Of a stretch of 53,174 bases of DNA, positions 1 to 53,174 are shown piece after piece. A model generated the notes under the pieces. It saw nothing but the letters and a program-made list of their open reading frames with translations, did no database searches and was not told where the DNA came from. Each line of letters begins with the position of its first letter. The stretch's first letter is position 1. Both the position numbers and the translations under genes were made by a program. This stretch comes from a virus. Taxonomy: Duplodnaviria; Heunggongvirae; Uroviricota; Caudoviricetes. The stretch covers positions 64,001-117,174 of IMG/VR virus record IMGVR_UViG_3300034022_000267; one strand, 5' to 3'.

Positions 1-236
1 CCTTTAAGGCTAATATTAAAAAATATTCCTTCACAATTTATTCCATTTATGTTAATACTTGATGCTACTAAATATGTCAAAACGAACTGTCTACAAGGAT
101 TTTCTGTAGTGGTAGTTGTAGTGGTAGGACAACCTCCTATACACATTTGACTATTTAATCTATCAAGCTGTTTTGATATTTGCCATAAGAGATTAGCCTT
201 TTCACTCCAGCCTATTTGTTTTGGTGGTATTGCCAT
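1..236 (-). CDS. Partial (3'-truncated by window edge) QIGWS-module protein with poly-Thr linker, paralog 3
   Basis: Not in the ORF track. Manual translation from ATG at 236: MAIPPKQIGWSEKANLLWQISKQLDRLNSQMCIGGCPTTTTTTTENPCRQFVLTYLVASSININGINCEGIFFNISLK, open to position 1. The N-terminus matches the next two ORFs. Confidence 0.85.
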   Translation of the reverse strand, partial: MAIPPKQIGWSEKANLLWQISKQLDRLNSQMCIGGCPTTTTTTTENPCRQFVLTYLVASSININGINCEGIFFNISLK

Positions 237-246
237 TATTTTTTAT

Positions 247-987
247 TTAATCTATTAAACAACGCACTGAGAAACCAAGTTTCTTATTACTACTAAAACT
301 GAATGCAGTACCAGTGTTAGATGCTAGGTATTGATACCTAGCATTTGGAGTATCGTACTCTGACGAAGTCCACCAGTAACCAATGTAGCCAATGTTGGAG
401 AACGGCCCAATGTTGTAGCGATAACCTCCTGGTAATGCTGTAAAACCACTAATGTTAGTAGCATCTGTATTTGGAGCATTCCAATTAGTTGTTCCAACTT
501 CTTTTAGTTTTCCTCCAGCAACAGTAAGTCCTCCTAAAAATGTTGTTAACGTGGTCCATTCAGTATCAGTAGGTACATGTTGACCAAGTGGAGCTAAACC
601 CCTTGGGTCGTTCACAGCATACCAATTGTATATTTTTCCATAAATTGGTCCATTTGCTGGGTCATTGTTATAATAACACCAAGCCCCTGTAGTTAAAGCT
701 TTCCAAGCTGTAGCGCCTTGCACTTCAGGAATAGGATCTCCATTAGCATATGTAACAACTTCTAAATTTCTTAAAATCCAAGTTTGATCTCCTATTAAAA
801 TAGAAGGTATTGCTTCTGTAGTTGTGGTAGTTGTAGTTATTGGAGCAATAGTAGTAGATGTGGTAGTGGTAGATGTAGGGCAATCACCTGTACACATAAT
901 AGAATCCATTCTATCTAATTGCTTAGATATTTCCCATAAGAGATTTTCTTCTTGTGACCACCCAATTTGTCGATTACCTATTGCCAT
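247..987 (-). CDS. QIGWS-module protein with Thr-rich linker and C-terminal FISUMP (Fibrobacter succinogenes major paralogous, Fib_succ_major) domain
   Basis: Likely start is MAIGNRQIGWS at 987, not 1068, which would overlap the upstream gene. The C-terminus has FISUMP hallmarks: IGDQTW..NL, GAWCYYNND, YGKIYNWYAV, GGKLKE, SGFTALPGGYR, GYWWTSS, GFSVRC. Confidence 0.85.
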   Translation of the reverse strand: MAIGNRQIGWSQEENLLWEISKQLDRMDSIMCTGDCPTSTTTTSTTIAPITTTTTTTEAIPSILIGDQTWILRNLEVVTYANGDPIPEVQGATAWKALTTGAWCYYNNDPANGPIYGKIYNWYAVNDPRGLAPLGQHVPTDTEWTTLTTFLGGLTVAGGKLKEVGTTNWNAPNTDATNISGFTALPGGYRYNIGPFSNIGYIGYWWTSSEYDTPNARYQYLASNTGTAFSFSSNKKLGFSVRCLID

Positions 988-1003
988 TGTTCTTTTATGT
1001 TTA

Positions 1004-1618
1004 TTAGTTATATACTCTGATTTCAATAGGTGTGTCAGATAATAAACTATCTCCATTAAAGTCACCACCTTGTGTTTTAATATAAAGAACGTCAGGGCCT
1101 TGATTATTTACACTAATATAAACAGGCTCTATAATACCATTATTATCTATCACTGAATCTGCTATTCCCCAAGTTTTATAACTATGTAATAACCCATTAC
1201 TATTCATAATATAAGTTCCAACACCCTCATACGCAAACCAAATATTACCAATAGTGTTTTCTAATACTGTTACTACTGGAGCTCCTTCATCGTATTCTAA
1301 ACTTTTTGTTCCCCAACTATTTGGTGTTGTTCCTGTTGCAACAAATGATGTATTTGCATCATTATTAGGAGCACCTACATTTGTAAAATCACCCCCAGTA
1401 CCACCACTTTTAATTAAATAAGTAACACCTACTGTTAAATCACCAGATGTTATAGCAATAGGACTGTTTACACCACTCTGTGTTAATAAAGCTGTATACA
1501 CTTTATATTTAGGCTTAAGCCCAAACATAATTGATGTTAATCTATTAAGTTGTTTTAATATTTGCCAAAGTAAGTTAGATTCTTGAGACCAACCAATTTG
1601 TCTAGAAATTATTCCCAT
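1004..1618 (-). CDS. QIGWS-module protein, putative virion fibre/decoration protein
   Basis: ORF starts MGIISRQIGWSQESNLLWQILKQL. The rest is beta-rich and includes a GxTYxIxxGG..DFTNVGA..N..FVATG segment of a type I recall from phage fibre proteins. Confidence 0.7.
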   Translation of the reverse strand: MGIISRQIGWSQESNLLWQILKQLNRLTSIMFGLKPKYKVYTALLTQSGVNSPIAITSGDLTVGVTYLIKSGGTGGDFTNVGAPNNDANTSFVATGTTPNSWGTKSLEYDEGAPVVTVLENTIGNIWFAYEGVGTYIMNSNGLLHSYKTWGIADSVIDNNGIIEPVYISVNNQGPDVLYIKTQGGDFNGDSLLSDTPIEIRVYN

Positions 1619-1642
1619 TATCTTTAAATTTTATTTATTATA

Positions 1643-1673
1643 CAAAAATATATTATTATTAACAAAAAAACAA
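1643..1673 (-). promoter_or_regulatory. Putative Bacteroidota primary-sigma promoter (-33 TTG / -7 TAnnTTTG)
   Basis: Minus strand has TTG (1671-1673), a 20-nt spacer, then TATTTTTG (1643-1650), just upstream of the ATG at 1618. Confidence 0.55.
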
Positions 1674-1729
1674 TATTCTTTATTAAATTATTATAACAGA
1701 ATTAGTTAGAAAATTTATAACTAAAATTA

Positions 1730-1984
1730 TTACACGATTAATAAAAAAATATTTACTACTAATCCAGCTATCACTGCTCTTACAACATCCAAGTAGTCAA
1801 TCTTGTTATCTTTATTATACATATGCCAACCCCATTCCCAACACGTGCCTATAACACCAATTACAAATGATGTTAAGAATATTTGTATAGGAATTGGTAT
1901 TCCTGAGTAAGTTAATGATAATACCCATCCTAATCCAGCACCTATTAATATGTGCAATCCATTTCTAATCTGTTCTTTTTTCAT
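1730..1984 (-). CDS. Small membrane protein (2-3 TM helices), function unknown
   Basis: 84 aa with hydrophobic stretches (LHILIGAGLGWVLSL, IFLTSFVIGVIGTCW, VVRAVIAGLVVNIFLLIV). Confidence 0.7.
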   Translation of the reverse strand: MKKEQIRNGLHILIGAGLGWVLSLTYSGIPIPIQIFLTSFVIGVIGTCWEWGWHMYNKDNKIDYLDVVRAVIAGLVVNIFLLIV

Positions 1985-2367
1985 AATGTTAAATTGTTTT
2001 TTCTATATGTAAAATTAGTTACACCTAAGTCAATTATTGTTTGGTTACATTCTGCTCTTAACCTTGCTCTTTCATCTATTGCATATTGTGGTATTGGAAT
2101 ACCATCTAAATTTAATTTCTCAATATGCTTCTTTAGAAGTTCTGAAATCTGATTAGTGTAGTCTATGTCAATTTCTAATGCAATATTAATTTTATAATTA
2201 TTTATTTCTTCTTGTGTAGCAGTTTCATAAAATACTTGGTCTATAGGATTGTATCTGGGATTTGTATAATTACCTACGTATAAAAGTTCAGTACTATTTA
2301 TTGGTGGAACATCTGTGTTTGCAGTCCAAAATCTTCCTTCACTATCGTATATAGTATATATTTTCAT
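1981..2367 (-). CDS. Putative tail fibre assembly chaperone-like protein
   Basis: 128 aa, translationally coupled to the fibre gene upstream. It has a beta N-terminus (YTNPRY..FYETATQEEI) followed by a helical hairpin (DERARLRAEC), the usual layout of fibre chaperones. Confidence 0.45.
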   Translation of the reverse strand: MKIYTIYDSEGRFWTANTDVPPINSTELLYVGNYTNPRYNPIDQVFYETATQEEINNYKINIALEIDIDYTNQISELLKKHIEKLNLDGIPIPQYAIDERARLRAECNQTIIDLGVTNFTYRKNNLTL

Positions 2368-3380
2368 TATTTATAATATGTTAACGATATTGTTTTTTGT
2401 TGTAAACTACCAGTTGCTGATGTTGTTATTGTTGATATTAAATAATATACATTAGACAATGTAAGACTTATTGATAAATCAGCAGTTATTGTACTATATA
2501 TTATACTATCTGTAATTGCTGTTGTTGTTCCAGGATAACCAGTTAGAATACCACCACTGTCTATACTAAATTCTCTTGAAAATAATCCTGGAGATACATT
2601 TAAACCTCCATTATATACACCTATCTGTGTTGCATTAGCTGGACTTATATCATTACTGACAGAAGAAATATAGAATTTAATATTTCCTGTATTACCAGCA
2701 ACAGGTCTTCTAAATCTTGAATTAAATTTTAATATAGAGTTTATTTTTATAGAATTAGCTGGTATAGTATTATTACTCATTATCTGTTCAGTTGTTGTTC
2801 CAATAACACTTGTGTATGTAGTTAGATTTGTAAAAATAGATATTAAGTCTTGTTTTAAATCAACTGTAGTCTTAACTAAGTTATTAGTTGGATATTTAGT
2901 TATTGAATTATCTAATAATGTATTCTCTTTGTTTGCTACGTTTTCTGGTGTAAAACCTAATGCAGTGGTTACATCTAAAGATGTTATACTTGTTAAATAT
3001 ATATTTGTGTCAAGAGCAAAGGTACCAGCTGCAGTCATCTTTACAAATGGTGTGCCAGTGGTCCAAGTTGGATAATTTAATGCTCCCCAAGTACCAACTG
3101 TTGGTATTGTTGGAAATGTAGCTAAACTACCATCACCTCTTATATATTGACTTATTGTACCAGTTGGTATAGCAAAGTATATACTGTTATATGTAGTTAA
3201 ACCATTAGCCCATATAACAGATGGATTAGGATAGGTTCCTGATAAATCACCACCAGCAGGTCCTGAAGGGGCTCCTCCACCTCCTGTAGCAACTTCTTTC
3301 ACCTTACCGAACTTATCTATTACGACAACTTTGGCAGAGTTAGCTGAGATGTTTCCATTTTTATTTATAAACTCATACAT
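2367..3380 (-). CDS. Tail fibre / receptor-binding protein
   Basis: Contains fibre-shaft motifs AGGDLSGTYPNP, SQYIRGDGSLATFP and DVTTALGFTPENVANKE..KYPT, followed by a beta-rich C-terminal tip. Confidence 0.65.
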   Translation of the reverse strand: MYEFINKNGNISANSAKVVVIDKFGKVKEVATGGGGAPSGPAGGDLSGTYPNPSVIWANGLTTYNSIYFAIPTGTISQYIRGDGSLATFPTIPTVGTWGALNYPTWTTGTPFVKMTAAGTFALDTNIYLTSITSLDVTTALGFTPENVANKENTLLDNSITKYPTNNLVKTTVDLKQDLISIFTNLTTYTSVIGTTTEQIMSNNTIPANSIKINSILKFNSRFRRPVAGNTGNIKFYISSVSNDISPANATQIGVYNGGLNVSPGLFSREFSIDSGGILTGYPGTTTAITDSIIYSTITADLSISLTLSNVYYLISTITTSATGSLQQKTISLTYYK

Positions 3381-3682
3381 TAGATCTCTTCTATTGCATT
3401 AACATAATATGTTGTGTCAACTACATCTGATATAAATTGAATATAATCACCTTGATAAAGAGTGTAAGTTTCTGTATCTCTTATAGAATCTCCTGCATCT
3501 AAAGATAGTTCATATATAGGAACTATATGAATGCCAGGTCCCACCATAAATCTATTAAAATTAAATAAGTAGTTTGAATCAAGATTATTAATAATAATGG
3601 TTGTAATAGTCAATGATGTAGTTGTACAAGTGATTCTTGTACTTCCATCTAAAGCTATTTTTCCTTGATACACTATATTCAT
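3380..3682 (-). CDS. Hypothetical beta-rich protein (possible fibre-associated)
   Basis: 100-aa ORF with overlapping start/stop coupling on both sides. Confidence 0.65.
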   Translation of the reverse strand: MNIVYQGKIALDGSTRITCTTTSLTITTIIINNLDSNYLFNFNRFMVGPGIHIVPIYELSLDAGDSIRDTETYTLYQGDYIQFISDVVDTTYYVNAIEEI

Positions 3683-3891
3683 TTTGTTGCGTTAGTTTGT
3701 TTTTTTAAAAATACGTAATCATCTTTATATTCATTGGGAATTACAACTAACTGTTTCACCTTCCAAACTCCATTAGAAAATTCTGAATTAGTAGGTTTTA
3801 CAGATTGAGAAACATTTACAATAGAATTTGAATATTCTCTCATTTCTATGAAATTTGTAGGTCCTCCAAAATTAACATGTGATATTCTCAT
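3679..3891 (-). CDS. Hypothetical protein
   Basis: 70-aa ORF that fills the gap exactly, with ATGA-type overlaps at both ends. Confidence 0.6.
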   Translation of the reverse strand: MRISHVNFGGPTNFIEMREYSNSIVNVSQSVKPTNSEFSNGVWKVKQLVVIPNEYKDDYVFLKKQTNATK

Positions 3892-4391
3892 ATCATTGGA
3901 AATTTAAACATGCCTTTCATATATCTATATCCTAAATATACAAGTAGTAAAAGTAATAGCCACAACCACCATAAGTCTAAAATAAATTTGCTCCAGCTGA
4001 ATTGTTCTTTATAAACTATCTTTGTGTTCTCAACCTTTTGAACTTCTATCTCATTACTGATTGAATCAACCACAATCTTAGCCACTATTTTTTCATTTAC
4101 GACTATTGTGTTATTTTTTATTTTCTTCTTGCTTAAACGAGCATTTTTGTATTTTGTAACCTTACCCTCATTGTTAACTATTTCAATTGGCTTAGTAGTA
4201 TCAACAGCTTCAATTACTATTTCTTCTGTTTCAACATCAAACTTTATAGATGTACTATCTTTAGAAATACTATCTGTTTTTACAACAGCAACAGTTTTTG
4301 CAATACTATCTGTTTTTGTTTCTTGTTTGTTTACATTTCGTGCACTACAAGATAAAAGTAAAAGCGATAAGAATATAAATATTGTTTTCAT
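3888..4391 (-). CDS. Putative unimolecular spanin (lipoprotein with C-terminal TM helix)
   Basis: N-terminal signal with lipobox LLLLS-C15, a beta-rich middle, and a C-terminal TM segment LWWLWLLLLLLVYLGY followed by basic residues. It lies directly after the endolysin. Confidence 0.65.
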   Translation of the reverse strand: MKTIFIFLSLLLLSCSARNVNKQETKTDSIAKTVAVVKTDSISKDSTSIKFDVETEEIVIEAVDTTKPIEIVNNEGKVTKYKNARLSKKKIKNNTIVVNEKIVAKIVVDSISNEIEVQKVENTKIVYKEQFSWSKFILDLWWLWLLLLLLVYLGYRYMKGMFKFPMI

Positions 4392-4858
4392 TTGAAATAA
4401 ATTTTAACTTCTTCAGTTCTTCTTTTTATAAGTCCATTGTTGCGAACTCCATTTGCATTAACCCATTTCATAAACTCTTTAGCTATAGCTGGATCATTTG
4501 GGTTTGAATTAACCTTCTTTAGCAAGTTGCTATCTCCTAATCCTTCTGGTATATTATCTGCATCAATATCACTTCCTAAGTTAAAAGCAAAAGACACAAG
4601 AGCATTGAATTGATTTTGATTGACATTAGATGTAACTAACATGTCAACATCTTTAGCAAACATATTAGCTGTAGTCGTTAACATCCAAAGAGCAGTTTCT
4701 TTAGTAATTGCTTTATCCTTCATAGTAACTTTTTTACCACTAGGATAGAAGGTTGATCCATATCCAATTGTTGGAACACCAGCACTGCAGAGGTATGGAC
4801 TTAGTCTTAATCCCTCAAACTTAGCAATAATCAAATAACCCTCTTCGTTTAGTTTCAT
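4388..4858 (-). CDS. Endolysin, phage lysozyme GH24 family
   Basis: FEGLRLSPYLCSAGVPTIGYGST (E-x8-C/D-x5-T catalytic region), NQNQFNALVSFAFNLG, and GLIKRR at the C-terminus. Confidence 0.92.
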   Translation of the reverse strand: MKLNEEGYLIIAKFEGLRLSPYLCSAGVPTIGYGSTFYPSGKKVTMKDKAITKETALWMLTTTANMFAKDVDMLVTSNVNQNQFNALVSFAFNLGSDIDADNIPEGLGDSNLLKKVNSNPNDPAIAKEFMKWVNANGVRNNGLIKRRTEEVKIYFK

Positions 4859-5340
4859 TATTTTGCTGCTTTTTTATGTTTATCAAAGTCTTCTTTGAGT
4901 TTTTCATAAAGTCCTTTTAAGCTATTATACTTTTCTAAAAGTTCTCTATGCAATTTTTCCCAGTTTTGAGATTGCTCCACTTCCTTTGCATAAGCAATTT
5001 GAATAGTGTTAAACTGTCCTTGCATAATAGTAGTCTGTGCACGTAGTTCATCTATCTGAGATCTGAAGTATTCTTTTTCTAATTTAAATTCAGCAATTAT
5101 ATCATTTTTATCATTTTTTAAATTTTCATTTTCTTGTGCTAATTTAGCATTTAAACTATCATATAGCTCCCTCACCTTAGCAGCATAATCTATTTCAGCT
5201 GATTCAATCTCTACTTCTCCTTTTTTTAAATCTTGATTTTTTTGTTGTCTACCCCCTAAAATCCATCCAACAATTCCACTTATACTTCCACCACCTAATA
5301 GTGTAAACCAATTATTATTTAGCCATTCAAACATGTTCAT
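4858..5340 (-). CDS. Holin-like membrane protein with long coiled coil
   Basis: One N-terminal hydrophobic helix (WFTLLGGGSISGIVGWILGG) followed by about 120 aa of heptad-rich helix. It immediately precedes the lysozyme. Confidence 0.5.
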   Translation of the reverse strand: MNMFEWLNNNWFTLLGGGSISGIVGWILGGRQQKNQDLKKGEVEIESAEIDYAAKVRELYDSLNAKLAQENENLKNDKNDIIAEFKLEKEYFRSQIDELRAQTTIMQGQFNTIQIAYAKEVEQSQNWEKLHRELLEKYNSLKGLYEKLKEDFDKHKKAAK

Positions 5341-5381
5341 TTATTTAAAATATTGTTACTTTTACTTTTATATAGAATGAA

Positions 5382-5412
5382 CAAATTTATTAATAATAAA
5401 GTTAAAAACATA
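5382..5412 (-). promoter_or_regulatory. Possible host-type promoter for the lysis cassette
   Basis: TAAATTTG (-7 consensus TAnnTTTG) at 5382-5389, 42 nt before the ATG at 5340. The -33 element is poor (TATG). Confidence 0.4.
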
Positions 5413-5490
5413 ATGGATAAAAAAAGTAATATTTATAATATAGCATAAGCTAAAACTATTTTTCATTTAGATGATGATGTCTATGTTCAT

Positions 5491-8400
5491 CTACCTTATA
5501 CCATAATTAGATTGAACTTTTATGCCAAGATCTTTAGCAAGTGCTGGGTAGAACATAGGAAGATATCCTGCCATTTGATTTGATAAAGGAAACGTTTTCA
5601 TTAAATATTTAATAACATATGTTTTCTCTGCAGTTTCATCATCTCCTGTAAGTAACGCCCAATTTTCTTTCTTAAAATTATTTATCAATTTAGCAAAATT
5701 AGTTATCAATGCAGCTGATGGAAAGAATCCTTGAGATATAAGATCTAATCCACTAGTAGGATCATAGAAGTACATAAGTTCTCCTTTGAATTTATCTGTA
5801 GCTTTTAATATAAACTTATATTGATTTTTAACAATTGGATCTTCATCATCATCTGGTTCGTTAGCTTTTAATGCAGCAATTGCTGAGAATACTATTGCTA
5901 AAAATACAACATCTACTAATTGAGATTTAATGTTTTGTCTAGCAAGATCTATAAATTCAGCTTCTGTCATTTCAAGTGTTTTACCTGTCTCAGCTTCATA
6001 TTCATTTCTTTTCTTTTCCCACATTTCTCTCATATACTCCACTCCTTTTTCATTACCTGTTAATGAATTATATAAGTTACCTAATGGTGCAAAAGGTTTT
6101 GTAAGACTGAAATCATCTGTTAGCACCTTCATAACCATTCTAGTTCTTCCCCATTCATATGCATCAGAAGCAGAATTGAATTTTAAACCACCCATACGTA
6201 CATCTACAAGTCTAGGAATCCAGTTCTTAAACACCATAAATGATTTTCCAACTACACTCATGTTAATCATTCTAAGATCATCCTCAGATAGATTACCTAA
6301 TGCATCTTTAGATACTTGTTGCACCTTTCTTCTAAGTTCTATTACAGAATTAGACTTTTGATCTACACCAGGAATTACAAACTTATTATCAATAACCTCT
6401 CCAAGTTTTAACACTCCTTTTTCTTCAATGAGTCTTTTTACTTCTGCATCAAATTTTTCTTCATAAGCTTTTCTATCTTCTACAGATCCTTTATACTTAT
6501 CTTGATATTCAGGAAGAGTTCTTAAATAATCTCTAACGTTAATCACTTCACCATCTTGAACTATTGAATTATTAAGAAATGCATAGAAGTTAGATGTTTG
6601 TACATTTAAATCTGTTTGTCTCATTAATATCATTAAGAAATCTTGAATGCTTTCTTGTGTCAATGTGTTAAGAGAAAGTTGTTTAGCTATTTCTCTATTG
6701 TAATTATCAGTTAATGGTAAAAAATATTCTAATGCACCAATCATTTTCTTTTGATCTGTACCACCAAATTTGTTTGAAAAAATCATCATCTCTGCAGCTA
6801 GATAATCTTTCTTAGTAAAATATTTACCAGAGTTGATTAATGATTGAGCATTACCTCCAAAGAAGTTGGAAGAAGCAGAAAGAACATTAAGTCCTAATGT
6901 TGTAATTTGAAATGTATTATTCAATTGATTGATAAACTTATTCACACTTAATTGTCTAGTAGACATATCTTCTGGAAATACACTTACACCAAGTTTTTTA
7001 TTTAGTGTTTCTCCCCAAGATCCCATTTTGAATAGAAGTTGATCAAATGCTTGACTATCTACAAACTTCTGTCCATATATAATAGCTTTCATCATATCTT
7101 CTACAAGTTGAGCGTTCTCTCCTTTTGTATCAGTATATTTTAATACACCATCTTCGATTTTACTTTTACCAAATAAAGATGTAGCTATAGATTTTTTATT
7201 CTTTTCAACAGCAACAATAGCTTTTACTTGATCTTCTATTTCACTTAAGTATTTATATCTAAGCGCAGCTTCATTATAGAATGCCATAGTTCTAAATAAG
7301 TCAGTAGATGTTTCTTGTTCTAAAGGTCTAGTAAAATATTTAGGTATTTTGTTTACAGGTTTTCCTGTATTAGGATCTATTTCTCCATATCCTATATCAC
7401 CTTCATCTACAGATATATCTGTAAAGAATTGTTGACCAAGTTTAACTTGACCTCCAGTGATTAACTTTTCTACTAAATTCTTTCTTATAAATGGAAGGAA
7501 TGTTCTAGCAAATCTTTTATTAATATATCCAAGATCAGCATATTCATTATTCTTTCTGATGATATAATCATAGAATTCCTTAGCAGGTTCATTTTCTTTC
7601 TTTATAAGTTCTAACCATTCTTTAGATGTCCACTTATCTTTCTTTGGAAACTTTTTAGTTTCATTATATATAAACCATCCAGAAGATGTAGTGGTAGATG
7701 TATCATATAAGTTTTTAGCTTTATATATTTCCATCATCACTTCATTAGGAAGCTTACCAGTATTAGCTAATGCATCAGCTTCTTCCGATGTTAATAGTCT
7801 AGGTTTGTTTTTGATTCTTTCTATCTCTTCAGCAAGCTTCTCTTTTAAATGTTCATTGTATGCAGAAACATCTATATTTTCTCTTATCCATGAACTATCT
7901 CTATCATCTGATACACTCTCTAATTCTTTTTTAGTTTTAGCTTTTAGATCAGTGTAGAATTCTGGATTGTATTCATCTATAAGTTCATTAGAATCTTTCT
8001 TCTTAAGAATATTAAAATAATCTTTATATGATAATCCTTTTCCTTTAGCCCAATTTTCAAACTTAGTTTTTAATTCACCAAGTTTTTTACTTTCTGCTAA
8101 TGTATCCATAGAAGAATAAGCAAATGCTCTATTTGCTTTCTTATATAATAACTGAACAGCTTTACTTTGTAGTGTAGCTGTAGAAGCAAACATTTTTGTA
8201 AATCCTTTAATTATCTTTTCTGGAGCAAGAAAGTTATCTACTCCTTCTCTTTGAGCAATTATGTTTTCTGTAAATTTTTCTAATATGATCTCTAGATTGT
8301 ATTCTAATTTTCTTGCGTTATCAGATGTTCTTCTTAACTCTTCTTTAACTTTGTTATCTTCTTCACTATCTGATAGTAATCCTTCCAATTCTAAATAAAG

Positions 8401-10380
8401 ATCTGTATAGATACCAATTGCATATTGTGCATCTGAGATTTCTTTAACAAAATCATTAACTTCTTTTTCATTAAATGAAGCAGCATCTTTATCTACAAAC
8501 TTATCATTATATCTTTCTATAAGTTTATCAATACTCTTGTTCAATAACTGAGCTTGTCTAACTAATGGTTGAATGTTTTCTTTAACTTGTAATTGTCTTA
8601 TAGAATGAAACAATGAATTAAGTAACTCATCTTTATTCAACTTCTCAGATTCAGGAACTGATTTATCAGAAATCTTTGTATATAACTTATTAAGTTCTTC
8701 TAATAACTCATCTATCTTTCTCTTACCTGTTTTCTCATTCTTAATTGGAACAGGAAGTAAGTAGTCATCTTTAATATTCTTAACATTAACATCTCCAATT
8801 TTAATACTAAGTAATACTGGAAGAATGTTTTCTTTTGAATTTGCTTTTGAATATAAAGCCTTTATAGGAATCATTCTTGTTTGTTTGAACTTCTCACCCT
8901 TTACACCATAAGCGTTCTGTAGAATAGCTCTATATTGTCCCATTTGTAGATTCCATGCAGTGTTTTTATACCAAGGAATATCTGTATATTTATCTACATC
9001 AAGATCCATAAACTTCCAGTCAAGAATGCTCACATCACCTTCTTTAGTAATAGCTAAGAAATCTACAGTACCTGCACGATTTGCTTTAGGATTGTAGATA
9101 GTAACCTCAGCCATAAATCTTGTATCTTTAGGAAAAGATTTAAGACGTGCTTCAAGATTTTTCTTTAATGTATCATACATCTCTCTATTATTAGGATTGA
9201 TTCTAGATTTATATCCAGTATCATCTAATGGTGTATCTCTTAAGTATCCATCCTCATCTACAAATAAAGTTTGTATGTATTCAAGATCAGCATGTCCTGC
9301 TGTACCTTTCTCAGCTTTTAAATCATTAACAGCATCTTGAAATTCTGTTTTACCTATCTCTCCATTTCTAAATGTTCTTTCATACCATTCATCTACTAAT
9401 GCAGAAACTCTAGGAATGTTTTTACCATTAATCATATATCCACCTTCCGTAGGTTTTGCTATAATGTTAGATACTTCTTTAATTCTATCAATAAGTGATT
9501 GTTGAGGATCTATTTGAAGGAAAGCTTTACCTTCTTCTTCTCTAATATCTTCTGCGGTACCAATAATCTTACCTGTCATAACATCCATAGACAATTGGTC
9601 AAATCCTGATGTACTAATTAGATTCTTAAACCAATCAACTATCTTATCCCATAAACTTTGCATTTTAGCAATGTTCTCTGGTTTTTCTAAAGATCCTTCA
9701 TTGTTCTTAATAATAATTTCAGCTAACACCTTTGCAATAGCTTCTTCTTTAAGCATAATTACATCAGGCTTTCCATCTATTTGATACATAGGATTCTGAC
9801 CATATGTAGCAAACACTTCTTGCAATATGGCATAACCATTAATCTCACTCATCAACTTTTTGTATAGAGCAGGATTAGTTTGTTTAATAATAGCAACAGC
9901 AAAGTGCATAGCTTCTTCAGGAAGAGACTGTGCTTCTTTACCTTCTACTACTTGTATAAGTTTCTGTGTAAGTAGAGCAGCACCAGCAGCATCTTGTTTG
10001 ATACCATCAATAATAACATTTTTCATGGCTTTTGTATCTACACCAATACGTGTAAGAAAGTCATTAATCATTGCTATTGTTTTAGGAGAAGCTATAGATG
10101 ATATAGGTCCTTCATTCAATTGATAAAAGATTCCTTTAGCATTATCTATTTCTTTAAATGCTGTTTTATTAGGAACAGCCTTGCCATCTTCTTCATAGAA
10201 TAGTTTACCTTGTATTCCATATTTTTCTACAGCAATGTCAGATAGTTCTTTGTTGCTTTTTACAAATTTATTATAATCAAGTATTTTAAGAAATTCATCA
10301 ATAATACCACGAGTTCTCAACCAAGATTTAGTTGAGGCCTCTGATGTTTTAAACTTTTTCTTATCGTTGCAATTTGCCAT
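5491..10380 (-). CDS. Large cargo/ejection protein with degenerate zincin-like motif and PD-(D/E)xK nuclease domain
   Basis: 1629 aa directly downstream of the virion RNAP. Motifs: LPEEAMHF (9904-9918), AEVTI..AGTVDFLAITKEGDVSILDWKF..LQMGQY (RecB/Cas4-like motifs II/III plus QxxxY). The C-terminal two-thirds is helical. Confidence 0.75.
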   Translation of the reverse strand: MANCNDKKKFKTSEASTKSWLRTRGIIDEFLKILDYNKFVKSNKELSDIAVEKYGIQGKLFYEEDGKAVPNKTAFKEIDNAKGIFYQLNEGPISSIASPKTIAMINDFLTRIGVDTKAMKNVIIDGIKQDAAGAALLTQKLIQVVEGKEAQSLPEEAMHFAVAIIKQTNPALYKKLMSEINGYAILQEVFATYGQNPMYQIDGKPDVIMLKEEAIAKVLAEIIIKNNEGSLEKPENIAKMQSLWDKIVDWFKNLISTSGFDQLSMDVMTGKIIGTAEDIREEEGKAFLQIDPQQSLIDRIKEVSNIIAKPTEGGYMINGKNIPRVSALVDEWYERTFRNGEIGKTEFQDAVNDLKAEKGTAGHADLEYIQTLFVDEDGYLRDTPLDDTGYKSRINPNNREMYDTLKKNLEARLKSFPKDTRFMAEVTIYNPKANRAGTVDFLAITKEGDVSILDWKFMDLDVDKYTDIPWYKNTAWNLQMGQYRAILQNAYGVKGEKFKQTRMIPIKALYSKANSKENILPVLLSIKIGDVNVKNIKDDYLLPVPIKNEKTGKRKIDELLEELNKLYTKISDKSVPESEKLNKDELLNSLFHSIRQLQVKENIQPLVRQAQLLNKSIDKLIERYNDKFVDKDAASFNEKEVNDFVKEISDAQYAIGIYTDLYLELEGLLSDSEEDNKVKEELRRTSDNARKLEYNLEIILEKFTENIIAQREGVDNFLAPEKIIKGFTKMFASTATLQSKAVQLLYKKANRAFAYSSMDTLAESKKLGELKTKFENWAKGKGLSYKDYFNILKKKDSNELIDEYNPEFYTDLKAKTKKELESVSDDRDSSWIRENIDVSAYNEHLKEKLAEEIERIKNKPRLLTSEEADALANTGKLPNEVMMEIYKAKNLYDTSTTTSSGWFIYNETKKFPKKDKWTSKEWLELIKKENEPAKEFYDYIIRKNNEYADLGYINKRFARTFLPFIRKNLVEKLITGGQVKLGQQFFTDISVDEGDIGYGEIDPNTGKPVNKIPKYFTRPLEQETSTDLFRTMAFYNEAALRYKYLSEIEDQVKAIVAVEKNKKSIATSLFGKSKIEDGVLKYTDTKGENAQLVEDMMKAIIYGQKFVDSQAFDQLLFKMGSWGETLNKKLGVSVFPEDMSTRQLSVNKFINQLNNTFQITTLGLNVLSASSNFFGGNAQSLINSGKYFTKKDYLAAEMMIFSNKFGGTDQKKMIGALEYFLPLTDNYNREIAKQLSLNTLTQESIQDFLMILMRQTDLNVQTSNFYAFLNNSIVQDGEVINVRDYLRTLPEYQDKYKGSVEDRKAYEEKFDAEVKRLIEEKGVLKLGEVIDNKFVIPGVDQKSNSVIELRRKVQQVSKDALGNLSEDDLRMINMSVVGKSFMVFKNWIPRLVDVRMGGLKFNSASDAYEWGRTRMVMKVLTDDFSLTKPFAPLGNLYNSLTGNEKGVEYMREMWEKKRNEYEAETGKTLEMTEAEFIDLARQNIKSQLVDVVFLAIVFSAIAALKANEPDDDEDPIVKNQYKFILKATDKFKGELMYFYDPTSGLDLISQGFFPSAALITNFAKLINNFKKENWALLTGDDETAEKTYVIKYLMKTFPLSNQMAGYLPMFYPALAKDLGIKVQSNYGIR

Positions 10381-10390
10381 GGTTTATTTA

Positions 10391-13300
10391 TTAAAATGGT
10401 ACACAAGAATCATCGTTATCTTCTTCTTTCCAAGAGTTATCCTCTTCTGTAAATAGATCCAATTGTCCTGGTATAGGTTTAGGTGTTTTAATTTTAGACT
10501 TCTCTTTAGGAAGTTGATCTTTTAAATCTCTTAATTCTTCTTTCAATTTACTTAATTCAATAGATGTACCAATTTGAGCAGTATAATTTGCTTTACTTCC
10601 TGAAGATAGTATGTCAATTATAATATTTCTTACATCTTGTGTATCAATACCTGTATCTCTAAAGTTATCATCCCATATATCATTAGCTGCTTGATCTACA
10701 GTTTTACCATTTCCACTTAGTAAAGAAGGACTAATATCTAATTTAGTTCCTACCTTTGCACCAGTTTCTTTTGTTGCAGATATTGGAGTTATTTTAGGCA
10801 AGTTGTTTAATACAATTGTTTCTGTATTTGTAACATCAAGATCTTTTTGAATGTATTCTAACTCTGCAATTCTTTGTGTAAGATCATTTATTTCAAATTG
10901 TAATTGTTCTTCTTCAGTGTATTCTACTTCTTCATCAACAATCTCTTCTGTTGGTAAAGATACAATATCTTCTGTAACTTCACCACCAAAATAATCAATA
11001 ATAACTGAATCAGGAATCTCATCCTGAATCTTCACTGTACCATTGTTAAGAACAGATTGTCTTCCATCTAAATAATATTCAGAAACTAAATTACCATCAC
11101 CAAGTAAGTTAACTAGTTTGTATACATAATCACCTTCAGCAGTTGTTACAGGATTACCATTTGAGTATTTCACTTTTTGATATCCATAGTAGTCTGTTAA
11201 TGATGTATCTCCACCTAGTCTTATAGCTCTCATTGCTTGTGGACTAATAGTTTGCCCAGTGACAATATTAATGTTCTGACCTATTTTGTTTACAATCACT
11301 TTAGGAACCTTTACAAAATCACTATTAGCACCATTGCGAGCATCATATTTTGGACTTAATGTTAGCACCAATCTTTTTTCTTGCATAGTTGATCCATCAA
11401 ATACTTCTAAGAATGGTGATACTTTATATCTATATACATCATTTCCATATGGATCTTCTCCCAAATATTCTTCTACAGGTTCAAAATTTGCATCTCTTTC
11501 AAAATAGAATCTAGGAGTGGTAGTAGGAACTATTGTTTCATCTTTCCAATTGTTCTTTTGAAACATTCCTTTAGTAAAATATTCTATATTTACATCATCT
11601 ACTAATGTATCTATAATAGGTTTGATCTTTTTAGCATAGTCTTCTATTGGAACAATGTTATTAATAGATACAGGAGATTGATAAGTTCCTTGTAGAATAG
11701 CCACCTTAACAATATTATTGTATAACTCAGGATCCAATTCTCTTAGTTCTCTCATCATCTCTACATATAAGTTCTCATCATATGCTTCTTTTAAGTTCAC
11801 TTTAAGTTTAATAGTTTGTGCACCATCAACTTTTTTAGATGCTTCAGGAACAAGATCTTGTAACAATCTCATATTAGGATATTTTAACTTAGCTTTTGCT
11901 AATTGCTCAGCAATAGAATTATCTCCTGTAGTTAATGCTAATATCTCTGAGTTAAGTCCAGATTTAGTTTGTACAATAAAGTCAAGGAACGAAGCCTTAG
12001 CTTTACTAGCAATCTTAGAAAAGTCATCATCTTTGATAAACTCTTGTTCTTCAAATGATCTTAACACCTCATTAGTGATATCTACAAACTGTTCTTGTTC
12101 AAGTTTAATAAATGAACCAACACTCTTCATTGCAAAGTCTATCAATCTTTTTTGATTACCAATTGAACTTGACTCCAAAAGTTTATCTACAGAAGAGAAT
12201 ATATTTTTATTTCTTGCTACATCTGTTCTAGTTGTTTTCTTATGGAAAGTATCAGAGTTTTTAAACTTAGTTGTATCATAGTTTGTAGCTTGTGTAAATT
12301 TGAAACTATGTTCAGCCATTTTAGAATACTTTAAGAACTCTTTAAGTATAGCTCCTTGTGCTTCATTCTCTTGCTTAGTTGACATTTTATTCTTATTGTC
12401 AGCATACGTTTCAATGTTTTTCTTTAAGCTATCTACATCAAATGATTCTTTTTCTGTACCTCTAGCTCCTGATTTAAGAAGACCAAACTTAGCTCTCACC
12501 TCATTTATATTTGCTGGATTATATAAGAACGTAGTTCCTTTATTTTCAAGTAGGTCTAAATATTCAGAAATGATTGGTTGATTCATAAACCATATTGTAT
12601 TTTGACCAGCACCAATTCTTTCTAAGAACATAAATGTTCCAATAGCAGGTTCTGATTTAATAATTTTCATAATGAATGGATCTTTTGCAATATCCACTAC
12701 AGCAGTAGCATATCCAGAAAGTCTATAAGAAATCTTTTCCAATAACCCTTTAGCATTTGGTACAGCTGTTGTAGTTCCAGAGAGACTCACCTTACCATCA
12801 ATTTCATTATGTGGAAGTTTAACTTTACGATCTCCTAATATTACTCTTTCATCAAAAGTTAGTTTATCTGCTACAGCATCAATATCCATTACTAGTTTCA
12901 TTCTTTGAGCAAGAGCATGTCCTGTAATGTTTACAGCAACAATACCTACCCATTTTTTACCAGTAAGGAATGCATGTCTTAGATTTGTAAGATAGTTTCT
13001 GTTGACCATTCTATTTTTAATAGTTGTCTCATCATCTTTTCTCATATCATCTAATTCCTTAGATATGTCTTTTAAACCAGCATCTCCAATAGGAGTAATT
13101 AAGTTTTCATAGTTACCTTCTAATGTAATAAGTTTTTCAAATGCATCAAAATATCTATTTTCAAGAGCTTTCTTATACATAATTTTAACATACTTATTTC
13201 TCATCTCTTCGTTAAATAACTTAGAGTTAAGTTTCTCTGTCTTTTCAGAAAGAGATTCTATTTGAGAAGTCATATATTCTGAAGGTAACATCTCTAAATC

Positions 13301-16300
13301 ATCAGCTTGAGAAACTATTTCATTAATTACATCTTCATTTGATTTATAAAACAATCTCTGTTCTTTAGATACCACTACATTTGTTTGTTCAAATGCATTT
13401 AATACATCAAGTAAATCTTTTCTAAATTCATCACTACTAGTTATTTTATCAATACTCTTTTTGATTGTATTATCATATACATTTCCATAAAAGTCTTTTG
13501 TATCTTTCTCAGATCCTTTATAATCAACTGCATAAAGTCTTCCGTTCTCATCTATATATATAGATTTAAGATACATGTTCAATTTATCAATATCAAAATC
13601 TGATCCAGCTTGAGATGTAATCTCTGAAGGAACTATAACTGTTTTACCCATAAAGTCTGGTAAGAAACCTGCCACTCTAATAGCAGCCATAGAAGACATA
13701 GCTTGAGCAGGAATACGGAAACCAATCCCTTTTAGAATTCCTTGATTCTCAGGTTTGTTTAATTCTCTAATAAGATCTGCATCATTAGCAAATTTACCTT
13801 TAAGAGATTTCTTAAACCAGTTAGGAATCAACACTTCCATATAAGGATCTTCTTTTGTAGGGAAGTGTAATCTATCACTTGTAAGAACCACTTTATTTTT
13901 TTGAGCTTCTGTTAGTGCATCATATTCTTCTCTAGATAGTTTTCTGTATCCATCTTTTTCTTTAATTGCCATTCCTCTACCTTCTTTAGCATTCTCCCAT
14001 CCTGTAACAGGAGCTTGTACATATCCTCCTCCATTCATTTTTGGAGAAACTAATGATTTGTTAATCATTGAATATACAACATCTTTAATCTGTTTGTATG
14101 CAGGAGATGATTCAAATGGAATTCTAAACTTACCATTAGCATCTAATAGAATAGTGTCTTTGGCATTATTAGAAAGCTGTCTTCTAAACAATTCACGTTC
14201 AAGAGTTTTTGAAATAATTTTTGGATCTAGTAATTCAAATTCACCCATACCAAGATCTTCTACACCAAAGTTAGAAAGAAGTTCTGTATATGCATTATCA
14301 TCAAGATCTTTAAGAGCTTGGTTGTATACATCAAAAGCTTCTTTTGCTCCTTCAATAGTTTCTTCACCATTGTCAAACATATCCAATGTAACAATCTTAG
14401 TAGGTTGTGAACCTCTTGTTTGTTCTCCTCCACCTTCATATGAAGTTTCTAATTGAATACCATTAATAGTCCAAGGAACTAACACTTTAGTATCTGTAGC
14501 AAATTCAGTGTCATTAAATGTTCCATTTTGATTGTAAAGACTATGTGTTTTTTCTATACCAAGTTTTCTACCTGATTCAAATATCACATAATCAATTCTT
14601 TCTTTAAACATTTTAATATATAACTTCTCAAGAGTTGTTCCTGCAACAGCACTGTAATACAAAGGCATTTGAGAAGTTTTATCTAATACAAGTTTTACTT
14701 CATTCTCTCCATACTGACTACCTGATACAATTGGTTTAGTGATATCAATTACATGTTCAGGTTGTGGTTCTGATAATGCTTTTTCATCAGCAGCTTTCAA
14801 TGTTTTATTAGAATATTTATATTCTCCTTTATCAGATAATGATTTTCTAGTAAAAGCCATTTCATATTGGTGCCAAGCTTCAGCAGTTGCAGGCCATTGT
14901 CCATTTTTATTCTTAACCTCTCTATATGCTACATCAGATATATATGAGAAAGCATCTGCTTCATTCACACCTTCATATCTAATTGTATCCAGTTCAACAT
15001 CTTTTAATGTCACTGTAGAAGCATATTCTTTATTCTCATGGTATCCAAAATCATCTGGAGTTAGTTCTATTTCACCAACCTTATTTTGACTATTTAAAAA
15101 TGCATTAAACTCAGGACTATCAAATGTAGTTCTTCTAGGAGATAAGAAAGATTTAACACGTTTAGTTTCATCTAATACACCATCTTTAATTTTAAATTGA
15201 TATGGATCTCCAAATAGTATTTTGTGAAATTCTATGTTATTGATAAAGTTATTTGCATTTACAAATGTTATTACATTATCAAGTTGAGTCTCAGTCATTT
15301 TTAATTTATTGATACCTGATTTCATAGCAAAGTTGCTATCAAGACCAATATATTTATACATGTTCTCAGAATCATTCTTAGTCTTAATAGCTGATACCAC
15401 TTCACCTTGTTTAAGTAAAATATCTTTTGTACCTTTTGCAATATCTTGTATAGACTTAGCTACAGCATCATTGATAGCTTTACTATTCTTAGCAATGTAA
15501 TCTTTAAACTCATCGTCTGATGTAGCTTCATCCTCAATCATCTCATTAAGATCTTTCAATTGCTCTGGAGCATAAACTTCTAATATCTCTTTGAAGAAAC
15601 GTAACTCTTTAGCTTTTGACCCAATGTTTTTAAGACTACTTCTACTTCTCCAATCACGAGCTAATGCAATATCATCAATTAAATATCCTTTAAATATATC
15701 ATAAATTTCATCCCAAGCTCTACCACCTACAACTCCTTCATATGATATATGATTACCAAGATTCATCATCCATTCTGTAGCTCCATCTGCAGGAATAAGA
15801 ATGTAATAATCTCCATTAATGTTTTGGTTAATCTCTTGTGTAAATCTTTGACCTTTAGTTAGTTTACTTGTAGAAGTTCCTTTGTTTGTATCAATTGATT
15901 TCTTACCATCAATGTAAGAAACTTTAATCATCTTAAATCTATTTCCTTCTTCATTGAAAAATAATCCACCTTCTTTAAATGTAATAGCATTTTTAGAAAA
16001 CACATCATTAAGTTCTGGTCTTGATATTTTTAATTCTTCTAATGTTTCTGAATCATTAAATGAATTCTCAAAGAATGAAGGAGCATTATTATCAGAGTAA
16101 GCTTGTTTCTTACTTCCTTCAACTCCCATTAATGTATTCTCCTGATTAGGATTAGTCACTTTAACTTGTAATTCTGCAAGCTTAGCTATTTGTTTATTAA
16201 TCTTTAACGTTTTACCATCTAATGTACCTATATCTTTAGCTTGTGGTAGATAAGCATATATCTCTCCAACAGTATCACCAAACTCTTGTCTTTGATTTGA

Positions 16301-19300
16301 TTTTAATTTTAGATAATCATCCATATTAAATGTCACACCTAAGTTCTTCAAGAAACCAATCATCTCTTCAACATCTTTAGGAAGCTTCTCAGGCCATAAC
16401 TCTGAGTCTGTGTTAACTTGATATGTTTTAGTTTCACTATTAAATCTAACAAGCCCATTACGAGTTTTAGCTAGTGCTCTCATTTGACTAAACCAATCTT
16501 GTTCTACTTGTTTAGTTATTGTAAATTGATTAGCAGGAGCAGTGTACACTTCATTTCCTATAACATATTGAATAAGAGCATTTGGTTTTTGTTTTGTAAA
16601 TGTTTGATAGAAGTTAATGAACAATCTCCAGTCTTCTGGTGTTTTGAATTTACCAAAATCTATATTTTTTGAAAGATTACCACTTGCATCAATAGAATAA
16701 GATCCACCAATACGTTGAAAAAATCTAACGTATGTAGCATCGTAGCTAGCTAGATCAACTAACTTATCAATCACTTTATCAATACTTGTTGTATTAGATA
16801 TTTTATCCAATAACGTAGCAAACACTCTACTGAAATTTACTAACTTAAATCCTCCAACAGAAGACTTTTGTCTTACAGGTAATTTTAAACTAGTAGAATT
16901 TTGTTGATTAGTAGGAACTACTTCTGGTAATGTAGCAGCAACAAGTTTAATAGCAAATGGAGAAGTCTTTTTATGATCAACTGTAAATGTTTCTTGAGAA
17001 TAACCAACACTAGTTATATTCTCATCATTAATGTCTTTAAGATCTTCTTCATTGAAATCAACACCTATTGTGCGTAACAATTGTTTACCTTGTGTAAACA
17101 AAGCATTAAAACGTTCTTCTCCTAATTGTTGATATACATTACCAGCAATGTATGCTTGTTTAATATAATTATATATTTCAGCTCCTGTAATTTGTTGTAA
17201 ATCAAATATAGATTCTTTATTCTCACCAAATATATAATTTGCTGCACGAGAGAATATATCCTCTGCATATTCAGCAGCTTGTGTTTCTGTTATACCAGGA
17301 ATTCTACTGTAAGCAGGTGGTCCTTTCTTTTGTGATTCAGAAATAGTAAATTCTTTATACTTACCAGCATCAATAGCTTTAAACAAATCTTTAGCTAATG
17401 AAGGATTAGCATTTCTAGACATGATAAAGTTTATAATTCTTCTAAAGAAGTTACGTACTAATTCACTCAATGATCTAGCAGGAAGTTTACCCACTTTGAA
17501 TTCACCAAAGTCATCAGCTATTCGTTCTTCTATTTGTTTATCTGTAGCACTAGCATAATCTATTTTCTTACCAGAAGCTCTATCTGTAAACTGTCCAGGT
17601 TTGTTTCTAAACTCTTCTTCAAGAGCAACTCTTTCATCAGCTGTTAAGAAATGCTGATATACAGGGTGAAACAACTCATGATAACCAACTGTTCTTGGTC
17701 CAGCTTTGTAGAACTTAGCTACACCATCAACAAATACACCAAAAGCTTTTTCACCATCATATGTATCTACAAGATCTTCTAGCACTTCTAACGGTACACC
17801 AGGAAGGTTTTCAGCTTGGAAGTCTTTTAATATCTGAATATCATTCTCAGACATTACATCTTCTTCAGCTGTAACTCCCACTCTCATATAGTTATCATCA
17901 GGTAGGTCAGTGTCTTTTATATCAATAGGATCTATTTTGTCTTCAGGAAGAATCTGTGGATCAACTTCTTCTACAGCTGTAGGAGTTTGTTGTTTAGTTT
18001 CTTCTTCTTTAGTATAATTTTTTAATATTGTAAATATATTACCTTTTAATCTATACCAATCTGGATTACCTTTAAACTTGTAAGATTTTGTTTTTTCTGA
18101 AATAACTTCTATTTCTCCTTCTTTAATATTATTAGTTCTCCAAGGTTCTTCTCTTTGATTATATACTTCTAATATATATTGAACTTTATCTCCTTTTTTA
18201 AAACCATAAGGTCTAGAGTTATCTTCTTTTATTTCTTCTACAACTGTAGGAATTTCTTCTTCAACAACTGGAGCTTCTTCAGCTTGTTGTGTGCTTTGTA
18301 TTTCTTTTAATGCAGCAATAAGTTTATCACCAACAAATGTTACAACACGTTGTTCATCACTAGCTTCTTCATCATATTTACCAATAGCTTGTAACACACC
18401 ATCCACTGTAGCTAATATATCTTTATTATTTGCAGCTGATGTTATTGTGTCATTCACTTTAATATCTACAGATTCTACATTACCATCAGCATCTACAGTT
18501 CCTGTAAACTCAACTGGACCATTTGCAAATTGATATACATTAGGTGTAGTTCCATTCATTACATATTCTCCTATCATACCAGGGGTTGCTGGTGTAACAG
18601 GAGCAGCTTTAGCAGCCTGTGCAACAGGAGCAGGTTTTATAATAGGAAGATCAAAATCAACTAGTGTAGCATACTTCTGAGAGAATGAATAAGGAACAGT
18701 TGCTGTAGGAGCAGCCACTATAGTTGTAAGTGGTGTATTTTCACTAGAACGAGATGTTTTACCATCAGGAAGTTTAGATGATAACAAATAAGATTGGTAG
18801 TTTTTCCAATATCTAGCTACAAGTTGACCTTCTTCATTTTTAACACCTGTATATTCATAGAACTTACTCGTAAGATCTTTGATAGTTTTACTGTTGATAT
18901 TATGATGTGTACCTGTAAGTTGTTTTACAATCTCTGCTTCTTTGTTTTCAATATCTATAATAGGATATTTTACACCGCCTAAATAAATACTTCTTGAGTT
19001 AGTATCAATATAGAATTGATTACCTGATGTGTCTGCACCCTTACGTAAATATAATACATTTTGTAAGTATGATAAATAGTTTACATCTATATCTAATGGT
19101 TTACCAGATGTAGATTTTTCTCTTATGTCAAGAGCCAATGCTTTAATAACTTGATATATTGCATTAGCTTTATCTTTACCTAATACACTATTGTTTAAGA
19201 TTTCTAATACATCTTCATATTGAAGAATAACTATACCTTTTTCTTTAAATGTAATGTTTCTTCCTTTATGAGATACAAATCCTGCAGTGTTTATTTGAAG

Positions 19301-22300
19301 AAGTTTTGGTTGAGAAGATATTTTATTCTCAGGAATTAATATACCACCAATTTGATTTCTTTCGTAAAGACCATTAATTTTAGGATTAATGATAGCTATA
19401 CCTCTAGATACATCAATAGCATAAACTTTATGTTCTGCTGTAGTGTTTGCAAATAATCCAGCTCTTACTTGTCTCCAACCATTAGCTGCAGATGCAAGAT
19501 TTTCTTTTTCACCTTGTCTATATCTAGGAACTCTTTTTCCAGTTTTAGGATCTGTATATGTATAATACAATTCTGTTGTAGGCATAGCTTGGAAAATAGC
19601 TTGATTTACATCAATTGGTTTTCCAACTTCTCCTAAACGTTCACCTTCTTTATTTACAAAATATGATTTACCACTCTCATGTTCTACAAATACTTGTGCA
19701 ACAAATCCTGTATCAACATCATTTATTTTATCATCTGCAGTGGTTGGTCTACCAAACTGAAGTTCTGTAAGTCCTTTTAGTCCCAACACTTCTTCATTGT
19801 TAGGTGTAACTAACATTGCACCTATTCTCTTAGCATTCTTAAAGTTTTTAAGATTGTTTAAGAACTCTCTAGAGTTTTTAACATGCTGAGGTGCATTAGC
19901 ACGACTTTGAACATTTTCAGATTCACTAGTACCAGAGATGAAAAAGTTTCTCCATGTCTTTAAATAACTTTCATCATCTTTTACAATAGCTTCTGATGTT
20001 GTAGTTTCTGTAGGAATGGGTGTAGCAATCTCTCCAGAATTAAGCTCTGCTTTATTCTGTTGTCTATCCACTTCATTCTTAGTTACAAGCATTGCTTGCT
20101 CTTCTTTTTCTAAAGCAAGATTCTTTTCTTTTACAGCTTTATATGTTTCGTCTATGTTGTTTGTTATAATAGCAATAGTTTCATTCAACAAGTTTTCATT
20201 AGTTGTACCAAACAATCTTCTAAAGAATGTTTTTAATGAATTGACAAATGCTTCCCATGTAGAAGTTTGTGTATTCTTATATGGAATAGTTTGTAAGTAT
20301 CTTTGGAAGTCTCTATTAGATAAAGCTTCTGTTGCAAACTCATATATGTTTTTAAATGCGTAGAATTCACCATTCTTAATCAATCCTGCTTCAGCATATT
20401 TGTCAGGATCATTCTTAAATGTTTCTTGTACAAATTTAAATAATGGATCCAACTCTTTGAAGAATTGCCCATTAGTATCTGATAATCCATATACAGTTAA
20501 ATCATGTCCTATTTCATGTAACAATACATGTTCTGCAACAAGATTTCCACTATTGTCATAATCTGAAGCAAGATCTTCATAATTAATTCTACTTACTGCA
20601 GAATCTTTTCCTAGGTTTCCTCCTCCAGATATTCCAGCAGTAGACAATGTTCTATCACCTAATATAATTTTACTATCTCTACTAGTAAAGTTCAAGAAGG
20701 CAGTAGCTAATTGTTTTTCAAGAGTGGTGGCATAAGGTGACTCAGCAATCTTTTGTAACACTTCATATTTACTCTTCTCTCCTTCACCATATTGACTTAC
20801 AAGATCAGAATAAGATCTTTTATCTGATTTGAATTTGTTTCTACTCTTAGAGAAATATTGTGAATTGTTTGTATCAGGAGCAGTAGTTCTTGTCTTCTTT
20901 CCTTCTGGTGTAACTTCTGCTTTCTCTCCAGCAGTTGTATAGTTTTGTGGATTATCTTTTAAATCATTATATTCATTTACAAACTGTTGTCTTCTTCTTG
21001 AAATATCAACTACATCTTTTAATTCTTGTTTAACAAGATCTGTATCAATACGTTTTGATTTTTGTTGATCTATGTTGTATAACACTTTAGCAAGACTCAC
21101 TGATGTATCATTAGATAACTCATCATCTACAACATCCTGTACAGGAATATTTGCTCTTAAAAGTCTTGCAGATAGTTGAGGAATACGAATATCGTAATCA
21201 GCTATCTTACTAGCTGCATATACCATCTTATCAATAATCAATGGAGAATACTTTCTCATTTGATTACCTGCTTCATTAACTAATGGTTCACCATCTTCAT
21301 CTGTTACAACAGCACCACTATATCTAAGGTTTAAAGATTTATATAATTCATCTGTATTTTTTGCTGTAGCTTCAAAAGCATTTAATTTTTTTTGAAATGA
21401 TTCTACAGTATCATTAATGTTAGCAATACCTTCTTCTTTTAATTCGCTAAGTCCTTCATTAGACGATGAAGTTTGTCTAAGTTCTTTGACATCATCCATG
21501 ATCATATCAAATCTACCATACTTAATACGTGGGGCAAGATATGTATGTGTTAAATCAGCATTAAGATCTCTTGCTTCTAATTCATTTCCATCAATAGTAG
21601 CATCTTGTTGCTCTTCTTGCAACTTAACAAATCTATTTACATTTTCACTTCTTTCTTTAAACGCATCTCTAAATGTAGGAGCATTATCAAGTTCTTTAAT
21701 AAATTTCTCAGTATTAGACAATCTAGCTTTTCTTTGTGCAATTTCTCCATTAGGACCAAATGTTTGCATCACTCCTCCAGTAATACCACCAAGGATACCA
21801 CCTTCAATACCTTCTTTAGAAACTAATGCACCAACTCCTTCTCCAGATTCATCTTCACCAATCATTCCATAAAGAAAACCATCAGTCCAAACACTTGCTT
21901 CTTTACCATCACGTCCTTTATTAAAATAGTTTTGTGTACCCACTTGTAAAGCATACTGACCAATCTCTTGCCCAGCCTCTTTAGGATCAAATGCATACTT
22001 AGCTATTCTACTACCTTTTTCATATAGTTTACCAAGTTTAGTTGTGGCACCAGCTTTTGCTGCATACCCACCTTCTCTTAATACTACATCATCTGCACTA
22101 CCTAATATACTGTTTGCAGCTTGTCTTTCAGCAGAATAAGAACTTCCTAATAGTTTTGGAAGTTGTACATATTCTGTAACTCCTAATAATGCTAAATTTC
22201 CTAAGAAAGAAGTTTTACCTATTTTTTCTGAAATAGTATTTATATTTGATAGTTCAGCACCTGTAGGTTCTTCACCAAAATGGTCTTCTTTATATCGTTG

Positions 22301-23260
22301 TATTAAATTATTTCTATATTCATTTGATGTTTGTAATGCTTCAAATGCAGCTTCTCCTGATGAAGAATATGTAGCAATTGCTATTCTTCTTGCTTTTTGA
22401 CCAAAGCCTGACATAGCATTAGTTGATTTAGCTATATTTAAAATAGCAGATTCTCTAGCTGTAAGATCAGCAATAGATGTAATACTCTTTTCAAGAATTG
22501 CAGCTGCCTCAATATTTTTACCTACAGAAAAAGCTCTTGCTGTATTTCTTAATAATGGTGTAAATAATTTAAATGCTTGAGATGCTTCTGCAGCAATTGA
22601 TCCTGCAAGAGCAGCTTCTCCAATTGTTGCACCTGCTACTTTTAATGCAGCATTTGCTATATTACCAGAAAGCATTGCTCCTACAGCAAATCCAGAATTC
22701 TTAACTAATTTATCAAATAGAAAATTAGTTGTTATCCAGTTATCTGTAGAATACCATGATGCATTTTTTTCTTTATCAGTATAATAATTTGGTAGATAGT
22801 TTTGATCCACCTCATTATTATATTCATCTAATTTTTGCATTATAGGATTATCCCATATATCTGCAAATCTTCCAGAGAACGGAGCTCTAGCTGCACCATA
22901 TAACATACCAAATCCACCAGCTATTGTTGTAGCAGCAAGATTAGTTCCTTTTAATATACCATTAGCAGCTTTTGAAAATCCTGATTGTGCATTAGCATAT
23001 TGATCTTCTATATCAATTATGTCACGAGAGAATACATCATATCTTCTATTTGCATATAGTTCTCCTGATGTAACAGTAGGTAACAATCCTTTACCTGTAA
23101 TTGGACCTTTTCCAAATATTGGATCACCTTCATTTCTTCCAGATAAATCTGTAGTCAATGGTCCATAGTTATTTGGAGCAGGAGTTGATGGATTAGGTAG
23201 ATTAGGAAGTTGCTGATCTGGGTTTATAAGAATCGGATTAAGATTTTTAAAATCTGGCAT
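10391..23260 (-). CDS. Virion-packaged two-barrel RNA polymerase polyprotein (crAss-like), with two HExxH zincin-like domains
   Basis: 4289 aa. Catalytic loop GSDFDIDKL at 13586-13600, preceded by GFRIP and PSEI..QAG; upstream FHKILFGD..KR and NEADA motifs. HEIGH at 20504-20518 and HELFH at 17666-17680, each followed downstream by a Glu-containing helix (YEFATE, EERIAD). Confidence 0.92.
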   Translation of the reverse strand: MPDFKNLNPILINPDQQLPNLPNPSTPAPNNYGPLTTDLSGRNEGDPIFGKGPITGKGLLPTVTSGELYANRRYDVFSRDIIDIEDQYANAQSGFSKAANGILKGTNLAATTIAGGFGMLYGAARAPFSGRFADIWDNPIMQKLDEYNNEVDQNYLPNYYTDKEKNASWYSTDNWITTNFLFDKLVKNSGFAVGAMLSGNIANAALKVAGATIGEAALAGSIAAEASQAFKLFTPLLRNTARAFSVGKNIEAAAILEKSITSIADLTARESAILNIAKSTNAMSGFGQKARRIAIATYSSSGEAAFEALQTSNEYRNNLIQRYKEDHFGEEPTGAELSNINTISEKIGKTSFLGNLALLGVTEYVQLPKLLGSSYSAERQAANSILGSADDVVLREGGYAAKAGATTKLGKLYEKGSRIAKYAFDPKEAGQEIGQYALQVGTQNYFNKGRDGKEASVWTDGFLYGMIGEDESGEGVGALVSKEGIEGGILGGITGGVMQTFGPNGEIAQRKARLSNTEKFIKELDNAPTFRDAFKERSENVNRFVKLQEEQQDATIDGNELEARDLNADLTHTYLAPRIKYGRFDMIMDDVKELRQTSSSNEGLSELKEEGIANINDTVESFQKKLNAFEATAKNTDELYKSLNLRYSGAVVTDEDGEPLVNEAGNQMRKYSPLIIDKMVYAASKIADYDIRIPQLSARLLRANIPVQDVVDDELSNDTSVSLAKVLYNIDQQKSKRIDTDLVKQELKDVVDISRRRQQFVNEYNDLKDNPQNYTTAGEKAEVTPEGKKTRTTAPDTNNSQYFSKSRNKFKSDKRSYSDLVSQYGEGEKSKYEVLQKIAESPYATTLEKQLATAFLNFTSRDSKIILGDRTLSTAGISGGGNLGKDSAVSRINYEDLASDYDNSGNLVAEHVLLHEIGHDLTVYGLSDTNGQFFKELDPLFKFVQETFKNDPDKYAEAGLIKNGEFYAFKNIYEFATEALSNRDFQRYLQTIPYKNTQTSTWEAFVNSLKTFFRRLFGTTNENLLNETIAIITNNIDETYKAVKEKNLALEKEEQAMLVTKNEVDRQQNKAELNSGEIATPIPTETTTSEAIVKDDESYLKTWRNFFISGTSESENVQSRANAPQHVKNSREFLNNLKNFKNAKRIGAMLVTPNNEEVLGLKGLTELQFGRPTTADDKINDVDTGFVAQVFVEHESGKSYFVNKEGERLGEVGKPIDVNQAIFQAMPTTELYYTYTDPKTGKRVPRYRQGEKENLASAANGWRQVRAGLFANTTAEHKVYAIDVSRGIAIINPKINGLYERNQIGGILIPENKISSQPKLLQINTAGFVSHKGRNITFKEKGIVILQYEDVLEILNNSVLGKDKANAIYQVIKALALDIREKSTSGKPLDIDVNYLSYLQNVLYLRKGADTSGNQFYIDTNSRSIYLGGVKYPIIDIENKEAEIVKQLTGTHHNINSKTIKDLTSKFYEYTGVKNEEGQLVARYWKNYQSYLLSSKLPDGKTSRSSENTPLTTIVAAPTATVPYSFSQKYATLVDFDLPIIKPAPVAQAAKAAPVTPATPGMIGEYVMNGTTPNVYQFANGPVEFTGTVDADGNVESVDIKVNDTITSAANNKDILATVDGVLQAIGKYDEEASDEQRVVTFVGDKLIAALKEIQSTQQAEEAPVVEEEIPTVVEEIKEDNSRPYGFKKGDKVQYILEVYNQREEPWRTNNIKEGEIEVISEKTKSYKFKGNPDWYRLKGNIFTILKNYTKEEETKQQTPTAVEEVDPQILPEDKIDPIDIKDTDLPDDNYMRVGVTAEEDVMSENDIQILKDFQAENLPGVPLEVLEDLVDTYDGEKAFGVFVDGVAKFYKAGPRTVGYHELFHPVYQHFLTADERVALEEEFRNKPGQFTDRASGKKIDYASATDKQIEERIADDFGEFKVGKLPARSLSELVRNFFRRIINFIMSRNANPSLAKDLFKAIDAGKYKEFTISESQKKGPPAYSRIPGITETQAAEYAEDIFSRAANYIFGENKESIFDLQQITGAEIYNYIKQAYIAGNVYQQLGEERFNALFTQGKQLLRTIGVDFNEEDLKDINDENITSVGYSQETFTVDHKKTSPFAIKLVAATLPEVVPTNQQNSTSLKLPVRQKSSVGGFKLVNFSRVFATLLDKISNTTSIDKVIDKLVDLASYDATYVRFFQRIGGSYSIDASGNLSKNIDFGKFKTPEDWRLFINFYQTFTKQKPNALIQYVIGNEVYTAPANQFTITKQVEQDWFSQMRALAKTRNGLVRFNSETKTYQVNTDSELWPEKLPKDVEEMIGFLKNLGVTFNMDDYLKLKSNQRQEFGDTVGEIYAYLPQAKDIGTLDGKTLKINKQIAKLAELQVKVTNPNQENTLMGVEGSKKQAYSDNNAPSFFENSFNDSETLEELKISRPELNDVFSKNAITFKEGGLFFNEEGNRFKMIKVSYIDGKKSIDTNKGTSTSKLTKGQRFTQEINQNINGDYYILIPADGATEWMMNLGNHISYEGVVGGRAWDEIYDIFKGYLIDDIALARDWRSRSSLKNIGSKAKELRFFKEILEVYAPEQLKDLNEMIEDEATSDDEFKDYIAKNSKAINDAVAKSIQDIAKGTKDILLKQGEVVSAIKTKNDSENMYKYIGLDSNFAMKSGINKLKMTETQLDNVITFVNANNFINNIEFHKILFGDPYQFKIKDGVLDETKRVKSFLSPRRTTFDSPEFNAFLNSQNKVGEIELTPDDFGYHENKEYASTVTLKDVELDTIRYEGVNEADAFSYISDVAYREVKNKNGQWPATAEAWHQYEMAFTRKSLSDKGEYKYSNKTLKAADEKALSEPQPEHVIDITKPIVSGSQYGENEVKLVLDKTSQMPLYYSAVAGTTLEKLYIKMFKERIDYVIFESGRKLGIEKTHSLYNQNGTFNDTEFATDTKVLVPWTINGIQLETSYEGGGEQTRGSQPTKIVTLDMFDNGEETIEGAKEAFDVYNQALKDLDDNAYTELLSNFGVEDLGMGEFELLDPKIISKTLERELFRRQLSNNAKDTILLDANGKFRIPFESSPAYKQIKDVVYSMINKSLVSPKMNGGGYVQAPVTGWENAKEGRGMAIKEKDGYRKLSREEYDALTEAQKNKVVLTSDRLHFPTKEDPYMEVLIPNWFKKSLKGKFANDADLIRELNKPENQGILKGIGFRIPAQAMSSMAAIRVAGFLPDFMGKTVIVPSEITSQAGSDFDIDKLNMYLKSIYIDENGRLYAVDYKGSEKDTKDFYGNVYDNTIKKSIDKITSSDEFRKDLLDVLNAFEQTNVVVSKEQRLFYKSNEDVINEIVSQADDLEMLPSEYMTSQIESLSEKTEKLNSKLFNEEMRNKYVKIMYKKALENRYFDAFEKLITLEGNYENLITPIGDAGLKDISKELDDMRKDDETTIKNRMVNRNYLTNLRHAFLTGKKWVGIVAVNITGHALAQRMKLVMDIDAVADKLTFDERVILGDRKVKLPHNEIDGKVSLSGTTTAVPNAKGLLEKISYRLSGYATAVVDIAKDPFIMKIIKSEPAIGTFMFLERIGAGQNTIWFMNQPIISEYLDLLENKGTTFLYNPANINEVRAKFGLLKSGARGTEKESFDVDSLKKNIETYADNKNKMSTKQENEAQGAILKEFLKYSKMAEHSFKFTQATNYDTTKFKNSDTFHKKTTRTDVARNKNIFSSVDKLLESSSIGNQKRLIDFAMKSVGSFIKLEQEQFVDITNEVLRSFEEQEFIKDDDFSKIASKAKASFLDFIVQTKSGLNSEILALTTGDNSIAEQLAKAKLKYPNMRLLQDLVPEASKKVDGAQTIKLKVNLKEAYDENLYVEMMRELRELDPELYNNIVKVAILQGTYQSPVSINNIVPIEDYAKKIKPIIDTLVDDVNIEYFTKGMFQKNNWKDETIVPTTTPRFYFERDANFEPVEEYLGEDPYGNDVYRYKVSPFLEVFDGSTMQEKRLVLTLSPKYDARNGANSDFVKVPKVIVNKIGQNINIVTGQTISPQAMRAIRLGGDTSLTDYYGYQKVKYSNGNPVTTAEGDYVYKLVNLLGDGNLVSEYYLDGRQSVLNNGTVKIQDEIPDSVIIDYFGGEVTEDIVSLPTEEIVDEEVEYTEEEQLQFEINDLTQRIAELEYIQKDLDVTNTETIVLNNLPKITPISATKETGAKVGTKLDISPSLLSGNGKTVDQAANDIWDDNFRDTGIDTQDVRNIIIDILSSGSKANYTAQIGTSIELSKLKEELRDLKDQLPKEKSKIKTPKPIPGQLDLFTEEDNSWKEEDNDDSCVPF

Positions 23261-23275
23261 AATTGTTTATTATAA

Positions 23276-25873
23276 TTATTTTTCTAATTTATCAAAGTCA
23301 AAATTTGGGTAAGCTTGTTTAAGTACAGCAAGTAGCACTTGATCATTTAAAGCATTTAAATTATCTCTTCCTTGATCGAATCCAACTCTAGATAATCTAT
23401 TATTTCCTGAAAGTTCAAATGCAGAATATTTACCATTTTTATTTTTAACATACACTGTTGGAATAAATAAACCAGGACTGTCTTCTTCTAATTTTGCTGT
23501 AACTTGATAATTCATAATTCCTGGAAAATCTCCAAAACGTTTTTGCATTAATGCATTAGTTGCAACATTTGTTCTGTTTATATCACTACTACCTTTTCCT
23601 ATTGTCATTCTAGAAGAAGCTTGTACATTTTTATTTACATAGTTCTTTCCTAAATATGCTTCAACTTCTGGACCACTCACTTTAAAAGATTGAACATTAT
23701 CTGGATCAGACATGTTTTTCATTTGTATTTTATAATTATCCCCATCTTGTATAACATACACCTTTGTATCTTTTATCATTTTATCTGTAAGATATGAATT
23801 GGCTGTTGCAGAATCATATTTACTATCAGTTTCTATTCCTTTAGCATCTTGTGATATAATTAATTGACTAAGTCTTGGTAATATTAATGGTGGTACTTCT
23901 CCTTTAGCATTCACTACAACTTTTATTTGTGGAACAAATGCATTAGCAGATTGTCCCATTTTTTCTGTATAAATTTTTTGTGATTTAGCATAAACATCTT
24001 TTACATTTCTTGCAGAAGGTCTATAGCTTTCTGTTATTGATTTTAATTTTGTATTAGTAGCATGATTTAATTTACCAGGATTATTATAAACTAGATCAAC
24101 ATATTTTCTTTGTTTAGCATTTAAATTTTCAACATCTACAGTCAAATTAGATGTACCTCTAATTTCATTAGGATCTTGTCCTTTAACTCTTAAAGGAGAT
24201 GTAGGTTGTGTTACTCTTTTTTCATTCAATACTATTTCTAACATTTCTTTTGGAGTTAAGTTTATCACTTCTCCAGTATTTGTTTTTAAAGATATATTTC
24301 CTCTACCTTTTATATTTGAATTAATAACTCCAGCAACACCTGCTTCTTTTTCAGATTCAGCTTTTGTTCTTTTTTCAAAATATTGTAACTGCTTAACGTA
24401 GTTTTCATTCTTTGCAATATCTTGTATTAAGCCAATTGCGTTAGCTGGAATGTTTGCTTTAGACATTACACCTTGAGACTCATTCCATCTGTTTAACATT
24501 GATGTAACTTCTGTTTCATTATATCCTTTATCTATTAATCCTTGTTTAGCAGATTTAATTGATTCATCTGTAGCTATAACATGATTAGTAAATAACTCTT
24601 GTCCTCTATCTTTATTATCTGTCTCATTTCCTAACATTGTCCAAGGACCATCTTCACCATATGCTAATGCTTTATCTAAAGCAAGTTTCTCAGCATCTAT
24701 AGCAATTTTTCGTTCAGCTTGTGAACTAGTGATACCAAATTCATAACGTTGTCTACTTTCAACTTGTTGTTTAAATTTCATGTCATTAACCCAATTCTCT
24801 TGTTGTTTAAGAGGATTAGTTACATATTCTTCTTCTTTAGTTTGCCATTTAAAAGCATTAGCAAACTCTTTAACAAATCCATCTTTATATATATTGAATT
24901 TTACATCATCAGGATTAGTTCTAGCTTGTTCAACATTTTTATAAAAGTTTTCATCAAGTTTACCCACCTTACCATCTCCACCTAATAATTCTTTATATTG
25001 TTCAATCTCATCATCAATATCATTTAACTTAGTAGGGTCTGTTGTAGTGGCTTTTTTAATTTGTAATAAATCTAAAGAAGCAACTGCTGAATTTCTTTGT
25101 AAATCATAATCTTGTTTAGCTTTCTGTGCAAGTTGTTCAGGGCCTGCTCCTCTAAATTCATATTTAGAATCAATTCTTAATTGATTTAAATCATCTGGAG
25201 TCATTGTTGCAGCTAATGCTTCAGCAATCTTTGCTTCACTAATGCCTTCAATCTTATATCTCTTCATTGCATCAGCATAAAATCTTTCATCTATTTTACC
25301 ATTAGCATCCATTTTAAAAGGAATATCATATTTTAAAAGATCTGGATGTAAAGCTTTTATAGTATCCATTGCTTTCTTTTTAACATCTGTATACTGTGTG
25401 TATCTTCCATTAAATTTTTCTCCAACTTTATCAGAACTTAAATATCTATTTGCTTGTTCAGTAAAATCATACATGTTAGATTGAGAAGACTTTCCATCAG
25501 CAACAGCTTTTTCCATAACTGATTGTTGTTTTCTTAACCAAGCTGTAGATGATACAGCATTCATTACATTTTTATCTTTAGTTATTTGATTAGTCATTCC
25601 ATTAACAGAATTAACTAATTGGAAATTAGAGAAATCTCCAGCAGCTACAGCAGTAAGATTATTACCAAGAGCGTTAAGTTTAGATTGAAGATATTTTTTA
25701 TCAGCATCATTTGCAACATCCATTCCTGCAACGTTATCAATATTGGTTTGAATTTTTTCTAAACCTTGTTCATATTGTTGTTGTTTTTGCATACCAACTT
25801 TTACCATTGCTTCTACAGGTAATTGTTGTACGTAAGGATTAAATGTTGGGATTTTGTCAGTATATGAGGCCAT
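23276..25873 (-). CDS. Cargo/ejection protein
   Basis: 865 aa, helical, starting MASYTDKIPTFNPYVQQLP. It sits between cargo genes and the vRNAP, as in crAss-like gene order. Confidence 0.65.
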   Translation of the reverse strand: MASYTDKIPTFNPYVQQLPVEAMVKVGMQKQQQYEQGLEKIQTNIDNVAGMDVANDADKKYLQSKLNALGNNLTAVAAGDFSNFQLVNSVNGMTNQITKDKNVMNAVSSTAWLRKQQSVMEKAVADGKSSQSNMYDFTEQANRYLSSDKVGEKFNGRYTQYTDVKKKAMDTIKALHPDLLKYDIPFKMDANGKIDERFYADAMKRYKIEGISEAKIAEALAATMTPDDLNQLRIDSKYEFRGAGPEQLAQKAKQDYDLQRNSAVASLDLLQIKKATTTDPTKLNDIDDEIEQYKELLGGDGKVGKLDENFYKNVEQARTNPDDVKFNIYKDGFVKEFANAFKWQTKEEEYVTNPLKQQENWVNDMKFKQQVESRQRYEFGITSSQAERKIAIDAEKLALDKALAYGEDGPWTMLGNETDNKDRGQELFTNHVIATDESIKSAKQGLIDKGYNETEVTSMLNRWNESQGVMSKANIPANAIGLIQDIAKNENYVKQLQYFEKRTKAESEKEAGVAGVINSNIKGRGNISLKTNTGEVINLTPKEMLEIVLNEKRVTQPTSPLRVKGQDPNEIRGTSNLTVDVENLNAKQRKYVDLVYNNPGKLNHATNTKLKSITESYRPSARNVKDVYAKSQKIYTEKMGQSANAFVPQIKVVVNAKGEVPPLILPRLSQLIISQDAKGIETDSKYDSATANSYLTDKMIKDTKVYVIQDGDNYKIQMKNMSDPDNVQSFKVSGPEVEAYLGKNYVNKNVQASSRMTIGKGSSDINRTNVATNALMQKRFGDFPGIMNYQVTAKLEEDSPGLFIPTVYVKNKNGKYSAFELSGNNRLSRVGFDQGRDNLNALNDQVLLAVLKQAYPNFDFDKLEK

Positions 25874-25912
25874 ATTCTTTTTTATATTTTACACACTATG
25901 TATGTCGATTAG

Positions 25913-25944
25913 CAAATGTAATATGAATTATTAGAACTACCAAA
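25913..25944 (-). promoter_or_regulatory. Bacteroidota primary-sigma promoter
   Basis: Exact consensus on the minus strand: TTTG (25941-25944), N20, TACATTTG (25913-25920), 40 nt before the ATG at 25873. Confidence 0.75.
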
Positions 25945-25969
25945 ATTAATAATCAATTCTGGTAATTCT

Positions 25970-25987
25970 TTATAATTAAATTAGTTA
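25970..25987. promoter_or_regulatory. Conserved 18-bp upstream motif TTATAA-N3-AATTAGTTA (copy 2)
   Basis: The same pattern occurs at 1691-1708 and 43009-43026. Each copy is upstream of a TAnnTTTG-like promoter. Confidence 0.55.
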
Positions 25988-28900
25988 TATATTTTTATAA
26001 GATTTTACAATAGAGCCATTTCTTGCAACATCTTCTTTCTTTTTCTTTTTAAGAACCGTTTCATATTCATATCCTTCAGGAGCAGATTCTCTACTAGAAG
26101 TTCCTCTTCCTTCCATGTTAAATTGAGCAAGTGGATTCATGTTAACAGCTCTACCATCTTTATCAAATCTATAGTTGTACATGTTTTCATATATTCCTAA
26201 TTCTCTATTCTCAAGTTTGTTCTTAGCATATTTATCAGATATAGAACTAAGAGCAGCTTGTGTTGTAGCTTTAGTGTTAGAAAGAGCTTGTGCTTGTCTT
26301 CCATATTGTTGATCATAGATAGCAAGGTTTTTAAGTTTAGCATCATTTAGAATGTTTCTATTCTCTCCATACACTTTATCTTTCATTGCTTGGTTAGCTC
26401 TAAACTGTTCACCTAGCACTCCTTGATTAGCTTGATACTTTTGTGCATTTAGATTAGCTTGAGCTGCTGGATTATAACCTACCATTCTTTGAGCTGCTCT
26501 ATAGTCAGATTGATTTGCGTTCAATTGATCTTGGAATGATATATCATAAGGTGATCCAAGATCAGGTTGATACCCTTGAGCAGGTACAGGTTCTAATTGA
26601 TTAGAAGATAGTGCATACATTTCTCCAGATAATTGATTAGGATCTAATCCTTCTTGATCTGTAGGTCTAAAATAAGGAAGTGCTGCATTTAATATATTCA
26701 TCCAGTTATTTCTATTAGAAGCTGTTCCTTCTTCTGTATCTTCAGTTTCTTTTATAGCATCAGCAGGTGTTGTATCTTTAGGAATTTCTGCTGCTTTTGG
26801 TAATAGTAATTCATTAGCAGCCCAACCAAAACCTATTTTTTCATCAAGCATTGGATCTTGATTATACAACATTTTATGTCTAGCTTTAATTAATGGAGCA
26901 CTTTCAGGATTGTTTAAAAGAAACTCTTGAAACTCTTTATTTCCTTTTCCTTTAAATCCTAATTTATCAGCTACATCATCCCATTGTTTTGCAGAGAAAG
27001 ATGATGCTGTGGCTTTACCATATTTGTTTCCTGCAGAAGTGTTTCCTTGCCAAGGAGTGATACCATATTTACTTACATACTCTTCTGTTTTAGGAAGTTC
27101 TTTAAGAGGAGGATTTACTGTCGAAACATTAGCTACAGGAGAAGTGACTGCAGGGGAAGTTGCTGCATTTCTTCTACTAGTTCTTGGTGCAACAGTGGTA
27201 GTTTGTTGCACTGTTCTAACAGGAGCTATTGGTTTATATTCTGGTTCTGGTTGAGAAGTTACTACAGCTCTTTCATTCTCTTCTGCTATTTGACCAATAT
27301 TTTTTTGAGGAGTTTGTTTTAAAGCTTTTGCTGCATCATATTTTTGTTGTGATGTAGGTTCCCATTTAGTTATTTTATCAGTAGTATTATCATAATTACC
27401 TTTTCTAATTAAACGTCCTTTTGCATCAAGTTCAGCAACTCTTCCATTTGAATAATAACTTTTTTTGGTATTGTTACCAAAAGTTTTTGTATAGTGATTA
27501 TCATTATCATCATATTTATAATCAATGATATCATTAGCATCAGCTTTTTTAGAAGTTAATATTTTACCTTTATCATCTCTGTCTACAATAACATTTCCTT
27601 CATATACATATCTTACTACACCATTAGATAATTTAAATTGATTTTTGATATTTTTTCCTTTCCATAATTCATCACCATCTTGTGCTTTAGGAAAACTACC
27701 TCCATATTTAGCATATTGTTTAATAGCTTCTTTATCTATCTTCACTTTACCTCTTGCAAGATCATCTGCAACTAACCCATTTTCTTCTGCTGTATCATTG
27801 ATAGCATTTTGAAGAGAAGCTGCGTTTATCTTTTTATCAGCTATAGATTTAAGTTTCATATTAGCTCCTTGTATACTAGCTTGTAAAGCAGATAGTTTTA
27901 ATTTATCAAAAGAGTTTTTAGGATCTAATGCATTTAATTCATTAGTTGATTTCTCTACTAGTTTATTTTGTTTAGATTCTATCTTAGATAAATCATTTAC
28001 GTAGTTTTTAAACTTCTTACCCTTAGCATTTTTATCTCCTAGCATATCTATATATTGATTAGGTATTTTTAAATTACCAAACACCACTCCTGATTTTTGT
28101 ACTTCTCCTGTTTGAGGATCTATAACACCACCTTCTTCTAATTCAACCATAGGTTCTCCTCTTTCTACTTCTACTGGATTACCACCATAAGTTACACCTA
28201 TTCCTGTTTCTCCATTAGGAGAATACTCTTCATGACTCTTACCTCTAAACATAACTGTTTCTCCTGTACCAGGTAAATAAGGATTGTGTGAAATAGTTTC
28301 AGCTCCTCCACCCCAATGTGTTTGTAATTCTCCACCTAATCCATATGACTTAACTCCTCCACCATCTCTGTATGTTTCCATAGCTCTTTCACTAGGAGGT
28401 GTATAAGATTTTAAATGTCCACCAGCTCTATATTTATGAGCATAATCAGCAAAGTCTTCAGCAGTGTGATCACCAAACATTGTTATCACTTGTGGGTTAT
28501 ATTCTGGGTTCATATATCCACCTTCTTCATAAGAAGGAATATCTCCACCATTTTTTACATAAGAACTATATTGAGCCTGTAAACCTTGTCCAGTAGCATT
28601 TCCAACTATTGTCCCAATGTTTCTATTGATAGCATTTTGATCTCTTTTAATAGCCTTCTGTGATGTGTTAAGCATTCCTCCTGCAATATTACCAATTGCT
28701 CCACCAATCATTCCTCCTACAGGGCCACCAAATGCTGTTCCTGCAGCTGTACCAATTCCTTTACCAATCTGACTCTCTGCACTATTGTTTGAAAACATAT
28801 TACCAATACTTGTTATTCCTTGTGCACCTCCTTGTTCACCCATAAAACTAGAAAAGTCCATACCATCTTGTGCATTGCGTATATATCCACCATGATAATA

Positions 28901-29797
28901 TTGTTTTACATTACTATCGTCTAATGGTTCATATCCTCCATCATCATATATATTATTAGGAGCATATGTATTTTGTATCTCTGTTGGGTTACCAGATATT
29001 TGTCTACCATATTCTGCTCTTTGTATAGATCCTCCATTACGTGTAATAACATTTGTACCTACACCGTATGTAGGAAACATTTGATTTGCTTGTACAAGAT
29101 TATCCCAAGGAGTGTTATATCTTCTTTCTTGTTCTTCTTCTCTAGTGCCAGAAGCCAACGCTTGTATATCAGTAACCTTACGTGCTTGACGTGCTTTATT
29201 TTTTTCTTCTTTCTGTTTTGATAATCCTTGAATTCCTCCAATTATATCTGTAGCAGCTCCCATGTAACTACCAATTCCTCCAGCAGCACCATCTGCTTCA
29301 GGCGGTGTATAACCAACGTCATTAGGAAGAGCTTGAGGAATACCTCTCATACCTGATGTAGTTTGATTAGCTTTATTTATAAACTGTTGCCCATAATTAG
29401 GCATAGCAAAAGAATCTGTAGGTTGGAAAGCATTTTGTGCAAATTGCTGAGCATTAGGAGTATACAACGATGAAAAAGATTGTGCAGAAAAATTTTGAGT
29501 TGGGCCCATTTGTTGTAAAGATGCTGGTTGACTTTGATATGATCTAGTATCAGCATAATTAGCAGTTTGTCCAAATCTAGAATCTCCCATAGGGTTTTCT
29601 AAATAATCAGGAATACCATTTTGATTACTATCAGGTAATAAACTTGTTCCTAATTGAGCTTTATTTATTTCCATACCAGTTTGAGCTTTCTTAAAAGCTT
29701 TACCATGTACTTTCATAAATGCTTCCTCTGATGGATATTTTTTGTAGAATTCTTTTTCAGATTTAACTCCTGCTATTTTTAAAATTTCTGCTTTCAT
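25985..29797 (-). CDS. Large cargo/ejection protein with Gly-rich hydrophobic segments and repeated xxxGG motifs
   Basis: 1270 aa. Contains the crAss-like cargo signature FRGKSHE..G.GV..G..VEVERGE..VVFGN, a Gly-rich TM-like segment (IGKGIGTAAGTAFGGPVGGMIGGAIGNIAGGML), and many AQxG/YxxGG motifs. Confidence 0.7.
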   Translation of the reverse strand: MKAEILKIAGVKSEKEFYKKYPSEEAFMKVHGKAFKKAQTGMEINKAQLGTSLLPDSNQNGIPDYLENPMGDSRFGQTANYADTRSYQSQPASLQQMGPTQNFSAQSFSSLYTPNAQQFAQNAFQPTDSFAMPNYGQQFINKANQTTSGMRGIPQALPNDVGYTPPEADGAAGGIGSYMGAATDIIGGIQGLSKQKEEKNKARQARKVTDIQALASGTREEEQERRYNTPWDNLVQANQMFPTYGVGTNVITRNGGSIQRAEYGRQISGNPTEIQNTYAPNNIYDDGGYEPLDDSNVKQYYHGGYIRNAQDGMDFSSFMGEQGGAQGITSIGNMFSNNSAESQIGKGIGTAAGTAFGGPVGGMIGGAIGNIAGGMLNTSQKAIKRDQNAINRNIGTIVGNATGQGLQAQYSSYVKNGGDIPSYEEGGYMNPEYNPQVITMFGDHTAEDFADYAHKYRAGGHLKSYTPPSERAMETYRDGGGVKSYGLGGELQTHWGGGAETISHNPYLPGTGETVMFRGKSHEEYSPNGETGIGVTYGGNPVEVERGEPMVELEEGGVIDPQTGEVQKSGVVFGNLKIPNQYIDMLGDKNAKGKKFKNYVNDLSKIESKQNKLVEKSTNELNALDPKNSFDKLKLSALQASIQGANMKLKSIADKKINAASLQNAINDTAEENGLVADDLARGKVKIDKEAIKQYAKYGGSFPKAQDGDELWKGKNIKNQFKLSNGVVRYVYEGNVIVDRDDKGKILTSKKADANDIIDYKYDDNDNHYTKTFGNNTKKSYYSNGRVAELDAKGRLIRKGNYDNTTDKITKWEPTSQQKYDAAKALKQTPQKNIGQIAEENERAVVTSQPEPEYKPIAPVRTVQQTTTVAPRTSRRNAATSPAVTSPVANVSTVNPPLKELPKTEEYVSKYGITPWQGNTSAGNKYGKATASSFSAKQWDDVADKLGFKGKGNKEFQEFLLNNPESAPLIKARHKMLYNQDPMLDEKIGFGWAANELLLPKAAEIPKDTTPADAIKETEDTEEGTASNRNNWMNILNAALPYFRPTDQEGLDPNQLSGEMYALSSNQLEPVPAQGYQPDLGSPYDISFQDQLNANQSDYRAAQRMVGYNPAAQANLNAQKYQANQGVLGEQFRANQAMKDKVYGENRNILNDAKLKNLAIYDQQYGRQAQALSNTKATTQAALSSISDKYAKNKLENRELGIYENMYNYRFDKDGRAVNMNPLAQFNMEGRGTSSRESAPEGYEYETVLKKKKKEDVARNGSIVKSYKNI

Positions 29798-29798
29798 A

Positions 29799-31559
29799 TT
29801 AATTATATTTGTTTAACCATCCACCGATAGTTGGTTTATTGTAATTGGTAAAGTTAATTAAATTATCTAAATTTTGTAAACCTTTTTGTTCTTGTCTTCT
29901 TCCATTCTTAGCCATTGGATATTCTGTAACTTTCTTTCCTTTAAACTTATAGTTTTTTCCTGGCTTCATTAGTTTTGTATCTCCTGTATCTGATACTCCT
30001 AGTAATGGTTCATATACTCCTTCCATTGTAATATCATTAGATCCTATTTCTACTGGTTTTCCCCAGTTATCAGGATTCCAATATCCATTATTATCTTTAA
30101 TTACGGAACCATCTTTACTAATAGTCTTAGGTTGAAAATCTAATCCATTCTGATAGTATTGCATCTCTTGACCATTCTGTGCACTAGCCATTGTTTTCTT
30201 TGCATACTTCCCATTACTAGGAGCAGCTCCTTGTGTACGTGCGTATGAGAAACCTACAGCTCCTGGAATAGAACCACCCATTGCATATTCTTGTAATCCT
30301 TTATATATAGTACTCATTGGAGCAACTTCTTTATAATGTTCTGCAAAGTATTCTGCTTCTTCAGGAGAATTAAATCTAATTGCTTCTCTACTTCTAGAAT
30401 CAGGATCTATTAATGTTAATTCTTCTTCACCAAAATCTTGTAATAATGGTACAGCATAATTATCTACAGATGACATATAATGTGTTCCTTGCCCTTCAGG
30501 AGTCATTCCTGTTTTAGGCATAGCTTGTGACATTCTTTTTATAGCAGGGTTACCAAAAACATTACCCATTCCTATTTTAGATTTCATCATTCCACGCATT
30601 GCATCTTCTGATGTACCATCCTGTGCCTGAGGAACATAATTAACTGGATAGACAGAACCACCCATTTGATATTGAGGTGTAATCTTTCTTGTATTACCAG
30701 GACCTAAATCATCAGGACTTGTTATATTACTTAAATCAGAAATTCTATAATTAGTTTGACTTCCTCCAAAGGGTTGGTTTATGTTTTCTTGTATATCATA
30801 ATATTTAGCACGTCTAACATCTGGGTGTAATCCTGATATATCAGCATTTATATCTAAATCACAATGTACTAATCCTTCTGGTTGTAGATTGTTTTGTATT
30901 GCTTTTATTTTAGTTCTTTTTACAGGAACATCTTTTGTTTCATCTATAGGTGAATCAGAATCTTTTACTATTACTTGTTGTTGTGGTTTTTTATAAAAAA
31001 AATTAGGACTTTTAAAATCTTCATAATAAACTTTTTCTTTTGAGTATGTATCTGGAGAAAAAAAATGAGATTCTTTATATCTAGGACCTTCACCTAAATA
31101 ATCCTCATATTTATAAGGTTTTATATTAGGATTTAAAGATTCTTTAATACGACGGTCTTCTTCATTTTTTTCATCAGGAGATAGTTGTGAATAAGATTTT
31201 GTTTTCACTATCTTTTTAATTAACTTAGGGTCAATTTTTTCTTTTGACTTTTCCCATCTTCCAGAAATAGGACGATTATGTAAAAGTTTTGATATATCTT
31301 TAGTTCCTTCATATAAAGAAAGACTATCATTATAAGCTCTATATCTAGGGTCATTTGTTGATTCTACATATACAGGTTTCTTTGTTCCATTCTGAGCATT
31401 AGGAATTTCTCCTCCTTCTTGAAACTGTCCTCCCCATGCAGGAGACTCCCATTGGGGACCATTGAAAGTTCCTTCACCAACAAACCCTGGGGGTAAACTT
31501 ACTTTAGAATCATTAAAATTATCCAACCATCCAGTGGTTTGTTGAGTTTTATTTTTCAT
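29799..31559 (-). CDS. Modular cargo/internal virion protein with repeated AQxG/YxxGG motifs
   Basis: 586 aa with FQEGG, AQNG, YQMGG, AQDG, YAMGG, AQNG and AKNG motifs separating distinct sequence blocks. Confidence 0.6.
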   Translation of the reverse strand: MKNKTQQTTGWLDNFNDSKVSLPPGFVGEGTFNGPQWESPAWGGQFQEGGEIPNAQNGTKKPVYVESTNDPRYRAYNDSLSLYEGTKDISKLLHNRPISGRWEKSKEKIDPKLIKKIVKTKSYSQLSPDEKNEEDRRIKESLNPNIKPYKYEDYLGEGPRYKESHFFSPDTYSKEKVYYEDFKSPNFFYKKPQQQVIVKDSDSPIDETKDVPVKRTKIKAIQNNLQPEGLVHCDLDINADISGLHPDVRRAKYYDIQENINQPFGGSQTNYRISDLSNITSPDDLGPGNTRKITPQYQMGGSVYPVNYVPQAQDGTSEDAMRGMMKSKIGMGNVFGNPAIKRMSQAMPKTGMTPEGQGTHYMSSVDNYAVPLLQDFGEEELTLIDPDSRSREAIRFNSPEEAEYFAEHYKEVAPMSTIYKGLQEYAMGGSIPGAVGFSYARTQGAAPSNGKYAKKTMASAQNGQEMQYYQNGLDFQPKTISKDGSVIKDNNGYWNPDNWGKPVEIGSNDITMEGVYEPLLGVSDTGDTKLMKPGKNYKFKGKKVTEYPMAKNGRRQEQKGLQNLDNLINFTNYNKPTIGGWLNKYN

Positions 31560-32073
31560 TTATATTATTTCTTCTATTGTTACAATTTTCTTTTTTAGTA
31601 ACCCATCTACAATTCTGTGGTTCATAATTACCATTATTGTCTATTCTATCTATTTCTAATTGTTTAGAGTAAGTAGAGTACATATCTTCAATAAATAGAT
31701 TTATATCTTTCCATCTTTCACATACTTTTATTCCTCTACCACCATAATATTTATTATTTAAATTATTACATCTATATAACATGGAATACCAAACATGATA
31801 TAGAGGATGTTTCTTATGTCCATGTGTTATATTATTTAAACACATATTCTTCATTTTTTCTTTTTGCAAACATCCACAAGAAGATTTATTAATCTTAACT
31901 TTATCTATTATTGCTTCAAACTGATTTCCACAAGAACATATAAATAAAGCTTTTCTTCTTATACGAGTTCTTTTACTTTCTTCTGTTTTTAAAATAATCT
32001 TAGGAGAAACTTCTTTCATAAAAGTGCAGTTACCTATCTTATCTCCATTACTATAATTTACTTTAGTTTTCAT
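31549..32073 (-). CDS. Free-standing HNH-family homing endonuclease
   Basis: CxCG..SCGC Zn motifs, then HPLYHVWYSMLYRC, YGGRGIKVCERW and IDRIDNNGNYEPQNCRW. The gene is visibly more AT-rich than its neighbours. Confidence 0.85.
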   Translation of the reverse strand: MKTKVNYSNGDKIGNCTFMKEVSPKIILKTEESKRTRIRRKALFICSCGNQFEAIIDKVKINKSSCGCLQKEKMKNMCLNNITHGHKKHPLYHVWYSMLYRCNNLNNKYYGGRGIKVCERWKDINLFIEDMYSTYSKQLEIDRIDNNGNYEPQNCRWVTKKENCNNRRNNINEK

Positions 32074-32094
32074 AATAAATATTTATTTGTCCAC

Positions 32095-32126
32095 CAAATG
32101 TAAGTATTTTTATTCTATTTAACAAA
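32095..32126 (-). promoter_or_regulatory. Bacteroidota primary-sigma promoter
   Basis: TTTG (32123-32126), N20, TACATTTG (32095-32102), 22 nt before the HNH ATG. The -7 box is identical to the one at 25913. Confidence 0.7.
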
Positions 32127-32993
32127 TTATTTATAAGATATTTGACTAGGGCTCAGGATAAATTGGCTCACTAGGTGTGTTGTTGCAGAATTATCAAGTA
32201 TATGTCTCACTCGCAATTCTTTGGCTCTTAGAGGGGATTTTTTGAAACTTCTATATCCATAGTCCATATTCTCTTGATTGACTATCTTATCAATCGATAA
32301 GCTTTCACAAGACACTCTAAACAATGGAACCTGAGAACTCTTTTGAAGAGCCCAGAATGTATTGTATTGATAAAATGAATCACTCTTAGTATATGTGATT
32401 GTTTTGCTATCTGTATTGAATATTGGATACTGCATATAAGAACTTAAATTGTTTAATGGTTTAGCTACAAGTTCTAGTATACCAGAACTCTGTTGGTTAT
32501 TATATAATACAGCTTTGTTAAACCATTTGTTGTTTGTTTCTATTCTTACGTTATCATCAAACACACCATCTACTATAGGAAGATATTCATATGCTTTTGT
32601 GTAATCTTTTACATTCTGCAGGATTTCATCTTGATATTGATAAGCAAAAGGATATTCAATAACATAGGGTTCTATATTCCCATAGTAATAATTATATATT
32701 TCTACATTAGTTAAATGTCTCCAAATACAACCTGTTCTAGATTCTTTATAAGTTGAATCCATAAACTCTACAATATTAAAACTCTCTAGGTTAAATAACT
32801 TTTTAATTTTACATTCTCCTAAAGATTCTATATATATAGATGTCACTGTATCTGCTATTTCATAATTTACTCCTTGTATAAGATTTTTTTTAGAAACACT
32901 TTCTACAATAACATTATCTAAAATATCAGTGATTCTAAAAGGACCTGCAGATGGACCAGTCTTAGTTAATTTTATGGTTACTATCTTTGACAT
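32127..32993 (-). CDS. Small beta module fused to probable C-terminal part of the muzzle (tail stabilisation) protein
   Basis: The first ~70 aa are homologous to ORF 43101-43382. The remainder (CIWRH..YYYG..PYVIEYP..SSGILEL..SPLRAK) resembles, from recall, the C-terminal region of crAss-like stabilisation proteins. Confidence 0.55.
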   Translation of the reverse strand: MSKIVTIKLTKTGPSAGPFRITDILDNVIVESVSKKNLIQGVNYEIADTVTSIYIESLGECKIKKLFNLESFNIVEFMDSTYKESRTGCIWRHLTNVEIYNYYYGNIEPYVIEYPFAYQYQDEILQNVKDYTKAYEYLPIVDGVFDDNVRIETNNKWFNKAVLYNNQQSSGILELVAKPLNNLSSYMQYPIFNTDSKTITYTKSDSFYQYNTFWALQKSSQVPLFRVSCESLSIDKIVNQENMDYGYRSFKKSPLRAKELRVRHILDNSATTHLVSQFILSPSQISYK

Positions 32994-32995
32994 AA

Positions 32996-35900
32996 TTATA
33001 CTGTTGTTGTAGTGGTAGTTGTTATTATACTTTCAGTTAATGACGCTCCTACACAATTTATAATTTGTGCTGCTGAAGTTACACCAGTTAATTCTAGAGA
33101 AGTGGTAGCAATTAATAAATAAGGACTTGTTTTTTCAACACCGTAAACTACACCATCTGCTTGAGCAATGTAAACTGTGCAATCACATTCAAATATCGAT
33201 AATGGTGCAACTGTTCCAATGTTTAGATCTAATTCAATAGTTCCTGTAGGATAAGTATATTGAGTTAAATAATAATCATTTGATACAGTGTCTTGATTAA
33301 TTACAATTAATTTTCCATCATTTGTATATAACATATTTCCAAATGCTATTCTATCAACTTGTAAAGCAAACTGTACAGTAGATATCATTAACATTGGACT
33401 AATAGGATTATCAATTTCTAATTCCACAATATTTAATGGAGAAACAGAATTATCAACAGCAATGATTAAACTGTCACTTATTGCAACTATTCCTGAAGAT
33501 GTTGTAAATGTTCCAGGAAAAGGAATTGCTGTATTATATGTAGCAGTGAATGGACTTAATGTAATATCCCATTGATTAAACTCTGTAGCTGTAACTGACC
33601 ATAAATAATTTTGTGTTAAAGCTATTCCATATGAAGTGGTGTATCCAGGTACATTTAATTGTAACATTGTTAAAAATGAATCATAATAGTAAATATTATT
33701 AGTATCTGAAAATATAATTCCACAGCATTCGGAAATACTTGGAATAAGAGTTGTTGTACTTGTAGTTGTTCCACAATCACAATCTCCAATTTCAATAATA
33801 ATTGCATTTAACACTCTATAAGCAAAACCGTAAACTTGACCTTCAAATGTATAATACCATCCATCACTTACAAATGTACAATCTGTAGAATTTGCATCGT
33901 AATAAAGAATAGAATTTATTTCTAAACTATTTGCGTTTAATGAAAATCCTGATAATGCTACATTAGGATTATTTAATTTTGTTATAGAAAGTGCATTACA
34001 CGCATCCTCTAAACTACCTGTTGATACTACAGGAGGATTTACATCAACTGTATATCCAGAAATAAAAGAGAAAGAGTTTAACCCTATTGGTCTTGTACAA
34101 ATTGTAGTTGTTGGTACTGATGGAACTGTTATAATAGCATCTCCTTCTAGTTCACAACTAGTGGCTATAACTACTCCTGCTAAATTACAATCTTTAGGTT
34201 TTTCTGTTGTAGTGGTTGTTGTTAATTTTGGTGAAGTGGTAGTAGAAGTAGTTGTTGGAATAATTCTATTCATATCTCCAACTAATGCTGTAAAATCTCC
34301 ATCAACATCTGAACAACATCCATTAATACCAGAATAGAAGAAATTGTTTTCTCCTACATAAAAGTTTGGAAGATAACTATGAAAACTCACCCAAGTTTTA
34401 GTATTGAAGTTAAATGATATTGTCCAACTCTTATTGCAGAAGTATTCTAAATCTGTTAGATAAACTTGTGTTTTAAATACACTTCCATTAGTTATAGTTT
34501 CAATATAAAATTCATTTAACGCTGCATCATATTTTATATCTTTATCAATAGGGATATAATCTAGTTTAGTTAAAATAATTCTATCAAACTTACTATCATA
34601 CACTCCATGTAATCCTAATCCATTAAAATGATTATCTGTATCTGCAGTGGGGTAGTATCTAAGTATCTCAAATGCTAAATGATCTGTAAAGAATCTATTC
34701 ATCCCAGAACCAAATGCTGATAGATCTACAGCTTCTGTACCAGATATCAAAAACACTTGTCCTCTTTTAGCATCTATACTAATTTGTCCTTGTGGTATCT
34801 TTAATAAGAACTTATTCTGACTTCCTACATACCCAAGATCTGTTTCTGCAAAATCAATTGGAGGAGCACTAAACATGTTAGGATTACCTACGTATGCTGC
34901 TTGTGGGTTACTTGTATCAATTGTAAGGAGGTTGTTATACATCAATGACTTATTCTCAAATCTAGCAAGTATGGCTCTATTCTGAATACCATCTAAAGAA
35001 GTTAAATTTCCATAATTCTGTGGAAAATCAAAATACGAAAGAGCTCTGTACACTAACCAATTATTCACTCTATTATCAGCATCTGTTTGTTGAGCATCTG
35101 AATATATAGCTCTAAATGGATAATTTGTATAACAAGCTTTATCCCAATCATTTGGAATATGTGTAAATGTATTTTCTTTATTTTGTTTAGAGAATGTTAC
35201 ATTATATGTATATGTATTATCATTTGCAATACTTACATAACTTTCTTGTACCCAATCATCAGGAATACCTGTACTTACGTGAGGCCAGAAGTCTCCTTCT
35301 TTATTATTGAATGCTTGTCTAAGATCTAAGTTATAACTTGTTTCACAATAGAAATTAGGTATCCCATATGCAAATAAATAGAAATACCCATCATAAAAAG
35401 TTCTACTAGTACTAGTTAACACTTGACTTGTTAAAACTGTTGTTGTAGTTGTAGTAGTTCCTGGATCTATTAAAGGATTTTCAATAAAATCTTGACTGTT
35501 AGGACAATCAAAATTATGTGCTTTATAAGAAATAATATTAGAAATTACTTTTCCTTTTAGTGTATAATTTTTTAAAATTGATCTAGCAGAATGCCAGTAT
35601 TTTGGATAGGCTATATTACCAATCTCATCATAGAATATATCACTATCATCAGGAGCTCCCACTCTATTATCAAAGAAAAAAGGAAGTTTAGTTTTAAATG
35701 CAAATCTAGATATAAACGTATCTCCACCAAATATAGTTGCAGAAGATGATCCTGTTATAGGAGTTATATCTTTTTGAAATCCTGTGTCAATTGTTTCATA
35801 TGAATATATCTGTCCCCATTGATTTACAAAATTATTTTTCATAGATGCATAATAACACACACTACTTATGTTTTGATCTCTTAATGGCGTTGCACAAGAA

Positions 35901-38884
35901 TCGCTACTTGATATAGTTCTTCTAGATATATCTGTAACAATACTTGTTCCTCCAGAAATCATATTAGGAGAATCACTTGGGAAAAGTAATGGTGGTATAA
36001 CTACTCCTTCTCTCTCTTCTACTGTTTTTATAAAGACAGAAGATTCTCTTTGGTAGTTATTTATATTAAACTCTTCTCCTATAGATTGTACTCCTGGAAT
36101 TAAATATTGTGTTAAATCAATTTGTCTTTGTTTAATTCCTAAGTTGTTATCTATAGATTTCCAATAATCATAATTCATAATTGAATTATAAGAATAAGCA
36201 TAATTCTTTCTTGTTATACCATTTACATAAATAGTTAAATAAGCTTGATATGCTGTCCACATTGCAGTGGCATTAAAAGAATCAGTAATATCTCCAATTC
36301 TTTTTGAACTATCAAGAGCTTCAACTTGCGCTTCTTCAGATAATAGTTTATATTTAGCATTATTCCTTACTGCAACAAAATGTGCTTGTCCTTTTCCAAA
36401 AATAACATTTTCTAATTTTAATACATTACCTAAGAATGGTTGTCCAAATGCTGTTTCAGGAGAATTAAATACTTGTCTATATCTAGAACTATCTGTTGTA
36501 AATGCAGATAATTGTTCTGGTTGTAATGGGTTTAATGTTGATCTTCTACTTACAGTGGGAACAAACACTTGATCATAGTCAATATATCCTGTAACTTCAT
36601 TTAAATTTTGTATAGTAGGAAGTGTAAAAGTAACTTCAGCACCACAAGATGGAGGAAGTCCTCCATCAGGACATATAATTTGAACATCGTTGTCTACTGT
36701 TACAGATGCGTATAAATCTTCAGCAGGAATTAAACTTCCTAAAAACAAAGCAGTAGGATCTAAAAAATTAGATTTACTTTCTGAACTATTGTTTCTAGAA
36801 AAAGGTGTATTCCATTTAATTGTAAAACCTGATGTGCTATTTTCTGCTGTAGCATAATAAACATCATAGTTTCCTGGACCAATTAAAATTCTACCTCCAG
36901 TTCTTACTGGTCTAGAAACAGAAAGAAACTCATGCGTTTCTCCTACTGCAATTCTTCTAGTAGTTTCTTTTCCTGTATTAATGTCTATGTATTTATATTT
37001 ACCTGGACCATTTAGTAGAGAATATCCATAATCAGGATTTATTACTAACCAAGGTTCGGCAGCTGTTTCATATGCATTATTATTTTTTATCAAGAAAGGA
37101 TCTTCATTAAGATCATTATATGGATAATTAGGAAAGTAAAAAGTTTGTTCTTGTTTAGTGTATTCACCAACGTTTCTTAATATTCCTTTACCAACAATAG
37201 ATTTGTTTGTTCCTCTGTTACCTCTTACAATTTTAAATCCTTCTATATTATCTTTTTGAGCTAATGTAAGATTTGAAGAAGCAATTAAACTATTTACTTG
37301 ATTAAGATCTATTTTTACACCAATAGGAAATACAGCATCGTTCTGCATCACCATACCCTCTGCTGATATAAACATTGCAGATTCAAAATGTGGAGATACT
37401 AATACATCTGGGAACTTATGATGTCTAATTGGTTGATTAGCTAAATCACCCCATATAGCCTCATTACAAGGATATACATCTTCTGATTCCCAATAAGCAA
37501 ATTCACCATATTCATGTGGTGTAGCATTTCCAATATTAATAATAGAAGGTGATGTTCCAGTAACTGAAGCTGTATTATAAATTCTCCAATATGGTGCTTC
37601 TGTTCCTTCTCCTATAAAATCAGGATTACTATTTAAAATATTTGGTAACGATTGTTCTAAAAAAGATATAGCTCTACCAGGAATATGAAAACCATCTGTT
37701 TGTTTTCCATTCTTAAGCAAGAAGACAATTTCAAATGCATACACCTCATCACGTAGGTATCCTCTAAGATTAGTAGCATTTAATTCATCTGAATAGTTTT
37801 CTGTTGCAGGAATTTTATATGTTTCCCACTGTAAGTTTATATTAGACGCTATAGATTGATAATTAACTCTATCAATAGATGTTAGTCCTTTCCACACAAG
37901 AACGTCTTGTACAGCTGTTATATCATCTGCTAATTCATAATATGGAAACTTTTCAAATATATCAGAGATACTTAAACCTATTTGTATTTGACCTGTGTAG
38001 GTTATGTTCTGTGTTAAAGAATCTATAAAATATGTTCCTATTAATTCAGGAGTGGATATATCATTTATTGTTTTAATTACAGCAAGATTGAAATATTGAA
38101 ACTGTCCTGTTTCATCTAAGTTGCTAACATTAACAACAATAGATTTACCCACTGCATAATTAAAATTAACAGTGGTTATCCGTGGATCAGCAATAGGTGT
38201 AGGATTTGTAATTGAATAATAAGCTGTGTAAGGATTCCCTACTGAATCAGCATATTGTATAGCAAACTGATATACACCAGCAATTAAGTTTCCACCTGTC
38301 ACTACATCAACAATAGCTAATTGTGGGATGTTAAAATTAGGTTGCAATTTTAATTGATTACAATCTAGTTCATTTGAATACAATGGATCACATCCTGAAT
38401 AATTTGAAACAATAGTTCTAGGAATACTTTCAATATCTAAATATCTTCTTCCATTATTATCTGGCCAAAATATCTCTGTTGAGCAGTTAGATATTTTATG
38501 TACCACTTTATGTATTGGATAGTTTACATCAAAGTTTAAACAATTAGCATTTACTAATGTTTGATATACACAATCATTATTATCCATAAATCCTATTTCA
38601 CTTTCTTCAGTTACAGGATTCTTTAAAAAGAATATATGTTTATTTTTTTCTTGTATGAAATGTGTACCTAAAAGAACAAAGTTATTTGGGAATGTAACAC
38701 ATAATTCATTACCAGGTTCGTTTTGATAATTAACAGAATTAGAATCAAAATTTTCCACAGCAGCATTCAGGGCATAAGTTAACATCCCTGGTTTAATTTG
38801 ATTAGCTGTTTGATCTAGATTTAATCCAACAGTAGCATTGTTATACTCTTGTTTAATATTCCCTTGTTGTTGTTCTTCTGCCAT
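32996..38884 (-). CDS. Muzzle / tail stabilisation protein (P22 gp10-like beta-propeller) with Thr/Cys-rich C-terminal extension
   Basis: 1962 aa directly after a ring gene and before the cargo genes. Conserved-looking segments: YTYALNA..NEPGNELC, YLRDEVYAFEIVF, PIRHHKFPD, FGGDTFISRF, SWTISF..WVSFHSYLP. About 440 aa of Thr/Cys-rich sequence follows. Confidence 0.75.
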   Translation of the reverse strand: MAEEQQQGNIKQEYNNATVGLNLDQTANQIKPGMLTYALNAAVENFDSNSVNYQNEPGNELCVTFPNNFVLLGTHFIQEKNKHIFFLKNPVTEESEIGFMDNNDCVYQTLVNANCLNFDVNYPIHKVVHKISNCSTEIFWPDNNGRRYLDIESIPRTIVSNYSGCDPLYSNELDCNQLKLQPNFNIPQLAIVDVVTGGNLIAGVYQFAIQYADSVGNPYTAYYSITNPTPIADPRITTVNFNYAVGKSIVVNVSNLDETGQFQYFNLAVIKTINDISTPELIGTYFIDSLTQNITYTGQIQIGLSISDIFEKFPYYELADDITAVQDVLVWKGLTSIDRVNYQSIASNINLQWETYKIPATENYSDELNATNLRGYLRDEVYAFEIVFLLKNGKQTDGFHIPGRAISFLEQSLPNILNSNPDFIGEGTEAPYWRIYNTASVTGTSPSIINIGNATPHEYGEFAYWESEDVYPCNEAIWGDLANQPIRHHKFPDVLVSPHFESAMFISAEGMVMQNDAVFPIGVKIDLNQVNSLIASSNLTLAQKDNIEGFKIVRGNRGTNKSIVGKGILRNVGEYTKQEQTFYFPNYPYNDLNEDPFLIKNNNAYETAAEPWLVINPDYGYSLLNGPGKYKYIDINTGKETTRRIAVGETHEFLSVSRPVRTGGRILIGPGNYDVYYATAENSTSGFTIKWNTPFSRNNSSESKSNFLDPTALFLGSLIPAEDLYASVTVDNDVQIICPDGGLPPSCGAEVTFTLPTIQNLNEVTGYIDYDQVFVPTVSRRSTLNPLQPEQLSAFTTDSSRYRQVFNSPETAFGQPFLGNVLKLENVIFGKGQAHFVAVRNNAKYKLLSEEAQVEALDSSKRIGDITDSFNATAMWTAYQAYLTIYVNGITRKNYAYSYNSIMNYDYWKSIDNNLGIKQRQIDLTQYLIPGVQSIGEEFNINNYQRESSVFIKTVEEREGVVIPPLLFPSDSPNMISGGTSIVTDISRRTISSSDSCATPLRDQNISSVCYYASMKNNFVNQWGQIYSYETIDTGFQKDITPITGSSSATIFGGDTFISRFAFKTKLPFFFDNRVGAPDDSDIFYDEIGNIAYPKYWHSARSILKNYTLKGKVISNIISYKAHNFDCPNSQDFIENPLIDPGTTTTTTTVLTSQVLTSTSRTFYDGYFYLFAYGIPNFYCETSYNLDLRQAFNNKEGDFWPHVSTGIPDDWVQESYVSIANDNTYTYNVTFSKQNKENTFTHIPNDWDKACYTNYPFRAIYSDAQQTDADNRVNNWLVYRALSYFDFPQNYGNLTSLDGIQNRAILARFENKSLMYNNLLTIDTSNPQAAYVGNPNMFSAPPIDFAETDLGYVGSQNKFLLKIPQGQISIDAKRGQVFLISGTEAVDLSAFGSGMNRFFTDHLAFEILRYYPTADTDNHFNGLGLHGVYDSKFDRIILTKLDYIPIDKDIKYDAALNEFYIETITNGSVFKTQVYLTDLEYFCNKSWTISFNFNTKTWVSFHSYLPNFYVGENNFFYSGINGCCSDVDGDFTALVGDMNRIIPTTTSTTTSPKLTTTTTTEKPKDCNLAGVVIATSCELEGDAIITVPSVPTTTICTRPIGLNSFSFISGYTVDVNPPVVSTGSLEDACNALSITKLNNPNVALSGFSLNANSLEINSILYYDANSTDCTFVSDGWYYTFEGQVYGFAYRVLNAIIIEIGDCDCGTTTSTTTLIPSISECCGIIFSDTNNIYYYDSFLTMLQLNVPGYTTSYGIALTQNYLWSVTATEFNQWDITLSPFTATYNTAIPFPGTFTTSSGIVAISDSLIIAVDNSVSPLNIVELEIDNPISPMLMISTVQFALQVDRIAFGNMLYTNDGKLIVINQDTVSNDYYLTQYTYPTGTIELDLNIGTVAPLSIFECDCTVYIAQADGVVYGVEKTSPYLLIATTSLELTGVTSAAQIINCVGASLTESIITTTTTTTV

Positions 38885-38889
38885 AACTA

Positions 38890-39858
38890 TTAATTATTAC
38901 GTCTTCTACCAGCTCTATTAGTTCTGTTTGGAAGTTCGTACATATTAAATCTATTTAGATCATTTTTAATTCTTCTCTGCTTAGCATATGCATCTTGTTT
39001 CTTAATTTCTATAGATGCCATGATAAATGATTCTTCATAAGCTTGCTTATGATAAATTAACTTTTGCTGTAACTGATTAAATGTTTCATCATTAGTTTGA
39101 TTAGTAAGCATTTCAAACACTTTAAACTTAATGAATGCTTCTACATACTCTCTTATACGATAGTTATCTGGAATCATTTGATTACCGATAGTATCATACT
39201 CTGTAGCATAAAATATTAATTGAACTGTTCCATTTCTAAAATTAGTAACAAACTTGTTATCTCTAATGTCAAATGAATCTAATCCTGAAGAACCAGGAGT
39301 AAAGTTTTGTCTTGGTACATTTTGACCATATGTTTCTAAATCACTTGAATAATTTAAACTACAATTCTGTCTTGCAGAAATGTTTCCTGGTTTAAGTAAA
39401 TAAGATTGTTTATAAGAACGTGTTTGTTGTGTATTTGTTTTATATACAGCTTGTATTAGTTCAGGCATACACTCAGGACATCCTGTTGTACATTCTAAAT
39501 TTGTACAAGCCACTCCTCCATAAGTTACTGGAGCTACTTGTATAGTAGTTGAACTAGCTGCTTGTGAATAAAATGAATTAGCTGATTGATATGGTAGCTG
39601 AGGAATTTCTGTACACATCCAAGCTTCTCTAACAGCATAAAAATTATCAGGAAGTCTAGCTTGAAAGTCTTCAATAAACAAAACTGTTTCACTAATAACA
39701 TATGTTGTTCTTCCTAACTTCTGAAGAGCTTTGTCTAAATATGTTGGAAATAATAAATCATCCACTGCTCCTGTATCAAAATAGCTCTTAAGCTCTTCTT
39801 TAACTGTAGAATAAACTGGTTCAGGGGATATAAAATTGTATTTATAATAGTAGCTCAT
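38890..39858 (-). CDS. Tail ring (tubular, P22 gp4-like) protein
   Basis: 322 aa just upstream of the muzzle gene. Ends with ring-like motifs (LIFYATEYD..MIPDN..EYVEAFIKFK). Confidence 0.6.
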   Translation of the reverse strand: MSYYYKYNFISPEPVYSTVKEELKSYFDTGAVDDLLFPTYLDKALQKLGRTTYVISETVLFIEDFQARLPDNFYAVREAWMCTEIPQLPYQSANSFYSQAASSTTIQVAPVTYGGVACTNLECTTGCPECMPELIQAVYKTNTQQTRSYKQSYLLKPGNISARQNCSLNYSSDLETYGQNVPRQNFTPGSSGLDSFDIRDNKFVTNFRNGTVQLIFYATEYDTIGNQMIPDNYRIREYVEAFIKFKVFEMLTNQTNDETFNQLQQKLIYHKQAYEESFIMASIEIKKQDAYAKQRRIKNDLNRFNMYELPNRTNRAGRRRNN

Positions 39859-39861
39859 AAT

Positions 39862-40344
39862 TTATGATTTCCATTGATTGTAAATGTGTTGATACTTATC
39901 ATTGGTTTTTAAGTAGTGTGACAATAGTCTTGATGTAAGTCTAGAAGGTTTGAAATACCAAAGATCAGAGTTTTTAAATCTTGCTGATTGTTTAAACCAC
40001 ATCCATCCAAAAAAGAAACCTTCTGTATGATAGTTGAAATTGTATATCACCTTTCCTTTTTCTTTGGTCTTTTGCCAATCTATAGGAAGATTAACAAACT
40101 CTTTACCATCAATATTATTCTTTAGTTTTCTTCTTTTCTTTTTATTAATTGAAAATTCTCCAAATCCAAAAGGAAGTCTTGCTTTTTCTCCAGTCTCTAA
40201 AATATATTCTTTAAATGCTTCATTGTAGGTGTATAATATATTCCTCCATTCATCGTAAGTAAGTGTAATAGCTGGATGTTTTTTACAGAAATTATTATAA
40301 CTGTCTTTACTAGAAGATCTCCAATCAATTTTTGTTCTTGACAT
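39862..40344 (-). CDS. IHF/HU-like DNA-binding protein (crAss-like)
   Basis: Helix-helix followed by ILETGEKARLPFGFGEFSI, matching the HU/IHF G..V.L.GFG.F motif. It sits between two ring genes, as in crAss-like phages. Confidence 0.7.
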   Translation of the reverse strand: MSRTKIDWRSSSKDSYNNFCKKHPAITLTYDEWRNILYTYNEAFKEYILETGEKARLPFGFGEFSINKKKRRKLKNNIDGKEFVNLPIDWQKTKEKGKVIYNFNYHTEGFFFGWMWFKQSARFKNSDLWYFKPSRLTSRLLSHYLKTNDKYQHIYNQWKS

Positions 40345-41069
40345 TAATTAGTTGGTTTTGAGTTTGGAGCTTGTCCATCTATTCCTTCTTGACTAATGTC
40401 TGTTTTAATTTGGAAATATGTAGATAATAATTTTCTTGATGTTAATTCTAACACTTGTTGTTCTAAGTATCCAGGAAGAGGAAATTCTTTGTCTAAAGGA
40501 TTTTTACATATATCTTCAAGTGCATATTCACCTCCACATCCACATTCAGGATACATGATATTATTGTCTACATCTTCTTCAAAGAAAGCTACAAATCTAA
40601 TTGCTTGTAGCAAAGGGTTAGTAACATATAGATATCCGTTAGATATCCAAAAATAAGTTTCATTTTTAATTACAGGAAGTTTAAGTAAGTTTATATATCT
40701 ATTTACAGATATTTCTTTTAACTTCTTTCCTTTACCACTCATTGCATTAATGGAATAAACTCCTTGAATAACATATTGGTAATTACCTTCTGATATACGT
40801 GGAAGTTTAAACTTAGTTCTTGCAATACTACATTCATCAACATAATTACAACATTCAGAAATAGGAACTTCACACATCTCAAGACATGGTATAGTAGTGA
40901 ACAATGTATCAGTTGCCCAAAGCTTTCTAAGATTGGTTTCACGTTTAATAAGCAATAAAGAATTATTTCTTATTTCGCTAGCTATTGCTCTATCTGTTAT
41001 TAATGAATCTGTAGAAAGTATCTTGTGAACACTTCTAACATCTGATACTAATTTTCTTAATGTTGCCAT
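40344..41069 (-). CDS. Tail ring (tubular) protein
   Basis: 241 aa. N-terminal helices (MATLRKLVSDVRS..ITDRAIASEI), YFWISNGYLYV, and C-terminal EFPLPGYLEQQVLELT, in the expected position. Confidence 0.6.
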   Translation of the reverse strand: MATLRKLVSDVRSVHKILSTDSLITDRAIASEIRNNSLLLIKRETNLRKLWATDTLFTTIPCLEMCEVPISECCNYVDECSIARTKFKLPRISEGNYQYVIQGVYSINAMSGKGKKLKEISVNRYINLLKLPVIKNETYFWISNGYLYVTNPLLQAIRFVAFFEEDVDNNIMYPECGCGGEYALEDICKNPLDKEFPLPGYLEQQVLELTSRKLLSTYFQIKTDISQEGIDGQAPNSKPTN

Positions 41070-41072
41070 AAT

Positions 41073-41711
41073 TTATATTCTTTCTTTAAACCATTTGAAT
41101 TTATAAGCAGTTGGTTTTTTATTATTAACACATGAAGATATATGTGATATATCAAATTTTAACTCTCTCTTAATATCTGACATACTATCCCAAACTTTAA
41201 TAAATGTATTATCTAAACTATATTGATAAACTTTAAATGCTCTATGATGATCTTTTCCAAATTTACCTCTAGTAGAATGATTCTTTTCTAAATTTTTAAT
41301 ACATTGTTCTTTTCTAATACCTATCATTCTTTTTTTAGCAGAAATAGATTGTTTAAGTTTTGTCTCTTTAGAAAGTATTACTCCATCTCTTCCTTCTCCT
41401 CCATTTGTAAAATTACACAAAGTTCCTAAATTTAAATCTTTTCTACCGTATAATTTTATAAATTCTTTTTCTTTCTCTATTATAAAACTTCTATTATCAC
41501 TTTCAAATAAAATTTCTACATCATAGTTTGTAAAATTTATTATGTTTAACCAGTGATTATTTCTATTCTTAGTAGTATAAGCTCTTCTATATTTTTCAGA
41601 ATCTTTACTATAAGATTTAGTATTTTTATTAATTTTTCCTATACCAATATAAAAAATCTCATTCTTATCTAATCTAATATGTCTATATAAGTAATACATT
41701 ATATACGACAT
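41073..41711 (-). CDS. GIY-YIG homing endonuclease with NUMOD-type DNA-binding domains
   Basis: YYLYRH..FYIGIG..R..E..E..FI..YG..L.N catalytic domain, LSKETKLKQS, and a C-terminal KVYQYSLD..FIKVWDS..ISSCVN..TAYKFKW (NUMOD1-like). Low GC. Confidence 0.85.
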   Translation of the reverse strand: MSYIMYYLYRHIRLDKNEIFYIGIGKINKNTKSYSKDSEKYRRAYTTKNRNNHWLNIINFTNYDVEILFESDNRSFIIEKEKEFIKLYGRKDLNLGTLCNFTNGGEGRDGVILSKETKLKQSISAKKRMIGIRKEQCIKNLEKNHSTRGKFGKDHHRAFKVYQYSLDNTFIKVWDSMSDIKRELKFDISHISSCVNNKKPTAYKFKWFKERI

Positions 41712-42922
41712 TCGAACTCTGCAATCTTGCCTAATATAGGATCATATACAAGAGCTAATGCTGCACGTACTGAGTGTACAAAGTTATTATCTAGGTGCCA
41801 TCTATCTGTTCCAGATAAGCTAGGCATTTGTTGTATTCTTACACCTTTGACTTCTTTAGCCATATAATGGTGTTTATCTCCTGTGTGTATCTCTCTGTAT
41901 TTAGCATTACCAAAGAAATAACTATATTCAGGATGTGTAGCAAACAATAAAGGAAGATCATCTAATTTACAATTACCATGGTGCCATCCAATAAATGTAT
42001 TACCGAGCACCTTTGCTTTAATAACTGAATGTTCTCTTATAAAATCTACATCAGCATCTTTACTAAAATACACATCTAATGCGTGTGCTAGATAGAAAGA
42101 TTTAGTTCTATCATGGTTACCCTGTACAAGAACAACTGTAACATCATTACAATGTTGTCTTAACATATTGATTGTATCTACAAGAACAGCAAATCCTAAT
42201 TCATACTCTTCTGCATAATCCATTATAGTGTCTTGTGGTGTACCTTGTGTAGTTTGGTTTTGATAGTTATCTGTATGAAAGAAATCATTTGATATAGGAA
42301 GTACAACAGTGTTTATATTGTAATTAGCTTCCACTTTATTAATCAAAGACTGAGCCACATTAAAATATCTTAAAGCTCGTGCCCCAGGACTATTGTCACC
42401 ATCTACACATTTTTTAGCTAAATGAAAATCAGCTATAGATATTTCTACATCCACGTGATCTTTTACTAGACTAGGATCTGCTTTAATGATTGATATATTG
42501 GTTGGTGTGTAGTTTTCTAAAAACTTAGCAAAGTCTTCAGGAGAATAGTCTTTAGGTTGTTTTCTCTTTGAGAAGATGGAAGAAGTAAACTTTCCATTGG
42601 GTAACATCTTAGACCAGTAGTTGGTAATGATGTATTTATCTAGATTTATCTTGTGTAGTTTGGCTAGTGCTATATCATCTTTAGGTTCAAAGTTACTAGT
42701 GACAGTACTTTCTATTGTACCTTTTTCAACATTTACCTTTCTAGTTTCTTCTGTATAATTCTTATTTACATTTGCTGGATCATCGTCTTTCTCTCTGAGT
42801 TCTTTAAGAAGCTCATTCACTTCGTATTCACTTATTCCTAACTTATCTGCGTAGAACTTTTTACTCTTCTTCTGGGTTAACAATTCTTCTAATCTGTACA
42901 ACAAGCTTTGATTTTCAGACAT
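41699..42922 (-). CDS. Calcineurin-like metallophosphoesterase with N-terminal HTH-like segment
   Basis: All five motifs are present in order: IADFH, SNDFFH, QGNHD, WHHG, HTGDKHH. The N-terminus YADKLGISEYEVNELLKEL looks like an HTH. Confidence 0.85.
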   Translation of the reverse strand: MSENQSLLYRLEELLTQKKSKKFYADKLGISEYEVNELLKELREKDDDPANVNKNYTEETRKVNVEKGTIESTVTSNFEPKDDIALAKLHKINLDKYIITNYWSKMLPNGKFTSSIFSKRKQPKDYSPEDFAKFLENYTPTNISIIKADPSLVKDHVDVEISIADFHLAKKCVDGDNSPGARALRYFNVAQSLINKVEANYNINTVVLPISNDFFHTDNYQNQTTQGTPQDTIMDYAEEYELGFAVLVDTINMLRQHCNDVTVVLVQGNHDRTKSFYLAHALDVYFSKDADVDFIREHSVIKAKVLGNTFIGWHHGNCKLDDLPLLFATHPEYSYFFGNAKYREIHTGDKHHYMAKEVKGVRIQQMPSLSGTDRWHLDNNFVHSVRAALALVYDPILGKIAEFECRI

Positions 42923-42950
42923 ATTTGTTTATGTTAGTTAAAAAATATCG

Positions 42951-42983
42951 TAAAGATAAAGAATAGTTTTTATATATTCCAAA
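42951..42983 (-). promoter_or_regulatory. Putative Bacteroidota primary-sigma promoter
   Basis: TTTG (42980-42983), N21, TATCTTTA (42951-42958; one mismatch to TAnnTTTG), 29 nt before the ATG at 42922. Confidence 0.6.
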
Positions 42984-43027
42984 TAATTTTAGTTAGAGCT
43001 GTAACTATTTATAATCAAATTAGTTAT

Positions 43028-43061
43028 AAAACAAAAACTCCCCAAGAATAAACTTGAGGAG
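43028..43061 (-). terminator. Rho-independent terminator
   Basis: Minus-strand stem CTCCTCAAG / CTTGGGGAG with a 6-nt loop, followed by TTTTTGTTTT, downstream of the fibre block. A second AT-rich hairpin lies at 43062-43091. Confidence 0.75.
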
Positions 43062-43100
43062 AAACTTAGTAAAACCAATAAAACTAAGTTTTTTATAATG

Positions 43101-43382
43101 TTAAATAGTAGTAGTAGTGGTAGTTGTTGGTGCCACTGTTGTGGTTGTAGTGGTTGTTGGTGATACTACAGGTATATCAATAAAATTAGTACAAGACAAT
43201 CCTAATGATAAAACTCTAATAGTTGTTGTAAAATCAGGAACTAATGCTGAAGCATATCCAGCAATTAAAGTGGCTCTACTAATGTTTGTTTCAAAAGCAG
43301 AAGTAAATCCATCTATATCTGAATATAAGTTAAAGGGCCCTGCTGAAGTTCCTGCTGTAGTTAATGTTATGTATACTGTCAT
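43101..43382 (-). CDS. Small beta-module protein with poly-Thr tail
   Basis: Likely start MTVYITLTTAGTSAGPF at 43382. The ATG at 43436 overlaps the upstream gene in another frame. It is homologous to the N-terminus of ORF 32127-32993. Confidence 0.75.
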   Translation of the reverse strand: MTVYITLTTAGTSAGPFNLYSDIDGFTSAFETNISRATLIAGYASALVPDFTTTIRVLSLGLSCTNFIDIPVVSPTTTTTTTVAPTTTTTTTI

Positions 43383-43393
43383 ATTATATTGGT

Positions 43394-43942
43394 TTAAAGT
43401 GGAAGAGTTGTGGTTGTAGTGGTTGTAGTAGGACAAATTCCTCTATCTGATTTAATAAATACACCAAACCTTTGTAATGTAGAAGGTATTATACAAGGTG
43501 TATCTATAGATTGTGAAATATTTAATACTCCTCCAACAAAAACTGGATCTTTTCCAGAATTACATAAAGCTGCAACCCATATTCCAGGACTTGCTTCTCC
43601 CTGTAAATTATAATAATGACATTCTTCTACCACTGTAGTAGTAGTTGTAGTTGTTTCACATCCCCATACAGTTTCACAATCTACAGTGTTATTTACAATT
43701 GTTGTAAATTGATTATATAAACTTATATTGTTAGTAATGTTATTAATAATTGTTTCAACCATTCCTGGACCACATATAAAGCCATCTATAGATTCAAACA
43801 CACTAGTTAATGTGTCACAGTTTGCCACTCCTATACAATCTAAAGCAGGTCCTTGGTATACGACATCATCTGTTGATGTTTTACATCCACATGGATTGTT
43901 TTCACATCCACAATTTGTATTAATATTATTTGTACAAGACAT
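43394..43942 (-). CDS. Cys-rich, Thr-linked fibre/decoration protein
   Basis: N-terminal CGC..CGC, a shared DVVYQG..CIG..DTL domain, poly-Thr linkers and one 4-Cys module. Confidence 0.7.
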   Translation of the reverse strand: MSCTNNINTNCGCENNPCGCKTSTDDVVYQGPALDCIGVANCDTLTSVFESIDGFICGPGMVETIINNITNNISLYNQFTTIVNNTVDCETVWGCETTTTTTTVVEECHYYNLQGEASPGIWVAALCNSGKDPVFVGGVLNISQSIDTPCIIPSTLQRFGVFIKSDRGICPTTTTTTTTLPL

Positions 43943-43965
43943 TTTTATTTATTTTTAAATTATTA

Positions 43966-44838
43966 TTAACAAGTACCTTCAAAAGATACTTCACCTTTAT
44001 ATAAAGGGGCAGTTGTAGTAGGCGTACCATTAGCACATACTATCTGAGTTGTATTTCCTGGAACTATTATAGGAATATCAGGTCTTCCTAAACAAGCATT
44101 GTAGAAAAATAGTATTGAGTCTTCAGTCTTAGCTTCTAAACCATAAGAAGCACAACCAACAAATTCTGTAGTGGAAGATGTTGTTGTTGTGGTTGGTGCT
44201 GCTGTAGTAGTGGTGGTAGTTGTACACTCTGTTTCATTTACTATAACAGCTTGTGTCAATACTAATGTATTATTAATTATACAAGGTGTAACAACTGTAT
44301 TTCCAGCTAATGGTATAATTCCTCCTGTTCTAGCAAATGCACACGTAGTAGCAATCCAACTTGCATTGTTTACCAATGCTTGAAGTGTATAAGTTACACA
44401 CGCATCTGCCACAGTGGTAGTAGTGGTTGTTGTAGAACTACTACTTGATGTTGTTGTAGTGGTTGAACTACTACTTGTTGTAGTTGTGGTGGTTGGTTCT
44501 ACCGTAGTGGTAGTGGTAGTCGTAGTTGGTACTGGCCCACATGCATCTATAGTCTCACAACTTATCACTCCATTAACAAGTTCTATAAACTCAGGATATT
44601 CTTCTGGGTTATCTTGTATAAGATCTAATATATATTGAGTTAGTTCTATACTACATAAAAAATAACTTAATTGTTGTAAAATTTCAGAAGCTGTCATTCC
44701 TGGAGTAATACCAGAACATTCTCCAGCAATACCCTCATAAATTAAATCACTAGCTGTAAGTCCAGAGTGATTACAACTTGTTCCAGGATTATTTGGAGTT
44801 TCTGTACAATTACATTTTTTTGGTAGGAATGGCCACAT
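43966..44838 (-). CDS. Cys-rich, Thr/Ser-linked fibre/decoration protein
   Basis: Shared DLIYEG..CSGI..G.T domain, long T/S linkers and two 4-Cys modules. Confidence 0.7.
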   Translation of the reverse strand: MWPFLPKKCNCTETPNNPGTSCNHSGLTASDLIYEGIAGECSGITPGMTASEILQQLSYFLCSIELTQYILDLIQDNPEEYPEFIELVNGVISCETIDACGPVPTTTTTTTTVEPTTTTTTSSSSTTTTTSSSSSTTTTTTTVADACVTYTLQALVNNASWIATTCAFARTGGIIPLAGNTVVTPCIINNTLVLTQAVIVNETECTTTTTTTAAPTTTTTSSTTEFVGCASYGLEAKTEDSILFFYNACLGRPDIPIIVPGNTTQIVCANGTPTTTAPLYKGEVSFEGTC

Positions 44839-44839
44839 A

Positions 44840-45940
44840 TTAAGCTGGGATATACATTATATAATAACAAGCAAAAACTGGTTGAATATTTGAATGAGGT
44901 AAATTACCTCCTGTAGGTTTATTATCTATTGTTGTAACAACAGTTAAGTTTGTTGATGCTGGAAAAGTTGTTAATCCTGAAGCCAACACTCCATTGTTAT
45001 AAGCTGAAGGACCTCCTGATCCACTTCCTCCTCCTGGTAAATCATGTTGATGAGGTTCTTCTGTAACTACAGAAGCAACAGTGTTTGGATGAAAATGACT
45101 TGGCATTTGTGTAACTCCTAATGTAATTTGATTTGCTCCTTGAGTTGTACTTAAAGCATATGCTGGATTACCATTTACTCCAGGTAGAACTGCAGGATCT
45201 GTTATAGTATTTCCTAACATAGAAGTAGATGTTACTAAAACTCTTCCTCTTAAATCAGGAACTCCTGGGTTAGCTCCATTACATAAAAATATTCTATCCC
45301 ATATACCTAGTCCTGCACCTGATCCATCAAAATTAGCAAATGATCCTCCAGGAGGAAAATAAGGAACTGCAGCATAAGGAACCATTCTGTTACTTATTAA
45401 TTGTTGCGAAGGTGCTGTTGCTAAATAATTTGCTGCATAAGTATTAAAGTCAGTAATTAAAAGATAATTAACTAAATTTGTTGAAATTGTTGATACAGCA
45501 CTATTCAATGTACAAAGATTAGTTATTACTGCTTGTAGAATAGCATGTGTATTTGAAGAAGCTGTTACACCTGTTAAACATCCAATTGTGTAATCTGCAT
45601 TTAATATATCTAATTCACTATTGATACTAGCTACTTCTGTTTCTAAATCACATACTGATTTAATAATAGCTGTTAATATATCATTTAAAGATATTCCTGT
45701 ACATCCTGAACATACAGGAAGGTTGTTATTAATAATTGTACAAAGTATAGAAGGATTTAGTGTTGGGAATATTTCTTCTCCTAATATAAAAGATTGTATA
45801 TAATTAAATATTGTTTCTTCTATAGACAATAAAGTATCACCATTAGTAATACCAAGACCAGGAACATCTACTCCTGTATATTTTACGCACTGATCTGAGA
45901 TAGTTTCAGCACATCCATTAAAGCAATTTGTACAAGACAT
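44840..45940 (-). CDS. Tail fibre protein with tail-collar-like domain
   Basis: N-terminus MSCTNCFNGC..CVKYTG, a coiled coil, then MVPYAAVPY..G.G.WDRIFLCNG..PDLRGR..GANQITL..QMPSH.H..GGNLPHSNIQP..YIM (tail collar / microcystin-dependent-protein type). Confidence 0.75.
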   Translation of the reverse strand: MSCTNCFNGCAETISDQCVKYTGVDVPGLGITNGDTLLSIEETIFNYIQSFILGEEIFPTLNPSILCTIINNNLPVCSGCTGISLNDILTAIIKSVCDLETEVASINSELDILNADYTIGCLTGVTASSNTHAILQAVITNLCTLNSAVSTISTNLVNYLLITDFNTYAANYLATAPSQQLISNRMVPYAAVPYFPPGGSFANFDGSGAGLGIWDRIFLCNGANPGVPDLRGRVLVTSTSMLGNTITDPAVLPGVNGNPAYALSTTQGANQITLGVTQMPSHFHPNTVASVVTEEPHQHDLPGGGSGSGGPSAYNNGVLASGLTTFPASTNLTVVTTIDNKPTGGNLPHSNIQPVFACYYIMYIPA

Positions 45941-45950
45941 AATATATATA

Positions 45951-45975
45951 TTTTATTTTATTTTATTTTATTTTA
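45951..45975. repeat. (TTTTA)5 simple tandem repeat with adjacent (AT)n, filling the intergenic spacer
   Basis: Read directly from the sequence: five perfect TTTTA units, plus ATATATATA at 45942-45950. Confidence 0.9.
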
Positions 45976-47631
45976 TTAATTTAAAACTACATTACCTGAT
46001 CCAATAAGTGCAACTAATGCGTTGTAAGCAACATCACTCGCTGACGTTCGTTTAGGTGTTGAACCACATTTAATTATAAAGTCACTATAAGGGACATAAA
46101 TATAACTAGGTTGAATATCATTTAACAAATTGTCTGTTTCTGTTGAGTTAAACCCTGTCCAACTACCACCAAATGCTGGTTCTATAGTTAAACCTGTATA
46201 GGAAGAAGCCCAAGTTCTACCTGATGAAGAATAACTAAAGTTATTATTACCATTTTGTACAGTAAAACTAATTATTAGTGGTGGTAATAAAAATAAATCA
46301 CCAGTTAAAGTATTAAAGCCTCCTATGCGTATAGCAATTGATGATAATGGTAATGTTGTTATATCACCACTAACTGTATTATTACCAAGTATAAGAGCAA
46401 TCTCTATGTTTGGTGGTAATGTAGATATATTACCACTTATTGTATTATCTCCATCAATTTCACAGATTATAAGTGACCTTGGTAAATTTAAAACAGTTCC
46501 ACTTATTGTGTTATCACCATCAATTCTTAGTTGTCTTACTGAAGGTAAATCAGATGTATCACCACTTATAGTATTAAAACCTCTAATTATCATCGTTGAA
46601 CTTGTCAGCATACGTGGTAAATCAGATGTATCTCCACTAACTGTATTATTACCCTGTAAATCTAGTGTACTAGTTAAAGTGTTTGGAAATCCTGATGTGT
46701 CACCACTAATAGTATTAGTACCATATATACCCATAAGTGTTAAAAATCTTGGTAAATCAAATGTAGTTCCACTAACATCAGTATTTTGAAGAACTAACTC
46801 AGTTATAGTGCGTGGTAAATTTAAAACATTTCCAGTAATAAATAAACCATCATTAGGCCATGCTCTTAAATCATCTAATTGATCTAATTTCTCTAATTCA
46901 CTTGTTGATGTCCATAATGATTGAGAGTTGTGAGGATTTGTTTCTGATTTAAAGGCTGTTATTGACGATAGATCTGTTGATAAAATTTTAATTTGTCCTG
47001 TATATGGTAATAAATATGTGTGAAATATATTAGTTGATCCTGATGGGAATGATTCTATATTACCATCTCCCCAATCTATATAATAAGGAAGTGACGCTGT
47101 TATTCGAAACCCATATATTGGTGTGGTACTACTCACAGTAGGAAAAATTTCAGTAACACCTTCAGCGTTAATTATAAAATCTTCGAGTGGTGCTTCTGTA
47201 GTGGTGGTTGTAGTAGTACTACTTGTACTAGTAGTTGTAGTACTAGTAGAAGTACTGGTACTAGTAGAAGTACTGGTACTTGTACTAGTAGAAGTGCTTG
47301 TACTAGTACTTGTAGATGTTGTTGTAATTCCTGTACCAGAAGTACGACAGCTACAATCTTTTATACATCCAGATGTGAACCTTCTCACTTTACTAGCAAT
47401 CATATTAACAGTGAAATGTCCTGCATAGTTTGGATTACACACCTTGTACTGTAGAATACGTTTATAGTTCAATAAATCAGAAAGTAACTCATGGTTGAAA
47501 GATTTGTTTAGCATAAATACAACATTGTTATATAAGCTAACACTCATCTCTGCAACCTTGCAGTCTATACTTTCAATTAATGAACATATATCTTCGCATT
47601 CTGCACAATTAGTTAATCTAGGTGTTAACAT
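45976..47631 (-). CDS. Tail hub-like N-terminal domain fused via Ser/Thr linker to PKD-like motif and LRR-like solenoid
   Basis: A ~100-aa N-terminus (C..C..C..LNKSF..LLNYKRILQYK) in the hub position, an (ST)n linker, YYIDWGDG..HTY, and about nine ~22-aa repeats of [IV]SGD..xLPxxL..I.G.NT. Confidence 0.65.
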   Translation of the reverse strand: MLTPRLTNCAECEDICSLIESIDCKVAEMSVSLYNNVVFMLNKSFNHELLSDLLNYKRILQYKVCNPNYAGHFTVNMIASKVRRFTSGCIKDCSCRTSGTGITTTSTSTSTSTSTSTSTSTSTSTSTSTSTTTTSTSSTTTTTTTEAPLEDFIINAEGVTEIFPTVSSTTPIYGFRITASLPYYIDWGDGNIESFPSGSTNIFHTYLLPYTGQIKILSTDLSSITAFKSETNPHNSQSLWTSTSELEKLDQLDDLRAWPNDGLFITGNVLNLPRTITELVLQNTDVSGTTFDLPRFLTLMGIYGTNTISGDTSGFPNTLTSTLDLQGNNTVSGDTSDLPRMLTSSTMIIRGFNTISGDTSDLPSVRQLRIDGDNTISGTVLNLPRSLIICEIDGDNTISGNISTLPPNIEIALILGNNTVSGDITTLPLSSIAIRIGGFNTLTGDLFLLPPLIISFTVQNGNNNFSYSSSGRTWASSYTGLTIEPAFGGSWTGFNSTETDNLLNDIQPSYIYVPYSDFIIKCGSTPKRTSASDVAYNALVALIGSGNVVLN

Positions 47632-47744
47632 GATCTAAAAAATTTTAATGCTTTATTTACAGCAGCACGACAAGTTGCGCATAAGCCATCTTTTAATTGA
47701 CACCCACAACCAACATTAGTACCACAAGTTCTACAATTTGCCAT
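47625..47744 (-). CDS. 39-aa Cys-rich mini-protein
   Basis: Below the ORF track cutoff. Manual translation MANCRTCGTNVGCGCQLKDGLCATCRAAVNKALKFFRSC (7 Cys). It fills the gap exactly and overlaps the next start. Confidence 0.7.
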   Translation of the reverse strand: MANCRTCGTNVGCGCQLKDGLCATCRAAVNKALKFFRSC

Positions 47745-47750
47745 TTGATT

Positions 47751-48314
47751 TTAATTAAAGTTGTTTATATAATTATTACCAGAACATCCACAATTATTTC
47801 TTATGAAAGCTGTTAGTGCTTTATCTGCTTGATTATATAGTTTATTTGCATTTACTATTGCACAGTTATTAGCTGCTGCAATTGCTCCTTGAATAAAGAA
47901 ATATATGGAATTTAGTTCCACTTTTGATTGTGTTCTAATTGCACTATCGCACTCCATCATATCAAGTGTCATAAAAGCTTCATCGAATCTCTCTTGAATT
48001 TTATCTGTACGCATAATAGATTTTTCTATAAAGTTTGCATATGCAGGTGCAATGGAATATCTCAAGTGATATACACCATCAGGAAGAGGTTGATTAATGC
48101 CTGCTGATGAAATTCCTAAATTAGCTGACGTAAATGTATTATAACTATTTACATCAAAAGGAATAATTGCAACATTGAATCCAGGAGGAGTTATTTCTAT
48201 TGTTGGAGAAGTAACTACAGGAGGATCTGTTAAATACGTAGAAGTATCAACAACACCAAGTGTTAATGTATTATATGTAGGAACTACTAAGAAATCTAAT
48301 TTTAATGTTGGCAT
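47751..48314 (-). CDS. Putative tail hub protein
   Basis: Likely start MPTLKLDFLV at 48314, since the ATG at 48368 lies inside a terminator hairpin. Has LPDGVYHLRYS then helices ending in NNCGC, and follows the auxiliary capsid gene. Confidence 0.55.
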   Translation of the reverse strand: MPTLKLDFLVVPTYNTLTLGVVDTSTYLTDPPVVTSPTIEITPPGFNVAIIPFDVNSYNTFTSANLGISSAGINQPLPDGVYHLRYSIAPAYANFIEKSIMRTDKIQERFDEAFMTLDMMECDSAIRTQSKVELNSIYFFIQGAIAAANNCAIVNANKLYNQADKALTAFIRNNCGCSGNNYINNFN

Positions 48315-48322
48315 GTTTTTAT

Positions 48323-48369
48323 AATAAATATGCCAGAGGAATATGAGATTTCCTCTTTCCCCTGGCATA
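48323..48369 (-). terminator. Rho-independent terminator-like hairpin after the auxiliary capsid gene
   Basis: Minus-strand 13-bp stem TATGCCAGGGGAA / TTCCTCTGGCATA (48329-48369), followed by TTTATT. Confidence 0.65.
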
Positions 48370-48406
48370 GGTTATTTAATAATAATTTTTTTACTTCTTC
48401 TTATCC

Positions 48407-49606
48407 TTATGGAATGTTAGTAGAAGTTGTAGTAGTAGTTGAAGGAGCAGCAGTACTAGTAGTAGTTGTTGTAATAATACAAGCATTGTTATCTACAACA
48501 GCACCTAAAGCAGCTACTAACACTTCTTCAATGTCAGCAGCAATTGTACCAGTACCTGAAGCAGCATTTGGAACAGCAAGGATTACCATAGAATCTTCCA
48601 TAATGTAATCACCCCATTGGTAAGCAGATTTATCATATTCATTGAATTTGATATAATAAGTATCATATGTAGCACCACTAGATACCCAAGACTCAAAGTT
48701 CTCATTGTAACCAGCCATTCTGTAAAGGTGTTTCAAGTAACCAGCTTGGTAGCTATAGAAGTTTTTCTCTAATTGAGCAATTTCTGCAGATTGTCCTGAA
48801 GCGTAAGAAGCACGTTGTGTGATTACAGAGTTAGCAACAATGTTACAGTTGTCAGCAACAATAAAGTCAGCAGTAGTAGCTGGACCAGAATAAACAAAAG
48901 TTCTAAAAGACATTCTGTCATATTCAAAAGGGAAAGCAGCAACATCACATGGCTGACCATATACTGTTAAAGGTTTTCCAGTAATACGTAAAATAGTACC
49001 ACCTACATTTTCAAATGTAAAGAATGTGTTAAAGCTAATGTTATCAGGATTGATACCAGGAGCTTGTGCAGTTAATTTTGCAATCAATTGATTAATTAAT
49101 GCATTTGCATCAACATCGGTACATGGGTCACCACCACAATCACAACAAGGTGCTTGTACAGTTACTGAACGTGTAAATCCATTGAAATACAATGTATTAA
49201 TGTAAGAAGAGCTAGCACGCAATGTAAGTGTTAATGTATCACCACATTGTACAGAGAAATTAGTTACATCTGTAATTTGATTCGCAGCTGTAGGACATCC
49301 TGATGCTTTGTACCATTCTGTTACGTTAGAGCTGTTAGGTCTAACTGTCTGAGCAGCTCCTGTAAGAGGCAAAGCTCCACCAGCAATTCTGTCAGATCTT
49401 TTAGATCCTTGTAAATAAGTGTTATCTCTACCTTGTGCAATGTAGAAATAAGGAAACGTAGCAATATCTGTGCTATCTACTGTAGCATACAAATTGTTAA
49501 AGATTCCCACAATACCTGGGTCTAGGTCTTGTGTTGAGCCAGAGCTAGGGAGCGTTGCTTGCCCTACTGGAACCACGAATACCGTGGTTAATGAAAAATC
49601 AGCCAT
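48407..49606 (-). CDS. Auxiliary capsid (head decoration) protein, crAss-like, with Thr-rich C-terminal tail
   Basis: 399 aa, beta-rich, three genes downstream of the MCP and followed by a terminator, which suggests high expression. Ends CIITTTTTSTAAPSTTTTTSTNIP. Confidence 0.6.
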   Translation of the reverse strand: MADFSLTTVFVVPVGQATLPSSGSTQDLDPGIVGIFNNLYATVDSTDIATFPYFYIAQGRDNTYLQGSKRSDRIAGGALPLTGAAQTVRPNSSNVTEWYKASGCPTAANQITDVTNFSVQCGDTLTLTLRASSSYINTLYFNGFTRSVTVQAPCCDCGGDPCTDVDANALINQLIAKLTAQAPGINPDNISFNTFFTFENVGGTILRITGKPLTVYGQPCDVAAFPFEYDRMSFRTFVYSGPATTADFIVADNCNIVANSVITQRASYASGQSAEIAQLEKNFYSYQAGYLKHLYRMAGYNENFESWVSSGATYDTYYIKFNEYDKSAYQWGDYIMEDSMVILAVPNAASGTGTIAADIEEVLVAALGAVVDNNACIITTTTTSTAAPSTTTTTSTNIP

Positions 49607-49633
49607 TTTTATTTATTTAAATGTTAATAAAGT

Positions 49634-50365
49634 TTATTCGTTTGTTTGTATTCTATATTGTGCACTTTGAACTGCAGAAGCATTTTCTGTATACATTGCT
49701 AAATTTTGCACTGTAAGATCTAGAAGTTCATCTTCTAAATATAATTCTAATTCACAATCTGTATTAATTGATGGATTGCCATCTAACATTATATATCCTT
49801 CTTTATTTATATAATCAGGATAACGCATGTACATTATATTTAAACTAACTGGTTCAAATGTACCATCTGTAAAAATACTTATTTCATCAGATGCAAGAAT
49901 ATTAAATGTTTCTTGATATTCAAATGAAGGTTTATAATGATCATTATTTAATATAAATTGAAGATCACCATGTTTAGCAAGATCTCGATTAATCCAAATC
50001 TTTCTGTTCTTACATCTTCCTTTATCTGCTAATAGATAACTATCTACATAAAACATATATTCTGGAAAAAGATCATGAACGCTAGCAACCCATTGATTTA
50101 TATTTGGATCTCTTAATGTCAATGTTAGAGGTTGATGGTTATAATCCATTACAAGACTTTGTAAATCTTCATAACGTTTTTTAAATGAATCTTGTCCTAA
50201 TTGACTAACAATACTTATACCATCAATTTTTTGCTTTATTAACTTAATCTGAGCTTCATTTAAAGCTAGGATTTTGTCTTCTAATTGAATTTGTTGATGT
50301 TCATTAGTTGATAGTTTATTTAGTTTCTGATCAATCTTATATAATAAACTATCTACTGGTATCAT
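49634..50365 (-). CDS. Tail ring (tubular) protein, crAss-like gene-74 type
   Basis: KIDQKLNKLST..EDKILALNEAQIKLIKQK..FKKRYEDL and YMRYP..CEL..LEDELLDLTV, two genes after the MCP. Confidence 0.65.
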   Translation of the reverse strand: MIPVDSLLYKIDQKLNKLSTNEHQQIQLEDKILALNEAQIKLIKQKIDGISIVSQLGQDSFKKRYEDLQSLVMDYNHQPLTLTLRDPNINQWVASVHDLFPEYMFYVDSYLLADKGRCKNRKIWINRDLAKHGDLQFILNNDHYKPSFEYQETFNILASDEISIFTDGTFEPVSLNIMYMRYPDYINKEGYIMLDGNPSINTDCELELYLEDELLDLTVQNLAMYTENASAVQSAQYRIQTNE

Positions 50366-50391
50366 ATTCTTTTATATTTTTAAACTAGCTA

Positions 50392-51360
50392 CTAAATAGC
50401 AGCTAGTTTTTTAGTTTTTAATTTACCTTCTAATATTAATAACTCATCTTGGTTATCATCATCAGCAAGGAATCTAATTAAATCTTCTTCATCTTTTGCC
50501 ACTTCATATTCACCTTCATAAACCTTACCGTTAGGTTTGATTCTATATACTGAATGTGCTGTAGCTTGTTTAACAAGATCTTTAATATGTAGAAGGGCAT
50601 CTTTCATGTCAGCAAATCTGTTGAATACTTCAACTGGACTTAATCCTGAATATTTACCATTCTTGAATTCTGTTTGTTTTAACACATTATCAACTAAATT
50701 ATACACAACCTCTTCTTTTGTTTCTTCTGTTACTGGAAGACCTAATAGTCTTGCAACTTTTTTCTTCTTCTCAGGAGACATAGAATCAAACTTAACAATT
50801 GCTTTGTTAATCAATTGTTTTTTCTTGTATATAACAGCATTCTCAATTTCATCATCAACAACATAGAACTGTGTCTCTGCTGGATACTCACCTCTTTCCC
50901 AAGCTTGGTGACTTGAAGCAATTGTGGGATGTACTCTCAACCATGAAAAAGCAATTTCTTGAAAAGCATTTCCTAGATCAAAATAGTTATCACCATCCAT
51001 TAATTTAACAGATTGAACATGTGTTTGATCATCTGGAGAAAGTGACAATCCATAATTCCAGAATTGTGAACGAGGTCCTAAATCAATATCCCCTATTTCC
51101 TCTTCTAATCTTTTTTTAAGATTTGTTACTCTTTCTGTTTCAAGTTGTCTTTCAGTATCATCTTTGATTCGTTTGATGTAAGATGCAGTTGGATCTAATC
51201 CTGTTCTATACTTTCCATCTAATTCTTTGTAAGGATATTTAAAAACTCCTGTACCAGGAATTCTTGTCATTCCTTTTTGTGATAGACCACTGTCCATTGT
51301 TTGCAATTGCGAACTGTTATACTCACGTTTGATTGTAGAGATTTTGCCTGTTTTAGCCAT
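50392..51360 (-). CDS. Conserved crAss-like structural-module protein (gene-75 type)
   Basis: 322 aa immediately downstream of the MCP, with PGTG..YPY..GKYRTGLD, FW..V.L.DG.N.FDL and helical C-terminal domains. Confidence 0.6.
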   Translation of the reverse strand: MAKTGKISTIKREYNSSQLQTMDSGLSQKGMTRIPGTGVFKYPYKELDGKYRTGLDPTASYIKRIKDDTERQLETERVTNLKKRLEEEIGDIDLGPRSQFWNYGLSLSPDDQTHVQSVKLMDGDNYFDLGNAFQEIAFSWLRVHPTIASSHQAWERGEYPAETQFYVVDDEIENAVIYKKKQLINKAIVKFDSMSPEKKKKVARLLGLPVTEETKEEVVYNLVDNVLKQTEFKNGKYSGLSPVEVFNRFADMKDALLHIKDLVKQATAHSVYRIKPNGKVYEGEYEVAKDEEDLIRFLADDDNQDELLILEGKLKTKKLAAI

Positions 51361-51395
51361 AATGTAGTTAAATTTAATAATTGGTTTATTTTAGT

Positions 51396-51600
51396 AGAGT
51401 GGTTCCATCGAAGGAACTTGATCCTGGATACTATCCATACCAAACACTCTTGTTTACTATTTTAAAGTGCAGGTGCTAAGGCAAATGCTTAGTTGGGCAC
51501 TATTTGAGATCAATCCCCTCTAGGAGGGAGAGGAGGTGAGGGGATCTTTCTCGGAAATAAGAGATGTATGCTGTTCTATAATGGGAAGCAATACACCTTC
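51396..51600 (-). ncRNA. Structured intergenic RNA element (four consecutive GC-rich hairpin domains)
   Basis: Stems read by eye: 51561-51600; 51506-51552 (9-bp inner stem, 17-nt C/U loop); 51467-51500; and 51396-51450 (branched, closed by AGAGUG/CACUCU). GC content is much higher than in other intergenic spacers. Confidence 0.6.
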
Positions 51601-51610
51601 AATTTTATTA

Positions 51611-53173
51611 TTAGAATTGTGGGATTTCCTCAATCAACACAGTTCTTGATAAATCTTCAATAAATACATCACATCTGTCTTTCATCCAGATTTCGTATCC
51701 TGGGAATTTGTTAGCACTTGACATACCTTGAGATTTAGCAAAACCTAAGTGATGACGAGTTCCATCAATATAACCCCAAGTCATAGAAGGAGCACCTTTC
51801 ATTCTCACTTCTCTAATGTTATTCACCATTGAACCATCAGACATTGGAGAAACATCAAACACCATAAATACAGGAGTGCTCTTTTTGTTTTGTCCAAACT
51901 CTAAGTTAGTTTGTGGTAAATCTAATTCTTTCAAGTGAATCAATTCAACTCTACCAGTCTCACGTGTTACCATTGCATCAAATGCAAAGTTGTAAGTGAT
52001 ATGTTGTCCTTCACCTTGCATAAATCTGTTTCCAGAATCAGCCATAAATGTAAGACCAGAATTCAATGCATCATTTTTCAAAGCTTGTTGGAATACATCG
52101 AATCCAGCTTCATTAGTATACATTTTTACACTTCTGTCTTTTACATCCACTCTTCTGTAGAAAAGATCACCAAATACAGAACGAATTAAGTTAGCAGAGA
52201 ATTCACCTCTGTTATATTGTACTAAGTTTCCATTATTACGCATTCTGTGATATACACCAGCAGACGTACGTTTAACTTCTTGTTTAGAACCACCAGATTT
52301 AACTGTACCTGGTTTAGCCCAAATCATACGTTTAACTTTCAATTCAATCATAGATTTACGCATCCAGAATTCGATGAACGGTTCCCATTTAACATCATTA
52401 CGTGTAAGTGGTAATTGGTTACGTCTTTGTGGAGCATATACCAAAATATCAAGAGGTTTACCAGAAGCATCTCTCATCATTTTGTCATCAGCCCATTCTG
52501 TGATTTTGTGCTCATAACCATATGCAGAACCTAAAGATTCAAACATTGTGATTTGCTCACCTAATCTTGGAAGACCTAATAAGTCTTGATCAAATTCACC
52601 AATAGCAGCATCAACTAATTCTAGTTCAATACCATACTGTAAGAATGTAGGATTAACAAAGTCAATAGTTGGATTATCAGTCACAAGAGTGAATGAATAA
52701 AGGTAACCCATGTTCCAAGGTAATGGATCTTTGATCACGTAGAAACGTGGACCGTACTGACGTGTACCTACAGAGATGATAGCGTTTTTAGAAAACTCAT
52801 TAGTATCTAATACTAATTGGAATTCTTGACCATCAATACCTGTTTTACCAGCATCGATTAAATCTTGTGTGGTAGAAGGAATGTCAATAATTTTTGGGAA
52901 CTTGTAAGGAACAGCTACTTGCCATTTCCACGCATCACTATTATTATCAATATAATAAGGTGTGCTTTTGTTGATCATGTCTAAGAAGTCATTGCTATAC
53001 AATGAGCTCTGTGTGTAAAGACTGATGATTTTTTTATCATAGTCTGCAGGCTCAGTAGAGTGAAAACTCTCTAAGTGGTTAGAGTCTGTTAGTTTCCCTA
53101 CTGCACGTTTGTCCATAGACGCTACACGAGCATAAGTAAAACCAGTTAACCCAGGAATTGTTTGAATTGCCAT
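51611..53173 (-). CDS. Major capsid protein (crAss-like, HK97 fold)
   Basis: 520 aa at the head of the structural operon, with crAss-like MCP features (DSNHL, WKWQV, SGGSK..SAGVYHRM..GN..YN, LYTNEAG-like MYTNEAGF, HLKELD, WMKDRC.VF.ED..R). The start lies at the window edge and could be further upstream. Confidence 0.85.
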   Translation of the reverse strand: MAIQTIPGLTGFTYARVASMDKRAVGKLTDSNHLESFHSTEPADYDKKIISLYTQSSLYSNDFLDMINKSTPYYIDNNSDAWKWQVAVPYKFPKIIDIPSTTQDLIDAGKTGIDGQEFQLVLDTNEFSKNAIISVGTRQYGPRFYVIKDPLPWNMGYLYSFTLVTDNPTIDFVNPTFLQYGIELELVDAAIGEFDQDLLGLPRLGEQITMFESLGSAYGYEHKITEWADDKMMRDASGKPLDILVYAPQRRNQLPLTRNDVKWEPFIEFWMRKSMIELKVKRMIWAKPGTVKSGGSKQEVKRTSAGVYHRMRNNGNLVQYNRGEFSANLIRSVFGDLFYRRVDVKDRSVKMYTNEAGFDVFQQALKNDALNSGLTFMADSGNRFMQGEGQHITYNFAFDAMVTRETGRVELIHLKELDLPQTNLEFGQNKKSTPVFMVFDVSPMSDGSMVNNIREVRMKGAPSMTWGYIDGTRHHLGFAKSQGMSSANKFPGYEIWMKDRCDVFIEDLSRTVLIEEIPQF

Positions 53174-53174
53174 T

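Follow-up and report, generated by a model that had tools for sequence, protein, structure and literature searches.

The window, the whole 53,174-nucleotide stretch of viral DNA analysed, carries on one strand, in this order, genes for ring proteins (Ring 1, PF24228, 2.3e-9, at 38890-39858; Ring 2, PF25702, 2.9e-17, at 40344-41069), a 1962-aa muzzle-sized gene, P0001, P0002, and the genes for proteins of 865 and 4289 aa. P0002 (1270 aa, 25985..29797) and P0001 (586 aa, 29799..31559) lie on the minus strand, as do all the features mapped on them below. According to its translation, a conservation profile over 120 relatives and an AF2 model, P0002 is made of a conserved N-terminal stretch of 40 residues, Gly-zipper hydrophobic stretches at ~170-192 and ~345-376, a beta-plus-helix core at ~491-675, a variable insert at ~709-1030 and a conserved, Q/N-rich C-terminal part. 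P0001 is a modular cargo-like protein with 1048 relatives. Translation, a BLASTP map against 119 relatives and an AF2 model delineate conserved parts at the N-terminus (module 10-58) and at the C-terminus (425-586, with a small beta domain at ~485-552), and variable blocks between them at 60-295 and 318-424.

P0002 is likely the counterpart of the cargo protein C1 (gp45) of Bacteroides phage crAss001. It follows the muzzle and ring genes and precedes the virion RNA polymerase genes, as expected for C1, and in crAss001 the gp45 gene is likewise flanked by the muzzle gene and those of the virion RNA polymerase. In both proteins the N-terminal half is Gly-rich and includes a hydrophobic Gly-zipper segment, the beta-plus-helix core has a SHEE segment, and the C-terminal part is rich in Q/N. 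They show no pairwise BLAST similarity, and P0002, which has a variable insert, is longer by 50%. When the P0002 model was compared with 48,161 chains by VIA-align, gp45 (7qog_M) ranked first, residues 265-440 of the model matching the fold of the portal-bound domain (chain residues 426-551) over 114/126 residues with rmsd 2.9 A, 20% identity and Z 8.1, a score barely above that of unrelated helical rows (7.9), which counts only together with the PF25725 and hhalign matches. PF25725 (crAss_CARG1) has one match in the genome, in the same region, at P0002 ~511-549, with 11.3 bits (below the cut-off of 27) and E 0.023, and gave none in hmmscan at E 0.01; hhalign of alignment A1 against gp45 returned a probability of 45%, with E 2.2e-4, over 39 columns. 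Both P0001 and P0002 are probably cargo packed into the particle and injected by a crAss-like phage. Unlike crAss001, this genome encodes a second modular protein that bears the motif (P0001), its gene being placed between those of the muzzle and of the C1 counterpart.

The motif found in both proteins is built on a nine-residue unit, GG-x-hydrophobic-x-x-aromatic-x-x, in which a Gly-Gly hinge is followed by a hydrophobic residue and, three positions on, by an aromatic or small residue. Up to three units occur in tandem, and two of them make up a 13-residue form, [YFAV]-x-x-G-G-x-[ILVF]-x-x-[AY]-[QEG]-x-G, present six times in the 1270 residues of P0002 (0.06 expected) and once in the 586 residues of P0001. 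The seven pairs of motifs nine residues apart listed in the preliminary description are all there, at P0001 46 and at P0002 38, 252, 300, 414, 476 and 696. The same description reported more than 20 [AYF]xxG(G)-like elements; the count of [AYF]xxG agrees with this (21 and 11 copies), but 21.4 and 7.0 are expected, and this loosest form is not enriched. Stricter forms do rise above the shuffled background. The paired form [AYFTV]xxG[GM]xxxx[AY]xxG is found 6 times in P0002 against 0.06 expected (none of 2000 shuffles reaching 6) and once in P0001, where 0.01 is expected. Of the single unit [AYFTV]xxG[GM], P0002 has 15 copies against 4.1 (0/3000 shuffles), and GG with a further G nine residues later occurs 11 times against 1.2. 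A position matrix built exclusively from 50%-identity representatives of unrelated proteins from elsewhere gave 9 matches of at least 10 bits in the whole genome (117 kb, 140 ORFs, 36,383 aa), where shuffles gave 0.15. P0002 accounts for six of these matches, P0001 for two, and a 197-aa basic late protein encoded outside the window (G000 57944-58537), which has three motif copies, for the last. The 865-, 4289-, 1629- and 1962-aa proteins gave no match even at 5 bits, in keeping with the earlier remark that the motif does not cluster in the first three of them, and the major capsid protein (MCP) and the portal are free of it.

Residues G4, G5 and G13 are invariant and position 10 is either Ala or Tyr; in 231 instances K, E, R or Q occurs two residues before the Gly-Gly, and a hydrophobic or aromatic residue three before. 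Two flavours, GGWLDxY and GGxIPxAQxG, are far apart in hydrophobicity. The RTX nonapeptide of beta-rolls (GGxGxDxUx) is a different unit, with Gly at position 4, Asp at position 6 and long arrays. Several positions hold 2.4-3.2 bits across proteins which have nothing else in common, and the motif-bearing set includes proteins unrelated by BLAST and a podophage with a SU10-type capsid. The motif is retained at corresponding sites in relatives numbering in the hundreds. Codons vary freely from copy to copy and DNA homology is poor; since copies differ in codons, what is selected is the protein sequence rather than a DNA repeat. No paper naming the motif was found.

In P0002 the first copy, AQTGMEINKAQLG (38-50; 29648..29686; 17.8 bits), lies where the conserved N-terminus gives way to a variable block. 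TRNGGSIQRAEYG (252-264; 29006..29044; 14.9 bits) and YYHGGYIRNAQDG (300-312; 28862..28900; 15.8 bits) lie in stretches with pLDDT <50. VKNGGDIPSYEEGG (414-427; 28517..28558) scores 27.6 bits, and at the same site the relative P0121 hosts a DUF3597 and YkuD insert between a half copy and a full copy. Three tandem units, YRDGGGVKS-YGLGGELQT-HWGGGAETI (476-502; 28292..28372; identity 0.76-0.83), directly precede the C1-like core domain, and AKYGGSFPKAQDG (696-708; 27674..27712; 27.5 bits) separates the conserved core from the variable insert. The conserved C-terminal tail RNGSIVKSYKNI (1259-1270; 25988..26023) is motif-like; relatives end in [KR]N[GS]S[IV]V[KR][SA][YI]KN[IL].

The strongest copy of the genome, AWGGQFQEGGEIPNAQNG (31.0 bits), resides in P0001 (41-58; 31386..31439), where it closes a module of ~50 aa that in relatives is also found at internal positions. 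A stretched copy, YQMGGSVYPVNYVPQAQDG (297-315; 30615..30671), forms a short separate match of its own in many relatives. The half copy YAMGGSIPGAVGF (425-437; 30249..30287) opens the conserved C-terminal part, and SAQNGQEMQYYQNG (459-472; 30144..30185; 17.9 bits) marks a site directly after which relatives carry inserts of ~400 aa. P0001 ends in the conserved tail IGGWLNKYN (578-586; 29802..29828), whose residues G165, G166, W167 and L168 in alignment A3 are nearly invariant, and GGWL[NDS]KY[NEQ] is the C-terminus of ~100 of the 119 relatives. A motif-like element, GWLDNF, is found at the N-terminus as well (10-15; 31515..31532), and some relatives start with MAKGWLDNY. In both families the motif makes up the last 7-12 residues, which are conserved, and in some relatives, P0335 and P0246 among them, it sits three residues from the N-terminus (residue 3-4).

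That the motifs bracket otherwise unrelated blocks, as originally proposed, is borne out by the alignments. In P0001, 51% of 753 internal alignment ends fall in motif windows covering 20% of the protein (544 BLASTP alignments against 247 relatives), and in P0002 the conserved-to-variable borders at ~40 and ~700 coincide with motif copies in the profile of 120 relatives. Modules are exchanged between copies among relatives, and the idea of swappable effector modules found support in that some are enzymes (SLT, Amidase_2, YkuD, PG_binding_1, SET, His_Phos_1), many of the modules acting on the cell wall. Near-identical copies part unrelated modules in P0257, P0354, P0339 and P0330, and modules with a copy on each side occur in P0121 and P0257. 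Portals from more than 120 clusters share 88-94% identity, while the cargo genes are mosaics, which shows that these change fast in a virion that is strongly conserved in other respects.

In the AF2 models of both proteins every copy falls where pLDDT is <50, in predicted disordered linkers adjoining folded domains. This context, together with the accumulation of insertion points and alignment ends on the copies, could be accounted for by a hinge, or unfolding-friendly linker, devoid of a specific partner, tolerated between domains of a chain that has to travel through the portal and tail channel. Copies would mark module borders since recombination within a shared linker yields viable in-frame chimeras, and conservation would be due to shared ancestry and gene conversion. 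Copies within one protein are indeed more alike than copies of different proteins (0.40 versus 0.30 identity; 0/1000 permutations, in a test that ignores family), as expected from gene conversion or recent duplication. The free variation of codons, leaving poor DNA homology, speaks against this explanation, as does the information content of several positions in otherwise unrelated proteins, the SU10-type-capsid podophage included, and a mere linker is not expected to provide the conserved terminal residues of two families. We regard it as decidedly unlikely.

The copies could also be cleavage sites, at which a virion-associated protease, of phage or host origin, would cut cargo polyproteins at or beside the Gly-Gly during maturation or after ejection, freeing modules as separate proteins, as for adenovirus core proteins, ASFV pp220/pp62 and MARTX toxins. 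Invariant Gly-Gly residues are typical of protease sites (adenain, ASFV pS273R), and the invariance of G4, G5 and G13 speaks for this hypothesis. The near-identical copies that part unrelated modules and the P0121 insert with copies on both flanks fit it as well, and the three-copy 197-aa basic protein recalls adenovirus pVII and pMu. The 4289-aa protein has two HExxH motifs, HEIGH and HELFH, and a zincin-like domain has been predicted in crassvirus virions, for which polyprotein cleavage was speculated (bioRxiv 10.1101/2020.03.07.982082). However, searches of the late genes with Pfam and PHROGs identified no prohead, clan-CE, C39 or other protease, the only peptidase match being a sub-threshold Peptidase_A4 (E 0.0016) in a 399-aa protein. 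The motif is missing from the MCP, the portal and the HExxH-bearing 4289-aa polymerase polyprotein, although the latter is expected to undergo cleavage according to the same published work; cuts at the last 7-12 residues, or at residue 3-4, would remove almost nothing; and the hydrophobic residue is at P5, rather than at P4 as in adenain sites. Moreover, gp45 has been described as one chain bridging tail and capsid across three looser units. Cleavage is a doubtful explanation, if the main rival to docking, and of the reusable tag initially envisaged the protease-site half, whether referred to the HExxH domains or to a prohead protease, is weakened, while the tag itself is real, being located at the module borders of two probable cargo proteins whose modules are swapped. 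The other half, a putative capsid- or portal-binding signal, fits better.

The motif resembles a docking handle more than it does a site of proteolytic cutting. We infer that it ties variable cargo to constant virion parts, both the binding and its target being part of the inference, and give this slightly less than an even chance. It would be a short linear peptide set in the disordered linkers and ends of the ejected cargo proteins, namely P0002, the second and highly modular cargo P0001, and probably the small basic late protein. At each copy the flexible chain would latch onto a constant part of the particle (portal wing, rings of the tail barrel or inner capsid), and variable modules would in this way be recruited into the procapsid, kept in sequence and threaded out when the phage infects. 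Because the handle alone would have to stay constant, the joints would allow whole modules to be added or replaced. A terminal position, at the C-termini of both families and near the N-terminus in relatives, suits a docking peptide, and a constant portal facing mosaic cargo genes fits a constant adapter on variable cargo; the higher similarity of copies within a protein suggests tuning to one partner in each phage.

Of C1 only short docked pieces have been resolved, a ring-bound helix (214-245) and a portal-bound domain (425-552), in a chain treated as single and spanning tail and capsid (Bayfield et al. 2023, PMC10172136; PDB 7QOG chain M). Both resolved segments, two in all, open with a looser Gly-Gly unit, AYGGPLEF (207-214) just before the helix and AFGGWLNTQGG (425-435) at the start of the domain. 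This looser unit (aromatic, 0-2 residues, GG-x-hydrophobic) has 15 overlapping matches in gp45 against 1.46 expected (0/2000 shuffles) and is absent from crAss001 gp44, gp46 and gp47; the full 13-residue tandem form is lacking in gp45 (no match at 6 bits). Enrichment of the looser unit, the match of P0002 to the portal-bound C1 domain, the disordered context of the copies, the motif-free 4289-aa polyprotein and the late genes without a protease count in favor of docking. On the other side, AF2 docks none of the copies onto domains of the same chain in either model, a single polypeptide has no obvious need for many handles, Ala or Tyr at position 10 is odd for a single pocket, and the crAss001 argument rests on two segments and the looser form only. 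The invariant Gly-Gly, the polyprotein-like arrangement of copy-flanked modules in P0121 and P0257, and the predicted zincin-like domain with the two HExxH motifs of the neighbouring protein also weigh against docking.

The motif might instead act after ejection, its copies pairing with each other or binding a host envelope or cytoplasmic factor. In the self-pairing version, kinked Gly-aromatic segments would undergo beta assembly, aiding a trans-envelope channel or a cargo condensate. The nine-residue period, with Gly-Gly, alternating hydrophobic positions and up to three units in tandem, the many modules that target the cell wall and the Gly-zipper membrane-like segments of the proteins are compatible with such a role. 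Yet, AF2 predicts no structure for the copies, the units do not match the RTX consensus, the two flavours differ greatly in hydrophobicity, and none of the results points to a host partner, which makes a role after ejection very improbable.

The question addressed here is by what means crassviruses choose, store and eject a protein cargo of several megadaltons, and a conserved motif found at module borders and at both termini is a concrete, mutable handle on it. Taking docking further, the Gly-Gly peptide might be a portable loading-and-ejection tag of tailed phages, such that any tagged module is loaded and delivered, and environmental crass-like phages would use it to shuffle injected enzymes (cell-wall hydrolases, L,D-transpeptidase, SET methyltransferases, phosphatases). 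We consider this broader role tentative and on the unlikely side. It would make the peptide a tailed-phage counterpart of encapsulin cargo-loading peptides, one that could load foreign proteins into particles; were the tag sufficient for loading, chosen proteins could be packed into phage particles. Should the copies instead prove to be cleaved, a protease still to be discovered would be implied.

Known systems resemble the one described here to different extents. Substrates of clan CE proteases (adenovirus protease, ASFV pS273R) and MARTX autoprocessing toxins are alike in being polyprotein-like virion or delivered proteins, in which Gly-Gly or linker sites separate functional modules swapped among strains. 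Here, in contrast, no protease domain was found in the late genes and extreme-terminal copies are conserved. The clan CE consensus (M/I/L)-x-G-G|x does not describe the motif, the 231 instances having the hydrophobic residue at P5 and not at P4, and no cognate cysteine protease was found in the late-strand genes with Pfam and PHROGs. Like the T4 capsid targeting sequence and giant-phage prohead-protease sites (PMC10052503), the motif would be a short peptide setting the encapsidation of internal or ejected proteins, but those signals are N-terminal and removed by the prohead protease at x-x-E sites. The copies described in this work occupy internal and C-terminal positions, and the late genes yielded no prohead protease family. 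Encapsulin cargo-loading peptides and carboxysome CsoS2 repeats are short hydrophobic stretches flanked by Gly; they reside in disordered tails or linkers, are often C-terminal or repeated, and recruit varied cargo into a protein shell, that of encapsulins having the HK97 fold. They have no sequence relation to the motif, whose cargo leaves through the tail and whose binding to a shell is hypothetical; the likeness is in short peptides lodged in disordered tails and linkers, often C-terminal or repeated.

The Gly-Gly peptide of P0002 (1270 aa; window 25985-29797, minus strand) and of the modular cargo-like protein P0001 (586 aa; 29799-31559, minus strand) is real and, in P0002, strongly enriched. 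All seven nine-residue pairs quoted in the preliminary description were recovered by translation and pattern search, and the consensus of 231 distinct instances, [YFAV]-[KERQ]-[DN]-G-G-x-[ILVF]-x-x-[AY]-[QEG]-x-G, frequently with an additional G after it, consists of two nine-residue units, as had been proposed. P0001 has one copy of the paired 13-residue form and P0002 has six, where shuffling of P0002 predicts 0.06 (0/2000). In P0002 the single unit [AYFTV]xxG[GM] was found 15 times (4.1 expected), GG with a G nine residues on 11 times (1.2 expected), and three units lie in tandem at residues 476-502. The loosest form, [AYF]xxG, does exceed the 20 occurrences announced, but its count equals the chance expectation and marks no enrichment; it should be set aside. 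When the 140 ORFs (36,383 aa) of the whole genome were scanned with a position matrix whose training set consisted solely of representatives from elsewhere, nine matches reached 10 bits or more, compared with 0.15 for shuffled sequences. P0002 accounts for six of them and P0001 for two; the ninth lies in a basic protein of 197 aa encoded outside the window. The 865-, 4289- and 1629-aa proteins, from which clustered motifs had been reported missing, gave no match even at 5 bits, nor did the 1962-aa protein. Codons vary among copies, so conservation is at the protein level, and a DNA-level repeat was discarded on this ground; an EF-hand or RTX calcium site was discarded for a mismatch in register.

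The genome spans 117,174 bp with direct terminal repeats, and the window is its second half. Genes for the large terminase and for a portal of P22 type stand at the start of the record. A long late operon runs on the minus strand of the window. In addition to P0001 and P0002, the operon encodes the major capsid protein, crassvirus tail ring proteins 1 (38890-39858; PF24228, 2.3e-9) and 2 (40344-41069; PF25702, 2.9e-17), a muzzle-sized product of 1962 aa, and proteins of 865, 4289 (10391-23260) and 1629 aa, all on the minus strand. Pfam and PHROGs assigned no family to P0001, P0002 or the 865-, 4289- and 1962-aa proteins; the 4289-aa protein, which carries HEIGH at residue 915 and HELFH at residue 1861, had no Pfam family at E 0.1. 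An HNH endonuclease gene (31549-32073, minus strand; phrog_374, 1.3e-49) is flanked by a 288-aa gene and by P0001, with whose start it shares 11 bases. A CxC...CxxC zinc-ribbon-like segment opens most P0001 relatives and is missing from P0001 itself; insertion of the HNH gene may have displaced it.

At least 1995 relatives of P0002 and 1048 of P0001 were retrieved, and in over 100 relatives of each the copies occupy the same positions, with site-specific flavours (YEDGGxVKSYGLG, AKFGGKFTKAQDG, VRDGGDIPNYEDG). Copies are more alike within one protein (identity 0.40) than between proteins (0.30; 0/1000 permutations, family being ignored). In AF2 models built on deep alignments every copy has pLDDT below 50 and adjoins folded domains (residues ~491-675 in P0002, ~485-552 in P0001). 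The C-termini of both families resemble the motif, reading GGWL[NDS]KY[NEQ] in about 100 of 119 P0001 relatives and N[GS]S[IV]V[KR][SA][YI]KN[IL] in P0002 relatives, and some relatives start with the motif, e.g. MENGGWLDAY and MKNGGWLNSY.

The further claim that motifs bracket unrelated sequence blocks holds in both proteins. The conserved/variable borders of P0002 at ~40 and ~700 fall on copies, and 51% of 753 internal alignment ends of P0001 lie in motif windows covering 20% of the protein. Close relatives are set apart by entire blocks whose insertion points coincide exactly with copies; in the database protein P0121, the 414 site has received a DUF3597 and YkuD block with a half copy on one side and a full copy on the other. 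A reading of the copies as passive linkers between modules, or as the joints at which modules recombine, seems unlikely. A motif-only profile identified, at E <=0.001 and among 1.84 billion, 287 representative proteins, mostly with 3-8 matched stretches each. The majority are related to P0001 or P0002 and larger than they are. Among the 128 new proteins listed, about 30 show no other similarity by BLAST. In one of these, P0257, which has three full copies and motif-like ends, KKNGGWLDSYxDG separates unrelated modules. Other BLAST-detectable similarity is also missing in P0354 (L008:399-2240), in P0339 (L009:5992-9990), which has a SET domain and directly follows a 1996-aa muzzle-sized gene, and in P0330, encoded between terminase and P22-type portal in a podophage with SU10-type capsid. 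The P0354 translation equals the database sequence only when TGA is read as Trp; the motif thus occurs also in a phage apparently using a recoded stop codon. Recognised modules between copies are SLT, Amidase_2, PG_binding_1, YkuD, SET, His_Phos_1 and DUF6973. The SET methyltransferase, N-terminal module in 3 of 32 scanned motif-bearing cargo proteins (P0339 and two relatives), hints at an injected protein-modifying enzyme; that the motif itself plays its role after ejection is very doubtful.

The 197-aa protein, very basic, is encoded at the far end of the late operon (G000:C1:57944-58537 of the whole record, L001:1074-1667, minus strand). It has three motif copies, LRKGGKITKVPDG, LKSGGTIKKAQNG and KKNGGLIKRADGS, and the stretch GLWDNIRANKGSGKKP; its central region is similar to a motif-free hypothetical protein from Flavobacterium elemo phages. 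Possibly the 197-aa protein is packaged and binds DNA.

We favour, tentatively, the view that the motif is a putative docking handle, because its context is disordered, its terminal copies are conserved, the 4289-aa polymerase polyprotein lacks it, and in crAss001 short docked pieces start at Gly-Gly units of a chain treated as uncut. The population pattern argues in the same direction. Across more than 120 clusters at 90% identity (4139 matches), the full 861 residues of the portal (G000 1573-4158, L006:1573-4158, minus strand) show 88-94% identity, whereas the neighbouring cargo genes are mosaic, with 50-80% identity confined to parts of them; the latter thus stand out as a hypervariable island, the phage population being very uniform. 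Prediction of a complex of the portal with a 30-aa motif peptide gave ipSAE 0.00 in both runs, an outcome that speaks neither for docking nor against it. Cleavage at the copies, doubtful as it appears, is a serious rival, given that Gly-Gly is invariant, that modules are flanked by copies and that a zincin-like domain has been predicted in crassvirus virions (bioRxiv 10.1101/2020.03.07.982082). The motif-free polymerase polyprotein speaks against it, and so does the lack of a recognisable protease among late genes in Pfam and PHROGs, which is a further reason for preferring docking. A weak, sub-threshold Peptidase_A4 match in a 399-aa late protein (48407-49606, minus strand; E 0.0016, 18.3 vs 22.3 bits) is the only protease-like signal among these genes. 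An aspartic protease suggested by the SDTGD stretch in the C-terminal domain of P0001 was rejected, as the database proteins P0143 and P0170 have Asn instead of the Asp and Leptolyngbya phage Lbo-JY46 lacks the stretch. The motif may also be a T4-like signal, which first targets and then is cut.

Foldseek against the PDB gave no match below E 0.04 for either the P0001 or the P0002 model, a wide structure comparison of the P0001 beta domain reached at best Z 5.3, and neither phmmer with both proteins nor a profile of the P0002 family alignment retrieved anything useful from PDB sequences. Megablast and tblastn against 50,697 phage records found no match for P0002; P0001 and the major capsid protein matched only Lbo-JY46, which lacks the Gly-Gly motif. 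The capsid proteins are 26% identical, and the P0001 beta domain (485-552; window 29904-30107) corresponds to the N-terminus of a 496-aa Lbo-JY46 protein (L005:8980-10467), joined there to a C-terminal part that resembles a lytic transglycosylase (ESGGNYRAVN...GKYQF).

We regard P0002 as the counterpart of crAss001 cargo protein C1 (gp45) on three results taken together. PF25725 has a single sub-threshold match in the genome, at P0002 ~511-549 (11.3 bits, E 0.023); hhalign of the P0002 family with gp45 aligned the SHEE segment (E 2.2e-4, probability 45%); and the top hit of the P0002 model among 48,161 solved chains is gp45 as solved in the portal assembly of crAss001 (7qog_M; Z 8.1, rmsd 2.9 A, 114/126 residues). 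BLASTP of P0002 with phi14:2 g069 and g070 gave no significant match, and the 13-residue matrix found none in crAss001 gp44-50 or phi14:2 g065-g071. A looser unit, aromatic-(0-2 residues)-GG-x-hydrophobic, has 15 overlapping matches in gp45 against 1.46 expected (0/2000); it is not found in crAss001 gp44, gp46 and gp47, and is present in phi14:2 g070 too. Such a unit opens both virion-ordered gp45 segments: AYGGPLEF (207-214) leads into the ring-bound helix at 214-245, and AFGGWLNTQGG (425-435) begins the portal-bound domain 425-552.

None of the papers in the library searched contains the motif strings, and the crAss001 structure paper makes no mention of such a motif. Crassvirus cargo proteins as such were already known; new here are their modular, enzyme-bearing architecture and a widely conserved, previously undescribed linear motif. 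The gene order is the crassvirus layout, and in crAss001 the genes for C1 and C2 (gp46) have the muzzle gene on one side and those of the virion RNA polymerase on the other (PMC10172136). The ring genes adjoin a 160-aa gene and a 212-aa gene that contains NUMOD1, in likeness to crAss001, which has an endonuclease gene and an IHF-like gene among its own.
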